Part shown: positions 1 to 64,000 of the stretch, one piece after another | Layout of the letters: the number at the start of each line of letters is the position of its first letter | Position numbering within the stretch: the first letter of the stretch is position 1 | Source: Mytilus trossulus | Lineage: Eukaryota | DNA: 64,000 nt | NCBI RefSeq assembly: GCF_036588685.1 | Contig: NC_086380.1 | Span: forward strand, 4,588,001 to 4,652,000 | Direction of reading: 5' to 3' | Program-made: the position numbers and the translations under genes | The notes under the pieces: model-generated | Databases searched by the model: none | Told to the model about the DNA's origin: nothing | What the model saw: the letters and a program-made list of their open reading frames with translations, nothing else

Positions 1-199
1 ATTCTCACTTGTATGACAGTCGCATAAAATATCAAAAAAGGGGTATAGCAGTCAACATTGTGTTATAATCTTAATCACTGTAAAAACAAAAAAATATGTA
101 ACAAAAAAAACCCAAAAGGCATATGGACAAAGCATATAAGTAAAAATGAAAGACAAGAATACAAAGGGCATGTGATTCGAAGTAATCAGGCTTATAATT

Positions 200-255
200 A
201 AGATCGTCAGACGAACGTTTTATTTATACAAGACTCACCAGTGACGCTCTAATCA
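200..255 (-). ncRNA. Degenerate type I hammerhead ribozyme (retrozyme remnant)
   Basis: Reverse complement gagcgtca-CTGGTGAG-tcttgtataaat-aaaac-gttcgtc-tgacg aligns with the HHR at 19310-19357; the core is mutated. Confidence 0.5.
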
Positions 256-342
256 AACAAGTTTGATCAAAGACGAAATTGAAAATCTAAAACCAACAGA
301 ACTAATAATTTCCTAACACCAGTTTTAACTATTTGTACTATA

Positions 343-646
343 CTAACGATTTTCTAGTTCGATTTCCAGTCTTCTCATTTTTTCGACAACAAAACGGTAC
401 GATTTTTCCAAGCACTTCTTGAATGATTCATATTTGGCATCATCCTTGACGATCAATATACGAATCATACATTCAATCTTCTGTCTCGGCGTCTGTTGTA
501 TCTCGATATCCTCACTCTCAGCAGGGTCAAACGTTTTATTGGAATGAAGTTCATCTAGAATCTTTCCATCATCCAAATAAACATTATCATTTAAATATGA
601 GGTCTTCAATAACTCAATGAGAACCTTTTTGTGTAGCAGTTTCATT
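343..646 (-). CDS. CARD (death-fold) domain exon; either a ~100-aa CARD-only protein or the first coding exon of a larger CARD protein continuing left of the window
   Basis: MKLLHKKVL...LDDGKILDELHS...ESEDIE..QTPRQKIECMIRILIVKDDAKYESFKKCLEKSY fits the CARD six-helix pattern. Acceptor ttttgtag|a at 648-647 lies immediately before the ATG (645). A possible phase-1 donor C|GTTAGT at 348/347 overlaps the stop codon. Confidence 0.7.
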
Positions 647-807
647 CTACAAAATATAATTCTAAAGATTAAATAAACAAATTTCAGAAACATTAATATT
701 CTACTACAGTGTTTCCGATTTATCAAAGGTAAAGTGTTGTTTTGAGCGTTTTGATAAATCCGGCCTCACGACCATAAGTATAATTGCAGCAAAAAGCAAT
801 AGCTTTC

Positions 808-1200
808 TCAAAAAGAGGGACGAAAGATACCAGAGTCAAACTCATAAATCGAAAATAAACTGACAACGCCAAGCTAAAAATGAAAAAAGAAAAACAGACA
901 AACAATAGAACACATGACACAGCATAGAAAACTAAAGAATAAGCACACGAACTCCACCAAAAACTAGCGGTGATCTCAGGTTCTCCGGAAGGTTAAGCAG
1001 ATCCTGCTCAACATGTGGCACCCGTCGTGTTGTTTATGTTATAAAACATCCGGTAAATAGTCTCATTCGGTAGGTCACATTCATGAAAGGGAAGGGGATT
1101 GTTGTTACGACGTAAGGAACATATCCGATAGCATTTGTGAAACGGTTATTCCATAGCGGTCAACCAACTTGTGATGGCGTCCTTAATATTTACGAAGCGA
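808..1200 (-). mobile_element. Penelope-like element 3' end (RT C-terminus remnant plus 3' UTR)
   Basis: 1140-1200 translates to a degenerate LRKxYGRHHxLVDRYGITVSQM-like PLE RT C-terminus. The same UTR recurs at 38208-38480, 27777-27810 and 47445-47520. Confidence 0.6.
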
Positions 1201-1344
1201 TTCGTCTCATAGCTGATTAAATTAGAAAACGTCCTTGAACTGTAGCTTCCTTCATTCCGAAAAGCTGTGCATATAATTTTGATGGTTGCCAAATATAACT
1301 TCACGAGTTTCAGATCTCGATTTAGATAAATTAATGGCAAGGTT

Positions 1345-1800
1345 TAAAGTAAAATAACAAAAATACAGAACTCCAAGAAAAATCAAAAATGAAAAGTCTC
1401 TCATCAAATGGCATAATCAAAAGCTCAAACGAATGGAAAATAATTGTCAAATTCATGATTTGATACAGGCATTTCTTTATGTAGAAAATGGTGTATTAAA
1501 CCATATTGTACATGTTGTAAAGCTGTCTTAACCTGTCACTTTGATATGTTGTATAACAGTCGAATAATATTCCATTATATTGACAAGAATCTTGCATATA
1601 GACAGAGAACATAAGCATAAAGGAAAACAAGAATATAAGGAATGACAATAGCATAATAACACATTGGCAGAATGTATAAATACCGAGCCACGCCAAACGG
1701 ATCGTATCACAAATAGACTAAGCAATATATATATATATATATATATAAAACACGTTAGTAAAATGATAGACAATGTCACTACCTAGAATCTATATTTCAA
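1345..1800 (-). repeat. Dispersed repeat (probable PLE-derived 3' UTR family)
   Basis: The 'aagtaaaataacaaaaatac.gaactcc...caaatggcaaaatcaaaa' block recurs at 35021-35240, 51440-51750 (inverted), 5565-5700 (inverted) and 60955. Confidence 0.5.
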
Positions 1801-3059
1801 GACAATCATGTATAATTTGTGAAGTTGACAAGGAATATATATCTAAAACGTCTTAATGATTTCCGATGAATTTACTTTAGAAAATGATTAATCATAATGC
1901 CAACATTTTTTTTTTGTCTCTGAAATATATTTATTTCTCTAAAAAAAAACAATCAATTAAAAGATTAAAAAATTAGAGGCTGTCTATTTTCATTGTAAAT
2001 TGATATATCTTAATTCATTATTTCCACACACAAAATTAAGTGTTGATATGATCTCACCTACAGTATTCACAACAATTCTAACCGTTTGGGGTTACGAACT
2101 ATAAATTCATTGTATGTGTTCATTTTAGAAGAACATACGTTAAACTTAAGCAATAAATACTTTTTTGTGTGTCGTTTAAATTGGTTTATTGTTTTATTTG
2201 TGTTTATTGTTTCATTATTTTCTATTCTGTACATTTTAATATATGTTTTTAAATTTATTTTTGATTTGGATAATTGATCATTTTGAATAACAATAAGTCG
2301 ATTTTAAATATTCTCAACCAACTCACATACTTAATTATTTTAGAGTCATTCATTTTGAGGTCTATGCGTCATTTAACTCTAATTACATCCCAGCTCCTTT
2401 GTTCTAACAGGGGTGATCTGAGCCAGATCACCCCTACCAGATCACCCCAGTTTGAGTTTCTTTGTTATGCATGCTTTCCTTTGTTCTGTTACATTTTGGC
2501 GGGAATGTCAAATCCATTATAAAACTAATAATTTGGAAAAGACTATCTCTCAAAATTCACGTAGAAAAAATCCAGTGTATATGCTGGTTTTCGAACTCAA
2601 GACCTTTAGCATATCAAGCCACGACACATACCACTACACCAGGACGACTGGATACGAACTGATAGTAATTTGACATACCTAAAGGAAGCAAGATCTTTTT
2701 ATAAATGGAGCGAGTTGTCAGGCGATTACTCAGTGGGGTTTAAACCGTTTTCGTTAATAAGTGAGTTTTCAGACTGATTGTTCAATTTGATTTTACACTT
2801 TTTCAAAAATGGGCCGAGTCGGTAAACAAGAGTCCATGGGGTGATTTTTTTTTTATAAAGTGGCGATATAGTGTAGGCCGATTGGCAAGTGGGGCGAGTT
2901 GACATTGTTTGATATCTACTCATCGTGTTTGGGGGTCATAAAGGGTATACATCATATAGTAATACAGAAAGTATATTGTAATGGTTGTTTGGCGTTCTAA
3001 ACTAAATTTTTTTTAATTGTAAATGGTTTTTCGTCTAATCTAAAACAGCTGGGATGCAA

Positions 3060-3167
3060 AATAGTTATCCCACTCAGACTTGGTGTGTCAGTGTTAGATC
3101 ACCCTCTGGCCTCCGGCCATCGGGGTGATCTTACACTGACACACCGCGTCCTTGTGGGATAACTATT
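3060..3167. mobile_element. Short palindromic MITE (~108 bp hairpin)
   Basis: aatagttatcccac...gtgggataactatt; inner arms gtgtgtcagtgt.agatcaccc / ggggtgatct.acactgacacac; central gcctccggc. Confidence 0.7.
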
Positions 3168-3775
3168 AAATACCACATCTTGAGACAATGGATTCGAAAA
3201 TGTAAAATATGACACTATTTAAAAGATGGCAAACTCTTCTAAATTAATACATCAATATGTTTTATAACAGCTATCAGACAGTGATCAATATTATTATGAT
3301 CGTGCAGATATTAATTGTATCGTAACGACCCGATTTGAAAGGAGGGAATAACTTTATTATTAAAGTCAAACCACTGCAAAATGTAATGAAAATAACACAG
3401 GTATGTTTACAACTTACCTTTTGTAGTCAAATTGAAGTTTTAAAATTAAAATTTAAATGGGGAAAATGGTCAAACATTTTCTCTATCTTCTGGCACAATT
3501 CCATATTTTTTAAGTTTAACTGCAACAGAAAATTAAAAAAGTTACCTATTGTGAGAATTTATGATAACAAAGTCTACCATTAAGACAACATTTGAAACTT
3601 GATGGAAAATGTAAGTGTCTGCTTACATCAATATATTTTATATTATATCATTTTTGGGACATGTAAATCAATGCCAAAGCCAAGATCAAATTTCTATGAG
3701 GAACAGATAACACTGCGGCTTACATAGACAAGTATAGGCAACAACAGTTATTTGTAATTCAAGGTAATATACAAA

Positions 3776-5031
3776 CTAGAGGCTCTAAAGAGCCTGTGTC
3801 GCTCACCTTGGTCTATGTTAATATTAAACATTGTACACAGATGGATTCATGACAAAATTGTGTTTTGGTGATGGTGATGTGTTTGTAGATCTTACTTTAC
3901 TAAACATTTTTGCTGCTTACAATTATCTCTATCTATAACAGTAGTTTCTGTGGAAAATGTTAGTGAAAATCTACAAATTTTGTGAAAATTATTAAAAATT
4001 TACTATGAAGGGCAATGACTCCTTAGGGGGTCAATTGACTATTTTGGTCATGTTGACTTATTTTTAGTTCTTACTTTGCTGTACATTATTGCTGTTTACA
4101 GTTTATCACTATTTATAATAATATTCAAGATAATAACAAAAAAAACAGCAAAATTTCCTCAAAATTACCAATTCATGGGCAGCAACCTAACAACCGATAA
4201 TCCAATTCATCTGAAAATTCCAGGGCAGATAGATCTTGACCTGATCAACAATTTTACTTCAGGTCAGATTTACTCTTAATGTTTTGGTTTTTGAGTTATA
4301 AGCCAAAAACTGCATTTTACCCCTATGTTCTATTTTTAGACGTGGTGGCCATCTTGGTTGGTTGGCCGGGTCATCGGACACAATTTTCAAACTAGATACC
4401 CCAATGATGATTGTGGCCAAGTTTCAATTAATTTGGCCCAATAGTTCCAGAGGAGAAGATTTTTCTAAAAGATTACTAAGATTTACGAAAAATGGTTAAA
4501 AATTGGCTATAAAGGGCAATAACTCCTAACTTGCTGAACATTATTGCTGTTTACAGTTTATCTCTATCTAAAATAATATTCAAGATAATAACCAAAAACA
4601 ACAAAATTTCCTTAAAATTACCAATTCAGGGGCAGCAACCTAACAAAGGAATGTCAGATTCATCTTAAAATTTCAGGGCAGATAGATCTTAACCTGATAA
4701 ACAATTTTATCCCATATCAGATTTCCTCTAAATGCTTTGGTTTTTGAGTTATAAGCCAAAAACTGCATTTTACCCCTATGTTCTATTTTTAGCCATGGCG
4801 GCCATCTTGGTTGGTTGGCGGGGTCACCGGACACAATTTTTGATCTAGATACCCCAATGATGATTGTGGTCAAGTTTGGTTAAATTTGGCCCAGTAGTTT
4901 CAGAGGAGAAGATTTTTGTAAAAGTTAACGCCGGACGCAGGACGACGACGACGACGACGGACGACGGACGACGGACGCAGGACGCCAAGTGATGAGAAAA
5001 GCTCACTTGGCCCTTTGGGCCAGGTGAGCTA
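3776..5031 (-). mobile_element. Helentron-associated non-autonomous element (HINE/DINE-1-like) with an internally duplicated core
   Basis: 5' hairpin agctcacctggccc/gggccaagtgagct, (GTC/GTCC)n microsatellite 4932-4985, 3' stem-loop ggctct-ttag-agcc followed by CTAG, in T-rich flanks. Core ~4000-4530 is repeated at ~4530-4925. A sister copy lies at 58586-59366. Confidence 0.75.
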
Positions 5032-5784
5032 AAAATGAGGACATCCCATGACCACAATCAAAAGGACACCGGATGTCGACAAGAAATTGCCTGTACTAAG
5101 TCAGGAACATATATCACTTGATCAATGGTAAGAATCAAGGCTAGCCTTCCTTTTTCTTTCGCCTTATTATAATTGTTAGTTTTCGTTTGATGAACAAAAG
5201 TCATTTTTTCTTTGTGTACTAATGAAACTTGTAGGTACTGGGTTTTTTTTCTGCTTCGGAAATAATTTTGACAACACAAAAATATAGCGTTAAGACAACA
5301 AATATTCCTTCATTCTTTATAAATAATAATGACTATTGTGATAACATTTTTATTTTATTTTACGAAATAGTTGAATCATAAAATGATGATTTTCAGAAAA
5401 CCTAAACGGGAAGACTTTTAAAAAATCAATATATTATCAAGACGAATTGTGGACGTATCAATGTAAAGTATAAATATATATGTTATAGATTTTCTATAGA
5501 CGAATTAGAAGCAAATATTTAGAAGGGACTTTTCATTGTACTTTCATTTTCTGTTAAAGGAAATGCCTGCACCAAGTCAGAAATATGGCAGTTGTTTTTT
5601 GTTTGTTTTATGTGTTTTAGGAGTTGGATTTTGTCATTTGATAAGAGAATTTTCGATTTGAATATTTCTTGGAATTCAGTATATTTGTTATTTTACTTTT
5701 CGGTATTAATTGTTGTCCAATTATGTTTCCTACAATATAATTAGATCGAACAAAGACGTTTACAAAACAGAAACTAAAACAGGT

Positions 5785-6170
5785 TATTGATTCACTTATA
5801 GGGTCTTTGTATCGGAACTAAACACATTTATTCAAAAACCAGTTGTTGGCATGACACGGGTTATGTTCTTCTCATATATGTTATGATGGTATGATACTAA
5901 ACCCCTAACGTGAAGGATTGTGCCTGATATTCATATGATGAAATCATAATCTTCCAATCAGTTTAATTGAAGTCTGGAGCTGGCATGTCAGTTAACTGCT
6001 AGTAGTCTGTTGTTATTTATGTATTATTGTCATTTTGTTTATTTTCTTTGGTTACATCTTCTGACATCAGACTCGGACTTCTCTTGAATTGTATTTAAAA
6101 TGTGCGTATTGTTATGCATTTACTTTTCTACATTGGCTAGAGGTATAGGGGGAGGGTTGAGAGGGTTGCA
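5785..6170 (+). mobile_element. PLE 3' fragment (end of RT ORF ...IDSLIGSLxRN* plus 3' UTR)
   Basis: Matches the reverse complement of 49430-49690 and 9250-9480. Confidence 0.6.
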
Positions 6171-7035
6171 AATTTACCTTTCAAAGTATTCGTTGTCTAC
6201 AAGTTTATTTGAAAATTACAAATTTATGTAATGTGCTATATAAATATAATGTATATTCATGTATATTATGGAGAAGACGGAACTAAGTTGAAAAACTTGT
6301 GTCTAATCCATTTGTTTTGAACAATAAAATATGTTTAAACTACAAGTTCATTAGGTTTCAAATCTGAATGTCATGCAGCTTCAAAGAAGAACCTTTGTTT
6401 TTAATTTTCACTGAATTTCACATACTCGCCAAGTAAGCTTAAAATGATAGACTACTTCGACTGTCTACACTTTTTATTAGTATGGAAAATGACAAAATTT
6501 ATCTTTTCTAAGATTTTTATTTTCTTTCAAAAAAGGTAACATATTTTCAACACAAATGATGAGGTATCTTTAAAACCAAAAACATAGAAGTTTATTTACA
6601 AATCCATACAGACAAAACGTATTGATACTGAATTGTTATAGATCATAATTAGGAAATGAACAGTCTCCACTATATCGTAAAATTTGAACATTGCCATAAA
6701 AGCGAGAGGTGGCTATAATACCAGTTTCAACCCACTTTTTGTTTTTAAAATGTCCTGTACCAAGTCAGGAATATTGCCGTTGTTATATTTTTTTGTATGT
6801 TGTTATCCTCTTATAGTTGATGTGTTTCCCTCGGTATTAGTTCGAAACCCGGATTTTCTCATTCTCTCAATCGATTAATGACTTTTGACCACTGGTACAC
6901 AACTGTTGCCTTTATTCAGCTAAATAGGTTTAATTCGTTTGTATACATTTCGAGCATTGAATCAGCTGATAAATATTAGACCATCTCTGGGTAAAAACTT
7001 GTCAAGTATATGGAACTATGATGCAGCTTCCTTGA

Positions 7036-7500
7036 ATATAAAAAAGAAGATGTGGTATCAATGCCAATGAGACAACTAACCACAAGAGACCAACTGACAG
7101 AAATTAATAACTATAGGTCACCGTACAGCCTTCAATAATGCGCAAAGCCCATACCGCATAGTCAGCTATAAAAGGCCCCGAAATGAAAAATGTAAAACAT
7201 TTCAAACATGAAAAATAACGGCCTAATTTATGTACACAAAAAAATGAACGAAAAACAAATGTGTAACACATCAACAAACGACAACCCCTGAATAACAGAC
7301 TCCTGACTTGGGACTGGCACATACATACAGAATATGGTTGGGTTAAACATGTTAGTGGGATCCCAACCCTTCCCTAACCTGGAACAGTGATGTAACAGTA
7401 CAACATAAGAACGAACTATAAAAAATCAGTTGAAAACGCTTTAACTCATCAGATGGATTCAAATGGAAATACATCTTACAAAAAACACAGAGTGCGCGTG
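7036..7500 (-). mobile_element. PLE 3' UTR fragment
   Basis: Reverse complement matches 54110-54545, ending gttgtctcattggc..ataccacatcttctttt. Confidence 0.6.
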
Positions 7501-8945
7501 GCAAGGAAATCCCTGGTTTAAAATTTTTCCAGTAATCAAAAATTAAAAACGTCACAACAGACACGGGTATTGAGAACGAGTTGTGAAATATAAACACCGT
7601 AAGATGGTGACAAAGGAACATCATTATTCAAAAAGGGAAAAATAACAATATAGAACAAAAAATCGTCCCTTTAGTCATGAATATTAATGTGGAGTTGCTC
7701 ATGTAAATCCGAAATATATATATATATTTAGGAAAGGAAGCATGATAAGAGAAAAGGAGATTTAGTTTTTCGACAAACCGTAGTGTTTCATTCTTCTTTG
7801 GATTTCAAAAAATTGGTCGAACCCGGTTACAAAACCCTATTTTTTCCTTGTTCGTGACAAAACCTAATGCTTTAATGTCTGGGTTTCAACTTCCCAATAC
7901 CAACAAGTAAAGCAGAAACCGCTGATCCATTTTGTATATATGTGTTGGCGATGTTAGTGTCTGTCATTCATACAATCGATCAATATACATTGAATTGAAC
8001 AATTGATCAATATACGTTGAAAATATTGAAAGTATTCATATATTGTGTAGGCATTTTTATTAAGTGCTTTGCGATTTTTTCTTTTTACCTAATTTTAATA
8101 AACAAACAATTAATTAAATAACTAAACAGACAGAATGAATAAATACATACCATTATAGACGACATTTTGACAGGCATATCATACATGTTATTGTAATCAA
8201 TCTGCGTTTCAAAAAACCACCTGTATTTTTTGAAAATCACCTGTGCATTTAAATACCCGACCTATATTTCGAGATAATATAGGTATTTTCCGAATAATCA
8301 AATCAATGTTTCCTATTCATTACATAATATTTAATGTCATGCAATGGATATGAAAATGTTCACTCATGAAGCATATCTATATTTGTACTAAGTAGCATAC
8401 AATAAATATGCAATGGATAACGTATTGGTATTTTCTTTTGTTGTTTCGTTCGTTTTAAATAACATGAAAACTTATGTGCTGTGGTACTGTGTTTATGCAG
8501 AATTTATTCGAAACTAACTTCTTGACAATTTGCGTAAGGTCATTGAACAGATTGTTGGTTGCTAAACGTCCAGTGGCAAATATTTCATTCATATTCAGTA
8601 CGAGAACAAATTAACAATCAATACAATAGGCAGGTTTTGTAGTAGAGGTGTGCTGGATTGAGATCGGACCTACGGATCTCACAAAGAGTTGTTGCAAGGG
8701 TTCTTAACGTGCAAAGAGTGTAGCACTCCAACGCTGTAATGAAAATATACTAGGATCCACGACTTCGTTTTATGTGTATTAGTGTATTAATCAATCATTT
8801 ACCTATTCGGTTGTGGAAAATGTGAAAATAAATTTACGTTTGCTGCCAACAGCACGACAACGTTACGATTTTTGCGCCGTTTTTTTTTTTTTTTTTTATA
8901 TATCTAGAACACTACTTTGCATTTTGCCTTAAAACGAAGTCAATG

Positions 8946-9480
8946 ATAAAATTGAGAATGGAAATGGGGAATGTGTCAAAGAGACAACAACTCGACCAAA
9001 TAAAAAACAACAACAGAAGGTCACCAACAGGTCTTCAATGTAGCGAGAAATTCCCGCACCCGGAGGCGTCCTTCAGCTGGACCCTTAACAAATATATACT
9101 AGTTCAGTGATAATGAACGCCATACTAATTTCCAAATTGTACACAAGAAACTAATATAAAAATAATACAAGACTAACAAAGGCCAGAGGCTCCTGACTTG
9201 GGACAGGCGCAAAAATGCGGCGGGGTTAAACATGTTTGTGAGATCTCAACCCTCCCCCTATACCTCTAACCAATGTAGAAAAATAAACGCATAACGATAC
9301 GCACATTAAAATTCAGTTCAAGAGAAGTCCGAGTCTGATGTCAGAAGATGTAACCAAAGAAAATAAACAAAATGACAATAATACATAAATAACAACAGAC
9401 TACTAGCAGTTAACTGACATGCCAGCTCCAGACTTCAATTAAACTGACTGAAAGATTATGATTTCATCATATGAACATCA
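8946..9480 (-). mobile_element. PLE 3' UTR fragment
   Basis: Near-identical to 48336-48770 plus 49430-49545, which is the 3' UTR of the RT remnant at 49650-51013. Confidence 0.65.
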
Positions 9481-9792
9481 ATGAGTCTTATTATTTTACA
9501 TGAAAGCGACAAAATGTATGTTCCATATGGTTTTTTAAGAAAATTCCATGTTTTTTACTTGAAATTGGAGATTTGATGATTTTGTATTCATTACTGTTTC
9601 ATTAAATGGGCACTAGCATCGATGATGAATTATTCACTTGCAAGTAAATAATGCGACCTCATCGAATACGCATTCTTTTGACCGTTAATTTAACCCCTAG
9701 AGATTATGCATGGATCATGCGTGCTAAGTTATTAAAAGGAAACGAAAATCAACATTTAAAGTGAAAAATCTATGTTTTATATCGGATTATAT

Positions 9793-9949
9793 TGTCGGGA
9801 ATACGTGAATTTAGTAAGAAAACGTTGCATGTTCTAATATGTGTAATCGATCTATAGAAGCCAAAGTATACAAGTGACACGTCACAAAGTCTTGACGTTA
9901 CAAGACCTAAGTGACGTTCCCGCGTTGTGTTCGCGTCGTATTTACAACA
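9793..9949 (-). repeat. 3' LTR of BEL/Pao element (157 bp)
   Basis: Direct repeat of 16118-16277; 6 substitutions and 2 small indels by manual alignment. Confidence 0.95.
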
Positions 9950-11366
9950 TTCTGGGGGCCGCAAAAAGTTAAAATTCTATATACAAACAATCTCAAATGT
10001 GAATAAGAAATTTCAAATTAAAAATATTTACGCTTAAAATTAAAGTCTCTGTATAGAAAATAATTACTGTCTCTGTATAGTGGTATTAAAATTTGACACT
10101 TGAACATTTTTAAATAACGATTCACAGTTCATATAAAAAGGGTAATTAACAGTTCACATTCGTTCTTTATCATCTCGATTTGAAGGCAGATTCAACCAAT
10201 TACGGATTCTTTCACCAGCCTTTACACTTGCTTGTCGTCTTGGACGAATGTCTTGTTTGGCACTTTGTTCACATGTATCATCTTTTTTCGTATTACATGT
10301 AATTTCGAGCGGATATAGTTTCACTATCGGCCATGTAGTTTCGGTATTCTTCATCCTTATTTTAGCGGCACGCACAAATCCATCGTTTCCTCGAAAAAGT
10401 TCAGTTACAAGGGCCATTTTCCAATTGATTCTCGTTGACTCATCGTGCACAAGAACAACGTCGCCAACTTTAATTTGTTCATTGTTATTTCCATATGCTT
10501 TGTGGTATTCCCTCAATGATGTTACATAGTAATTTTTCCATCTTGTCCAACGTGTCTGAATAATTCACTTTGTCGTTCATTTTGTTTATTTAGTGACGAA
10601 CAGTCCATAAACACGGGTTCACTGTTGTCCTGTTCTGAATGTGGATAGGATAACGATCTAATTTTTCTACCACATAATAGGTGCGATAAGTAAGTGGTTC
10701 ACTGTCGTTGATATTTGTGGAGGTGTATGCTAGTAGTCTGTCGTTCATTACACTTTCTACTTCCGTAACAATAGTGCACAAGGTTTGAAAATCGACCAAT
10801 GATTTTCGAGAACATTTTTTAACGTAGTTTTTGTTACTGCTATTAGTCTCTCCCAAAATCCACCATACCAGGGAGCACGATGCGGTATAAATCTCCACTG
10901 TACACCTAAATCTGCGATTTTATCTTGTACATTTTGCGATTCAAATATTCGTTTGATTTCTTTTGAAGCTGCAACAAAGGTCAGCGCATTGTCCGTTATA
11001 ACAACTTTCGGTGTAGACCTGCGACTTGTGAAACGAGGAAAAGCTTGCATAAAACATTCTGCTGATAAATTCGATAAAACCTCTAAATGTTCTCCTCTTG
11101 TTGACGCACATGTAAATAAGCACACGTATGCCTTAGTTATTTTATTGTGTTCATCCCTTACATGTAGTGCTCCTGTAAAGTCAATACCGGTCACAGTAAA
11201 TGGCGGTGCATCTTGACGTCGTGCTTTGGGTAAAGGCGGCGGATCCGGAGCCTTATACGAAGTTTCATTAACTTTAAGACATGCAGTACATTTACGTAAA
11301 ATCTTATTAACAAATTGACGAATACACGATATCCAAAAGTTTTGACGTAGATGCGATATGGTACTA

Positions 11367-11929
11367 TAGTCGCCGTCAGCTGAAATTCGTAGCGGTTATC
11401 GGTAAAAATAATCTAAACTATCAACCACGTTCACTCGAGATATAGTTTTTCACATTCCATTCATAAATCGCAAAAAGAAAAACCACTACTGACCTACCTT
11501 TTAAGTGATTGCACTGTGATAATCCTGACCTTCACATTTTCCAAGACTATTTTGAATGGTGGAATCCGCCATTGTTTTTTTTCCGGAAGTGTTCCCCTGG
11601 AGTTAAATTTCATAACATTTGCATAAAGCGCGGGAAACCGTATCACATCAATGAAAAGAACATTTCAGGAAACTGCGTAAATGACGAATTTCATATGTAA
11701 ACAAATGATCCTCATAGAAACGAAGATGGCGGAATTACAATGGAAAACATTCTGGAAAATGTGAAGGTCAGGATTATTACAGTGCGATCACTTAAAAGGT
11801 AGGTCAGTAGTGGTTTTTCTTTTCGCGATTTATGAATGAAATGAGAAAAACTATATCTCGAGAGAACGCGGTTGATAGTTAAGATTATTTCTACCGATAA
11901 CCGCTCCGAATTTCAGCTGACGGCGACTA
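11367..11929. mobile_element. Foldback MITE (563 bp, ~180-210 bp TIRs, TA TSD) inserted in the BEL integrase
   Basis: tagtcgccgtcagctgaaattcg...cgaatttcagctgacggcgacta, flanked by TA (11365-66, 11930-31). Removing it restores the frame HSGTSSTISHLRQNFW of the integrase Zn finger. Confidence 0.9.
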
Positions 11930-14900
11930 TACTAGTTCCTGAGTGTAGTACATGCTCGTGTGCATCTCGTACTATCAACATTGTTAGCTGTGTGTTTGTT
12001 GGTAACAAAATAGGAAATTTGGCGGACTCGGGAATCGGTGCATTTCTCTACATCGGATAATGTTGTTATGATCCAGAAATAAATTCAACTGACGAATTCT
12101 TGATACATTCTTTGTACGATCTCCTTTCACTAGCGTGTCGTATTCCTCGGGGTAGTTTAATATTTGGAATGACCTACTCCAATTTTGTGCTGACTTATGT
12201 ATTTCTTTCACATTACATGAACCAACTATTCTCTCTTCCTTTGATAATCTACAGTTTTGAATAAAACGTCATGCATATGCCGTCGTTCGTAATAGTTTCT
12301 TGTATGAAGAAAATCTGTCAATTTCCACTAAATCGTGAATTCCTGTCGTTCTATTCTCAAGTGTTGGTTGCTGGACATCAATGTTATCAGTCAATGTAGA
12401 TAGTACCGAGTTAACTTCAATCGTATGAACCGGGCGTTTCTATTATCCATGACGGACCATGCCTCCATAGCATGCTTTCGGTATATTGAGTGGCCGTTAT
12501 TCCGCGTGTAAGTATGTCTGCTGGATTTTGATCTGTTGGACAGTATCGTCATCTATAGGGTCTTGTTAACTCGTTAATTTCAGCTACACTGTTGCAATAA
12601 ATCGTTTTAGAGGTTTTTTCGACATCAGCCAATTCAATACTATTTGACTGTCAGACCATAATTCTACGTTGCTAATGTTTATAAACATGGATAAAATGTG
12701 TTGTGTAAGTCTCGCGCCATTTACAGCTGCAATTAAGTCTAACTGCGGTAGTGTTAAACTTTTAACCGGAGCTACTCTTGTTTTCGCCATAATCAATTTG
12801 GATTCATTCCCTTTGCAAAGATAGGCTATGTAAGCTTTCAAGCTGACATCAGAAAATACTTGTAGTGTTAACGATATGGTTTCGTTTTGTGTACCGGTAA
12901 AATAACGTCTCGGAAAAGCAGTATTGATTCTCTTTTGAATGTGTGTTGCGATGTCAATCCATGTTTCGCATAACTTTGTAGGTAAGATCTGATCCCATTC
13001 ATAGTTTTCGCGCCAAAGTTCTTGGAGAAATAATTTTGCTCTGATTGTGATTGGACTCAAGAGGCCTAATGGGTCATATATTTTCGACGATTGATTCAAT
13101 ATCACTCGTTTAGTGATATCTGTTTCCGCTGTTAAGTGAATTTCAGTTTGTGCAAAACAAAGTTCGTCTTTTTGTACATCCCAACGCATTCCTAGTACTT
13201 TCGGTTTGGTGTCCTTGTCAAGTATGTTATCAGCGCATGCTATTGTCCGTAAAAGCTGACTGTTCGATGTCCACGATCGGAGATTAAATCCACCTTTTGT
13301 AATAAATTCTCTGGCTTCTTTGTAAAACTGTACGGCTTTGTTCTCGTTAGTTACACTCGATATAATATTATCAACATATATGTCCTGTTCAATCATGTTA
13401 GCTCTGTCACTATTCTTTCCTTGAGTCTGCACATGTTTGAGTAGTGTTGCGCTCGGAATAAAGGGGGAGCATGTAGCGCCAAAAAGAACAGACTTAAAAC
13501 GATATGTTACCAATTTACTGTTTATGTTTTCTGCATCAGACATTCAAAAAAATCTTGTCGCATCTCTGTCATGTTCGTGTAAACCTACGTGTTAGAATGC
13601 CTTTACGATATCAGTTGAAATTGCGATGGCGTTTAATCGGAAACGCAATAATAGTTTTGTCAAGTCATTAAGAACGGGTGTTGTATTCATCAGACGGTCG
13701 TTTAAGCTCGGGTACTGATTAGATTGTCTACAACTACAATTGTAAACAATACGAATTGGTGTGGTTATCGAATCTTTCCTAACTGGGTGGTGCGGTATAT
13801 AATGTACTGTCGTTACATTCCTCATCATCGATTTTTTCAATGAAACCTTTAAGCTCTTGGTTCTTTATAATATCGTCATACGTTTTCAACATACCTGGTT
13901 CCCTGTCTAGCCTTCTTATTACAGATTTGGTTCTTCGTTTTGCAATACTAAAATTTGTCGGAAGTTGATCATGTTCTCGTTTCCATGGTAATTTTGCGAT
14001 ATATTGTCCGCCTTGAAATTCAATGCAAGTGTTCTGATATGTTTTTAAGTAATCTTCATTTTCTTGATCTAATTCTTTAGAGTTTATTCCCATTGATTCT
14101 AAGTTCCAGAATGATGCGATGTCGAACTCCTCGGTCTTATGCGAAATAAGCATTTGTAGTACTGACAGTGAGTATGTAGCCGACTCTTTGAACGGACCGG
14201 ATAAAAGGTAACCTAGCTTCGATTTAACAGCAGAAGGTCCATCTCCGCGAATGATTTTGTCTTCAATAAACTGCCAATAGTAATCTGCTCCTATCAATAC
14301 TGTAATTTCAAACATACTTTCGTCGGTAATCGGATGCGCCAAATTCAAGCCTTGTAAATAAATGTAGTTGTTTTTCGAGTCTAGTTTTCGGACATGATTA
14401 TGTAACGGAACGGCTATTTTCGGTACAACAAGAACCTCAATACGTATTTTCTGTCTCGTTTCTGTTTCTACCAATAAAGTACACTTACCTAAGTGTTGAA
14501 TGTTATTATCTGTGTCTCCGAAACAGGCCAGCTGTATTGTTTCTGTGCTGTAGATTTCAAGTTTTAGTTTTATAGCAAGATCTTCTGGTATGAACGAACG
14601 TTGTGCACCTTCATCAAAAAATATATTTGCGTCTAAAACTGTACTGTCGGACAAAACGGGTGCAACTGCTCTTTTCAGTAATACGCTTGAATGAGTCTTA
14701 TGAGAAGTGTGAAGAACTTTTGTGTCGTCTTCTGATTTTCCCTATTTATCATTAACAATGCTGACATTAACAGATTGTGATGATTTGGTAGAATGTGTTT
14801 TCGTGTTTTCCGTTTTCGTGACAAAAAGCGTATTGATGCATGGGAGCTTTACTTTGGACATGTGTACTTCTTTTATCGACCATTGACTCATTACATAAGC

Positions 14901-16102
14901 TAGTATGATGTTTTTTTCTTGCAATGACGGCATACATGTTTAGAGTTACATTCACTGGTACGGTGCGTACCGAGACAATTAAAGCACAGATTGCTGCGTT
15001 TTACAATATTCTTTCGTTTTTGTGTTTCTGTAATTCGTGTACAGTTCGTTGGTGCGTGAATTTCTTCACAGAATATACATGGCCTCGCGGTCAGAAAACG
15101 TTGGTTACTTTTTACATTAACGACTCTTCTTTGCGTATATTATTCCTTTCCGTAACTGGAAGATTTCGTTTCAGTGAGAAACGTACATGTAGGCGTTGCA
15201 TAACTTTGTGGGATACCGTAATCCTGACCTGCTTCGATAATATTAATCTCGTTCTGAATAGCTTTACGTAAATCGGATAAAATCCATGTGTTTGATCCAT
15301 AATCTCGTGCTTGATGTTGCCTTACTTCTCCGGGAAGCTTGCTCAAAATTATTGGGACTAGTAATGTGCCGTTAGTGTATTGCGATTGGCCTAATGCTTC
15401 CAATCCGCGTACGGATTCCTCTATGTGATCATAAAATAGGTGTACACTGGGTAAATTTGGTAGTGTAATGTCTAGCAAAGCTTTCATGTGTGCATGCGGG
15501 ATCTTACTAGATTGTCCGTATCGTTCTTTTAATACGTTAATTGCCTCCTTATAATTAGCATTTGTCAATGCGATTCCATCAACTGTATGCGAAGCTTCAC
15601 CTCCGAGTTGTGATTTAAATATAATTGAATTTCTGAATATCTGGTAGACTCGAGTTCATATGTACTGCTGATTCGAAAGAATCCCAGATGGTGCGATATA
15701 ACTCTGTTGCTGATTTTCAATACATGAAGTTGAAAACAAAAGCTGGTGCTTCATAATTTAATGTTTGATATGATGAAGTAGACTGCTGATTTTTATGATT
15801 TATCGAACTGTATTAACCCTGTATGAATATACGCAAGTGTTTTACTTTAGTTTCTAAACCTAAAGTATACTCATCTGTGTTGAGAATTTCTTCTTCAATA
15901 TCCTCTGCATCGATTGCACTTATAATTTGTTGATTCAAATCTTCTAAAAGGTTCTTCTTCTGTTCCACACTTTCTAATGTTACTTAAAGATCTACCCTGG
16001 CTAACTCCGCTTCGTTTTTCAAATCGTCGATTTTCCGTAAATGTCTTGTAACTACACTTTTTTTTCGCTTTCCTAATCGATTTCAGCTTATTCAAATCCA
16101 TT

Positions 16103-16115
16103 GGGCACGGCACCA
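16103..16115 (-). promoter_or_regulatory. Primer-binding site, tRNA-His-like
   Basis: TGGTGCCGTGCCC lies 2 nt after the 5' LTR and is complementary to the tRNA-His 3' end (..TCACGGCACCA) over the first 10 nt. Confidence 0.75.
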
Positions 16116-16117
16116 AA

Positions 16118-16277
16118 TGTCGGGAATACGTAAATTAAGTAAGAAAACGTTCCATGTTCTTATGTGTAATCGATCTATAAAAGCCAAAGTATACAAGTGA
16201 CACGCCACAAAGTCTTGACGTTACACTATAAGACCTAAGTGACGTTCCCGCGTTGTGTTCGCGCCGTATTTACAACA
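16118..16277 (-). repeat. 5' LTR of BEL/Pao element (160 bp)
   Basis: Direct repeat of 9793-9949; followed on the - strand by the PBS. Confidence 0.95.
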
Positions 16278-16730
16278 TATATGGTCATTGGCAGTCTTTG
16301 GATGTCTACTAGATAGTTGTTAAATGGCGTCTTAACTAAAATACACACGAAACAATAATACATATCGTTGAGTCCATGCCTTGTAAATTGTATATTTTTA
16401 TACTTTTATAATTGAACATACATTTTAAAATGTTATAATAGGAGAATTTGAGTCATATCAGTGAACATTAACATTGACAGCCAATGCACTTTAAAGTTCA
16501 TCTTAACTTTGTATTTCTATAAATCACAGATATTTGAATAAAGTAAAAATCTCAACTCAAACTAGTTGACGATTCCTTCCAAGCAGCTATTTATTTGAGA
16601 ATGATCCTTGATCCTCACTCGGTATATAGAGTAAAAATTAAAATAACTAAAACACCGAATCCCTATAAAAAAATTCAAAACTGTTACGGAAAATTCCTTA
16701 TCATATGGCAAAATCAAAATCTCAATTAGA

Positions 16731-16833
16731 GTCTGGCGCAAATACAAAATTTCAATCCCGGTAAATCTAATGAATTTATTTGCAACCACGGTATCGATGC
16801 AACTGCTGATAAAGGTTGTAATCCCCCAGGGTA
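16731..16833 (+). mobile_element. Degenerate retrozyme (family B) fragment: HHR 3' strand, terminus and pseudoknot remnant
   Basis: gtctggcg-aatacaaaatttcaatcccgg..atgaatttatt-tgcaaccac-ggtatcgatgcaactgctg...ccccagggt; aligns with the reverse complements of 18239-18290 and 19212-19269. Confidence 0.5.
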
Positions 16834-17124
16834 ATTTAAAAAAAAAAAATGTCCTTGACATAATTTTTTTCTGCATTTGTCTAAGAATGAATCACAAAAT
16901 CAAATATGTTGGATGTCAATAATCATTCCAAGTATATCTTTTCTATGTAAAGAGTCAAGTCCAACTACTACATCAATTGATTTTCATTTGTTCGGTTGGT
17001 TGATTTAGTAAATTTTTATGGACTACCCGCTTTTTGAATTTTCCACGGAGCTCGGTATTTTTGCTACACTTTTTAGTTGCTTCCTTTTGAGCAGCAACCC
17101 TTAATTCTAGGAATGTCGTTTCAT

Positions 17125-17260
17125 CTGAAGATATATACTCGATATGCAGGCGCTGCTGGAACTTTGATGTATAGGAATTAATAGATCACAATCAGGAAGC
17201 TGAAATCATATCGTTTGTCGTGAAGTTTACTTCTTATAAAACACTCATTATCAATTTCTA
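17125..17260 (-). mobile_element. Old PLE RT remnant
   Basis: Translates to KLHDKRYDFSFLIV...VPAAPAYRVYI, the PLE YDKRDDFxFxIVNFP...P..PAYGVYISQ motif. Confidence 0.55.
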
Positions 17261-18238
17261 TGGATGAAAATCCAGATAACAGGCACATATGTGGATTAAT
17301 GGGATGGGCCAAGGCTCGAATGATTAAAAGAACAAGTCGGCAAGAAGAGGAGCACAGTTGGTTTAAATGGGAATTTCAATCGTTTGTTAAAAACAAATCT
17401 CCAAACGTTTCAAATATGAAGTCATTCAAGACAAGTATCATTTTGATAATGTCCTTATAAGAGTTTTTTTAATCAAAGTATTTTCTATTTATCCCTCTGT
17501 ATGAGTAATGATTTTGGCTACCTTTTTTCATCTTGTGTTTGCTAGTTTCCTCCTTTGTAGTTCATTGTCATTTAGTATGAATAAAACTTAATAAACTATT
17601 ACAATAACGTGGTTTTTGTCTTGAGTACAAATTTAATGATGAGTTTATTAAATGACGGTCCCTGTAAGTCAGTTTTCAATTTTCTATTTTTTTGGGGTAA
17701 AATACGGCGGCTGGTTTTTTTTTTTTACATTGTTCTCTGTTTTTTTCTCTGTTTGGTCATGCTGCTATCTGTCTTTCTTGAATTATTTATTTTTTGTTGT
17801 CTTCTTTGTGTCCTACTGTTTTCCAAACTCCATCATTGAAAATAAATTGATCGTTTCAACTGAATCATTTTCAATATTTTAACATGATATCAAGGCAAAA
17901 ACGTGCTCATAGCGTACACTTCCTTTTATAATGTGATATTCTTTCCTGTAGGGATGCTAGCGCTTTAGAAAAACAAACAATCAAAGAAAGACTTAACATA
18001 ATGTACGAAATTAAATAATGTTTTCGGACGACGGTTCAAACAGTTGAGTTACTAGAAAAAAAACGCGATGCTTAACAATATTACACTTTTAAGACAACAT
18101 GATTAGAATCCACTTTTATGAATAGAATTTCCATGTGGAGCCCGAAAGTGAAAGTGTCATATTAACATAAAGTAAAAAGACATGTGTCAACTCAATTTGT
18201 CAGGTTGATTAACGTAGGTACTTGTGGGTTGTTATTCT

Positions 18239-18450
18239 AAATAAACTCATCATATATACCTTGATTAAAATTCTATACGCCTGACTCTCATTTCGTCTAC
18301 AAGAGACTCATTAGTGAAACTCGAAGAAAAGGCAATATTAATGGTCAAATAAAAGGCCCAATAAAGTTAGAAGTTGACGAGCATTAAGGACCTAACATTT
18401 CATAAAGGTTTTGTCAAATATGGCAAAGGTAATGTATTCCTTTGGTATAT
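18239..18450 (-). mobile_element. Degenerate retrozyme (family B) with mutated HHR
   Basis: Reverse complement of 18277-18322 is ctaatgag-tctcttgtagac-gaaa-tgagagtc-aggcg. The downstream gagcatt.aggacc..aaat..ggc.aaggtaat block is shared with the 18923 array. Confidence 0.55.
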
Positions 18451-18956
18451 TTTAAAGGACATTTATACATTATGATAGTCTTAACGAAGTATCTTTTTAC
18501 AAATTCCGCAAAACAAAATATTCAAAATTAGCTCCATAATGTATATACATTCGTTCTAGATAGTTTTAGTAAACTTAGTTAAAAACTATAGGAGAAGAAT
18601 ATTCCAAAACATGTTTTTGTTGATAATATTGCAAATAAAGGCAACAGTAGTATACCGGTGTTCAAAAGTCCTATAAGATCCTATATCGATAGAGAGAAAA
18701 CAAATGGGGGTTTCAAATTAAAACCAAAAGAAACACATGAACTACAAAAGTTTAAAACGAAAGGAACAACAAGAACCATGAAGTGCAACAAAAAACAAAC
18801 GTCAACATACATAAAAGCGAACTATTTTACAACTGTCATATTCCTGACAAAAATAGACTAAGTTCCGTATCAGGAAAAAACGTACTGTACAATTTTACAA
18901 TCCTTCAAACCAACTAGCAAGAAATAGTTATCAAAGGTACCAGAATTATAATTTAA

Positions 18957-19005
18957 TACACCAGACGCGCGTTCCGTCTACATAAGACTAATCAGTGACG
19001 CTCAG
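18957..19005 (-). ncRNA. Type I hammerhead ribozyme, core-mutated copy
   Basis: gcgtca-CTGATTA-gtct(tatgt)agac-GGAA-cgcgcg-TC-tggtgt: G8 and one GAAA base are altered, so probably inactive. Confidence 0.7.
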
Positions 19006-19309
19006 ATCAAAATAGTTATAAAGCCAAACAAGTACAAGGTTGAAGAGTACTGAGGACCCGAAATTCCAAAAATTTGTGCCAAATACGGCTAAGGTATTCT
19101 ATTCCTGGGATACGAAAATCCATAATTTTTCGAAAATTAATCTTTTTGTCAACTGGAAATTTATTAAAAGGACCATACAATTGTTTTCATATCAACAACG
19201 AAGTGCTGACTACTGGGCTGGTGATACCCTCGGTGACGAAACGTCCACCAGTAGTGGCATCGACCCAGTAATTGAATAGTTATAAAAGGAACCAGGATTA
19301 TAATTTAAT

Positions 19310-19357
19310 ATACAATACGCGCGTTTCGTCTACATAAGACTCATCAGTGACGCTCAG
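19310..19357 (-). ncRNA. Type I hammerhead ribozyme with intact catalytic core
   Basis: gcgtca-CTGATGA-gtct(tatgt)agac-GAAA-cgcgcg-TA|ttgta: CUGAUGA and GAAA cores, 4-bp stem II, palindromic minimal stem III (acgcgcgt). The 3' strand of stem I is partly mismatched. Confidence 0.8.
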
Positions 19358-22300
19358 TTCAAAATAGTTATAAAGCCAAATAAGTACAAAAATGAAGAGC
19401 ATTGAGGACCCGAAATTATAAAAAGTTGTGCCAAATACGGCTGAGGTAATCTATTCTTTGGTTTTTTCGAAAGTTTTGTCAGCAGATTAATTAAAATGAC
19501 CTATAATTGATATTCATGTCAATATCGACGTGCCGACTACTGGGCTGGTGATACCCTAGGGGACGAAGCACCCAACAGCAGTGGCATCGACCCAGTGGTG
19601 TTAATTGTTATCAAAGGTACCAGGATTATAAAGTCAGATTTTATGCCGAAAAGAATAAGCACAACGACCCAGACTTTAAATTTAGGTATTGTGCATAAAT
19701 TGATGCACTTAGACGCATGTCAAAAATTAGGTTCTACTAAAGATTTCCAAAAGAATGACATACGTACGTAATTCGACGTAAGGATCTAATAGGATTGATT
19801 ATTGCCAACCATCGAATTGATAAAATACCGCGCTTGAGTTTAAACAAAATATTTCAAGACTTTTAAAATCACAGCCTGAAATTTTCGTCCATATAATATT
19901 TTCTTATCATGAACCAAATGATAGAAATTTTTATTTATCACGTAGTTTTCCAGATTGACGCCTTTATTTTACTGACAGATTACGTATTAATACACGTAAT
20001 CCATACCTATCATGCGTACTGTTCGAGTTATCTTTCGTGGTTTGATTATCTTCTTTGGAGATGAAAGCCCCATTATACTGTTATTTTGTCTTTCTTTATA
20101 GTGTATTAATCTTTTAATTATATGAGTTGCGGCGAAAATATTGAGAATGATATGTTTCTGACAATTTCAAAAATGTCGAAAGCAGAATTTGCCAGAATCT
20201 GTCTCTTCATAAAGTTATACAATTCAGATAAAATATATCGCTTCCTTTTAAGGTTTATTACCCCTGTTGTAGCCATGTAATTACGAAATTTTAAAACTCT
20301 AATAGTATCAAAACAGAAACGATAATGAATATTAGAGATGGACCATTGTGTCCATCTACTAAGGTGAAACAAATTGCAAAGCATCATTATTCATTGTGTC
20401 ATTGCATTTCATGGAAAAACAGGACTTTGTGGCAAATAAAACCAAATTTTTGTAGAAAATCAACAGACTTTAATAAAGATAATTTTGTTATGAAAATCAG
20501 AACATAGATTACTTACTTGTTTTTCTATGATGTGCTAGCGTTTATTGTTAACAGAAAGTCTTTAACAAACTTTAAAAACCCAAAATACTTTGTGCTGAGT
20601 CACGAAAGTCGAGCGCACCCCAAAAGGTGTACTTGAATTGATTCATATTTATATTTGATTTCACTAATATCTAAATTTATAAACTTGTTTAATGGAAATA
20701 AGTGCTAGCATTGCATGCAATAATCCCCCATCTATCAGGCACCGAATTGCCAAATGTGAGAGTACAAGGGGAAAGGCTGTTAATTTTTTATAAAGTTTCC
20801 ATATGTTTAGCATTGAGTTAACACAAGAGAACATAATACATAATTTATAAACAACAGTATTTTTCATTTATTATAAAATGTACTCATAAAGAAATTCCTA
20901 TATATGTTTTTTTTTATAATTTAGGTGTGTTCGATTAGGGATTGTTCTGTAATAATTTGTTTAACGGTAATGATATCGGAGTCCAAATACAAAAGATATT
21001 TCCAGGGAATATATGTGATATCACTTGAGAAAAACTAACTAACTATAAGGGTGTGTTATACATTATATTGATAAACAACTAAAACGGGGTCATCGAATTA
21101 ATTTTAATGAGTAAATCATTAACGAAAATGTGTACAGTAAGTAACAACATAATATAGTAATATTTCGTTGACAGATGCGGATAGAGGATGCATCTTATAA
21201 TGACCTAGGTAGATATAAAGTAACAGACAAAGTATAACTAGCAAAATACTGGTCCATATAAGAGATAGAAACTGTGAAACTGATCAATCACGCCACATCT
21301 TTTTTTATATGATGACAAAAGTTACACGTATAAAATTAAGAGACTTAATGGATCTTAAACTTTGTATCCCCAAATCTGTACAAAAGCATTTTAGAAGAAG
21401 TCATACATTTAATTCTGCCATTCTACTTTCAGAAACCTTTCTGAATTCTATTACCTAACTGAGTACAGAGAATTACGCCTTTAACCAGAAGTTTCATTGA
21501 AAAATATTGACTAAATGAGCACCAGAAATATTATTTCGTGATATAATTCCACAAATCTGTACTTTTCATAGACAGTATCATTGTGTGACTTATCAAAAGT
21601 ATGATCACCTACATTTTATTTTGCGAATCATATTTTCAATAAACCGTACATTTTCTACTGGCATTGGCGTCTTGAAAGCAAGGCGAGGCTTTAACTGCCG
21701 AGATTCAAATCATTTGTGTTACCAGAAATATAACTAAAGTTACGCTACTGTCGATTGATTGACAGTTTTTTGCTAAAAGTCCAGTGGTAAATATTTCATG
21801 CTTAATTCACTTGTAGAGAGCGTGACATTATACATAAAACAGGCATCGGATTTAACGTCCCTATTCTGAACAGACGGGACTGCGTACGTTTACATCTGCC
21901 ACATCTAAACGGAACCCCAACTTTGGCAATGGTCTAACTGCCGATCGTAACAAGACCAATAGTGACCATATAATATTTATATTCCCTTGATAACCGTTGA
22001 GAGTTTACTGTTGGGACGAGCGCGCGACCAAAGAGACAATTATGAATCTGGAAGATACATATACATGAACGTTTATTAATCAGAACATTTGCAACAAGAA
22101 TGTGTGGCCTTAAGACACCGTGCCCTTTCACATTATAATATTTCTATGTTCAGTGCACCACTTAATATGGGTCAAACTCATAGTTAGTATATGATTTTAA
22201 AGGTTTTATCTTTTTTGACATGAAAGAACGAACGGAAGGATGCACAGACCAGTAATTATAATTTTCACATGTTAATATAAGTTGGTCATAAAACTAAAAA

Positions 22301-24191
22301 GATCATCTTACTTAACAAAATTTCAATTAAATAATTCGTACATGTCAATTTTACATACGTATTTGTATAATTAAACGCCAAATATTTTAGGAGAAAAAAA
22401 CTCAAAGAACATTGAAGTTAATTTACGCCTACGTTCGAACGTTCTCTTCCTATGAACTTTTAAGAATTCATTGTTTGGTAGATAAATATATGAATCAAGT
22501 GAAATGCCGAAGTAATGAAAGGTGTATTATCCCCTTTAATGTTATTGTCAATGAAATCACCCCAATTTTAACAACAAAATGCATAAAGAATTGAAATATT
22601 AATTTGTGTTTATTTTTAGATAACAATTATTCCAAAAAATTGTGTTTTTTCAACGAGACAAAAAAACATGCAGTCTTTGCTCCCCTCCGTCGTCGGAAGG
22701 TTATGTCGACTAATGTCATTTTATTACAAATTTCTAAAACGTAAAATATCAACTAACTATATTTTTTTTTAATATGTCAAAATGGTATTTATTACTAGTA
22801 TTCATTCGTTGATTATTTCCCACACTTTCTTACTGTCAATGTTGATAAATCTTACGTTGGTTTCATCCTTGGTCAACTATCAATTTATTTCAAATAACAA
22901 GAAAGCATTATTTTGAAATAGAAAGTCAATTTGATCTACAATTTGATTGTTGTGGTGTTCTATAATAGGTTTAAATGGTATTTAAATAGTCATAGCGTTT
23001 CATTTAACAAAAAAACGTCAATGTTTAAAAATTTTCACCTGGTTATAATAGATCAAGAAATAGAAAGAGTCACGAATTACGAGCCTATTTGTTTTTTTAT
23101 GAAAGTTTTATTCTTTCAGTTTGGTGAACAATATGAAAAAAACAATGAGTGTTTTTGATTGTTTATAAATGAACACTAGGAAATATTAGTATGTGAATTC
23201 TATGTCATTTGGGTTAAGAAAATTAACCCTTTGATTACAATAGCGGGTGTTACTGAACCGCAGTATTAAACTCATTTCGGTTTTCATTGCTTATGATCGT
23301 TTCATACACGATGCACAGATCATTTAATTTGAAATGAAATGATTTAAATTCAAATATACATACAGGATTATTTGTTTTTGTTGATTGTGACTTCCAATGA
23401 ATTCTTATGACGTGCAGTGAATAGTGTCAAATTAATTTGATATTTTATAACGGTACCTTTTCACGGTATTAACACATTAGCTGACAGTCAACTTTAATGA
23501 GAAAAATCCTATTCAATTAACATAATATTAATATTTGATATATGTGTACAGGACGTGAAATACATATTTGACGAGCTAAAATAATCAATCCAGCATCAAT
23601 TGTCGGATTTGTATTTTTTACCTGACATCTGAAGAATAAAATTCCAGGATCAATGTTATTCTAGTTATGCATGTCACGCGGCGTGATGTACAATTCATAA
23701 AACTGATAGCAGCCGACTGCAATATGGATTTACGATGCAACAATTACCTGAACAGAAAATTGTTTTATTAAGAGGATTACTTTCTACAAATCGTTGGGAC
23801 ATCATTGTACTTCAATAAATAACCTTACAATAGTCGTGTTTGGTGTCGCCAATATTTTCATCAACGGGTGGAGAAAGGGGAAATTGCAACATCAAGCTTC
23901 GTCGAATTGGGATGTACTTTTTATTTATTAAGGACGTTTGAATCGGTAGGAGTCAAATATTTGCAATATATCCTAATGTATGGTGCAGTGTAATGAATTA
24001 ATATCCTGGACTATTTATATTTTCACCTGACACGATGACAGTCCTACAATACCTAACGATATGTTTTTCAGACCGAACAAAAGATTAGTTAACATCGTTT
24101 TAAATTTACATGATTTTTAAACACATGATACGATAATTATTTCATACAGCGTTTATTAAACATTGAAACAAGGTGAAAAGCCAGAATAAAA

Positions 24192-24408
24192 ATGAAAAGT
24201 AGGAAAATAAAAGAAATGAAAAAAATCAAATCAAAACATACTGGCAATGACAAAAATAGAAAATGTGAGTGCGGATTAGAGAGTATATTGCCTGAACTGT
24301 TACCATGGTATTTGTTCGTCATAGTACTGTGCATCAGAATTCATTATGTTCTTCAACCGAAAAACTGGTGGCTGCTTCATCCAGATGAAATATTCCAATC
24401 AGTTGAAG
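24192..24408 (+). CDS. GT22 (PIG-B/PIG-Z-like) mannosyltransferase, coding exon 1
   Basis: Basic N-terminus, TM helix, WWLLHPDEIFQSVE catalytic loop. Donor G|GTATGA at 24408/24409 (phase 1). An upstream acceptor ttttcag at ~24071 suggests a 5' UTR exon. Confidence 0.85.
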
Positions 24409-26295
24409 GTATGATATACATTTATTACTTCATAATTCATATACCGCACACGAGCAGTGCATTTGAAGTTTGCAAGACTCCGTAGTTGTTTATGGCATTA
24501 ATTTGTTTAAGCTATCAGTCTAAGATACTAGAATGCATTAAAGGGGTATAGGTAAGTTAGGGGTATATGTAAGTTACAGGGCAAATCGAAACGTGCAAGA
24601 AAATACTTATATGCAAATGACTTTCGTAGATTTACTAAACTATGGTACGTCAATTGAAAAATGATTGCTCTATTTCTCTATTTTATAATTTTGAAATTAT
24701 CACAGGTACAAATTCTTCCAATTTTTACTATCATTTGATAGTTTATAATCTATCGCAGTTACTGGTAATATATATATACAGAGAAGAAAGAAAAAAATAT
24801 TGTCGTAACTGTTAAGATTTGAGTATAATCATTTTGGAAGTAATTTAAGCATATATTACATTTTTCAGCTTACAAACATAAGCCTTTGTTATTTACGATA
24901 CACAAGAGACACCAAAAACTTAATGTAAAATTCAAAACAAGTTCTTTAACATGAATCCAAAAATCAATGCTTACAATGGATATATAAGAACATAATTTAA
25001 TGTAACTTTTTAACATAAAAAAGGACTAAGTTCGTACTATGTTCATTCTTTTTAATTGATAAATATCAAAGGTCGACCATACAATTGGTATTGAACAGCC
25101 GCTTTACATTTAATGGGTTTATATGTTAATGTACACAACAGGTTAATATTATTACTACAACTGTCTACATATTAAACTTTAAATACTCCAAAACTTAAAA
25201 GCATGAATTGGTATACAATTTTTTTTTATTGTTTACATAAACTTTATTGAAGTGAAAACTTTTAATTTTAATTGTCTTCTGCTGATCAATTTTATCTTAA
25301 AGAAATCTGATACCCATTCTAATCAGTTTGAATTGTGGGTTTTGTCAATCAAGTATGAATTTCTTTCATGTCGTATTAGTACATAAATAACTATTTGGAT
25401 AATACCAAAAAACAATATTACCACTGTTTTTTCTTCTTGCTTTTTGCTTATTTTCTCATGCGATACATTTTGAATCGGGTTTTTTTAAATAGTTCATTAT
25501 TCATGTTTTCCAAATGATACTGTAAGCACCTTTGAGAGTGCTTCGATTGGAATAGGATATCCTGCTTTTATGAATTTTTATTCTCTTTTTGCTGGTTTTC
25601 AAACTGCTAACAATCTCTTAGATGATTTACCTTAAATTGGTAATAATTAGTGGTACCAACCGATAGGAATTTAGATAAACTCATCAATAAAATTATGTAC
25701 GCCAGACGTTTTGTCTACAAGTACAAGACTCATAAGTGAAGTTCGAATAAATGTTGTTAAAAAGGCCAGATAGAAATACGAAGTTAAAGACAAGCTCTGT
25801 GGGTATACCATCGAAATCAAATCCTGGTAACATATATAAAAAACGTTTTAAAAAACTAATGTGGCAAACACGGCATTACTCTTAATATTTTATGTTTTAA
25901 TTAAATGTTAACGACTGAATGATACATCCTGAGTACTTAATTCAATCTATATTTTTATGGTATCACAATAATATATTATAACATTTCTTAATCCACGTTA
26001 CCGTTACATTAAAATTTGTGATTAAATCTTTCTTTTTAATTTTAACTGTACATAACAAAAAACAGTCACGACTGAAAAACGAGTATTGTCTTTCGAGAAG
26101 TTAATTCAATAGAAAGCTGTTTTCTTTTGTTTTTTTTTAAATTGTAGAAATTTTAAATCATTCATAGTCACAAATAATGAATTCAAAATGTTTAAATTAA
26201 AGGGTTTTGTTTAATTGGAAGTTTGTACGAATGTCTTATCCTTATTTATAAAATGAAAATAAGAACATGTGGTATGATTGCCAACGAATCCACTT

Positions 26296-26425
26296 AAACG
26301 CATGAAACGAGACCCCTAAAACGCCTGATACGAGACCATTAAACCGCCTGATACGAGACAACTGAAACGCCTTACACAAGACCAATTAAACGCATGATAC
26401 GAGTCCACTAAAACGCCTGATACAA
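26296..26425 (+). repeat. 22-bp minisatellite (aaacgcatgaaacgagacccct-like); second array at 28500-28645
   Basis: Visible tandem units in both duplicate copies. Confidence 0.75.
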
Positions 26426-28231
26426 GAAAATTAATTGAGGGTATATGATTGATAAGGTATGAGCATGGATGATAAAATAAAAGTTTTAAAAATAAAAGTG
26501 GGAATTCATCTAGAAAGAAAAAAATTGTGGTCATTTGGCGGACTTATGTCCATTTGCACAATATTCCAAAGCTTGCATTTCCTGTCATGGGTTCTTTGAT
26601 AAAGGTCTGATGCTAACGAGGAATCTATTGAACTAAAGGTTCCAAGTGGTAAGGTTGTGGTCATCACAAGTTACTAGTTCGGTATTTAGCCTGAATGATT
26701 TCCTAATCCACAACGGTCACTAATAACAAATAGAGACATTACTTTTGTCATAAACTGTTAAGACTTGACTATAATTATGTTTGAAGTAATATAAGCATAC
26801 ACACAGTTATTTTTGTGATTTTACTTTTTAAAAACATAAACTTTTGTTTTTGACGATCTGAAAGAGACTCCAGAAACTTAAAGTAAATACAAATCTTTTT
26901 ACATGAATCAAAAAATCATCCATACAATAGAAACATAAAGAGCATACTTTGATATAAACTTTTTAATATAAAAAAAAAAGGACTAAATTCGTACTGCATT
27001 TCTTCTTTTTAATTGATAAATATCAAAGGTCGACCATACAATTGGTATTGAACAGCCGCTTTTCATTTAATGAGTTTATATGTTTATGTACACAACAGGT
27101 CAATATTATTACTACAACTGTCTACATATTAAACTTTAAATACTCCAAAACTTAAAAGCACGAAATTGGTATACAAAAATTGTTATTGTTTACACAAACT
27201 TTATTGAAGTGAAAACTTTTAATTCTAACTGTCTTCTGGTGATCAATATTATCTTAATGAAATCTGATACCCATTCAAATCAGTTGTATTGTGGGTTTTG
27301 GCAATCACGTATAAATTTATTTCATGTCGTTACTATTTGGATAATACGTAAACAACATTACCATTGCTTTTTCTTATTGTTTCTCTCGTGAATTAGTCTA
27401 CGAACGTAAAAAAATATCTGCTTTTTTTTAGTGTATCTGTGATAATTCTGCAATCAGCTGAGATCGGTTTCATTTTGAATGTTAGTTCTCTGTTAGGTAA
27501 TATGTCCATGATGACATTGCACCTTTCAATACCGCACACAATTCATAACCGTTTGAAATTCAATTTTTTTTTAATAAATCATTTTTGAAAGCCAAAGTAT
27601 TCACAAATGAGTAAATGATTAAAAGCTTGAAATAGTGTAAGAAAATCGGTCTTTTGTAGAGTATAAAGTAAGGGAATGCGTTATGATTCCCAATGAGACA
27701 AATGCATATTTCATGTTGCTTCAGAAATAAACATAAATATTGGTTATTGTTCTTCTTCAAATGCTGTCTATTTGAGAGAGGAACGAAAGATACCAGATAC
27801 CAGAGGGACATCCCCTTTTATTTAATTGATATTTGGAGTACAAACTGGTAACGAATAGTTGTTACAAACCGAAAGATTTTAAATATACTCATTGAAATTG
27901 TTTGTGACGTTCGAATAAAATAAAAGTTAAATGACCACAAAAAACACGAAGTTTAAGACAAGCCCTGTGGGTGTATAGTCGAAAATTTTAAAAAATACCA
28001 TAAAAAAAACGCTTCAAAAAACTTGGGTGGTAATCACTGCATTACTTTTAAAATCTTATGTTTTAATTATTAGTTTACTTAATAATACTCCTGAATCCTT
28101 AATTCAATTGATATTTTAATGATATCACAATAATTTAGTATAACATTTCTTTACCATAGCATTTAGATTTTTTGATGAGATCTTTTGAATGTTTCACTGT
28201 AGAAATAAACAATCTTAACTAAAAAACGAGA

Positions 28232-28296
28232 ATCTTATGTAGACGAAAAGCGCGTCTGGCGTATTAAATTATAATCTTGATACCTTTGATAACTAT
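28232..28296 (+). mobile_element. 5'-truncated retrozyme insertion (3' half of HHR plus terminus)
   Basis: tcttatgtagacgaaaagcgcgtctggcgtattaaattataatcttgatacctttgataactat; absent from the paralogous site (~26080-26095) in duplicate A. Confidence 0.8.
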
Positions 28297-29444
28297 AGAT
28301 TTTCGAGAAGTCAATTCTATAGAAAGTTATTTTCTTTTGTTTTCTTAAATTGTTTGAATTTTAGATTATTCGTAGTCAAAAATAATGAAATCCATCTGTT
28401 GAAATTAAACGTTTGTTTTTAAAATGGAGGTTGTACGAATGTCTTATCCTAGTTCATAAGAAAAAATAAAACATGCAGTATGATTGCCAATGAGTCAGCT
28501 AAAAGCCTAATAGAAGACGAGTAACACGCATGAAACGAGACTACTAAAACGCCTAAACCGAAACCACTAAAACGCATGAAACGAGACCCCTAAAACGCAT
28601 GAAACGAGACCACTAAAACACCTGAATTGAGACCACTTAAACGTCGAATAGTCTTTTAACAAGTCGATAAAGACAGTTTTTGCGTTTTTCCCTCAAATCA
28701 AAAGACTTTGAAGGCTCATAGTAAACTCATTTTTAAAGACATAATCAATATTTATCACCTGATATCTTACTTGCGGACATCAAAGTACTGAAGCGGGATT
28801 ACAATAGTTAAGCCTTTTCGAATCAATATATGGACTTGGTCGTACATCTGCCTCAGTAGAATTTGGATGTTGTCGCGAGGTTGCATGTGTTTTTATCGTT
28901 GTTCTCATATTAAATTATTGTTTTTGTTAATTGTTCATGTGAGTCCTACGTGGATAGACAATATAAGTTATTAATAAGTGTGTCTGTCGTCTGCTTTTTT
29001 GCCTAAGTTTTAAACAATGATATTTGTGGTGCGTCTTGTCTGTTGTCAATTGAAGAAGATATGTCATCTGAAATTCAATTAAAATATGAACGAAGTTGAT
29101 ATTATCAAGTTGTTTATGTTTCAATTTTATTAAAGATTCAAAATTAAAATCAATTATTGTATTTTTATTAAACAAAAATCATGTATTATTTAAATTTTCT
29201 ACCTAAAATCGATTAAATTGATAAGCAACAATGGTTTATTTGTGCAGTCTCTCAGTTGAGGAATGTTTTCTTTTATTTGTTGAATTCATTACAATTGATC
29301 CTTTATTTGATCGTACAAATCAAAGTATAATTTAGACTTCAAATTGAATTGTACAAAGAAAATTGGTATCAACTAATTTGTCGCGAAACGAGGAAAATAA
29401 TAAAAGTTAAAAGAATGAACACCTAGCAGTTTATCATTCGCCCA

Positions 29445-29662
29445 AACTGCATACGCTTAAATCTAAAATGAACTAAATTTCGTATACCAAAAAAAAAAAA
29501 AGAATAAAATAGTAAGAGTTTTTCATTTCAATTGATAATTTGTATGGTTTTTTTTACAAAAAACATACAAATTATCAATTGAAATGAAAAACTCATACTA
29601 TTTTATTCATTTTTTTTTGGTGTACGAAATTTAGTTCATTTTAGATTTAAGCGTATGCAGTT
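29445..29662. repeat. Near-perfect inverted repeat (~105-bp arms, almost no spacer)
   Basis: aactgcatacgcttaaatct...ttgtatg / catacaa...agatttaagcgtatgcagtt. Confidence 0.9.
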
Positions 29663-31248
29663 CTATTATTTTTTTACAAAAAAACATGACATGAATAATA
29701 ATAATCATTTATTCATATGAACAACCTGGTGATTCTCTTTTTTCCATTATTTTACATCACAATGCACTCAGGTTGCTTGTGTTCGCAATCAAAAATGATA
29801 TGTGTTTTTAAGCAATAAAGGACTTTTTAAGCAAGTTTTGTCTGCATCATACATTTCCATTTTTGACAGTTAACACATTGTATATTACACACTTAAAAGG
29901 CATGTAACATCGGTCAACCTCTCATTTCCATTTAACTCATCACAATCATACAGTATTTAAAAGCTGTTCTAATTAAAATGCGTGACCTCTAGATGTCCTT
30001 CGACTGTTTGTGCCGTTGAATTACCGTCTGATTGAGGAGTATCCAACATTTCCTTTTATTCCTCTTTTAAATCACACCTATATTGTATGTTGACCTTCAT
30101 GGTAAATGGTACTACTTTCCCCCTTACATTAGAGTGCAAAGTAAATACACCATCCTGAACCGGCCTTACAGGTGACGATAACAGTAAATAAAATGCCACA
30201 CCTGTGTTGCCATTCCCGTGGTTTTTTTTCGTAAATTTTGAAGAAAAGCAGGCCACTAATTGGTGCATTTTGATACCTTTCACCTCAATTGTTGGTAAAA
30301 ATTCTATCAATTATGATTAAATTAATTTTTTTTTAATTACGAATTGATTCATTTGAAACAGTTTCTCTTTCAATAAATATTTTTAGAAACTACATCGCTG
30401 CTTTAAGTAACCATATATCGATTATTTAAATAGATATCTTACTATCAGTAAAATACTATTGTTACAATTATACGGTAAATGATTGATGACTTTAATGGCT
30501 TTTGTCTATTAGAACATTGCTGACTGGGTTGTTTCGTCAAATGAATATTGATATCGAAAATAATTTTATCAAGTGTGAAGCGGGCAAAGAGTATCAATAC
30601 AGACCTGTAAATAACAAACCAAATGTCTTTCAATGGCGGAATTGTATATGTTTTATAATTGATGTCTTTTGCAGCCGATTGATTTCACTATAAGTTATAG
30701 GTATACCAAATTTAGCAATGAACTAGCATTTATATCCTCATTAAAGTCATGAAGGTGCAATGCTTCGTTGGTAGTTTTAAATGCGTCAACTTTCCACATA
30801 TTTAGCGACTATGCTCTTTTATTTTGCAATGCATTTTTAAGTATTTTTGTCTTTACAGTTGGTAGCCATATCATTAAGTTAAATGATTGAATAAACATTC
30901 ATCTAGCATACGAATATAAATTTACATTGGGAATAAACTAATTATGTGTTCATAAAGGAAATGTACGGTGAGTCAATGAGTCAACAATCCAAATACACAA
31001 ATAATGCAAAAAATATATAGATGTCAAAGGGGCTGTCTAGCTAATGTAAAAGGCTGTAAATCGTCCAAGCTACAATTGAGTTGGAAATGAGTTTAACAAA
31101 GAGTTTTTCAAGTATCTACATTAAGCACGAATTTCATTGAAGAAAAGTATAGCTATAACTTCATAACTATATAAAATACGCGTGTGTGTCTGTGTTTGTT
31201 ATTTAACTGTTTATTTTACACCATTTCTAAATTTTGTTTATTTTACAG

Positions 31249-31445
31249 TTGCTTTTTCTGAGGTGTACGGACATGGATTCAGAACCTATGAGTATAGTCC
31301 ACCCACGATAAATGTAACAACACCGGTCGAAGAACAGGAAATGAACCAGGGAATGTACAGTTTAAGATCTTTTCTCTACCCACAATTCTTTGCTGTGATT
31401 TTTGCCGTCTGCAAGTTCGTTGGGATACGTTTGAATTGTTATTTG
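31249..31445 (+). CDS. GT22 mannosyltransferase, coding exon 2
   Basis: Acceptor ttttacag|TT gives V-AFSEVYGHGFRTYEY...LRSFLYP (PIG-B-like). Donor TTG|GTAATT is phase 0. Confidence 0.85.
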
Positions 31446-32168
31446 GTAATTATAACTATCGATGTTCAAATTCAAGTGTCTTCAATTTTGTTATGGTATA
31501 AGTAACTGAGACGTAGAACTGCATACCGATTTTTTGCAAATATAGATTATTAGGGTTTTTAGATAATTATCATCAGTTACAAACAAGCTTAATCGATGTA
31601 TTGTAACTGTTTATTCATCTCATGCACCCGCTGGTTTTTAACGGGAACCCGTTTGGTTATTCCTTCAACTGACTGACATGAGCAGCATTGAGGGACCTAA
31701 AGTTTAACTTGCAATTTATCTTAAAAATGTAATGTTCGTTGTTACAAATGAAAATTGTATGAGGTTTTTTAAGATATATATGTGTTCAGAAAGGGACTTT
31801 ATGCATATGAGAGTATACAACAGAGGACATCAATAATATTCAGTTTGATCTTTATTTAGCAAATAATTGAAAACCAGAAATATTACTTCTCTTAAATGTA
31901 TTGAAGGACTTATCTACCAGCCTGATCAGAAATTGCAATACAAGCGTCGTCAAAAATCAGTTCGTCGGTTTTCTCTTTTGACTGGTTTCACATGTTGTCA
32001 AACCGGGGCCTTTTTTTAGCTTACTTTACGGTATGTGTTTTGCTTATTGTTGAAAACCGTACGGTAACCTATAATTTCTTATATCCACTTCATTTCTTTA
32101 TTTCATATAATTTTCATTGAGACTTGTATATGTATCAATTAGGTGTATTCTTCGTATTTTAATTTCAG

Positions 32169-34112
32169 GTTGGACGTATTTGTCAGTGTGTAGTGACGTC
32201 ATTTACTCCAGTAGCTGTGTTCAGATTCTGTAGGACTTTATTTAGGTGTAGAGGAACTGCGTCCCTAGCGGCAATATTAATTTCATTTTCATTACATATC
32301 TCGGTCCTTGGAACACATACATTGGTCAATAGTTTTATTTCTCCATTCTTATTTCTTTCATTAGACATCATTTTGCAATATTTATTAAAACCTCTGGACA
32401 TTACAGATTTTGCAAACGACAAAAGTTTAAACGAAAGCAGTTCGTCACGGTACAATCATACAGAAAATGGAAGCGCTCCAATACAATGTGCCAAGCGCGA
32501 TATCAATAGTAATTTAAAGACTCCGAAAAATCCATTGAATAGTGCAGCACCTCAAGAGCAAAAACAATCAACAGAAGATGGTAAAATAGTTAAAGCAGCA
32601 AAAACAAAGAAAGGCAAACTGAAACAGAACCATTTAACAACCAGACACTTTACATTGGATATAGATTTAATTGTATTAAGTCTATCTGGTTTTGTTTGTG
32701 CAATAATTTGTTACATGAGGCCTGACACTATCATTTTTCTTATCGTAATTGGCGTCTCATTTCTATTTACATATCGAGATAAAGTATCAATTAAAAAAGT
32801 CGTATATTTAACTGGCACAGTTGGATCAGGTTTTGCAACGGGTTTAACAGTTGGGGGTTTACTCGACTGGTACACATATGGTGTGATGTTTATTTCGCCA
32901 GCTCAGTGGTTGAAGTTGAATGTAGCTTCACATGTTCCCGCTGTATTGTATGGAAGCAATAGTCCATATCAGTATATTTTAGACATTTTTGCCAGCTGCA
33001 ATTCCGAGTTGTGCTTTAACATTTTCTGTCTCGCCGCTTTATTAACTATGATGACTCAAACTGAGTTTATTGACTCAGGGGATCAAAAGTCAACTTCTAG
33101 TCTATTAATAACTCTGTCATTTATGCTTATTATTTATTCAGTAATCGCGCATAAGGAATTAAGATTTGTTCATAACGTTTTAATCATTGTTGAAATTTTA
33201 GCAGCGTACGCAATTCACGGGGCTTTGCAATTTATAAACAGTTTGTTAAAATTTACCAAAGATAAAATCAGAATCGTTGTAATTGTCTTCACGTTAACCG
33301 TAGGTCTCAATACTTACATGAATTTTCCTTCATATGGCGAAGAAACCATCCTGCCATGGAAAACGGTTACACCAGCCGATTCTTCAGATATCAACCAATG
33401 CTTGTTCTTTATAAGTGAACAAAACAATGTAACAGGAGTATTCGTTGACAATTCCATTTACACGATTGCGGGATTTACCATTTTGAATCACGACGTGCCA
33501 TTGCTTACTTTAATTCACCATGAATACCACGAATATAGGAGCGAAGGGTATATACCACGGACTGATCTCAGTTATAAGACACCGCGAAACTTATATGTCA
33601 TCAACCGATACTCTGATATCATCGATGTGACTAATATTCACTATTTATCGAAACGTTTACTAGAAAGTCAAGAATATAATTATGTTGTTGTCCCCAACAA
33701 GAGAGTCCCGTCTTTTAGTCAACTTGGTTTCAATAAAGCCCCGTTTAATGCAGGAAGATATTCCGTCTTACAGAGATTATTGACGCCGATCGAATCTTCA
33801 AAATTGTCAATCGCTGGAAAAAATATGCCACTTGGTAAGAACTCTACCATTATGGAATATGAAGCTAGTTGGTTGTACACAGCAGGATTATATTCGAAGG
33901 CTATAGAACGTTTAGAAAATGCTATAGAACTGAACAATTCAAGAGTACGCCCATTCCAATTGCTTGCTTCATCGTATGCAAATAAAGCTGACTTAACAAA
34001 TGCAAAGGCCACAGAAGACAAATGCATTCTAGGCCATGGTCGAACTGCATGTCGGAAACCCCAGCCAAGAATAGTGATTCACGAGGACTATAAACAGTAC
34101 AGTGTTAATTAA
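32169..34112 (+). CDS. GT22 mannosyltransferase, coding exon 3 (multi-TM body, luminal domain, TPR-like C-terminus); spliced product ~785 aa
   Basis: Acceptor aatttcag|GTT is in frame with the 639-aa ORF. Motifs: YMRPD, LLDWYTYG...WLKLNV, SPYQY, HKELRF; multiple TM helices. Total CDS 217+197+1944 = 2358 nt. Confidence 0.85.
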   Translation, partial: VGRICQCVVTSFTPVAVFRFCRTLFRCRGTASLAAILISFSLHISVLGTHTLVNSFISPFLFLSLDIILQYLLKPLDITDFANDKSLNESSSSRYNHTENGSAPIQCAKRDINSNLKTPKNPLNSAAPQEQKQSTEDGKIVKAAKTKKGKLKQNHLTTRHFTLDIDLIVLSLSGFVCAIICYMRPDTIIFLIVIGVSFLFTYRDKVSIKKVVYLTGTVGSGFATGLTVGGLLDWYTYGVMFISPAQWLKLNVASHVPAVLYGSNSPYQYILDIFASCNSELCFNIFCLAALLTMMTQTEFIDSGDQKSTSSLLITLSFMLIIYSVIAHKELRFVHNVLIIVEILAAYAIHGALQFINSLLKFTKDKIRIVVIVFTLTVGLNTYMNFPSYGEETILPWKTVTPADSSDINQCLFFISEQNNVTGVFVDNSIYTIAGFTILNHDVPLLTLIHHEYHEYRSEGYIPRTDLSYKTPRNLYVINRYSDIIDVTNIHYLSKRLLESQEYNYVVVPNKRVPSFSQLGFNKAPFNAGRYSVLQRLLTPIESSKLSIAGKNMPLGKNSTIMEYEASWLYTAGLYSKAIERLENAIELNNSRVRPFQLLASSYANKADLTNAKATEDKCILGHGRTACRKPQPRIVIHEDYKQYSVN

Positions 34113-35324
34113 AAAAATATATTTAACAAAACATAAGACTCTTAAAGTCTGTTCGCTACTGATAAGTAAACAACAGTAACCAAAATTTATAATTTTTCAA
34201 AAGACAGTATACCATTAACATGCTGTGCGTCTATTGTGAATGACTACATTCGCCTGCTTTATGTTTAGAAAAAAATGTTGGTTTTTTTTTTTTGGGGGGG
34301 GGGGGTTAAAGTAATGCATTCAAATAGTCAGAAGTTTTGACAAACGTAGTTTAAAGAATTCATATAAGTATAGGTTTTTTAACAAGGAGCTATTGTATGG
34401 ATAAAATGTATTTTTTTCTAAAATTTTAACTATAAAATCAAAACTCTTATATACATGTATCAAAATTGCCGAAGATTTTAATTTGTTCTTCTAATTTTTA
34501 CCCTGTGAGTGACGCAAATACACAGAACAGCTACCACACTTTATTAGAGTTATGCTTTTTATACGGTAATAAACTTAAAGTACAAAATAAGGAGAAAAGT
34601 TGGAAATATTACTATCAAATATATGTGAGTGATTTCTCAAGACAGTCGTTCCACATCCACAATCACCATCAAGCATAGCAAAATGCATTAGAATACTAAA
34701 CGTAACATTTTAGTGACGTTACTATAAACTCCCATACTCTGTTTTGTGTGGTGAATATACATGGGTTGTACAGTTTTTAGGCTGGTGTAGGGAAATTGTG
34801 TGCCATTAAATGGTTTGCTTTCATTGTTTAAAAAGAAAAATCTATTCTTTTCTATTCAATCAGTCAAGTTTATATTTTTTTTTTATTATTATTGGTTTTT
34901 TTTATCACTTTTAAAACTGGTTTATATCTGATATCTTTTTTTCAATATTTAACTTATACTTGGCAAAGGACTGAACAGATTCTTATTTAAGGAATGACAG
35001 TTATATTTTTCTGTCTATGAATAAAAAGTAAAATCACAAAAATACTGAACTCAGAGGAAAATCAATTTGGAAAGTCCATAATCACATGGCAAAATCAAAA
35101 AACAAAACGCATCAAAAACGAATGGACAAAGAACTGTCATATTCCTGACTTGGTACAGGCATTTTCAAATGTAGAAAATGGTGGATTAAACCTGGTTCTA
35201 TAGCGCTAACCCTCTCACTTTAATAACAGTTTCATCAAATTCCGTTACATTTACATGATGCGTTAAATAAACAGTCACAATCAATAAAATAGTCAAAATA
35301 TGGGAACATCAGTCATCATCGTAT

Positions 35325-36120
35325 AACAATTTAACAGGACACAACAACATCTACTATCTACGAACACATGGATTGATTTGAGTGTCTGACGTCAGAAAAA
35401 TTATATACGTCACATAAATTTGTCGTTCAATGTGCATACAATAGTTATCAAAAGTACCTGGATTATAAACAATTCTAAATTTTACATAGGCAATGAGCGC
35501 AGACAGGGTTAAAAAATCAAAAGTATGTAAGAATAAATTACAGAAATCGAACTAGTCCAAAAGTTATACATAGAATTTATGAGAATCCAAAACTTTTAAA
35601 AGGAACAATTTAACAGGACACAAAAACCTATCCACGAACACATGGATCTACTTGAGTGTCCGACGTCAGAAAAATTATATACGTCACATAAATTTGTCGC
35701 TCAATGTGCATACAAACAATTTTAAAATTTACATAGGCAATGCACGCATACAGGGTTAAAAAATCAAAAGTATGTAAGAATAAATTACAGAAATAGACCG
35801 AGATTCAAACTAGTCCAAAAATTATACATAGAATATATGAGAATCCAAAACTTTTTAAAGGGAACAATTTAACAGGACACAATAACATCTACTGTCTAAG
35901 AACACATGGATTGATTTGAGTGTCTGACGTTAGAAAAATTATATACGTCACATAAATTTGTTGTTCAATGTGCATACAAACAATTTAAAAAAAAAAATGT
36001 CATAGGCAATGTACGCATACAGAGTTAAAAAATCAAAAGTATGTAAGAATAAATTACAGAAATAGACCGAGATTCAAACTAGTTCAAAAGTTATACATAG
36101 AATTTATGAGAATCCAAAAA
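35325..36120 (+). repeat. ~260-280-bp tandem repeat x3 inside a PLE-type 3' segment; inverted copy at 38484-38781
   Basis: Units start aacaatttaacaggacac at ~35325, ~35603 and ~35863. Confidence 0.85.
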
Positions 36121-36328
36121 TTGTCAATTCCACTACGCCATTGATTGATTTTGACGTTTGTGGTTCAACGTATACAAGTAATTCATAATAGAAATATATC
36201 ATAATGACATATTATAGACAAATATCATACTGACGGGATCTTTTAAAGTACAGAGTCACGTTATAAGCACAAAAGAAATACAAAGAGTCACATATACAAA
36301 ACAAATCACCAAAAAATAAAAGACATAC

Positions 36329-37730
36329 ACTTCAACTTCAACTTTTATTAACACTCTAGACAGTTTACACTGTAACAAGAGGCAGACAAATAATACAAGT
36401 AATAATTAACAATGGTGAACAAGATAGAAAGAAATATACATACATAGTTCATGATACCTAATTATCTGTACACAAGTTTACACATACAAAACACGTGATA
36501 ATCATTCAAAGCTATAATAATGGGATCTGAGATCGCCAGTCGATTACATGTAAGTGATAATATATAGAATCATAGATATTTCATAAGTTTTTTTATAAAA
36601 ATAGACAAGTTATTTAAGACTTTTACATTACATAAAGACAACAAACCTTTCATTTTATATTCTGAAGGGTTAACAATATAGTAATTTGGGATATATGCAC
36701 GTCTTAATTTTTTAACCTCGTCATTTTGACATACAAATAAGTAATGAAACTGATTTCCAATACAATTTTTTTTGCACAAAGTACATAGTCTTTCCTCTTT
36801 TGGAATATTATGCCATCGACCAGTTTCTAGTGGAATTTTGATATTTGAGCATCTAAGTTTGGTAATATATATTCTATTTTCTTTTTTTAATTTTACCAAA
36901 TAATTTTCTAAACAAAAAGCGTGTTTAAACAGTAAATAATATCCACCTCTAGAAGAGTTTTCAGCATCACTAAACCACTTTTGAATAAACTGATCTTGTA
37001 AAATTTGCTTTACATATATTTTGATGTCAACATTTCTTAAAATACATTGATTGTTCCATACATAGCTTAAACCTGTGTTATCTAATGTAGATTTAATACA
37101 ATTAATCCACTTAGAAACAATATTTCCAGAATTATGCATTTTATACAAAAATTGGTATAATAATCCTGATAATTTCGTGCTGTTTAACAATAATTTTGAC
37201 CAGAATGATAAAATTCGTAATCGTACTTTAATTTCCAAGGGATACGTGCCAGTTTCGCCGTACACCATATAATTAGGAGTACTGCTTCTTAATGAAAGAA
37301 TTCTTTTCAAAAATTTTAAATGAACTCTTTCTAAAGCATCTATGTTTTCGAAACCCCATACTTCACAAGAGTAAATCAGTATGGGTTCAACCAAAGAATC
37401 GAACAATTTTAGTTGCAAATCAATAGGAATATTTAAATTCCTTATTTTTCTGTAGAGAGCATAAAGTGCCTTTTCTGCTTGTTCTATCAATTTTTTTCTG
37501 GCATTTGTAAATCTACCGTTACAATTAAACAGCAAGCCTAGATAAGGATAAAAATCTACTATTTCAATATCAGAACCATACAATTTAAAATCATGTAAGT
37601 GGTTTCTTTTGCTTTTTCTTTTTGAAAATATCATAATCTTTGTCTTATCTGTGTTCACAGAAAGTTTCCATTGTGTACAATATAATTCAAACATATCTAA
37701 TGTATTTTGCATATCACTTGCTGTTTCAGC
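36329..37730 (-). mobile_element. 5'-truncated LINE (CR1/RTE-X-like group), RT C-terminal 380-aa ORF plus 3' UTR
   Basis: ORF 36570-37712: WKLSVNTDKTKIMIF, YLG, PILIYSCEVWG, KLRCSN..IPLETGRW..ERLCTLC...FHYLFVC. The 3' end has AATAAA and a (GTTGAA)n tail at ~36329-36349. Confidence 0.85.
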
Positions 37731-38207
37731 ACAGTGTGGTGCGCACTGAATAACCCGCGTAGCGTGTTATCTAGAAGTGTGCACCACATTTTTGAGTTTA
37801 TTCCGAATAGACAGAAAAAATATTACATTCATTCCTTATAATTTAATTCTAAATTCCATCTTTTTAAGGAGTCAATCACGAAAAAAACGTTGATGACCTC
37901 ATCACGGCCACATGACAAAATTATGTCTATGGGCTGATAGACAAAAAACTTTCAGTCAATCAGAAGACGTGTTACATCCAAATCAAATTATTCTTTATCG
38001 TTGCCATTTTCCATGTCAGCTTTAAATGTTTAAGCAATCAAAATGCTAAAATTTAAATTTATTTATATCTTTGTATATTGTTACGTTTTGAGTGAGAACA
38101 TAAAAAAAATGAAATGCATATTGTTTTTGTTGTACTGTTGATTATATTTTACAAAATTAATTATTTTGCATCAATTAATATAATTGGGGCATTCAAAGTG
38201 TCTATGT

Positions 38208-38480
38208 AAAAGAGGGACGAAAGACACCAAAGGGACAGTCAAACTCGTAAATCTAAAACAAACTGACAACGCCATGGCTAAAAATGAAAAAGACAAACAG
38301 AAAAACAATAGTACACATGACACAACATAGAAAACTAAAGAATAAACAACACGAACCCCACCAAAAACTAGGGGTGATCTCAGGTGCTCCGGTGGGGTAA
38401 GCAGATCCTGCTCCACATGCGGCACCCGTCGTGTTGCTTATGTGATCACAAATCCGGCAAACAGTCCAACTCGGTAAGTC
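38208..38480 (-). mobile_element. PLE 3' UTR fragment (same family as 808-1200)
   Basis: Near-identical sequence to 808-1075. Confidence 0.65.
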
Positions 38481-38844
38481 AAATTGAACGACAAATTTAT
38501 GTGACGTATATAATTTTTCTGACGTCAGACACTCAAATCAATCCATGTGTTCGTAGATAGGTTTTTGTGTCCTGTTAAATTGTTCCCTCTAAAAAGTTTT
38601 GGATTCTCATAAATTCTATGTATAACTTTTGGACTAGTTTGAATCTTGGTCTATTTCTGTAATTATTCTTACATACTTTTGATTTATTAACCCTGTATGC
38701 GTTCATTGCCTATGTAAATTTTAAAATTGTTTATAATCCTGGTACTTTTGAACTTTTGTATGCACATTGAACGACAAATTTTCAGTTGTTACATTTTTTT
38801 TTTAATTCAAGAACGGTGTTATTTTGTTTGGAATTCTTGATTGT

Positions 38845-39900
38845 TTTTAGCTCACTTGACCCAACAGGAAAAGGTTGGTTTTTTCATCACTTGGCACCGA
38901 TCGACCGTCGTTCATTATCTTTCAATACAATTTTTTTATCTAAAATTACTAGGCTGCATTTAACAAATTTTATTTAAAATCATATGTCTTTTTAAATTAT
39001 AATAAGGGTATCTAGTTTTAAAAAGTTTACTGTGACCCCGCTTGTCAACCAAGAAATAAACAAAGGGGGGGGGGGGCATGCAAGTGCATGATGTCAATTA
39101 ATTAAAAACAGCCGTAGACATAGACAATTCGAAAGGGCCAGATTATTATTTTCAAAATGTTGAGCTCTACCATTTGTCCATTTACTATAAAGTTCTCACA
39201 TTAGATCTTAAATGAGTTATTGCATTGCCCTTAAAGGACGAATTTGAAGTTCTTTTTATCAATTTCTATCTATTATTTTCAAACATATATATAAAAGTCA
39301 TATAGCAAAAATAGAAGATATACAAATAAATCGACTAGGCCGATATCCTAATAAAACTTATTGACCTTTAATTTAGAGTTTTTTTTTTCATTTCATTGCG
39401 TTTTTACACGTCCGTCACAATTTTGACAGGACGTATTATTGTACACATCCGTCCGTCCATCTGTCCTTCCTTCCATCCGTCCGTTCCTCCATCTATCAGT
39501 CATTCTGTCCGTCCGTCCGTCTATCTATCCGTCTATCCTTCTGTCCAGCGTAAACATGTCGCACCGTAACTTGAGAACAGCTTATCTAGTTTTCACGAAA
39601 CTTAACAAAGTTATTTCTTGAAATGGTCAAACGATCTGTAAACCTTTTTAGTGAAAATCAAATTTAATCTTTTTGAGTTACAGAAATTTGTAAGTAAAAC
39701 AGGAGTGTGTTTTTCTTAACATGTCGCGCCATATCTCAAAACGATTTATCATTATTGCATCAAACTTTACACACTTCTTAGTAATATAAATCTTCTGCAT
39801 ACTTTTTAATGATGTTTTAAATTTTGCTTATTAAGCGTTATTTAGTTGTTTTTTTGTAAAAATAAGGGGGGTCACATATTGCAATGTATCTCAAAACCTA
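38845..39900 (+). mobile_element. Two degenerate Helentron-type (HINE) fragments
   Basis: ttttagctcacttgaccc... 5' end at 38845. A second 5' end ttttacacgtccgtc..gacaggacgta is followed by a (GTCC)n microsatellite at 39448-39545. Confidence 0.5.
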
Positions 39901-41349
39901 TATAAAAAAATATCATAATGTTATTGTTAAAAAAGTAATTGGATATCAGTGTTTGCTATTGAGTATTTATATTCCATTTAAAATTAGTTTGGAGATCAGT
40001 GAAATAACGGATACGCCTTTCATTAGGAAAATGTGTAGTACTATAATTACATTGTACCTATGTTAATAAATGTAAAAACGCCAAGTTTACTTTATAATAA
40101 ACATTATATTTAAATTCTTTCGAAAGACAACGTTCAGATCCGTGATAACGTTGCTTTTTATAAATTGTTGGTTGGAAAAAAAAATAATAAACCGGGTGAT
40201 TGGAAATAAACAACAATGACGAAACCGGTGTATTTTAATTTGACATGACCCATTTCTTTCGTTCCATACACAGAAATACAAGTATTGAGATGCTCATAAT
40301 GACTAGTTTTGCAATCTACGTGTCAGTATCTATCTTCCCGTACTTTTCATTCCGTACAATGTGAACAATTTAACGAGAAATTAAACAATATCGAGGCAAG
40401 GTTCACTCAATTCGTCATTTTGACATGCATTTTTACTTATTTCTTCGTTAATATAGAACAGTTGTAGAAAATATTGCATATCACAATAGAAAATAGTTGT
40501 ATATGTATATATATTCTTCGATATCATAAAAAAAAAATAAGAAAATAAGGAGAAACCTAGCTTTCTTCTGTCTATTAATGTTCCGTCATTGTGCCGGATG
40601 TTAGATAGCATCGAGTCCGAACAAATTTTGCCGGTGTGGTTTAGACACAGTGTAAACTAAAAGTTAAAAATAAACCATTTAAATTCTTTAAGTATGTTGC
40701 TATTGATGAGAATTTTAACAACGGGAACGGTATCTCATTCTTGATAACCTGTTAGCTTACGGGGGCTTCACCCCATTGAACCAAATACTATATGGTCTCG
40801 GACCTCTTGCCGAGGTTCGGGCGTACACGTAAAAATGACCTAGCTACGGCACTGATATACATAACATGGGACGTAACTCTAATTAACTCAGTGATGATAA
40901 TTGATCTGTTCAATGTATTGTTGTTTTTATGATTTCATTCCATTCTGTGTTCATTTTGTAATTGTTGTATTTATGATAGTTTGGACTTTATTTCAATAAA
41001 AATTACTTATTTCATTTATTTACTTATACTAACCTATAGCTGCCATTTGACAGAAAGATAGGCGATTTTTTTTTATCATAACATGAGCTAGCTGCGTGTC
41101 TGGTCACTTTATTCACTGAGCAACTTCTATTAAATTGCTATTTGATAATAAATCAAAATAATGTTCACAATTTTAAGTTTACATTTTTCAACCAGAAAGA
41201 ATACCAATTTAAGAACCTCTCTTAAAAGTGGGTTTATATTTCATCTATAATACTAGCCAAATTTGCTACTTCCATTTTGCAACAAAATTTTAAATAAACC
41301 AATGCAAGGTCCAACCCAATAAATGACATGACACTTTTCCCAATTTATG

Positions 41350-41585
41350 ATTGATTGATTGATTGGTGTTTATCGAAATTTCGTGACAGTCAGTTTCTAT
41401 TGGTGGTGGAAGCCGGAGTGCCTGGAGAGATCCACTGACCTTCGATAGGAAAACTGATATTCCTAGTCAATTAAGATTGGAGTCGAGTGCACCTGCCACG
41501 TGCGGGATTCGAACTCACAACCTCAGTGTTGACGAGATGATCATATAGTAGTTCGATTACTTAGACCACTCGGCCACCGAGTCCA
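41350..41585 (-). mobile_element. tRNA-derived SINE (V-domain-like) with (AATC)n tail
   Basis: Head ggtggccgagtggtctaag (A box) ... gagttcgaatccc (B box); central ctccaggcactccggcttccaccacc. A sister copy lies at 54797-55058. Confidence 0.75.
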
Positions 41586-42136
41586 ACCACCCTTAAGTGT
41601 TTTTGCATATTTTTTTTAAAGTATTATTTGTTTCTTCGGTCTTCAATCAAGGGCTAATAATCAATGGACAAGTGTTTTGTTTTGAAGGGTGCAAATCAGT
41701 TTATTGCAAGTAAATTATTAGTAAGGTCAGACCCACATTTATTCCTCCTTATTAGTCATCTCTTTAAAAGTTTAGTGTAATCAGCAGTTAAACGCAATTA
41801 TGTTGGTAAAAAATTTAGTAGTTTGGTCAAATAAAACTCCACCTTTGTCTTTAATTGATCTTAATTTTTGTAGATTATGACAGATGTCAATCGTAATAGA
41901 CCACTTTCGAGTTTGTCCTCGACCGGAAAAAACTCGTCAATTATGCGCGCCTTTATGACGTCATTTACCAGATAGAGAGGATCGCCTGTATCCCTACACT
42001 ATATAGACGTATTTACACTTGTATGCAAATTTGTCCGCCATTACATAACATCACACAGGTTCCCGTAAACTTTGACTTCATAATTCAAAACATATGACGT
42101 CTCAACTAAAAAGTGATTGTTGCTTGACGTCAAAAG

Positions 42137-42250
42137 TGTCATGTATTGTGTTCCATACTTATGTACTAAACGTCATGTATCAGAGTTACTCCCCTTTAGT
42201 TATTAAAGCATTGTTAGTCGGCCATTGTTGTATTCTTGACGTACACCACA
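42137..42250 (+). repeat. 5' LTR of Steamer-like element
   Basis: TGTCA...CCACA; identical to 46359-46472 except one C/T. Confidence 0.95.
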
Positions 42251-42263
42251 TGGTGTCAGATGT
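42251..42263 (+). promoter_or_regulatory. Primer-binding site (tRNA-Leu)
   Basis: TGGTGTCAGATGT versus the canonical TGGTGTCAGAAGT. Confidence 0.8.
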
Positions 42264-45200
42264 AAAACTTGTAAAATGGAGCAACTAAAGCCTCCAGGAA
42301 CACTAAATTTGGAAGGGAATTTAGCTGAAAACTACAAAGAATGGATTCAGTCATTCGAACTTTATCTTACCGCAACGGGAATTGAAGAAAAGTCAGGGAA
42401 GGTACAAGTGGCTACTTTTCTGCATGTCGCAGGCTCTGTACAACGTGTTTATAATACTTTTGACATTGTTGCGGATGATAAAGAGAAAATTGATGTACTT
42501 AAAGATAGATTCAAGGGTTACTGTGAGCCGAGAAAGAATCTCACGTACATTCGTCACGTTTTCTTTACCCGAAATCAAGGACCACATGAAAACATAGATA
42601 GTTACGTCACGGATCTAAAGAATAAAGCTAAACCATGTGAGTTTGAACATTTATCTGATGGCTTGATTAGAGATCGTATCGTTTGTGGCATACAAAACGA
42701 AGGTTGCCGAGCCCGGCTTCTACGGGAAGCGGATTTAACATTAATAAAAGCAATAGACACATGTCGTGCACAGGAAATAAGCTCACAGCAGCTAAAATCA
42801 TTAAAATCTACTGAGGAACATTCGGTGAACGCCGTGAAACAGGTCAGTAAATCTAGATATAGACAAAATGACAGTCACAAAAATCAAAGATCTGTGCATG
42901 TAGAGAGACAGGCTCTATGTAAAAATTGTGGCAGAACACATGGTAAACGGAATTGTCCAGCGTTCGGTAAAGAATGTCATTCATGCAATAAGAAGAACCA
43001 CTTTGCTAAATATTGTATGTCAAAACAAAAGAAAAAAGTAGATGCAATTCAGTATGATTATTACGACAGCGAAGATGAACTTTTCATTGGAACAGTTAGT
43101 GTAGACAGTGTTCAACAGTGTGAAGAATGGAAAGAATCTATGTCAATAAACAACCAGTGCGTAGTTTTTAAACTTGATACAGGAGCTCAGGCGAATATCA
43201 TATCAGAAAAACTATTTCGTAAATTGTCGTTGCCGGATAACAGGACCGAGAAGACCAATATTAAACTTGTAACATACGATGGACACAAAATATCACCGAT
43301 TGGTACTAGAATGTTAAAGTGTACATTCAAAGACAGAAAATACAATTTGAATTTTTTCATAGTACCGACCGATTCACAGCCAATATTGAGTGCCGACACG
43401 TGTAGCGAAATAGGAGCCATTGTACGAGTGCGCGCCGTAGATAAACCACTGACAAAAGAAGAAGTAATAAGTGATTATGGTGAAACATTTAAAGGACTAG
43501 GTACATTGCCTAAAACACATCATATTGAAGTAGATCCTCTGATTACGTCCGTATTTCACCCGCCTCGTAAAATTCCAGCAGCACTGCGTGATCAAGTCCG
43601 AACAGAATTAGACCGTATGGAGAGCCTCGGTGTCATCGCAAAACAGGACGAGCCGACCGATTGGGTTCATAGTATGGTAGTAGCTAGGAAACCTGGAAAA
43701 CTACGCGTGTGTATAGATCCGAAAGATTTGAATCGTGCGATCAAGCGTGAACATTATCACTTAGAAACAATTGATGAGATTGTTGAAAGATTGCTTAAAG
43801 CAAGTGTCTTTTCCCGATTTGATGCAACACATGGATTCTGGCAGATTCGTCTTGACGAGGATAGTTCAAAACTATTAACTTTCAATACGCCATTTGGACG
43901 TTATCGATACCGTAGATTACCGTTTGGTATAAGTTCCGCACCGGAAGTCTTCTCGAAAGCTGTCCGAGAAATGTTTGTAGACCTTCCGGGGGTCGAATGT
44001 ATCGTTGATGATATTCTTGTTTGGGGAGAAAATGATGAACAACACGATGACCGCGTTCGTAAGATGCTCAACAGATGCCAGCAAATGAACTTTAAGCTAA
44101 ATAAAGCGAAATTTGAGTTGCGCGTACCGGAAGTCCATTACGTTGGACATGTTATAAGCAAAGACGGCTTAAAAGTTAATCCGGAAAAGTGCGTGCCATA
44201 CAAGAAATGCCAACACCGACCGATGTGGCAGGAGTTAAAAGGTTCCTTGGTATAGTACAGTATTTGGCCAAGTTCATACCTAATCTATCAGATGTGTCCG
44301 ATCCGCTCCGTAAATTGCTAAAAGGTGACATACAGTGGCATTGGGATCATGAGCAACACCAAAGTTTCGAAGAACTTAAGCAGTTAGTATCGTCAGCTCC
44401 CGTGTTACGATTCTATAATGTGAATGAACCTGTAACTATATCAGTTGATGCAAGCTCAAAAGGTCTTGGAGTTGTACTTCTTCAAAATAAACAGCCCGTG
44501 GCATACGGATCCAGAGCTCTCACCGAGACGCAAAGTAGATATGCGCAAATCGAGCGTGAAATGTTAGCAATCTTGTACGGTTGCGAAAAGTTTGATCATT
44601 ATATTTACGGTCGCCGAGCCGTTATTGAAACCGACCATAAGCCGTTAGTTGCAATCTACGACGAACCGCTTTATCGAGCTACACCACGTTTACAACGCAT
44701 GTTAATGAAACAACAGCGATATGATTTACGGATTGTGTACGTTCCCGGAAAACTTATGTTTATATCCGATGCACTTAGCAGAGCCTATCTACCGGATAGC
44801 AATGACAAACTTATTGATGATGAACTTGATATTAGTTACATTGAAAAACAACTACCTATTTCGTCTAGAAAGATAGCGGAAATCAAAGTCGCGACCGAAG
44901 CCGATGAAAATCTAAGAAAGTTAAGTTCCGTCGTTGTGTCAGGATGGCCAAACAGTAAGGAAATGTTACCCGATGACATTCAGTCTTATTGGAATTTCAG
45001 GGATGATTGATGGACTACTTTACAAAAGCCAACGTATATTCATACCTAAATCACTTCAACGAGAGATGTTAGTGAAATTGCACGAAGCACATCTTGGTAT
45101 TGTTAAGACAAAACAGCGTGCCCGTGAAATACTATTCTGGCGTAATATGAACAGTGATATTGAAAACTTCATTAAAAACTGTAGCATATGTAACAAGTTT

Positions 45201-46358
45201 AGAAAGGCAAACTGTAGAAAACCGCTCAAATCTCATGATATTCCGTCGCGTCCGTGGACAAAGTTAGGAGCAGATTTACTGGAGTTCAAAGGAAAGCATT
45301 ATTTACTTTGTGTAGACTATTACTCTAAATATCCAGAAATTGCATTGCTTCCGTCATTGTCTAGTGTATCGACAATTTCAGCATTTAAGTCCATGTTTGC
45401 CAGGCATGGTGTTCCGTCAGAAGTTGTAAGTGACAACGGACCGCAATTTGCGTGTGCTAATTTCAAGAACTTTTCACATGAATGGGACTTTATTCACACA
45501 ACTTCAAGTCCACGTTATGCTCAATCCAACGGAGAAGCTGAACGGTATGTACAAACAATTAAGGATATGTTCAAGAAAGCTGAAGAAGGACAAAGTGACA
45601 TTTACATTTCCTTAATGGAGTACCGTGGATCTCCTATCGAAGGAGTAGGACTTTCACCCGCACAGTTGTTGTTTAACCGACAGTTGAAAACAAAACTTCC
45701 CATGTCAACGGAACTTCTCGAGCCGAAAGCTTTTGGATCAAAACAAAAAGAACTAATGGAACGTCAAAAACGTCAAAAACACTACTACGACAAGACGTCA
45801 AAACCGTTACCGAGTGTTGCGCCAGGAGAAATTGTCCGCTTTAAGAAAGATGATAAAAGTACTTGGGAACCAGCAATAGTTGACACAGAACACAGTAAAC
45901 GTTCTTATGTGTTACGCGCCGGAAATGATAAACTTTATCGACGAAACGAAAACACATCTTAAAAACCAACGAAAAAGTGTTTAACAAGGACAATTCACAA
46001 AATGACCTTGAGTTTCCAATGGTGGACAATTCAATCGACCGCGAACCGCCAACAGTAAAAAATCACGATCAACAAGAAACACAAAATCAAGCTTCCGCGC
46101 CGACCGATCCGACAACTGTAACAAGATCTGGACGCATCTCAAGGAAACCAGTGTACCTCACAGAACACTTTGTGTGAAATACAAAAACTGTTAAATTGTT
46201 CAATTCAGTAGTTAATAGTAGTTAGTTACATTTTTCTTAAATTTTCTAGTCAAAGAAAGACATTAATTTTTAAGAATAATTGATATTCAAATTGTTTAAT
46301 TTAGTAAATAAGAAATAGACATTTTGAGAACGAACTTTAAAAACTTTAAAAAGGGAGA

Positions 46359-46472
46359 TGTCATGTATTGTGTTCCATACTTATGTACTAAACGTCATGT
46401 ATCAGAGTTACTCCCCTTTAGTTATTAAAGCATTGTTAGTCGGCTATTGTTGTATTCTTGACGTACACCACA
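46359..46472 (+). repeat. 3' LTR of Steamer-like element
   Basis: Preceded by the PPT (46348-46358) and followed by the TSD AAAAG. Confidence 0.95.
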
Positions 46473-47889
46473 AAAAGGTTATTTGGAGGTGATGTAAGGT
46501 CATTTGGAGGCAAGATACAGCTAAATACCAAAAGTGTAAATACGTTTATTAACGTTCATCAAGCGTCTTAGTGATCGTCATTGTGCAGGATAACAAGAAA
46601 TAGTGTCAGTTCTGTAGGTACTTAATCAGAATTCATTAATAACATCGTGAGAATTCAATTTGCCGAATAATTCCTGCAATATCATCATAGTTTTCAAACC
46701 ACTCGCTCAACATGGAAACGGAAGTGACGATTGCCCTAAACGCACGAATGATGTTCACTAAAACCAAAGTTTTTGACGAAAATGCATCGAACTCATTAGT
46801 TGTCTATTGTATTGCATCAGTACACAACTAAAAGCAATGACCAAACATGGCGAGTCTTGGGAAGTATATTTCAGTGCAAGTATGCAGTGGTAGACTACAA
46901 GAAATGACAAAGGAGAGAATTGGAACCAGTTCTACTTTTTTCCAAAAAGAAAGATGTCAATGGCAATCACAAACATAAAGTCAAAAGAAAGACCGGCAAC
47001 ATCATAGCCATGAACGCAGCCCTTAAGGTGGCACGGTAGTATTTACATTCCAGGATTTAGGTTGCTCTTTCGTGTACCCTACTTAAGTCAGTGTAGCTGA
47101 ACAGTGTGATTGGACAAACAATACGGTATCTACTAAACAATCTTTCCCAAACTGAGGGATGAACTGATCAGGTGTAGAAAAATATGAAATAATTATACAT
47201 ACAGGTGAAAATGAACTTTTGATAATTTTTCTAAATTTTGTATTCACTGCATCATAAAAGATCTAAAAGCATTAATGGTCTTAGGTTTATAAAAATAGCA
47301 GAAAAAATAAACGGTCATAATACATATTCAAATTCATTTCTGAATATTATAATGAAAGTACTTCAGTTTACTGCGCCGAAAATTGGTCCAAAACATGATA
47401 AAAACAATACACAAAACTAAAGATTTATAGCAATATAAACACCACCAACAATCGGAAATATACTCAGGTGATCTGAAAAGGTCCTTGCTCCACTAGTGCC
47501 ATCCATGGTGTTACTCGTGACTTAGACAAATATAGGAAACATTATCTAAAGTAATCTGTGAAAAAGCCATCAACCCAATCTTAATAGCATCCCTCTATTT
47601 TTGAAGAGATGACTCAACTTTACAATTCAAATTGATTCAATACTCCATATCTCCGTATTCCATCCTTGTCAAAAGGTTACATATACTATTATATATTTAT
47701 AAATAAAATAATAAAACAATAATTTATATATGGATTTAATCATGTTAATGGAACATTATGGATGTCAGTTTATAAAAACACGATTATACCACAAAGTACA
47801 AGATATAAGAAAAGCAAGTGACTAGTAAACTGATGGTCATCGTAATGAAATTGTAAATCCATTTCAAACGTATCTTTCGATTCGTGTGT

Positions 47890-48314
47890 TTAAATCTTGT
47901 ATATGAGAGCACCCATGAATGAACTCGAACTTCCGGCATCGTAGTCAAAACCATTTCCTATGTAAGAATCACCAGTCTGTATCCACACGTGCTCATTCTT
48001 AGCTACTCTACAAATAGCAGTTTTGCTGACCGATACATGTCCAACAGCCATACCGAGACTTGCATGGAGTGTTGCCTTGACAACATTGTCTACTCGTAAT
48101 TCAGTACTAATGGATTTCCCACTGTAGGTAAGCATTGTCCAGGAAAATAAGTAAACGCCAGTAACAGGTGAAACAAAAACACTGTCTCCATGGTTAAAAA
48201 TATTTCCATCAGTGTTTAAAATACTGCTAAATTTCACAATGGAGTTTTTGTTGTAATCTACTTGAGCTGCAGGCATCTTTGCATGGAAGAAAACCGGCTC
48301 GTTCATCTTAGAAT
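47890..48314 (-). CDS. C1q-domain-containing protein, globular C1q exon (last exon)
   Basis: PVFFHA...IVKFSSILNTDGNIFN...VFVSPVTGVYLFSWT...EHVWIQ...SSFMGALI*. Acceptor tgtttcag|AT is phase 1. Confidence 0.9.
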
Positions 48315-48335
48315 CTGAAACAAATATAGATATAA

Positions 48336-51013
48336 TAAAATTGAGAATGGAAATGGGGAATGTGTCAAAGAGACAACAATCCGACCAAACAGCGGAAAAC
48401 AGCAGAAGGCCACCAATGGGTCTTCATTACAGCGAGAAAATCCCGCACCCGGAGGCGTGCTTCAGCTGGCCCCTTAACAAAAATGTGTACTTCTGTTCAG
48501 TGATAATGCCATTGGGCGTCATACTTAACTCCGAAATATATAAAAGAAAGTAAAATCAAAAATCATGCAAGACTAACAAAGGCCAGAGGCACTTGACTTG
48601 GGACAGGCGCATAAATGCGGCGGGGTAAAACATGTTTTTTGATATCTCAACCCTCCCCCTATACCTCTAGCTAATGTAGAAAAAACAAACACAGCAATAC
48701 GCACAATAAAACTCAGTTTAAAATAAGTCAGTCCGATGTCAGTATAGGTAAATAAAAAGAAACTAAAGAAAGGTTATACCTACAGAAAAGAAGTATACTT
48801 AACAACAAAATTATTTTCATTTACCTGTGTTTAATTTTGATTTTACAAATGGCGTAATTTTTCTTTTCAAAGTTGAAGTTTTTCTGAAATTGTTTAGCAT
48901 TTCACAGCGGTATAATACTTTGACTTTAATTATTCATCCCTTATTTTTATTAACTTTGTATCATAGATCAATTTTTTTCGTTCAGTGTATGTTCATTTGT
49001 GTTACTACGTCTTTTGATTGAGTTAAGCCATTCCAATTGATATTTTATAGTGTGTCTTTCTATGTTGTGATGTTACACTATTGTTTCAGATAAGCATGAA
49101 GGTTTGGTACCATTAAAACGTTTAAACCCGCTGCAATTGTTTGCACCTGTCCCAAGTCAGGAATCTGATGTTCAGTAGTTGTCGTTTGTTGATGTGGTTC
49201 ATAAGTGTTTCTCGTTTCTCGTTTTTTTATATAATTAGATCTTTGGTTTTCCCGATTGAATGGTTTTACACTAGTAATTTTTTGTGGCCCTTTATAGATT
49301 GTTGTTCTGTGTGAGCCAAGGCTCCGTGTTGAAGACCGTACCTTGACCTATAATGGTTTACTTTTATAAATTGTGACTTGGATTGAGAGTTGTCTCATTG
49401 GCACTCATACCACATCTTCCTATATCTATAAACAAAATGACAATGATACATAAATTAACAAAGAACTACTAGCAGTTACTGACATGCCAGCTCCATACCT
49501 CAATTAAACTGATAGAAAGATTATGTCTTCATCATATGAATATCAAGCATAATCCCTCCCGTTAGGGGTTTAGTATCATACCATCATAAAATATATGAGA
49601 ACATAAGCCGTATCATGCCAACAACTGGTTTTAGAATAAATGTGTTTATTTCCGATGCAAAGGCCCTATATAAGTGAATCAATAATAAAGCCAAAATATG
49701 CCACCTTTAATTACCTGACAACAGTATCGTAACTATATCCCTTCTTAACAAGTCTGTTTAAAGGTTTTGTAAGCTTTTGAGGTGAATGCCGACATTTTTG
49801 TGCGTTGTAAAAAATATTACTATAAAAGATTGGATGTGAAATACCTGAACGTATACGATGTCTGCGTGTCGATTTATATTTACGAATGTTGTCCTAGTAC
49901 CGATGATAAAATTTAGTAAATGTTTTGGTTTGTGATATCGAAAACCCCGGTGTAATAATTTTCAGTAATACATAGAATACTTTCGCTTAAATCTTATTCG
50001 TTGTTAATTACACAAGCAAATCGTACAAGTTTAGATATATAAACACCATAAGATTGTGACAAGGGAACGTCACCATCTTATAATAGATAATTAACAATAG
50101 GAAATGAAAAATCATCTCTTTTATCATAAATTTTGGTATTTAGCTTCCCGTTAATGATATAGATATCAAGATCCAGGAAAGGGCAGTGTTCATTGTTAGT
50201 ATTAGCTTTTTATTTAAAGTTAGTTCAACAGGATAAATCTCTTTAGTGTACATACTGAAGTCGTCATTAATGAGAGCCAATATTTCATCCACATATCTTA
50301 AAGTATTATCATTATAATTTTTTTATAAGATGTTGTTTCGATGTGTCTTTGCTGATTTTAGTCATAAATTGTAACTCATAACAATACAGAAACATGTTCG
50401 CAATAAGTGGTGCACAGTTATTCCCCATTGGAATTCCGATAACTTGACGATATACGGAATCTGCAAAGCGAACAAAAATGTTATCTATATAGTAAAAATT
50501 CAAGGGCAGTTATAGTATCAAAGCATGTCCAATTGACATAGTTCTTTTGTTTGTTGTTACTAAAAAATGACCTTAAAGAGTTTGAACATATATATTCGCA
50601 TTCTGACTTTTAAATGCCGTTTTAATAAGGTGTGTGCTTTTTTCTCAATATTAATATGGGGCAAAGTGGTATATAAGGTAGAAAATCAAACTTTGAACAG
50701 ATTCAAAATCACCAATATAAGCATGCAATTTATCAAGTACTTCCAACGTATTTTTGAACCTCCAAAAGTAATTAATTCCACTATTTTCAAAGGCCTCATT
50801 TGAACAATTTATTATGAGGTTTTTGATTGTAGCAAGTGTACTAGTAAGTAAAATAGATAGTTTAGAAGTGGAACAATGGCTTGAAGACGAAATAAATCTA
50901 TATTCGTTAGGTGTTTTGTGCAGCTTCGGAAGCCAGCACATAACTTCTGTAAATTCCGAAATTATTGAAAGGTTTTTATTCATGCGAATAATGCGACTAG
51001 ATGAGTGTTGCAA
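48336..51013 (-). mobile_element. Degenerate Penelope-like element (RT at C-terminus, no downstream GIY-YIG: Naiad-like), interrupted by an opposite-strand PLE 3' fragment (~48990-49430)
   Basis: WLPKLHKTP..RFISSS..CST, QVIGIPMG..CAPLIANMFLY, RYVDEILAL, YDKRDDF.FPIV; the ORF ends at ~49650 and is followed by the 3' UTR shared with 8946-9480. Confidence 0.8.
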
Positions 51014-52024
51014 TAATAAGAACTGGCATTCTGATATCTACAGATTTTATGAAATCAAAATAATTAATCTCGCATTTTTGTCCATTCTTTAAATATCGCA
51101 TTGATAAATGTCTGTACTTTAAACATCCCGCCATTAATAAATGTCTGTACTTTAAACATCCCGCCATTGTGTTATTGTTCTATTAAATTTTTTGCATACT
51201 TTGAACGACGAAGTTATTTTATATCTCTACCTGTGTGACGTTTACATTCTGACGTCAAACACGCGATTCTACGCCAGAGTTAATGTTAAAATTACGATTC
51301 GGTCATAGTGCTTAAAGTCCCTCGATCCTTTATGGGTTGATTTGGCATACATAAATAAAATACAAAAATAAGTAAGCAATGATGGAGGTTGTTAAATGTG
51401 ATATAAGCTTTTTTGTGCTTCTTAGTTAAATTTTTGTTGTGATTAAAATTGTGACACGGTGTTGACTGCTTATTTTGACATTTTTACCTATTATGTCTGT
51501 TTGTTTTATTCACGCATCGTTGTCAATATAATGGAATTTGATGCAACTGTCAAACAAGTGAGAGGTTTAGCGCTATAAAACCAGGTTCAACCCACCATTT
51601 TCTACATAAGAAGATGCCTGTACCAAGTCAGAAATATGACAATTGTTGTTTAATTATTCGTTTGATGTGTTTGTGCTTTTGATTTTGCAATTTGATTAGG
51701 GACTTTCCGTTTTGAATTTTCATCGGAGTTCAATATTTTTGTGATTTAACTTTTTTTCTGACCTTACAGAACTTAATTGATTCGAAACAGGAGTTGGAAC
51801 CACAACAATCAACAGCCGATTCAATATTTCGTCTTGTTTTTAGTATAATTAAGTTGTATATTTTCCAGCAACAAGTTAAGATATAAGCTTGTAAAATGAA
51901 TGGTATTTTTTCCATCGAGTGAGTTAACTTCTTTTATTTTTATAGGAGTGCATTAACTGGATGATTTTTTGGTGATTACACTTTCCAATTGCAAAACGAA
52001 ATTGTAAGTCAGATTTATCCTTAA

Positions 52025-52600
52025 TTATACCCCACGGAACAAAGTTATAATGTTTTTGACCCGTCTGTCCGTCAGTCCGTCCGTCATGCAGTCGATTTGT
52101 CTGTTAGTGGTCAGTCTGTCCGTTAGTCCATCCGTCAGTCTGTCCGTCGGTCTGCCCGTCAGTCCTGTTCTTGTCATTGCAACTTTTCTGCAACCACACT
52201 ACAGAATTTCATAAAACCTTGTAGATAATTAGGACATACTATGTAGATGTGCATATCGTTGAACTTTAAATATTGGTATAAATATACTACTGCAACAGTT
52301 TGTCACCACAACTCATCTGAAACCACACAACAGAATTTCATGAAACTTTGTAAATAGTTAGGACTTTACATATCGACAGGTAATTATGATTCAATTATGT
52401 TTCTAGTCGTCAGACCCCTTTTAACTTAAAATGTCGGTCTAGATATACTACTGGCTGCAACAGTTAGTCATCGCAACTTCTATGAAAACACACAACAAAA
52501 TTTCATGAAACTTTGTAGATAATGAGAACAAAATATGTGAATGTGCACATCCAGAAGAAATTTTCATCAGTTGACTTTTGTAGGAGTTATGAATCTTTGA
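52025..52600 (+). mobile_element. Degenerate HINE-like element
   Basis: ttatacccc 5' end, (GTCC/GTCT)n microsatellite 52060-52165, internal ~140-bp repeats (cagaatttcatgaaactttg). Confidence 0.5.
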
Positions 52601-52638
52601 ACTTAGGAATCAATAAAAAAAAACAACTAACATAATAA

Positions 52639-52868
52639 ACTGTGGATTCATTATTATTCATTGGATACCAATTTTCGTGGATTTCGTGGGTACAGTTAAA
52701 CCACGAAATTGAATGCTCAACCAAGGAACGAATGACAAATTTTCCTTAGGCTTGTATGGAGACTTCGGAAAAACCACGAAAATAAATATCCACGAACAAA
52801 TAAGTTTTCCTTAATCCACGAAAATTGGAATTCTTGAAAATAAATTCCTGAAAATAAATGAATCCACA
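52639..52868. mobile_element. Small MITE
   Basis: TIR tgtggattcatt / aatgaatccaca; internal ccacgaa / ttcgtgg repeats. Confidence 0.6.
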
Positions 52869-53057
52869 ATTATACATAACCAACTAAAAATAAATTATCA
52901 AACATGTAACGCATGTGCACTGAATGATACAGGGTATAATAGTGTGTGTGTAATCAGAAAAGACAAATGTCTATAAATAAAACGACGAAAAGTTGAAAGA
53001 AAAGGTAAAAATACGAGGTTACATACACACATAATATAACCACTTGATCTTTTTTGA

Positions 53058-53502
53058 TAGAATCATATTCAAAACAGTGTGGTCCTGGCCATTGATTGAC
53101 GACCTAAATTATCCCATTGACTGGGACAGATTAGGTGAACGTTTGTCGGTAACAATCGCTGCTCACTATGTACTTGTTAAAGACACTGAATCTGTTGGGT
53201 CACCAAAGGTTCTCAACACATAAATAAAGCAATTCGAAAAACAAAACCGGAATAATACGATGTGTTGATTTATATCAATAATATAAATCAAAACATAAAG
53301 GTTATTCCTGAATAGTTTTTCGAATTATTTTATTATTAAAGGCGTTAAGAACCTTTGGTGACCCCACAGTTTAAATTCTATAGTAAGTAAGAAGTGAGCA
53401 ATGGTCGTTACCGACAAACGTTCACCTAATCTGTCCCAGTCAATGGGATAATTTAGGTCGTCAATCAATGGCCAGGACCACACTGTTTTGAATATGATTC
53501 TA
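53058..53502. mobile_element. Foldback MITE (445 bp; outer ~95 bp perfectly inverted)
   Basis: tagaatcatattcaaaacagtgtggtcctggcc... / ...ggccaggaccacactgttttgaatatgattcta; the terminal TA may be a TSD. Confidence 0.85.
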
Positions 53503-53689
53503 AAGATACTATTCCGGTATGTTGTTTTGTCACCCAGTTGCTGCCTTATTGACGAATGCCTACATCTCCCTTAAATAGTTCAATACCAGAGTAAACAAGT
53601 GTAATTATGTGAATAACCCAACGATTGACAGTCAGATGTATTTTATTTAAAGGTTCACTATGCAAAATGAACGTGCAGTCCATGTTGCC

Positions 53690-54550
53690 TTTAAAAACAT
53701 GTAAACTTATCGCCCCTTTAAATAAACTTATTCTAAAAGGTTACCAATTCAACACTGTAATAAGATCATTAAATATTGTTTTTATTGGTATAAATATTGA
53801 TTTTGTCATCAGTAAATTAAAAGCAAATTAAATATTACTAGTATGTTTTATACATATACACATTCATGGATCTACCATCTGTCGATACCTGTATCTTGGC
53901 ATTGTACAAGGTCATGTTTTTCTCTGACTGTTTATGACGTCTTTACACTAAATCCATTGGATGTTGGATGTGTACGGATTGATGATTTAGTCTAAGATGC
54001 ATGATTTTTTTATTAGTTGTTAGTGGCTTTGAACTAAATGTCAGTTAACTGCTAGTACTCTAAGATCTGATCCTAGTGTCTGTTTGTTGTTGGGATGTAC
54101 AAGTACCCGGCCACGTCTACTTGTATTTTTGTCCATCTGATGAGTTAAGCCTTTTTTAACTGATTTTTATAGTTCGTTCTTATGTTGTTCTGCTATACCA
54201 CTGTCCCAGGTTAGGGGGAGGGTTTGGATCTCGCTAACATGTTTAACCCCGCCACATTATGTATGTAAGTGCCTGTCCCAAGTCAGGAGCCTGCATTCAG
54301 TGGTTGTCGTTTGTTTATATGTTACATATTTGTTTTTCGTTCATTTTTTAAAATAGAAAAGGCCGTTAGTTTTCTCGTTTGAATTGTTTTACATTGTCAT
54401 TTCGGGGCCTTTTATAGCTGACTATGCGGAATGGGCTTTGCTCATCGTTGAAGGACGTACGGTAACCTATAGTTGTTAATTTCTGTGTCATTTTGGTCTC
54501 TTGTGGAGAGTTGTCTCATTGGCAATCATACCACATATATATTTTTTATA
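53690..54550 (+). mobile_element. PLE 3' end (RT C-terminus KLIAPLNKLILKGYQFNTVIRSL...* plus 3' UTR)
   Basis: Similar to the RT end at 49650-49790 (PLNRLxKKGYSYDTVVR). The UTR is shared with 7036-7500. Confidence 0.65.
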
Positions 54551-54796
54551 TTTAAATACTATTTCTTGTCCAGTAATGCATTTAAGACTATTTTCTGTTA
54601 TTAACATACTAAACACATTCTAAAACTCTAACACATTGGCTAAGCGGGTAACACAAATATCTCAATAAAGCAACAGGACATTGAATAAAATAAATATATG
54701 TCTAAACATTATCACAAGCAAAGAACAATTAGAGGCGTGAGTTTTCAGTACTTCTTGTGTAATATTACAATATTCCAAAAGGGGATCGTTTAAAAA

Positions 54797-55058
54797 AGGG
54801 AGCCTAGGTGGGAGTGGTTTAAGTAGTCAAACTTCCGTATCACTCGCCTGTCAAGACTGAGGTTGTGAGTTCGAATTTCACACGTGACAGGGGCGCTCGC
54901 CTCCAAACTTAATTGACCAGGGTTGTCAGTTTTCCGATGGTCGGGTTTTCTCTCCGGGCACTTCGGCTTCCTCCACCACTGAAAAAAACAACTGACGGGC
55001 ACGAAATAGCACACAGTTGTTGAATGTGGCATCTATCTATCAATCAATCAATCAATCA
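54797..55058 (+). mobile_element. tRNA-derived SINE, sister of 41350-41585
   Basis: A/B-box head, ggttttctctccgggcacttcggcttcctccacca core, (AATC)n tail. Confidence 0.75.
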
Positions 55059-56714
55059 AGCTTTTACGACTTTGATGAGAAAGAAAGATCATATATACAT
55101 ATGTAGGACTCATTTAAAGCATAAACGGGCGTATCATGCGCTTATAGCGCAGCTCTTTATTTGAATATTCTTCTCCCGGTCCAAAATCTATATCAAATAT
55201 TTGCCACTGAACGTTCAGAAAACATCAATCAATAAATCATACCTTCTCTAAACTTGCAGTATAATGATAACTGTAAACAATATCAAATAAGTGATTCGTT
55301 TAAACTTTGGTCAGATAGTATCAGTTATATAGTGTGTTTGTGACCTTATACGATACATACTCCCATTGGTCTGTACAAAAAACTAATAGACAAGTCTAGT
55401 TTCTCTCCTTATTTTTTTCTTCAAATTTCCGATGCAATGTACAAAAAGGTATTAATGAATATCAAAGGAAGTTACGAATCAAAGATACAAGGGTGGTGTT
55501 TCGGCTTCGAAAGAAATTTTCAAAGCAAGGGACTCATGCGTTAATGTGCATTTTGAAATTGAAACAGTTGATTTATAAAAAAAATTTCAATATAAGTATG
55601 ACCACATCAATGATAAGTCATGATAACACAGATTGACAACTAATTGATGATGATGATGACAAAGATAAGGATTCAGTGGCGAATTACTGATATGCATATT
55701 CGGGTCCAAAGCATTTTAATACGATAAAATTGATATTTTTCTTCCTTTGTATAAGACTGATATGAACTAACACGAACACCAAAAATGAAACTTTACGTGA
55801 ATTGATGAAAAAAAAGTTTTTAGCATTTTGGTATTGAAAATAACGACGTCAAAGGAAGTAAAATGACGTTAAATGTATTTTTTTATTTTTTTTCATCTAA
55901 ACTGTATCGATCATTACAAATAAACGGTACCATATTACATGCTGATATTTATAGTGTTGATAGAATATACTATGAGAATGTTCATGTTTTACTCTGACGT
56001 TGGGCGCTTTAACGGAGAACCAGTGTGAAGTGCGATAGTCACGCAGAAATGCGATGTTCTACGCCGACGTGCGCTGGACCTTTCGCTGATGTGCGATTGT
56101 CTATTAGATGCGTAATTACTAGTTTAAAACGTATATACTGATGTCAAATTATTATGAGAGTTTATATTAGTTAGTATATAGAAATACCAGACATTCAATA
56201 TTTTCTCCAGTTGCAGTAAAAACCATCTACCGGGCGATCTATCTTATTGTTTGTCCTCATTCACTGCAGTCGTATAGATGTTTCGCTTATTTTGTTTCGT
56301 TCTGACTAATCAAGAAGTATTTGCATTTCAAACAACTTCAACGTTTTTCAGTCATTGCAATTAGTTCTGGTTGTAAAGGAAAATAACCTTCGTATGTAGC
56401 TTATATAGTGGTCAATTCTGAACGATTGTATGAACGACTGCCTTTTTTGTTGTCTTGGCTATTTACCAAGTACACTACATCGTAACAGTTAGGACTGGAA
56501 ATGCAATGACCATTTACCATGACTGTTTTAAATTTATATACAGGTTATATACCCTTGAGTTTATGTTTTTCCACAATGTCACCATCGCACTTCAGCATGA
56601 TCAAAAACGCACTTTAGCGGGACCATCGCGGTTCAGAGTCCTACACATATATGCACAAAAACATTATACTATACCCACAAGAAGAAGGGTAGAATTTGAA
56701 ATAGCAATACTTAC

Positions 56715-56886
56715 TCTGTTCGATTAGTTCTGTTGCTAAGTCCGTCAAATTTTTCCTCAAAGCATCCAACATATCAATTGTTACCAATGTTCTTCCGTCC
56801 AAGGTAATGTTTTGAATTGCTTTTGTATTTTCTCCATATGATACAAGGAGTCCCAAGAGTAGAAACAGTGAACACGTATCGATCAT
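56715..56886 (-). CDS. Probable first coding exon of the C1qDC gene (signal peptide plus short coiled coil)
   Basis: MIDTCSLFLLLGLLVSYG-ENTKAIQ...MLDALRKNLTDLATELIEQ. Perfect donor A|GTAAGT (phase 1) matches the phase-1 acceptor at 48314, giving ~198 aa. Intermediate exons are not excluded; an alternative ATG is at 56904. Confidence 0.65.
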
Positions 56887-57485
56887 TATGAACAGTGTCT
56901 GCATACAACGTTAACTAAACTGATTAACAAGCGACCACTCTTCTTTAAGCCTAGGGTTGTAGTTTCGACAAGATCACGTGCACACACAGGGAGGCGTCTT
57001 GTGAATTGAAATATTTTTTTGAAATGCACAACCTCTGCTAGAGTCATCGAAACAAGAAAAACATAACCATTAATTTTAGATGATGTAACTAAAGAATTAT
57101 TGAGGAAAATTGTTAAAATTAAGTGTTTACGCCACATTTATTATATTAAAAAGCACTCACTCAGAAGCAAAAATAACAACGATTTAACTTGATACTGCAA
57201 TGGTAAACAGTAAAGAGTTTGACCTAGATCCTTGTACTTTTCATATCTTGATCAGGTTATAAAGATCTACAAGTACTTACAGTTATGAGGAATATATGTT
57301 TTAGTTAGGAAGAATACCGGTTTGTGGTTGGGCTCATGTTGCTCGAGTTGTCTTCAGTTTTCTACATTATGTTTTGTATATTGTTGTTTGCCTTTCGATC
57401 TTTTCTGGTTTTTTTGCTATGGCTAGTTTGAATGTTACTTCGATATCTTTCGCTTCTCTTTAAATTAAAGTCGACTCATCAAGAT

Positions 57486-57727
57486 CCGGCAAACAAAAAT
57501 GACCAAATGACACCCCTTTTTAGCAAACTATAAGCAAAGTTTTGGCTGTTTGTGATTGATATAAAAGCATGCTATAGACGAATTCAGGGAAAGTCAATGA
57601 ACCACACCCGGCAAACAAAAATGACCAAATGTCACCCCTTTTTAGCAAACTATAAGCAAAGTTTTGGCTGTTTGTGATTGAAATAAAAGCATGCTATATA
57701 CGAATTAAGGGAAAGTCAATGAACCAC
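57486..57727 (+). repeat. 122-bp tandem duplication
   Basis: ccggcaaacaaaaatgacc...gtcaatgaaccac at 57486 and 57608. Confidence 0.9.
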
Positions 57728-58585
57728 GAACTAAACAACACAAGGAACCATCAAAAGACATCTCCGAGATCAACATACGATGTTCAACAAAACGGAAGAG
57801 TCTCTGTCATTTATCAAACTCTATGTCATCCTGAGTTAAATTATGAATATATTTACTGAGACTACCAAAGATCTCCCCTCAGCACAAAGTTTCATAACAG
57901 ACATAAACTGTTCAGATATAGACTTAGACCTCATGAACCATGCCACGAAATTGCCTCCGATAAAATTTTGCGAACATCCCATAGAGCAAATTAAATGGAT
58001 GTTTAATATTTACCATTTAGTATATGGCCGTGTTCTAAGCGACACGCACATGCAGGTCATACATTAATTTGTTGAATGAAATCAAATCTTAATGGGTGCG
58101 GTAGGGGGTCGACCGGAATTTTTAGCGAGGATTTCTTGGCATGTAACAGATAGAAAACTCAGGGCTCGAATTCATAGAACAGACAAGGGGCAGTGGCAAA
58201 TATTTCATGTATATTTTGAACACCGAGATTATTACCCCGACACCCTTTGCCGAAAATAATCTTCTTTTGCTTCTATGTGCCTTCGGATTTTGTTTTGAAT
58301 TGCAGTTTCACTTTTCATATCCGGTATTTATTCTAATGTAAGCTCCACCTGGTAAAAATCACGTGATGCAGGAATATAGTATCTTGGAATTAAGACGATT
58401 TCTTTCTTTTCGGGCGGGGACTCAAAGCATACAACATGCATGTGTATAACGGCACTGTATATTTTCTTATTGAAAAAAGAAAGTTGCCGGTCCGTTACAT
58501 GAATAAATTGGTTAGAAAGCAAGGTTTTAATTTTAATTAGATTGGAAAGCTTAATTCGAGGGTTGAAAATGGAGAGCACCAAAAA

Positions 58586-59366
58586 CTAGAGGCTCTAAAG
58601 AGCCTGTGTCGCTCACCTTGGTCTATGTGAATATCAAACAAAGGACGCAGATGGATTCATGACAAAATTGTGTTTTGGTGATTGTGATGTGTTTGTACTG
58701 AACATTCTTGCTGCTTATAATTATCTCTATCTATAATGAACTTGGCCCAGTAGTTTCAGTGGAAAATGTTAGTAAAAATTTACAAAGTTTATGAAAATTG
58801 TAAAAAATGACTTTAAAGTACAATAACTCCTTAGGGGGTCAATTGACCATTTTGGTCATGTTGACTTATTTTTAGGTCTTACTTTGCTGTACATTTTTTG
58901 CTGTTTACAGTTTATCTCTATTTATAATAATATTCAAGATAATAACAAAAAACGGCAAAATTTCCTTAAAATTACGAGTTCAGGAGCAGCAACCTAACAA
59001 CGGGTTGTCCGATTCAATTACAGGGCTGATAGATCTTGACCTGTTAAACAATTTAACCCCGTCAGATTTGCTCTAAATGCTTTGGTATCAGAGATATAAG
59101 CCAAAATCTACATTTTACCCCTATGTTCTATTTTTAGCCATGGCGGCCATCTTGGTTGGTTGACCGGGACACCGGACACATTTTTTAAACTAGATACCCC
59201 AATGATGATTGTGGCCAAGTTTGGTTAAATTTGACCCAGTAGTTTCAAAGGAGAAGATGTTTGTAAAAGTTAACAGATGACGCCGGACGACGACGACGAC
59301 GACGACGGACGACGGACGCAAAGTGATGAGAAAAGCTCACCTGGCCCAAAGGGGCCAGGTGAGCTA
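58586..59366 (-). mobile_element. HINE/Helentron-type element, single-core sister of 3776-5031
   Basis: Same termini, hairpins and GAC microsatellite. Confidence 0.8.
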
Positions 59367-61019
59367 AAAAGGGGGGAGGGTTCCATAGGGAATATTTTTA
59401 TCTTATGAACTCTACATTTGAAAGGTTTATTTTTATTTTTATTCATAAAATGAGAGAAAAATAAAGGTAAGACAAATTGTGAACGTGGTCTTTCTTCCTT
59501 TCTCCCGCATACAGTCACTGTAAACCTGTACTGGCCGGGTTCAAACTTTAATCATGAATTACAAGGACATTTACAGAAGCAAGTTTTTTACCATCAGCAG
59601 TGCGATATAAATTCTAACCCTAGTTCAATTATCAAATCAATTATACAGACCAGACTGTAGAGCAGAACGATCACGACAATCGGAAACAGACTACAGTCAT
59701 GTGATCATGGCAAGTGTATACTGTCGATCAGAGATGGATTTTTTCTTGACTTTTGTTTAGAGCTATTTTTAGTTGCAAGCAGCAGGACGAGACATTCCTT
59801 TCTGGACAGGGTTCATTTGACATTTGTCCTATAGGTGCACTGATGTTACACTTGTTTTATGTCCCCCATTTATAGATTGATATGGCAAAAGTGTATTTTG
59901 CAATGACGAAATGTTTTGAAATTAATGTTCAATGATGCTGGATAAAAGCTCGCTACATGTGGTACACAAAAATTTGACCACCACTCTATTCCAATGCACA
60001 ACAGGTTTAATGTCCGAAGCTTGACATTAATATTAGCAATATTATTATAGGATTCGTGGCTTAAGAATTTTGTCGTGTTCTTTAAAACTTTGGACCAATA
60101 CTGACATTCGAGATTTGCTAAACCTTCCTTGGACGAAGATAAGTATTCAAGCCAAGGGTCAGAACATGGTAATAACGTTCTCACATTACAAAAGTCATTT
60201 GAGGTCTGAATTACTGATTAAAGTAAAGTATATTTAGTGCTATGTTAAACTATCCTGCATAGACAAAAAAATTATCTTACGTCACTTAGTTGAGGATTGA
60301 ATAACCGAAACTTTCTCCATTTTTAAGCGAATAAAAGGCGGTTCTATCAGAAAACATATCTTTTTTAAAGTTGTTAGTCTATTTTACAATGATTTATATT
60401 CCTATAAATACCTTTTATTTCATAGAAATCGTCATGACATTGTAAAACTCAATTTTAAGTCTGTTTTGAAATAAGTTTTGTTGCCAGTTTTGCATGTACC
60501 GAATTCAACGTATATGGCCAAAACTTAAATTCGACTTTCATTGAGGTATACTAGATGGTTATATTAACAAATACATATTTGTTCATAATTTTCTATAATT
60601 TTGTAAGGTTTTGACGGCCGTTGTTCTTATTACTTGAAAAAAAATACATCATTTTAAACTGATAACTACCCCCCTTTTTGTAAAGTCGCATACGTGTACT
60701 CGGACAACTCATTTAATGACGGGTTTCCACTTTTTGGATGAAAAATTGAATTAGGAAGAACACAGATTCAAGTTGTCAATCATTCTACTGTAAAAAGGGT
60801 ATTTAAATTGGAATTAGATATTCATTTTTGTTTTTCCTTGAAAACGACATGTAACCTTTCATCTTGATTTCTGCAAAAACTGCACCATATTTTCTTCTGA
60901 CAACCAAAATAATCTCAAAGTACATGCATATTTTCTGTAACAAAATATTCTGTAAAAAGTAAAACAACAAAAATACCGAACTCCAAGTAAATTCAAAAGC
61001 TATAACACATCAGCTTTAT

Positions 61020-61290
61020 TTGTAGTTCTAATGTATCTGATGACCTCGCCCTTTATGAAACCTTCAAACACGTGTCCACTATTACAGCTTGTGCGATGTA
61101 GATATCGGAATTGTTGTTCTAATGTATCTGCTGACCTCGCCCTTTATGAAACCTGCAAAAACGTGCCCACTATTACAGTTTTTGCGATGTAGATATAGTC
61201 ATATAGGAATTGATGTTCTAATCTGGCTCTTTATGAAACCTGCAAACACGTGTCGATTATGACAGCTTGTGCGATGTAGATATAGGAATG
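61020..61290 (+). repeat. ~90-bp tandem repeat x3
   Basis: gttctaat...ctttatgaaacct.caaacacgtg...tgcgatgtagatat repeated. Confidence 0.8.
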
Positions 61291-61599
61291 AGTTCGCTGA
61301 TTTGAAGTGCGTTTTCACATCTAAAGTTCCTTTGAAAATATTAACATCAGTGATCAAGATATATTATTTCTGTAGTGTAAATTTAAGGAACGGCTGATGA
61401 ATATTTGCAAACTCTAATTATTCCTTAATCATGTCAATATCGTCGTGATGTATTAATATAATATCATCACGATACCTTCCATAGAAAAGAATATTTTTCA
61501 ATGTTCAAACTTAGAAAGAATTTCTTTCATAATTTTATACACAAGAATATCACAGATTTCAGGGCTTGGTATGGAACGCCATGACTGTCTTCTGATGTT

Positions 61600-61995
61600 G
61601 ATTGTTTAATATGTTCGGTGCTTTATGCATTATGTTCGGTAGTATGTATATTATGTTCAGTAGATATCCTATTATGTTCAGTAGTTATTATATATGTTTA
61701 GTAGTTTTTACATTATATTCGGTGCTTTGGTTATTATGTTCAGTAGTTTCATTATTATATGCAGTGGTATTTAATTTATGTTCGGTACTTCTGACGTTAT
61801 ATTCAGTACATTTTTCATTATGTTCAGTACTTTCGACATTATGTTCAGTAGATTCAATATAATTTGCATTACATTATGTAATACCTTCAGTAGTCCCGGT
61901 TTCTTTATATTCGGTATAGATTATTCATTATGTTCAGTAAAAGCATCGGTATTATATTCGGTTCGTTCAACTTTATGTTCCGTGGTTGTATCATT
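61600..61995 (+). repeat. 21-bp minisatellite (attatgttcagtag...)
   Basis: About 18 degenerate units. Confidence 0.8.
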
Positions 61996-62028
61996 ATGGT
62001 GATGTACAGAAGTAAAAGTCGGGATTAA

Positions 62029-62290
62029 ATGAAAATGGAAGAAATGGAAGCAGTTTTAAATCGGTGTGGTTTACGTTCCCAAATTGGCATTTTTCACCAG
62101 GAAAAAATAACTTCTGGCTTAATTTGTAAGTTGTCACTACAAGATTTCGCATATTCAGGTATGAACGACAGGAGAAAAATAATGGAATTAAGAATAGCTT
62201 GTGTTCATTTCAGTAGCAATATTTTGACTAAGAGTAATAACAAGTTTTTTATTCCCAAAGAAGCACTGGAATCCCTGCTTGAAATCGATT
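62029..62290 (+). pseudogene. Truncated ORF: SAM-like domain plus start of an HTH; probable N-terminus of an integrase-type (IS3EU-like) transposase
   Basis: VLNRCGL...IFHQEKIT..LICKLSLQDF...GM is SAM-like; KFFIPKEALESLLE resembles the motif preceding the HTH in such proteins. The ORF is cut at the CACTA-like terminus. Confidence 0.45.
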
Positions 62291-62291
62291 G

Positions 62292-64000
62292 AACTGTAAA
62301 AAATAGTGTTAAAGTTTAACACGTGAAAGTGTGAAAATGAATACACTAGTGTTAAAAAATATTCACCATGTGTGTTAAAGAGTAATTGTTATTAACACTG
62401 TGGCCCGGAATAACACGTTGAAGTGTTAAAAGGTATTGATAGATGCAAGTCTAAATTTTTTGTTTCAGCACATTGAAGTACATTGTATGTTTTTTGTAGA
62501 ACACTTGTTTACGATGATTTAATATGTATTCAATACTATCGTTTTTTAGTTTTATTTTAAAACTTTCATTAAATAATTTAGAAAAATGAAAAAAAACATC
62601 ATTAACGAATCCAACAGAGTCAAGAACCAATTATCTTCTTTGTACACATAAAGATTTAGCAAAATTAGGCATATCTTATAAATCTTAATATGACATTAAT
62701 TGAAAACGTAATTATTCAGAAACCAACTATTGGGATAAGAACAAATTAATCTTTAACACGGATGTGAAAACAGCATGCACACAGATTAACACACCCATTA
62801 ATCTCTTCTCAATTAGCACGTGACAGGATGCTGAAATTTTACCGCCTTTTTCGAAACGCTCCATCTTTTCAAAAGTTGGAATCACAACTATAATAGTCAG
62901 AAAGTGGTCAACACGTCAAAGAAAACAAGCAAACACAGATTTAAATACAACTTTATCAACTAAAATGTAAGTATTTCCTTTTATATATAATTCTGTGTGA
63001 TGCTTGTCTGTCTAGAGACAATAACATGAAATCTCTGAGTCTTGGCATGACAAGTTCAAAGAGTTGCCGCGCGTTTCCATCACATGTGATGCCGGATGGC
63101 TTGATAGTGGTTAATACATATATCCCTATCTTTTGTTAAATACTTATATAATCAAAAAAACTTTTTTATCATTTGTGATGGCTTTTATTCTTATAATTTG
63201 GAATTAAAAAGGATTCAACTTAGTTAATTATAATAAACATGATAAAGGGGGGTGGATGTCACGTGTTCTCCGAACGGAATACTTTTCAACTTGTTCACCG
63301 TCATCGACATGACTGTTACAACCGTCATTTCCGATGTAAATATAAACACTCCAGCTGAAATATTCATACTGAATATTTGAACATATACCCGATTATTTTA
63401 CAGTAATATTTTTGTTTCCAGATCCATTACAGATCTGAAAATATACCCAAGTAAGAAGAGAACAAGTACAACCAGTACAAGTGCATGTACACTGTACCAG
63501 ACAGTGCAGACTTTCAAAAAACAAAGCATAGGCATATCTTTTGTGTTCTTTCAATACCTGTTACATTTAATGGATTTATCATGTGTGTGTCATATATTTA
63601 AAGACGGTCATGCAAACTGAAAATTATATTTACTGACAAGTATCACTTTTTAAACACATTAATCCCCTTTTTTGGCACACTGGTGGATTGAGTAGCTAGT
63701 GTGAATAAAAATGTTTGTGTAAAGAATTCTATAAGATCTACATTTTATCCATTTTTCATTTATATAATTTGTTTTAAACAAGTCAGTATTAATTATTGTA
63801 CAAATGTATACATCTTCTTCTTCTTCCATATAAGAGTTGGGTTCCTTTAATGAAACGTTTAAACTCTGCGGGACTACGCATGGTGACATCACATATCTAG
63901 TCCCCTAAGGCTATATACAGTATTTACAATAAAATCAGTTTGTTACGGTTAAAATTATGTACAATCGTCCAGTCTGGTATTAATGTGTTGTCTGTAGCCC
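62292..64000. mobile_element. Possible CACTA/EnSpm-like element, left end (extent uncertain)
   Basis: (a)ACTGTAAAAAA terminus followed by multiple agtgttaa / ttaacac subterminal repeats (62305-62430, 62750-62795). Confidence 0.35.

What the first reader, a model, noticed from the sequence alone, without database searches (positions are those of the whole stretch)
19212..19596. Conserved pseudoknot lying just 3' of a fixed retrozyme insertion terminus: candidate RT-recruitment / template-boundary element
Seen: each retrozyme unit has, on the hammerhead strand, ACUGGG-UC-GAUGCC-ACU(A/G)-CUGGU-G[GAC-loop-GUC]-..GAG-GGUAUC-ACCAG-CCCAGU (19212-19269; 19539-19596, more mutated). The pairings are an enclosing stem ACUGGG/CCCAGU and two crossing stems GAUGCC/GGUAUC and CUGGU/ACCAG. 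The G-U wobble works only on the HHR strand. Five independent insertions from two families end at the same relative point, about 35-45 nt after the HHR cleavage site and a few nt before this structure. Family A ends at ...GATAACTAT(T) at 18923, 28296 and 35440; family B ends at ...GATGAGTTTAT at ~18240 and ~25675. The remnant at 16731-16833 shows the same pseudoknot following the family B terminus. Established: retrozymes are thought to be mobilised by PLE RTs, the closest relatives of telomerase RT. Inference: cDNA synthesis starts internally, not at the ribozyme-cleaved end, at a position set by the pseudoknot, loosely analogous to telomerase RNA. I cannot confirm that this structure is unreported.
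Basis: partly seen in the sequence, partly recalled or inferred. Interest (0 to 1): 0.8.

Follow-up and report, generated by a model that had tools for sequence, protein, structure and literature searches.

The report
Shared Naiad-retrozyme RNA start signal
A small folded RNA element, a bulged stem-loop rather than a pseudoknot, sits a few bases past the fixed insertion end of both mussel ribozyme-circle repeats and ribozyme-free Naiad jumping genes, and probably tells the Naiad copying enzyme where to start, which would name the enzyme that spreads these circles.

Summary
The motif is real (19212-19269, 19539-19596, hammerhead strand; 13,672 exact core matches in this genome, 0 in control). 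The fixed 3' end holds: 46 of 73 ends chosen without regard to the end lie within 14 nt before it, none at the hammerhead cut. The pseudoknot is not supported: outer stems covary, the crossing stem never does and breaks in distant relatives; a nested bulged stem-loop fits better. New: the same element begins two hammerhead-free autonomous Naiad Penelope-like families here. For one it is the only sequence shared with the retrozymes, and Naiad copies end at the same spacing (36 of 42). It also starts 13 of 22 published Naiad consensi I inspected (bivalves, hemichordates, a fish). Best reading (0.7): a Naiad reverse-transcriptase binding and start-site element, captured by retrozymes. Binding is inferred, not shown. 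Internal initiation by a Penelope-like RT and a Penelope origin of retrozymes are published; I found neither this element nor the Naiad link in seven literature searches or Rfam. The scan held no look-alike sequence, only a loosely related note.

The parts
19212..19269 (-). Conserved bulged stem-loop, copy 1: P1 (19269-19263 with 19218-19212), 1x4 internal loop, P2 (19261-19256 with 19228-19223), NCUG bulge, near-invariant core CUGGUGGA...UCCCCGAG with bulged U, variable apical hairpin. This copy has two core substitutions.
   Evidence: matches the start of the Naiad unit L477 at 83% over 60 nt, E 9e-12
19539..19596 (-). Same element, copy 2, more mutated
   Evidence: (73 bits)
19191..19210 (-). 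Extra 8-bp hairpin, often with a UUCG loop, just 3' of P1; present in the retrozyme families, not in the two Naiad families
   Evidence: folds; stem changes across families in alignment A1
19316..19353 (-). Type I hammerhead of unit 1; intact core, GUA instead of the family's GUC at the cut (19316/19315)
   Evidence: Rfam hammerhead hit E 0.0025, below gathering score
18964..19001 (-). Type I hammerhead of unit 2, two core substitutions
   Evidence: Hammerhead_1, E 0.13
18922..18930 (-). Fixed 3' insertion end of the array, 5 nt before where P1 would begin
18922..19631 (-). Whole insertion: two ~355-bp family A non-LTR retrozyme units, 5'-truncated 35 nt before P1 of copy 2
28230..28296 (+). 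5'-truncated family A copy ending at -7; empty paralogous site near 26080
35440..35468 (-). About 27-nt family A end fragment inserted in the 269-bp repeat; no hammerhead, no target-site duplication; ends at -6
18234..18460 (-). 5'-truncated family B copy ending at the family B terminus
25675..26086 (-). Old B-like copy; terminus by eye only
16731..16833 (+). Family B remnant with only the 5' part of the element; ends inside it
38207..38485 (-). 3' end of a Naiad (L477 family), ending at -5 relative to its own copy of the element; a second such end at 811-1201 (-6)
35022..35315 (-). 3' end of a Naiad (L272 family), ending at -5; further ends at 51755 (-6), 1346 (-8), 5700 (-7)

Best explanation
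The element is the cis-acting RNA signal of Naiad-clade Penelope-like retrotransposons. In a tandem read-through or circular RNA it lies directly 3' of the last templated base. The Naiad protein (N-terminal GIY-YIG nuclease plus RT) binds the near-invariant bulged core. P1 and P2 hold the single-stranded U/A-rich stretch 4-8 nt upstream at the active site, a nicked AT-rich target primes there, and RT runs round the circle or tandem until it falls off. That gives a fixed 3' end, scattered 5' ends and head-to-tail arrays. Mussel retrozymes are parasites that join this signal to an unrelated type I hammerhead: the ribozyme makes the circle, the Naiad signal gets it copied. Shown: structure of P1/P2, sharing with Naiads, fixed spacing, strand. 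Inferred: protein binding, priming, rolling-circle copying, direction of capture.
For: (1) 46 of 73 motif-selected retrozyme 3' ends at -14..0, 36 at -8..-4; binomial p about 3e-44; none within 10 nt of its family's hammerhead cut. (2) Spacing to P1 is constant across four families whose cut-to-P1 distance differs, 39-53 nt. (3) Two Naiad families without a hammerhead core (pattern scans) carry the element at their tandem junction and end at -8..+1 in 15 of 20 and 21 of 22 loci. (4) The only match between four retrozyme families and the 3,370-bp L477 unit is this 64-71-nt stretch, 80-88% identical, E 1e-12 to 1e-18. (5) Nested model on 13 tool-held copies: 97.4% of cells paired, 4 pairs with two-sided change, 0 of 500 shuffles reach the covariation score, slid controls 35-51% paired; G-U pairs recur on the hammerhead strand. 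(6) Hand count on 12 published Naiad consensi (PMC8557442 File S5): P1 78 of 82 and P2 67 of 72 positions pair although the strands differ. (7) Hammerhead-free, ORF-free arrays of 131 bp x7 and 140 bp x2 hold only the element and short flanks and end at the same terminus; one begins with a partial unit that already has the new junction. (8) One RNA run: reads about 4-5:1 in the direction expected for the hammerhead strand if the library is stranded; mixed flanks leave the element at -6 and -4 (197 and 133 reads); no pile-up of ends. (9) A retrozyme-like repeat with a different hammerhead and an oyster-type version of the element (L452). (10) Precedent: a Poseidon RT starts inside its RNA, 85-92 nt past the hammerhead cut, needs RNA to about 55 nt further 3', and does not need cleavage (PMC11167929).
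Against: No binding or priming assay. 27 of 73 ends are off the peak; on recheck 3 resume and end in it, 24 do not; later damage is likely but unshown. The core pairs are almost invariant (6 of 8 never vary), so covariation cannot prove them, and the register of the CU/AG pair is ambiguous (my drawn register has p about 0.02; G29-C48 and G30-C47 have p 0.98-0.99). Alignment A2 has 13 related rows and most two-sided changes come from 2 of them. A third, TGA-containing Naiad (L097) has only a looser variant that the model misses. 4 of 22 inspected consensi show nothing recognisable. Hammerhead-bearing Poseidon/Neptune elements of this genome were not examined as alternative partners. The two start sites and 30-40-nt tail of the Poseidon element have no second peak here.
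Confidence: 0.7

Rival explanations
1. One reading: CUGGU pairs with ACCAG across P2, as the working fold or as an alternative state in mussel retrozymes.
For: 5 of 5 pairs possible in families A, B, D, E and in Naiad_Tgra. Among 138 distinct copies from this genome the crossing scores 91% paired against 81% (P1) and 85% (P2), though those loci were picked for changes in P2, include 5'-truncated copies, and the 5' arm of the crossing is fixed by the search pattern. Hand count in 12 consensi is 63%, above about 45% by chance.
Against: No two-sided change; 86% of cells paired against 96-98% for the other helices. Broken in 11 of 12 published consensi, 2 of 5 pairs in the four oyster-type ones (38 of 60 overall). 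Opening the nested core costs 5-9 kcal/mol for a duplex worth -5.1 (families A, B), -1.4 (L477 Naiad) or +1.0 (L452) before loop penalties. A 4-nt linker would have to span 11 stacked pairs (inference).
Confidence: 0.08
2. The element makes an RNA end rather than binding RT: a new self-cleaving ribozyme or a nuclease/termination signal cuts 4-8 nt upstream, and RT starts at that free 3' end as in LINEs, with tandems arising by template jumps.
For: Would give hammerhead-free Naiads a processing signal; the order of stems loosely recalls HDV-like ribozymes, which cut at their 5' side (recalled); 20 of 70 retrozyme 5' ends lie at -15..+14.
Against: No pile-up of read ends, and depth continues across the site. 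0 of 15 motif-bearing L477-family copies begin at -8..0; all carry 43 to over 2,000 nt of upstream 3' sequence (read). Full ~350-nt mussel circles were cloned (PMC7229834). HDV-defining P1.1, P4 and J4/2 are absent by eye; no Rfam hit.
Confidence: 0.12
3. The element is a promoter, translation or RNP-assembly signal at the Naiad 5' end, and the fixed end is set by the U/A tract alone through microhomology with AT-rich targets.
For: It lies at the 5' end of the Naiad unit, upstream of the first Met; ends fall in T/A runs; the P1-P2 junction resembles a tRNA B box in mussels (consensus recalled).
Against: The units are AT-rich throughout yet only the tract next to P1 is used. The B-box-like string is lost in oyster, hemichordate and fish Naiads while pairing is kept. 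The core lies in different reading frames in different Naiads. Non-coding retrozymes kept only this part.
Confidence: 0.1

Closest known systems
Internal initiation element of Poseidon_Ac (Frangieh et al. 2024, PMC11167929; main text parts 1-2 read, figures not seen)
   Same: Penelope-like RT starts inside the RNA, downstream of the hammerhead cut; RNA 3' of the start site is required; genomic ends match start sites; AT-rich targets.
   Different: Other clade (C-terminal nuclease); described as an AC-rich stem loop inside the ORF with two start sites; no conserved motif or non-autonomous partner described in the text I read; the core words were not in its three text supplements.
Non-LTR retrozymes of Mytilus (Cervera and de la Pena 2020, PMC7229834; parts 2-4 of 6 read, supplement unreadable)
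   Same: Type I hammerhead in 350-390-bp tandem repeats, expressed as circles; PLEs proposed as mobilisers.
   Different: No partner named, no terminus mapped and no second conserved element in the parts read.
Retrozymes as non-autonomous PLE derivatives (Li, Clavereau, Pollet 2026, bioRxiv 10.64898/2026.07.22.740005; parts 1-3 of 5 read)
   Same: Retrozymes share sequence with PLE termini and are proposed to hijack PLE enzymes.
   Different: Xenopus pLTR homology; no mollusc; zero hits for stem, hairpin, pseudoknot or Mytilus; mechanism left open. Here the partner lacks a hammerhead and shares only about 70 nt.
Naiad elements (Craig et al. 2021, PMC8557442; passages and supplement searches)
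   Same: The partner families have the Naiad layout, and the element starts many of the paper's own consensi.
   Different: The passages seen describe no 5' RNA structure and note the lack of hammerheads, raising the idea that hammerheads parasitise PLEs.
LINE/SINE shared 3' stem-loops, hepadnaviral epsilon, telomerase RNA (all recalled, not tested)
   Same: A bulged stem-loop bound by an RT selects the template; a parasite borrows it.
   Different: Here the signal lies beyond the first copied base, so it is inherited only after RT goes round a circle or tandem; no pseudoknot or boundary role is supported.

Membership tests
Non-LTR retrozyme (host repeat) | Type I hammerhead in each unit | tested here: met
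   core pattern in every unit of young arrays; weak Rfam hits in the window copies
Non-LTR retrozyme (host repeat) | Head-to-tail repeats of 150-450 bp without an ORF | tested here: met
   349-364-bp units; no ORF of 120 aa or more at 18922-19631
Non-LTR retrozyme (host repeat) | Expressed on the hammerhead strand | tested here: inconclusive
   one RNA run, 6,144 reads, about 4-5:1 strand bias; family level; library strandedness assumed
Non-LTR retrozyme (host repeat) | Self-cleavage and circular RNA | not testable with these tools
   wrap-around joints also occur in tandem DNA; shown for the mussel family in PMC7229834
Naiad PLE (partner) | N-terminal GIY-YIG, C-terminal RT in one ORF | tested here: met
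   L272: GIY-YIG at 174-264 of 1,047 aa above cut-off; L477: RVT_1 at 645-854, E 2e-4, below cut-off; each domain of the other by eye
Naiad PLE (partner) | CxC and DKA motifs | tested here: met
   by eye in the translations; motifs named in PMC8557442
Naiad PLE (partner) | No canonical hammerhead; 5'-truncated and tandem copies | tested here: met
   no core pattern hit in either unit; tandem 4,276- and 3,370-bp units
   0 of 5 pairs with two-sided change, 86% paired; 38 of 60 by hand in 12 consensi
HDV-like ribozyme | P1.1, P4 and J4/2 with catalytic C | tested here: not met
   absent by eye against a recalled descriptor; no Rfam hit to E 10
Poseidon-type internal initiation signal | Insertion end internal to the RNA and 3' of the hammerhead cut | tested here: met
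Poseidon-type internal initiation signal | Two start sites 30-40 nt apart (tail) | tested here: not met
   one peak at -8..-4
Poseidon-type internal initiation signal | RNA 3' of the start site needed for RT binding | not testable with these tools
   needs an in vitro assay
Telomerase RNA template-boundary element | Lies 5' of the template and stops copying (recalled) | tested here: not met
   the element lies 3' of the first copied base

The most novel reading that the evidence does not exclude
One roughly 60-nt RNA fold, kept from cnidarians to fish, is the loading and start-site signal of Naiad RTs and is sufficient on its own: any circular RNA that carries it, down to about 130 nt, is copied rolling-circle fashion into tandem genomic arrays. 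Hammerhead circles in more than one animal lineage have captured it. It would be a defined RNA partner for a PLE RT, a group sister to telomerase RT, and the missing link between viroid-like circles and their genomic copies.
Probability: 0.4. Interest if true: 0.9.

Novelty: new variant of a known kind. Interest (0 to 1): 0.77.

Why it matters
Which enzyme spreads animal retrozymes, and how a Penelope-like RT chooses its template and start site, are both left open in the papers I read. A 60-nt element shared by an intact, recently active Naiad (1,000-aa ORF, copies mostly 98-99% identical) and over ten thousand retrozyme units gives a named enzyme, a minimal RNA and a predicted start site. It also suggests why Naiads thrive without hammerheads and supports the idea that hammerheads ride on PLEs.

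Tried and rejected
Rfam: 0 hits at gathering score in the window; to E 10 only hammerheads and two chance sRNA hits, none on the motif. Searches were biased towards termini by their queries and were not used for end counts. The first Naiad followed (L097 family) shares no significant sequence with the retrozymes. Collection scans for the core were mostly chance: P1 and P2 also present in 5 of 118 scored metagenome loci (4 AT-rich retrozyme copies, 1 GC-rich chance), 0 of 6 viral, 2 of 122 prokaryote-genome loci (both AT-rich, eukaryote-like contigs) (one search had wrongly counted three loci of this genome). No Naiad relative in viral contigs. The run search listed no holder on record as RNA. 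Protein coding as the cause of core invariance: rejected, frames differ. tRNA B box: rejected by eye. Further loop variants seen, which may mark a fourth Naiad family, were not examined. The published consensi were counted by hand, not by a tool. Not-in-print claim rests on searches; Repbase/Dfam, subscription papers, figures, the supplement of PMC7229834 and the preprint's supplements were not seen and may bear on it.

Full report
Setting. The window lies on a large contig of a 1.30-Gb genome. The finding sits in a two-unit array (18922-19631, minus strand) of a ~355-bp repeat with a type I hammerhead, which fits the mussel non-LTR retrozymes of PMC7229834. The organism label is an inference from that match. 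Positions below count from the first base of the enclosing stem P1; -5 means the match ends 5 nt before it.

The motif is real. The exact core CTGCTGGTGGA-(2-16 nt)-TCCCCGAG occurs 13,672 times in the genome against 0 for the reversed control. Rfam has no match. At least four retrozyme families here carry it, with different hammerheads and bodies.

The fixed end is real and follows the motif. I took 83 retrozyme loci chosen only by the core pattern. Nine ran off the fetched DNA and one was a duplicate. Of 73 usable 3' ends, 46 lie at -14..0 and 36 at -8..-4 (p about 3e-44). None is within 10 nt of its family's hammerhead cut, which lies at -47, -53, -39 or -44. Of the 27 off-peak ends, 3 resume and finish in the peak and 24 do not. 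5' ends are scattered (10 of 70 at -14..0), with some excess near the motif (20 of 70 at -15..+14) that selection for the motif may partly explain. In one RNA run, mixed flanking sequence leaves the element at -6 and -4 (197 and 133 reads), depth continues across the site, and no place has piled-up ends.

It is probably not a pseudoknot. The predicted fold is nested: P1, a 1x4 internal loop, P2, a bulge, two G-C pairs, a bulged U and an apical hairpin. It forms as its own domain in a circular monomer, with the terminus tract unpaired. On 13 tool-held copies the nested model pairs 97.4% of cells with 4 two-sided changes, all in P1, P2 and the hairpin. Energy favours the nested core. Against this: the core pairs hardly vary, so they are not proven by covariation; the CU/AG register is ambiguous; and in 138 copies from this genome, a biased set, the crossing scores best. 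A transient pairing in mussel retrozymes is not excluded.

The element belongs to Naiads. Searching the consensus file of PMC8557442 gave 11 hits for TCCCCGAG, 10 of them within the first 200 nt of Naiad consensi. I saw the starts of 22 of 54 Naiad consensi. Thirteen have the core with at most one change (nine bivalve, three hemichordate, one fish), a coral has a near variant, four have looser look-alikes, four nothing I could recognise. By hand on 12 with a clear register, P1 pairs at 78 of 82 positions, P2 at 67 of 72 and the crossing at 38 of 60, complete in 1 of 12. In this genome two intact Naiad families carry it at the tandem junction: L272 (4,276-bp unit, 1,047-aa frame, with an extra hairpin inserted in the bulge) and L477 (3,370 bp, 1,000 aa). 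Neither has a hammerhead core. Their copies end at -8..+1 in 15 of 20 and 21 of 22 loci; two of the five L272 exceptions are the mini-arrays below. Six truncated copies in the window itself end at -5 to -8. The L477 version has the retrozyme's P1 and a compensated P2, and it is the only sequence that unit shares with four retrozyme families. A third Naiad with four in-frame TGA codons has a fixed end and only a looser variant.

Hints of sufficiency. L275 (seven 131-bp units) and L276 (two 140-bp units) consist of the L272-type element, about 25-30 nt downstream and about 22 nt of terminus. They have no hammerhead or ORF and end at -5 and -6 by eye; L276 starts with a partial unit that already includes the new junction. 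That is what copying round a small circle would give, but two loci cannot exclude DNA-level expansion. All 15 motif-bearing L477-family copies have 43 to over 2,000 nt of upstream 3' sequence and none starts at the terminus, which argues against a unit-length linear template. L452, an AT-rich contig end in a bacterial bin, joins a different hammerhead to an oyster-type element in an apparent repeat, so the pairing may not be limited to mussels.

Mechanism. Most likely (0.7) the Naiad protein binds the core, and the stems set priming 4-8 nt upstream on a tandem or circular RNA; retrozymes add a hammerhead to make circles. The steps from binding onward are inferred, by analogy with Poseidon_Ac, whose RT starts internally, needs downstream RNA and ignores hammerhead cleavage (PMC11167929). 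Rivals: an end-making ribozyme or signal (0.12), a promoter or assembly element with microhomology fixing the end (0.10), the pseudoknot (0.08).

Novelty. Internal initiation (2024) and a PLE origin of retrozymes (PMC7229834 as proposal; 2026 preprint for Xenopus) are in print. Seven searches and passages of a review (PMC7761336) showed no description of this element, of a Naiad partner or of the mapped terminus. Repeat databases, figures and several supplements were not seen. I class it as a new variant of a known kind, RT-recruiting RNA elements, and score interest 0.77 because it turns two open questions into one defined experiment.

Noticed in passing
L097:4402-7410; window 49428-50943, 8946-9480, 5785-6162, 48334-48771: A very young Naiad family (copies about 99% identical, fixed 3' end) with four in-frame TGA codons, like the selenoprotein Naiads listed for clams and spiders in PMC8557442; it has a variant of the element resembling Naiad_Scon. 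SECIS not sought.
   Followed up: partly
L275:930-1860; L276:900-1240: Hammerhead-free 131- and 140-bp arrays of the Naiad element ending at the Naiad terminus.
   Followed up: partly
L328:400-1500; L401:1400-3200: Arrays of 70-74-bp units made of the element alone, inside retrozyme copies; perhaps RT jumping back at the structure.
   Followed up: no
L401; L452: Retrozyme-like eukaryotic DNA inside two bacterial genome bins, probably host contamination; L452 has a distinct hammerhead 79 nt before an oyster-type element.
   Followed up: partly
G000 matches listed: Apical loop variants not matching the families studied; possibly a fourth Naiad family.
   Followed up: no
L337; L478: A family D copy and a Naiad copy each inserted into nearly the same site of a family A retrozyme unit; possible target preference.
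   Followed up: no
L006:1-1130: An inverted, frameshifted L477-family Naiad fragment abuts the 5' end of a long retrozyme array.
   Followed up: partly
window 42137-46472: LTR retrotransposon-like element with 99% identical 114-bp direct repeats and long ORFs (Gypsy-like by eye); a hammerhead-like core at 44364-44396 on its antisense strand is probably chance.
   Followed up: no
window 9793-16278: Degraded LTR element with 92% identical direct repeats, minus-strand ORFs BEL/Pao-like by eye.
   Followed up: no
window 32163-34112, 36570-37766, 47890-48423: ORFs of 649, 398 and 177 aa that look by eye like a membrane glycosyltransferase, a LINE C-terminal part and a C1q domain; labels recalled, untested.
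   Followed up: no
L365, L375, L385, L397, L402, L407, L426, L427, L432: Repeated core matches in Vicinamibacterales bins lie in one multicopy element and lack P1/P2; chance.
   Followed up: partly

Follow-up and report, generated by a model that had tools for sequence, protein, structure and literature searches.

Gene Structure

Sugar transferases of the GT22 family build GPI anchors and N-glycans. An initial annotation of a 64,000-nucleotide stretch of the Mytilus trossulus genome (contig NC_086380.1, positions 4,588,001 to 4,652,000, hereafter the window) described a GT22 gene with motifs of several subfamilies and a C-terminal TPR module, which raises the question of whether this gene is one of the canonical family members in altered form or a lineage of its own, and what its product would glycosylate.

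The gene is intact and spliced. Three exons give an open reading frame of 785 aa with zero internal stops, in agreement with the initial annotation (~785 aa, two coding introns and one 1.9-kb exon), and the translated product is identical over 785 aa to the M. trossulus database protein LOC134728150 (P0001). Among four public runs, presumed to be RNA, contigs contain splice joint 1 in three and splice joint 2 in two, and a single 1312-nt contig covers all three exons; the run contigs and the window diverge by a few percent. The features referred to below are as follows (window coordinates, all on the + strand).

24192..24408, +, coding exon 1 (217 nt), residues 1-72: basic N-terminus (predicted cytosolic), then TM1 and the beginning of luminal loop 1
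24384-24386, +, codon of the putative catalytic D65, aligned with the D82A position of ALG9 chain 9s6s
24409..31248, +, intron 1 (6840 nt, phase 1, GT..AG)
31249..31445, +, coding exon 2 (197 nt), residues 73-138: remainder of luminal loop 1
31365-31367, +, codon of R112, predicted donor-phosphate ligand, Arg in 47/55 covering animal rows
31446..32168, +, intron 2 (723 nt, phase 0, GT..AG)
32169..34112, +, coding exon 3 (1944 nt), residues 139-785 plus the stop codon: TM2-TM11, then the luminal domain and TPR cap
32388..32645, +, hydrophilic insert of low conservation (residues 212-297), lying between TM4 and TM5
32718..32720, +, codon of R322, aligned with ALG12 R185 (donor phosphate), Arg in 111/116 animal rows
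33150..33173, +, H466-H473 motif, with R470 aligned to ALG9 R370 and ALG12 R312 (donor phosphate)
33324..33824, +, luminal alpha/beta domain (residues 524-690), with a fold match to the ALG12/ALG9 luminal domain and a sequence match to Asgard proteins
33843..34052, +, two TPR repeats (697-764) and the Cys pair C757 and C766, preceded by sequon N696

Two origins proposed at first for the gene find no support here. Retroposition is unsupported because both introns lie at the same positions in two paralogues of 29% identity and because a single very large coding exon is likewise found in the mussel PIG-Z gene. Recent horizontal transfer is unsupported since the GC3 of the gene, 0.33, is in the range of three other GT22 ORFs of the same genome (0.25-0.34) and since the named members are spread over six invertebrate groups, namely molluscs, a nemertean, a priapulid, scorpions, a centipede and amphioxus.

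Fold and Active Site

The whole protein matches PF03901 with an E of 2.7e-30 and 106.4 bits against a curated cut-off of 23.8, which places it in GT22; exon 3 matches by itself (E 2e-21), and exons 1 and 2 by themselves gave no match in the Pfam scan. In the predicted model (mean pLDDT 74.6), the closest fold match is ALG12 (Z 26.6, rmsd 4.0, 440 aligned, residues 36-677), ALG9 also matches (Z 20.3, rmsd 3.9, 462 aligned), and the top three Foldseek rows are ALG9/ALG12; STT3 (Z 22.2), ArnT (Z 22.1) and Pmt4 (Z 19.4) are other close matches. The model points to a GT-C(A) fold with 11 membrane helices, counted from the model helices and ALG12 landmarks, and a luminal C-terminal domain. This is the organization of the GT22 enzymes ALG12 (9s6t) and ALG9 (9s6s/9s6u), which have the same catalytic acid in luminal loop 1 and the same donor-phosphate arginines at about 15% identity in structural alignments, whereas the mussel protein adds a long, apparently cytosolic insert and a TPR cap. 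In a broad fold search with the C-terminal model, ALG9/ALG12 were absent for the alpha/beta part among the rows listed, which is not evidence against the alpha/beta match since TPR matches filled the list.

The ALG9/ALG12 structures assign donor-phosphate and catalytic roles to the residues matching D65, R112, R322 and R470 (PMC13503287, in part). By analogy, D65 would be the base, the three arginines would hold the donor phosphate, and the product would be alpha-linked. D65 is kept in 49/51 covering animal rows and R470 in 111/115, as is H473, a marker of the mussel protein's lineage, in 109/115. The window copy retains all four key residues, and degenerate motifs occur in members P0010, P0109, P0118, P0119 and P0137. 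H181, in a weak stretch (3.5 bits), aligns with the acceptor-pyrophosphate ligand H140 of ALG12, and is His in 66/110 animal rows and missing in 44/110. At position 188, His stands in 111/115 animal rows in place of the Arg conserved in PIG-B, PIG-Z and most Asgard rows, so that the active site of the animal family differs from that of PIG-B/PIG-Z.

The ~80-aa hydrophilic insert noticed earlier is borne out at residues 212-297, with pLDDT below 50 over residues 215-299 and a mean identity to other members of 11%, compared to 26-43% in the remaining regions. Its length in animal rows is 0-366 residues (median 79), compared to 3-40 residues in Asgard, bacterial, PIG-B and PIG-Z rows, and it is probably cytosolic and disordered.

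The TPR reading of the C-terminus also holds, with two repeats (window 33843-34046) that run slightly beyond the stretch first quoted. The domain is modeled with a pLDDT of 91.5 and matches the consensus TPR 2avp over 68/68 residues (Z 12.2, rmsd 1.3), most of the 50 fold-search rows listed are TPR proteins, and the family profile matches consensus TPRs clearly. At the level of Pfam, a TPR on the last 110 aa reaches E 0.009, below the cut-off, and the whole protein matches no TPR family at E 0.05. The cap is found in 104/121 animal rows, with E703 and A716 near-invariant, C757 in 101/102, C766 in 100/100 and the N-glycosylation sequon at N696 in 79/109. A C757-C766 disulfide is likely, and the cap is predicted to face the ER lumen.

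A Lineage with Asgard Relatives

All four canonical genes were found elsewhere in the mussel genome. PIG-B lies at C1:60.65 Mb, where one exon matches a protein named GPI mannosyltransferase 3-like at 100% identity, and a PIG-Z-like gene, assigned by motifs, lies at C3:75.2 Mb and reaches 7 bits with the family profile. Multi-exon ALG9-like (C3:17.97 Mb) and ALG12-like (C1:10.71 Mb) genes, assigned by motifs and likeness to the ALG9 and ALG12 chains, have best single exons of ~15 bits on that profile. Since these genes sit elsewhere, the window gene is not the PIG-B or PIG-Z orthologue. The mussel protein scores 54 bits on the PIG-B profile, compared to 753-1041 for PIG-B proteins; the family profile gives 39-72 bits on 15 PIG-B proteins, and phmmer against whole ALG9 and ALG12 chains returns E 0.08 and 0.14. 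By these comparisons the mussel gene is neither the PIG-B, PIG-Z, ALG9 nor ALG12 orthologue of its genome, with the judgment on ALG9 and ALG12 made outside the trees described below.

PIG-B and PIG-Z (GPI mannosyltransferases 3 and 4) share the DE catalytic motif and the loop-1 and HKE.RF words with the mussel family; however, the family has His instead of Arg at 188, Asp instead of Thr at 324 and His-Asn/Asp after RF, forms its own clade in trees, and has a luminal domain without a profile match to them. The best-scoring named non-animal relatives are instead Asgard archaeal proteins (Heimdall-, Hod-, Hermod- and Thorarchaeota by record name), which score 160-231 bits with the animal profile, far above PIG-B. 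Profile comparison gives E 1.3e-67 over 483 columns for Asgard, with the luminal domain included, and E 3.7e-21 over 326 columns for PIG-B, covering the membrane part and leaving the luminal domain unmatched. Y320, D324, P382 and W385 are common to family and Asgard rows and differ from PIG-B. The motifs quoted at the outset (HPDEIFQSVEV, YGHGFRTYEY...LRSFLYP, HKELRF) are all present, but because the DE..Q..E and HKE.RF words occur in 12/12 aligned Asgard or Asgard-like proteins, they are ancestral and not a mosaic. The Asgard proteins, which are uncharacterised, are homologous to the mussel family through the luminal domain but lack the TPR, have a short insert or none, and mostly carry Arg at 188. 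Matches at E 1e-10 or better were found in 36/251 sampled genomes of the Asgard phylum, a count that takes in a second clade that groups with bacteria. Asgard gene neighborhoods vary by lineage, with no conserved glycosylation cluster or common pathway. A sulfotransferase gene follows the Asgard relative in several Heimdallarchaeota loci only.

Trees were built from hand-picked sets of 33 and 43 rows, with fragments below 480 aa, near-duplicates, ALG9 and ALG12 left out. In both careful trees the animal clade has 100/100 support, separate from PIG-B and PIG-Z and nested among Asgard proteins, with the mussel protein outside a 100/100 PIG-B clade; the PIG-Z-like row, a single long-branch row, pairs with PIG-B at 100/99. 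The AU test, however, does not reject a clade uniting the family, PIG-B and PIG-Z (p 0.088), or the same clade plus TPR-less eukaryote-like rows (p 0.134).

A search of 1.84 billion representatives returned 181 matches, of which the best 150 were listed. None in the weak tail (23 read; 10 clusters and two further proteins looked up) was named PIG-B, and vertebrates, insects, nematodes, fungi and plants were absent among the named matches listed. In a second profile search, most matches were to relatives of its first row, with zero animal taxa added. Database labels of members are “uncharacterized” or “mannosyltransferase” only. The sequence comparisons support a fifth animal GT22 lineage, older than its TPR-bearing animal clade. 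The initial annotation had suggested that it may be invertebrate-specific, which fits the named TPR-bearing members, all of them invertebrate, but not the TPR-less relatives found among Asgard archaeal proteins and among eukaryote-like transcripts, one of which is poly(A)-tailed.

Proposed Function

The reading we favor, at a probability of about 0.5, is that the protein works in the ER lumen as an active Dol-P-mannose transferase with a lipid-linked glycan as its acceptor. It would carry out an inverting transfer of mannose from dolichol-phosphate-mannose to a sugar hydroxyl of that glycan, with D65 as base and R112, R322 and R470 gripping the donor phosphate, to form an alpha-linkage. Characterised GT22 enzymes use Dol-P-Man donors and lipid-linked acceptors, and all are mannosyltransferases (PMC6801728, in part). 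More tentatively, the donor sugar may be mannose and the acceptor may be a glycan branch beyond the four canonical enzymes, such as an additional branch on GPI or on a lipid-linked oligosaccharide, or a glycolipid that contains mannose, and the TPR cap, gained in animals, may dock a partner or carrier protein. The cap does not seem to define the chemistry, since the active-site words are unchanged in relatives that lack the TPR. Against the lipid-glycan reading, a luminal TPR would suit a protein acceptor no less well, and the fold is also near enzymes with other acceptors (STT3, ArnT, Pmt4). A bivalve Man-alpha1,3-Man glycolipid core is a lead only (PMC3606520, in part). Also against this reading, the oyster glycolipid listed in the same source lacks a mannose core, even though an oyster possesses family member P0010, itself with a degenerate motif. 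A literature search for “mollu-series” glycolipids found nothing.

The main alternative, though rather unlikely in our estimate, is that the enzyme glycosylates proteins, either directly on Ser/Thr like TMTC or by capping a protein-bound glycan like archaeal AglS, with the luminal TPR pair holding the substrate. The widespread cap with its near-invariant E703, A716 and Cys pair would suit such a role, as would the transfer of mannose by AglS from Dol-P-Man to a protein N-glycan (PMC4973528, in part) and, as a lead only, bacterial PMT+TPR clusters among ESM Atlas neighbors. The initial annotation had likened the architecture to that of TMTC proteins; TMTC1-4 (GT105) likewise join an 11-TM GT-C body to luminal TPRs (PMC7801869, in part). 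However, the TMTC proteins are another family, with a DUF1736 luminal loop and about ten TPRs, whereas the mussel protein has a GT22 match and two TPRs, and none of 24 proteins scanned matches DUF1736 at E 0.05; the likeness is architectural only and likely convergent. The fold, luminal domain included, is nearest ALG12/ALG9 rather than Pmt. While H188 and H473 separate the active site from that of PIG-B, TPR-less relatives also carry them, so that the altered site would predate the TPR.

A diverged and partly redundant PIG-B/PIG-Z paralogue, making a standard GPI mannose linkage in certain tissues, with the Asgard affinity as a tree artefact, seems improbable. The AU results permit it, the family's DE motif is that of PIG-B and PIG-Z (PMC6056205, in part), and the profile matches PIG-B; yet the Asgard match is far stronger and extends through the luminal domain, the four Asgard-like residues are unlike PIG-B, and the family has been kept and expanded alongside intact canonical genes in several phyla. 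Least probable is another lipid-phosphate sugar (glucose or rarer) as donor, or several copies being non-catalytic lipid-glycan binders, which would accommodate the five degenerate members, a sugar unreadable from sequence and a donor mannose not resolved in the ALG9/ALG12 maps (PMC13503287, in part), but sits poorly with the four key residues kept in the window copy and with every characterised GT22 member being a mannosyltransferase (PMC6801728, in part).

Significance

GT22 is presented as four eukaryotic enzymes in a human table (PMC6801728, in part), and luminal N-glycan transferases are described as apparently eukaryote-only, with very distant prokaryotic relatives (PMC4973528, in part). 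Our literature search found no title or abstract opening describing the present clade; supplements and most subscription papers, which may include trees with the clade, were outside its scope. A broader scenario, which we consider conceivable but doubtful, is that a luminal mannosyltransferase came down from the Asgard ancestor of eukaryotes, independently of PIG-B, PIG-Z, ALG9 and ALG12, persists in some microbial eukaryotes and in many invertebrate phyla, gained its TPR cap in animals, and drives an ER mannosylation pathway so far undescribed, which may act on proteins. The genome holds two further copies of this gene type, three in all, and the family is easily assayed in yeast. A fifth lineage in animals, closely related to Asgard proteins, would offer a handle on the origin of ER luminal glycosylation, and would imply a dolichol-dependent glycan without an assigned enzyme or structure in molluscs, arthropods, priapulids, nemerteans and amphioxus.

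Gene structure and origin

The intact spliced reading frame proposed in the initial annotation is borne out, since its three exons join at GT..AG and translate to 785 residues with no stop, and the databases hold the same protein as uncharacterized LOC134728150 of Mytilus trossulus.

Coding exons of the window gene
24192-24408, plus strand: coding exon 1, joined at GT..AG
31249-31445, plus strand: coding exon 2, joined at GT..AG
32169-34112, plus strand: coding exon 3, joined at GT..AG

Both joints are seen among contigs of the four public runs compared (presumed RNA, differing from the window by a few percent), with intron 1 absent in 3/4 runs and intron 2 in 2/4, and one contig covers all three exons. 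Intron 1 contains a diverged tandem duplication (24800-26420 and 26745-28625, pieces 72-82% alike), a 218-nt inverted repeat (29445-29662) and high-copy repeats near 26188-26571 and 28108-28491.

The earlier ideas on origin are not supported. The motifs once read as a mosaic are ancestral instead, and the small number of introns is not special, as one exon of the PIG-Z-like gene runs to 563 codons. Retroposition lacks support, the two introns being common to the window gene and its distant paralogues, and so does recent horizontal acquisition, the codon GC resembling that of host genes.

Relation to the canonical GT22 genes

The window protein is a GT22 member: its PF03901 match, at 106 bits, lies above the 23.8-bit cut-off. 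Scanning the Mytilus trossulus genome with PF03901 turned up 14 matches at seven sites. Among these are a PIG-B gene on contig C1, one exon of which is 100% identical to a protein labelled GPI mannosyltransferase 3-like, and three genes designated from their motifs as PIG-Z-like, ALG9-like and ALG12-like, so that separate canonical genes, as the initial annotation had asked, do exist. The family profile gives 39-72 bits against 15 PIG-B proteins and 7 bits against the PIG-Z ORF. Judged by sequence comparison, the window gene is distinct from all four animal members already known. Tandem repeats of about 51 nt form a long array (C1:10.72-10.73 Mb, L021-L022) upstream of those ALG12-like exons that could be placed, the first exons not being among them.

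Two paralogues of the same lineage lie 1.8 Mb away at C8:2.738-2.749 and 2.781-2.792 Mb (loci L005, L003, L023-L026); they share 80% identity with one another and 29% with the window gene, and both repeat its three-exon arrangement and TPR cap.

Taxonomic range and deep relatives

A single-protein search found 26 relatives, 12 of them named and all of these molluscs. A wider search through 1.84 billion representatives gave 181, of which 150 were listed. Cluster look-ups named 6/10 and 5/8 animal-clade queries (Centruroides, Branchiostoma, Priapulus, Tubulanus, Strigamia and further molluscs); among the named matches, a minority of all those listed, there was no vertebrate, insect, nematode, fungus or plant.

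Ranked after the animal clade are unnamed sequences, together with proteins from Heimdall-, Hod-, Hermod- and Thorarchaeota clusters or contigs, and then bacteria. The animal profile scores 129-221 bits on four unnamed rows, 160-231 on named Asgard rows and 25-109 on bacteria, and 36 of 251 genomes sampled from the Asgard phylum have a match. Profile-profile comparison of the family gives E 1.3e-67 over 483 columns with the Asgard set, luminal domain included, and E 3.7e-21 over 326 columns with PIG-B. One relative, P0151, has no TPR; the 2073-nt contig that encodes it holds a single ORF and ends in poly(A), and is thus likely a eukaryotic mRNA.

In a careful 43-row tree, unrooted and with ALG9 and ALG12 left out, the animal clade (support 100/100) groups first with six eukaryote-like rows (99/96); two unnamed prokaryote-like rows come next (99/96), followed by twelve Asgard rows (100/98), and PIG-B with PIG-Z forms a separate branch (100/99). 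Three other Asgard rows (L078-L080) make up a second Asgard GT22 clade, grouped with bacterial proteins. A second careful tree, likewise unrooted and with ALG9 and ALG12 left out, gives the same picture. The phylogeny places the family apart from PIG-B and PIG-Z, but in AU tests on a 33-row set neither holding the family with these two (p 0.088) nor adding the unnamed rows to that group (p 0.134) is rejected. For these reasons of rooting, sampling and AU results, kinship of the Asgard proteins with the family is no more than our best estimate, and vertical descent or ancient transfer would fit alike.

In several Heimdallarchaeota contigs (L038-L042, L044, L056) a 359-aa ORF directly follows the GT22 relative, its L040 copy matching the sulfotransferase family PF13469; in Hodarchaeota-type loci it does not directly follow.

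Fold, active site and TPR cap

For the AlphaFold model, which has a mean pLDDT of 74.6 and a disordered insert, the top structural match is ALG12 (Z 26.6, rmsd 4.0 over 440 residues, spanning model residues 36-677); ALG9 gives Z 20.3 and rmsd 3.9, with STT3 and ArnT between them at Z about 22 and higher rmsd. Counting helices against ALG12 landmarks predicts 11 transmembrane helices, with the insert (212-297) on the cytosolic side between TM4 and TM5 and the C-terminus in the lumen. The N696 sequon (79/109 rows) and a conserved Cys pair (101/102 and 100/100 rows) fit this luminal placement.

Assuming a six-residue offset in chain numbering, D65 aligns with the D82A position of ALG9, R112 with ALG9 R112, R322 with ALG12 R185, and R470 with ALG9 R370/ALG12 R312; passages of PMC13503287 describe the matching residues as the catalytic base and as the residues that bind the donor phosphate in inverting Dol-P-Man transferases. 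In the set of 121 animal-clade rows of at least 480 aa, counted where they cover each site, these are kept in 49/51, 47/55, 111/116 and 111/115 rows, and the active site appears to be intact. The lineage is marked by His at 188, where 15/15 PIG-B rows have Arg, and by His at 473. Some animal members (P0010, P0109, P0118, P0119, P0137) have degenerate active-site words and are possible pseudo-enzymes; P0110 (Branchiostoma) is annotated as an ankyrin-repeat fusion, perhaps a gene-model merge.

The C-terminal TPR claimed initially is recovered, although Pfam matches alone stay under cut-off. Positions 695-747 of the family profile match consensus TPR proteins, and in a model of residues 524-785 (pLDDT 91.5) residues 697-764 superpose on a consensus TPR pair (Z 12.2, rmsd 1.3, 68/68 residues). 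For helical repeats a Z under about 13 can, as the comparison tool warns, reflect common arrangement; the assignment stands because sequence pattern and fold agree, and by both the TPR is real but short. The region is covered in 104/121 animal rows and 0/12 Asgard or Asgard-like rows.

Proposed activity

Its family and residues suggest an inverting GT-C(A) enzyme that would work in the lumen with Dol-P-Man as mannose donor. We put the probability of a lipid-linked glycan as acceptor at roughly one half, because the characterised GT22 enzymes treated in part of PMC6801728 all act on one, the luminal domain that helps bind glycan in ALG12 is retained, and H181 falls, in a weak alignment, on H140, the pyrophosphate ligand of ALG12. 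Because each canonical step already has a dedicated gene, the likely product is another branch or a glycolipid, one not formed in vertebrates or yeast. A bivalve glycolipid is one lead, weakened because glycolipid elongation is usually a Golgi process using nucleotide sugars. The glycolipids in question have a Man-alpha1,3-Man core (a passage of PMC3606520), and the oyster structure in that same passage weakens the lead further.

The main rival, in which the TPR would hold a protein or glycoprotein as acceptor, is less likely; TMTC proteins carry about ten TPRs and a DUF1736 loop (in a portion of PMC7801869), whereas a Pfam scan of the window protein gives neither a DUF1736 match nor such an array. 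A redundant PIG-B/PIG-Z-like role, to be weighed between the joint grouping that the AU test does not reject and the separate genes in the genome, is improbable, and another donor or no catalysis, set beside the kept residues, is the least probable.

Neighbouring features and novelty

Other features of the window
343-765, minus strand: CARD-domain ORF (domain match)
10150-15655, minus strand: broken LTR-retrotransposon-like remnants, several frames; DUF1758 match 13779-14741
36570-37766, minus strand: 398-codon open frame, no Pfam match at E 0.001
42240-45962, plus strand: broken LTR-retrotransposon-like remnants, several frames; protease and reverse-transcriptase matches 42240-44255
47890-48423, minus strand: C1q-domain ORF (domain match)

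CARD and C1q are immune-type domains common in mussels, and the 398-codon frame presumably corresponds to the C-terminal portion of something like a LINE-type element.

No description of the lineage, its TPR cap or its Asgard neighbours was found in the literature searched. The GT22 family and its fold are already known; what appears new here is a GT22 lineage, with its TPR cap and its Asgard neighbours.
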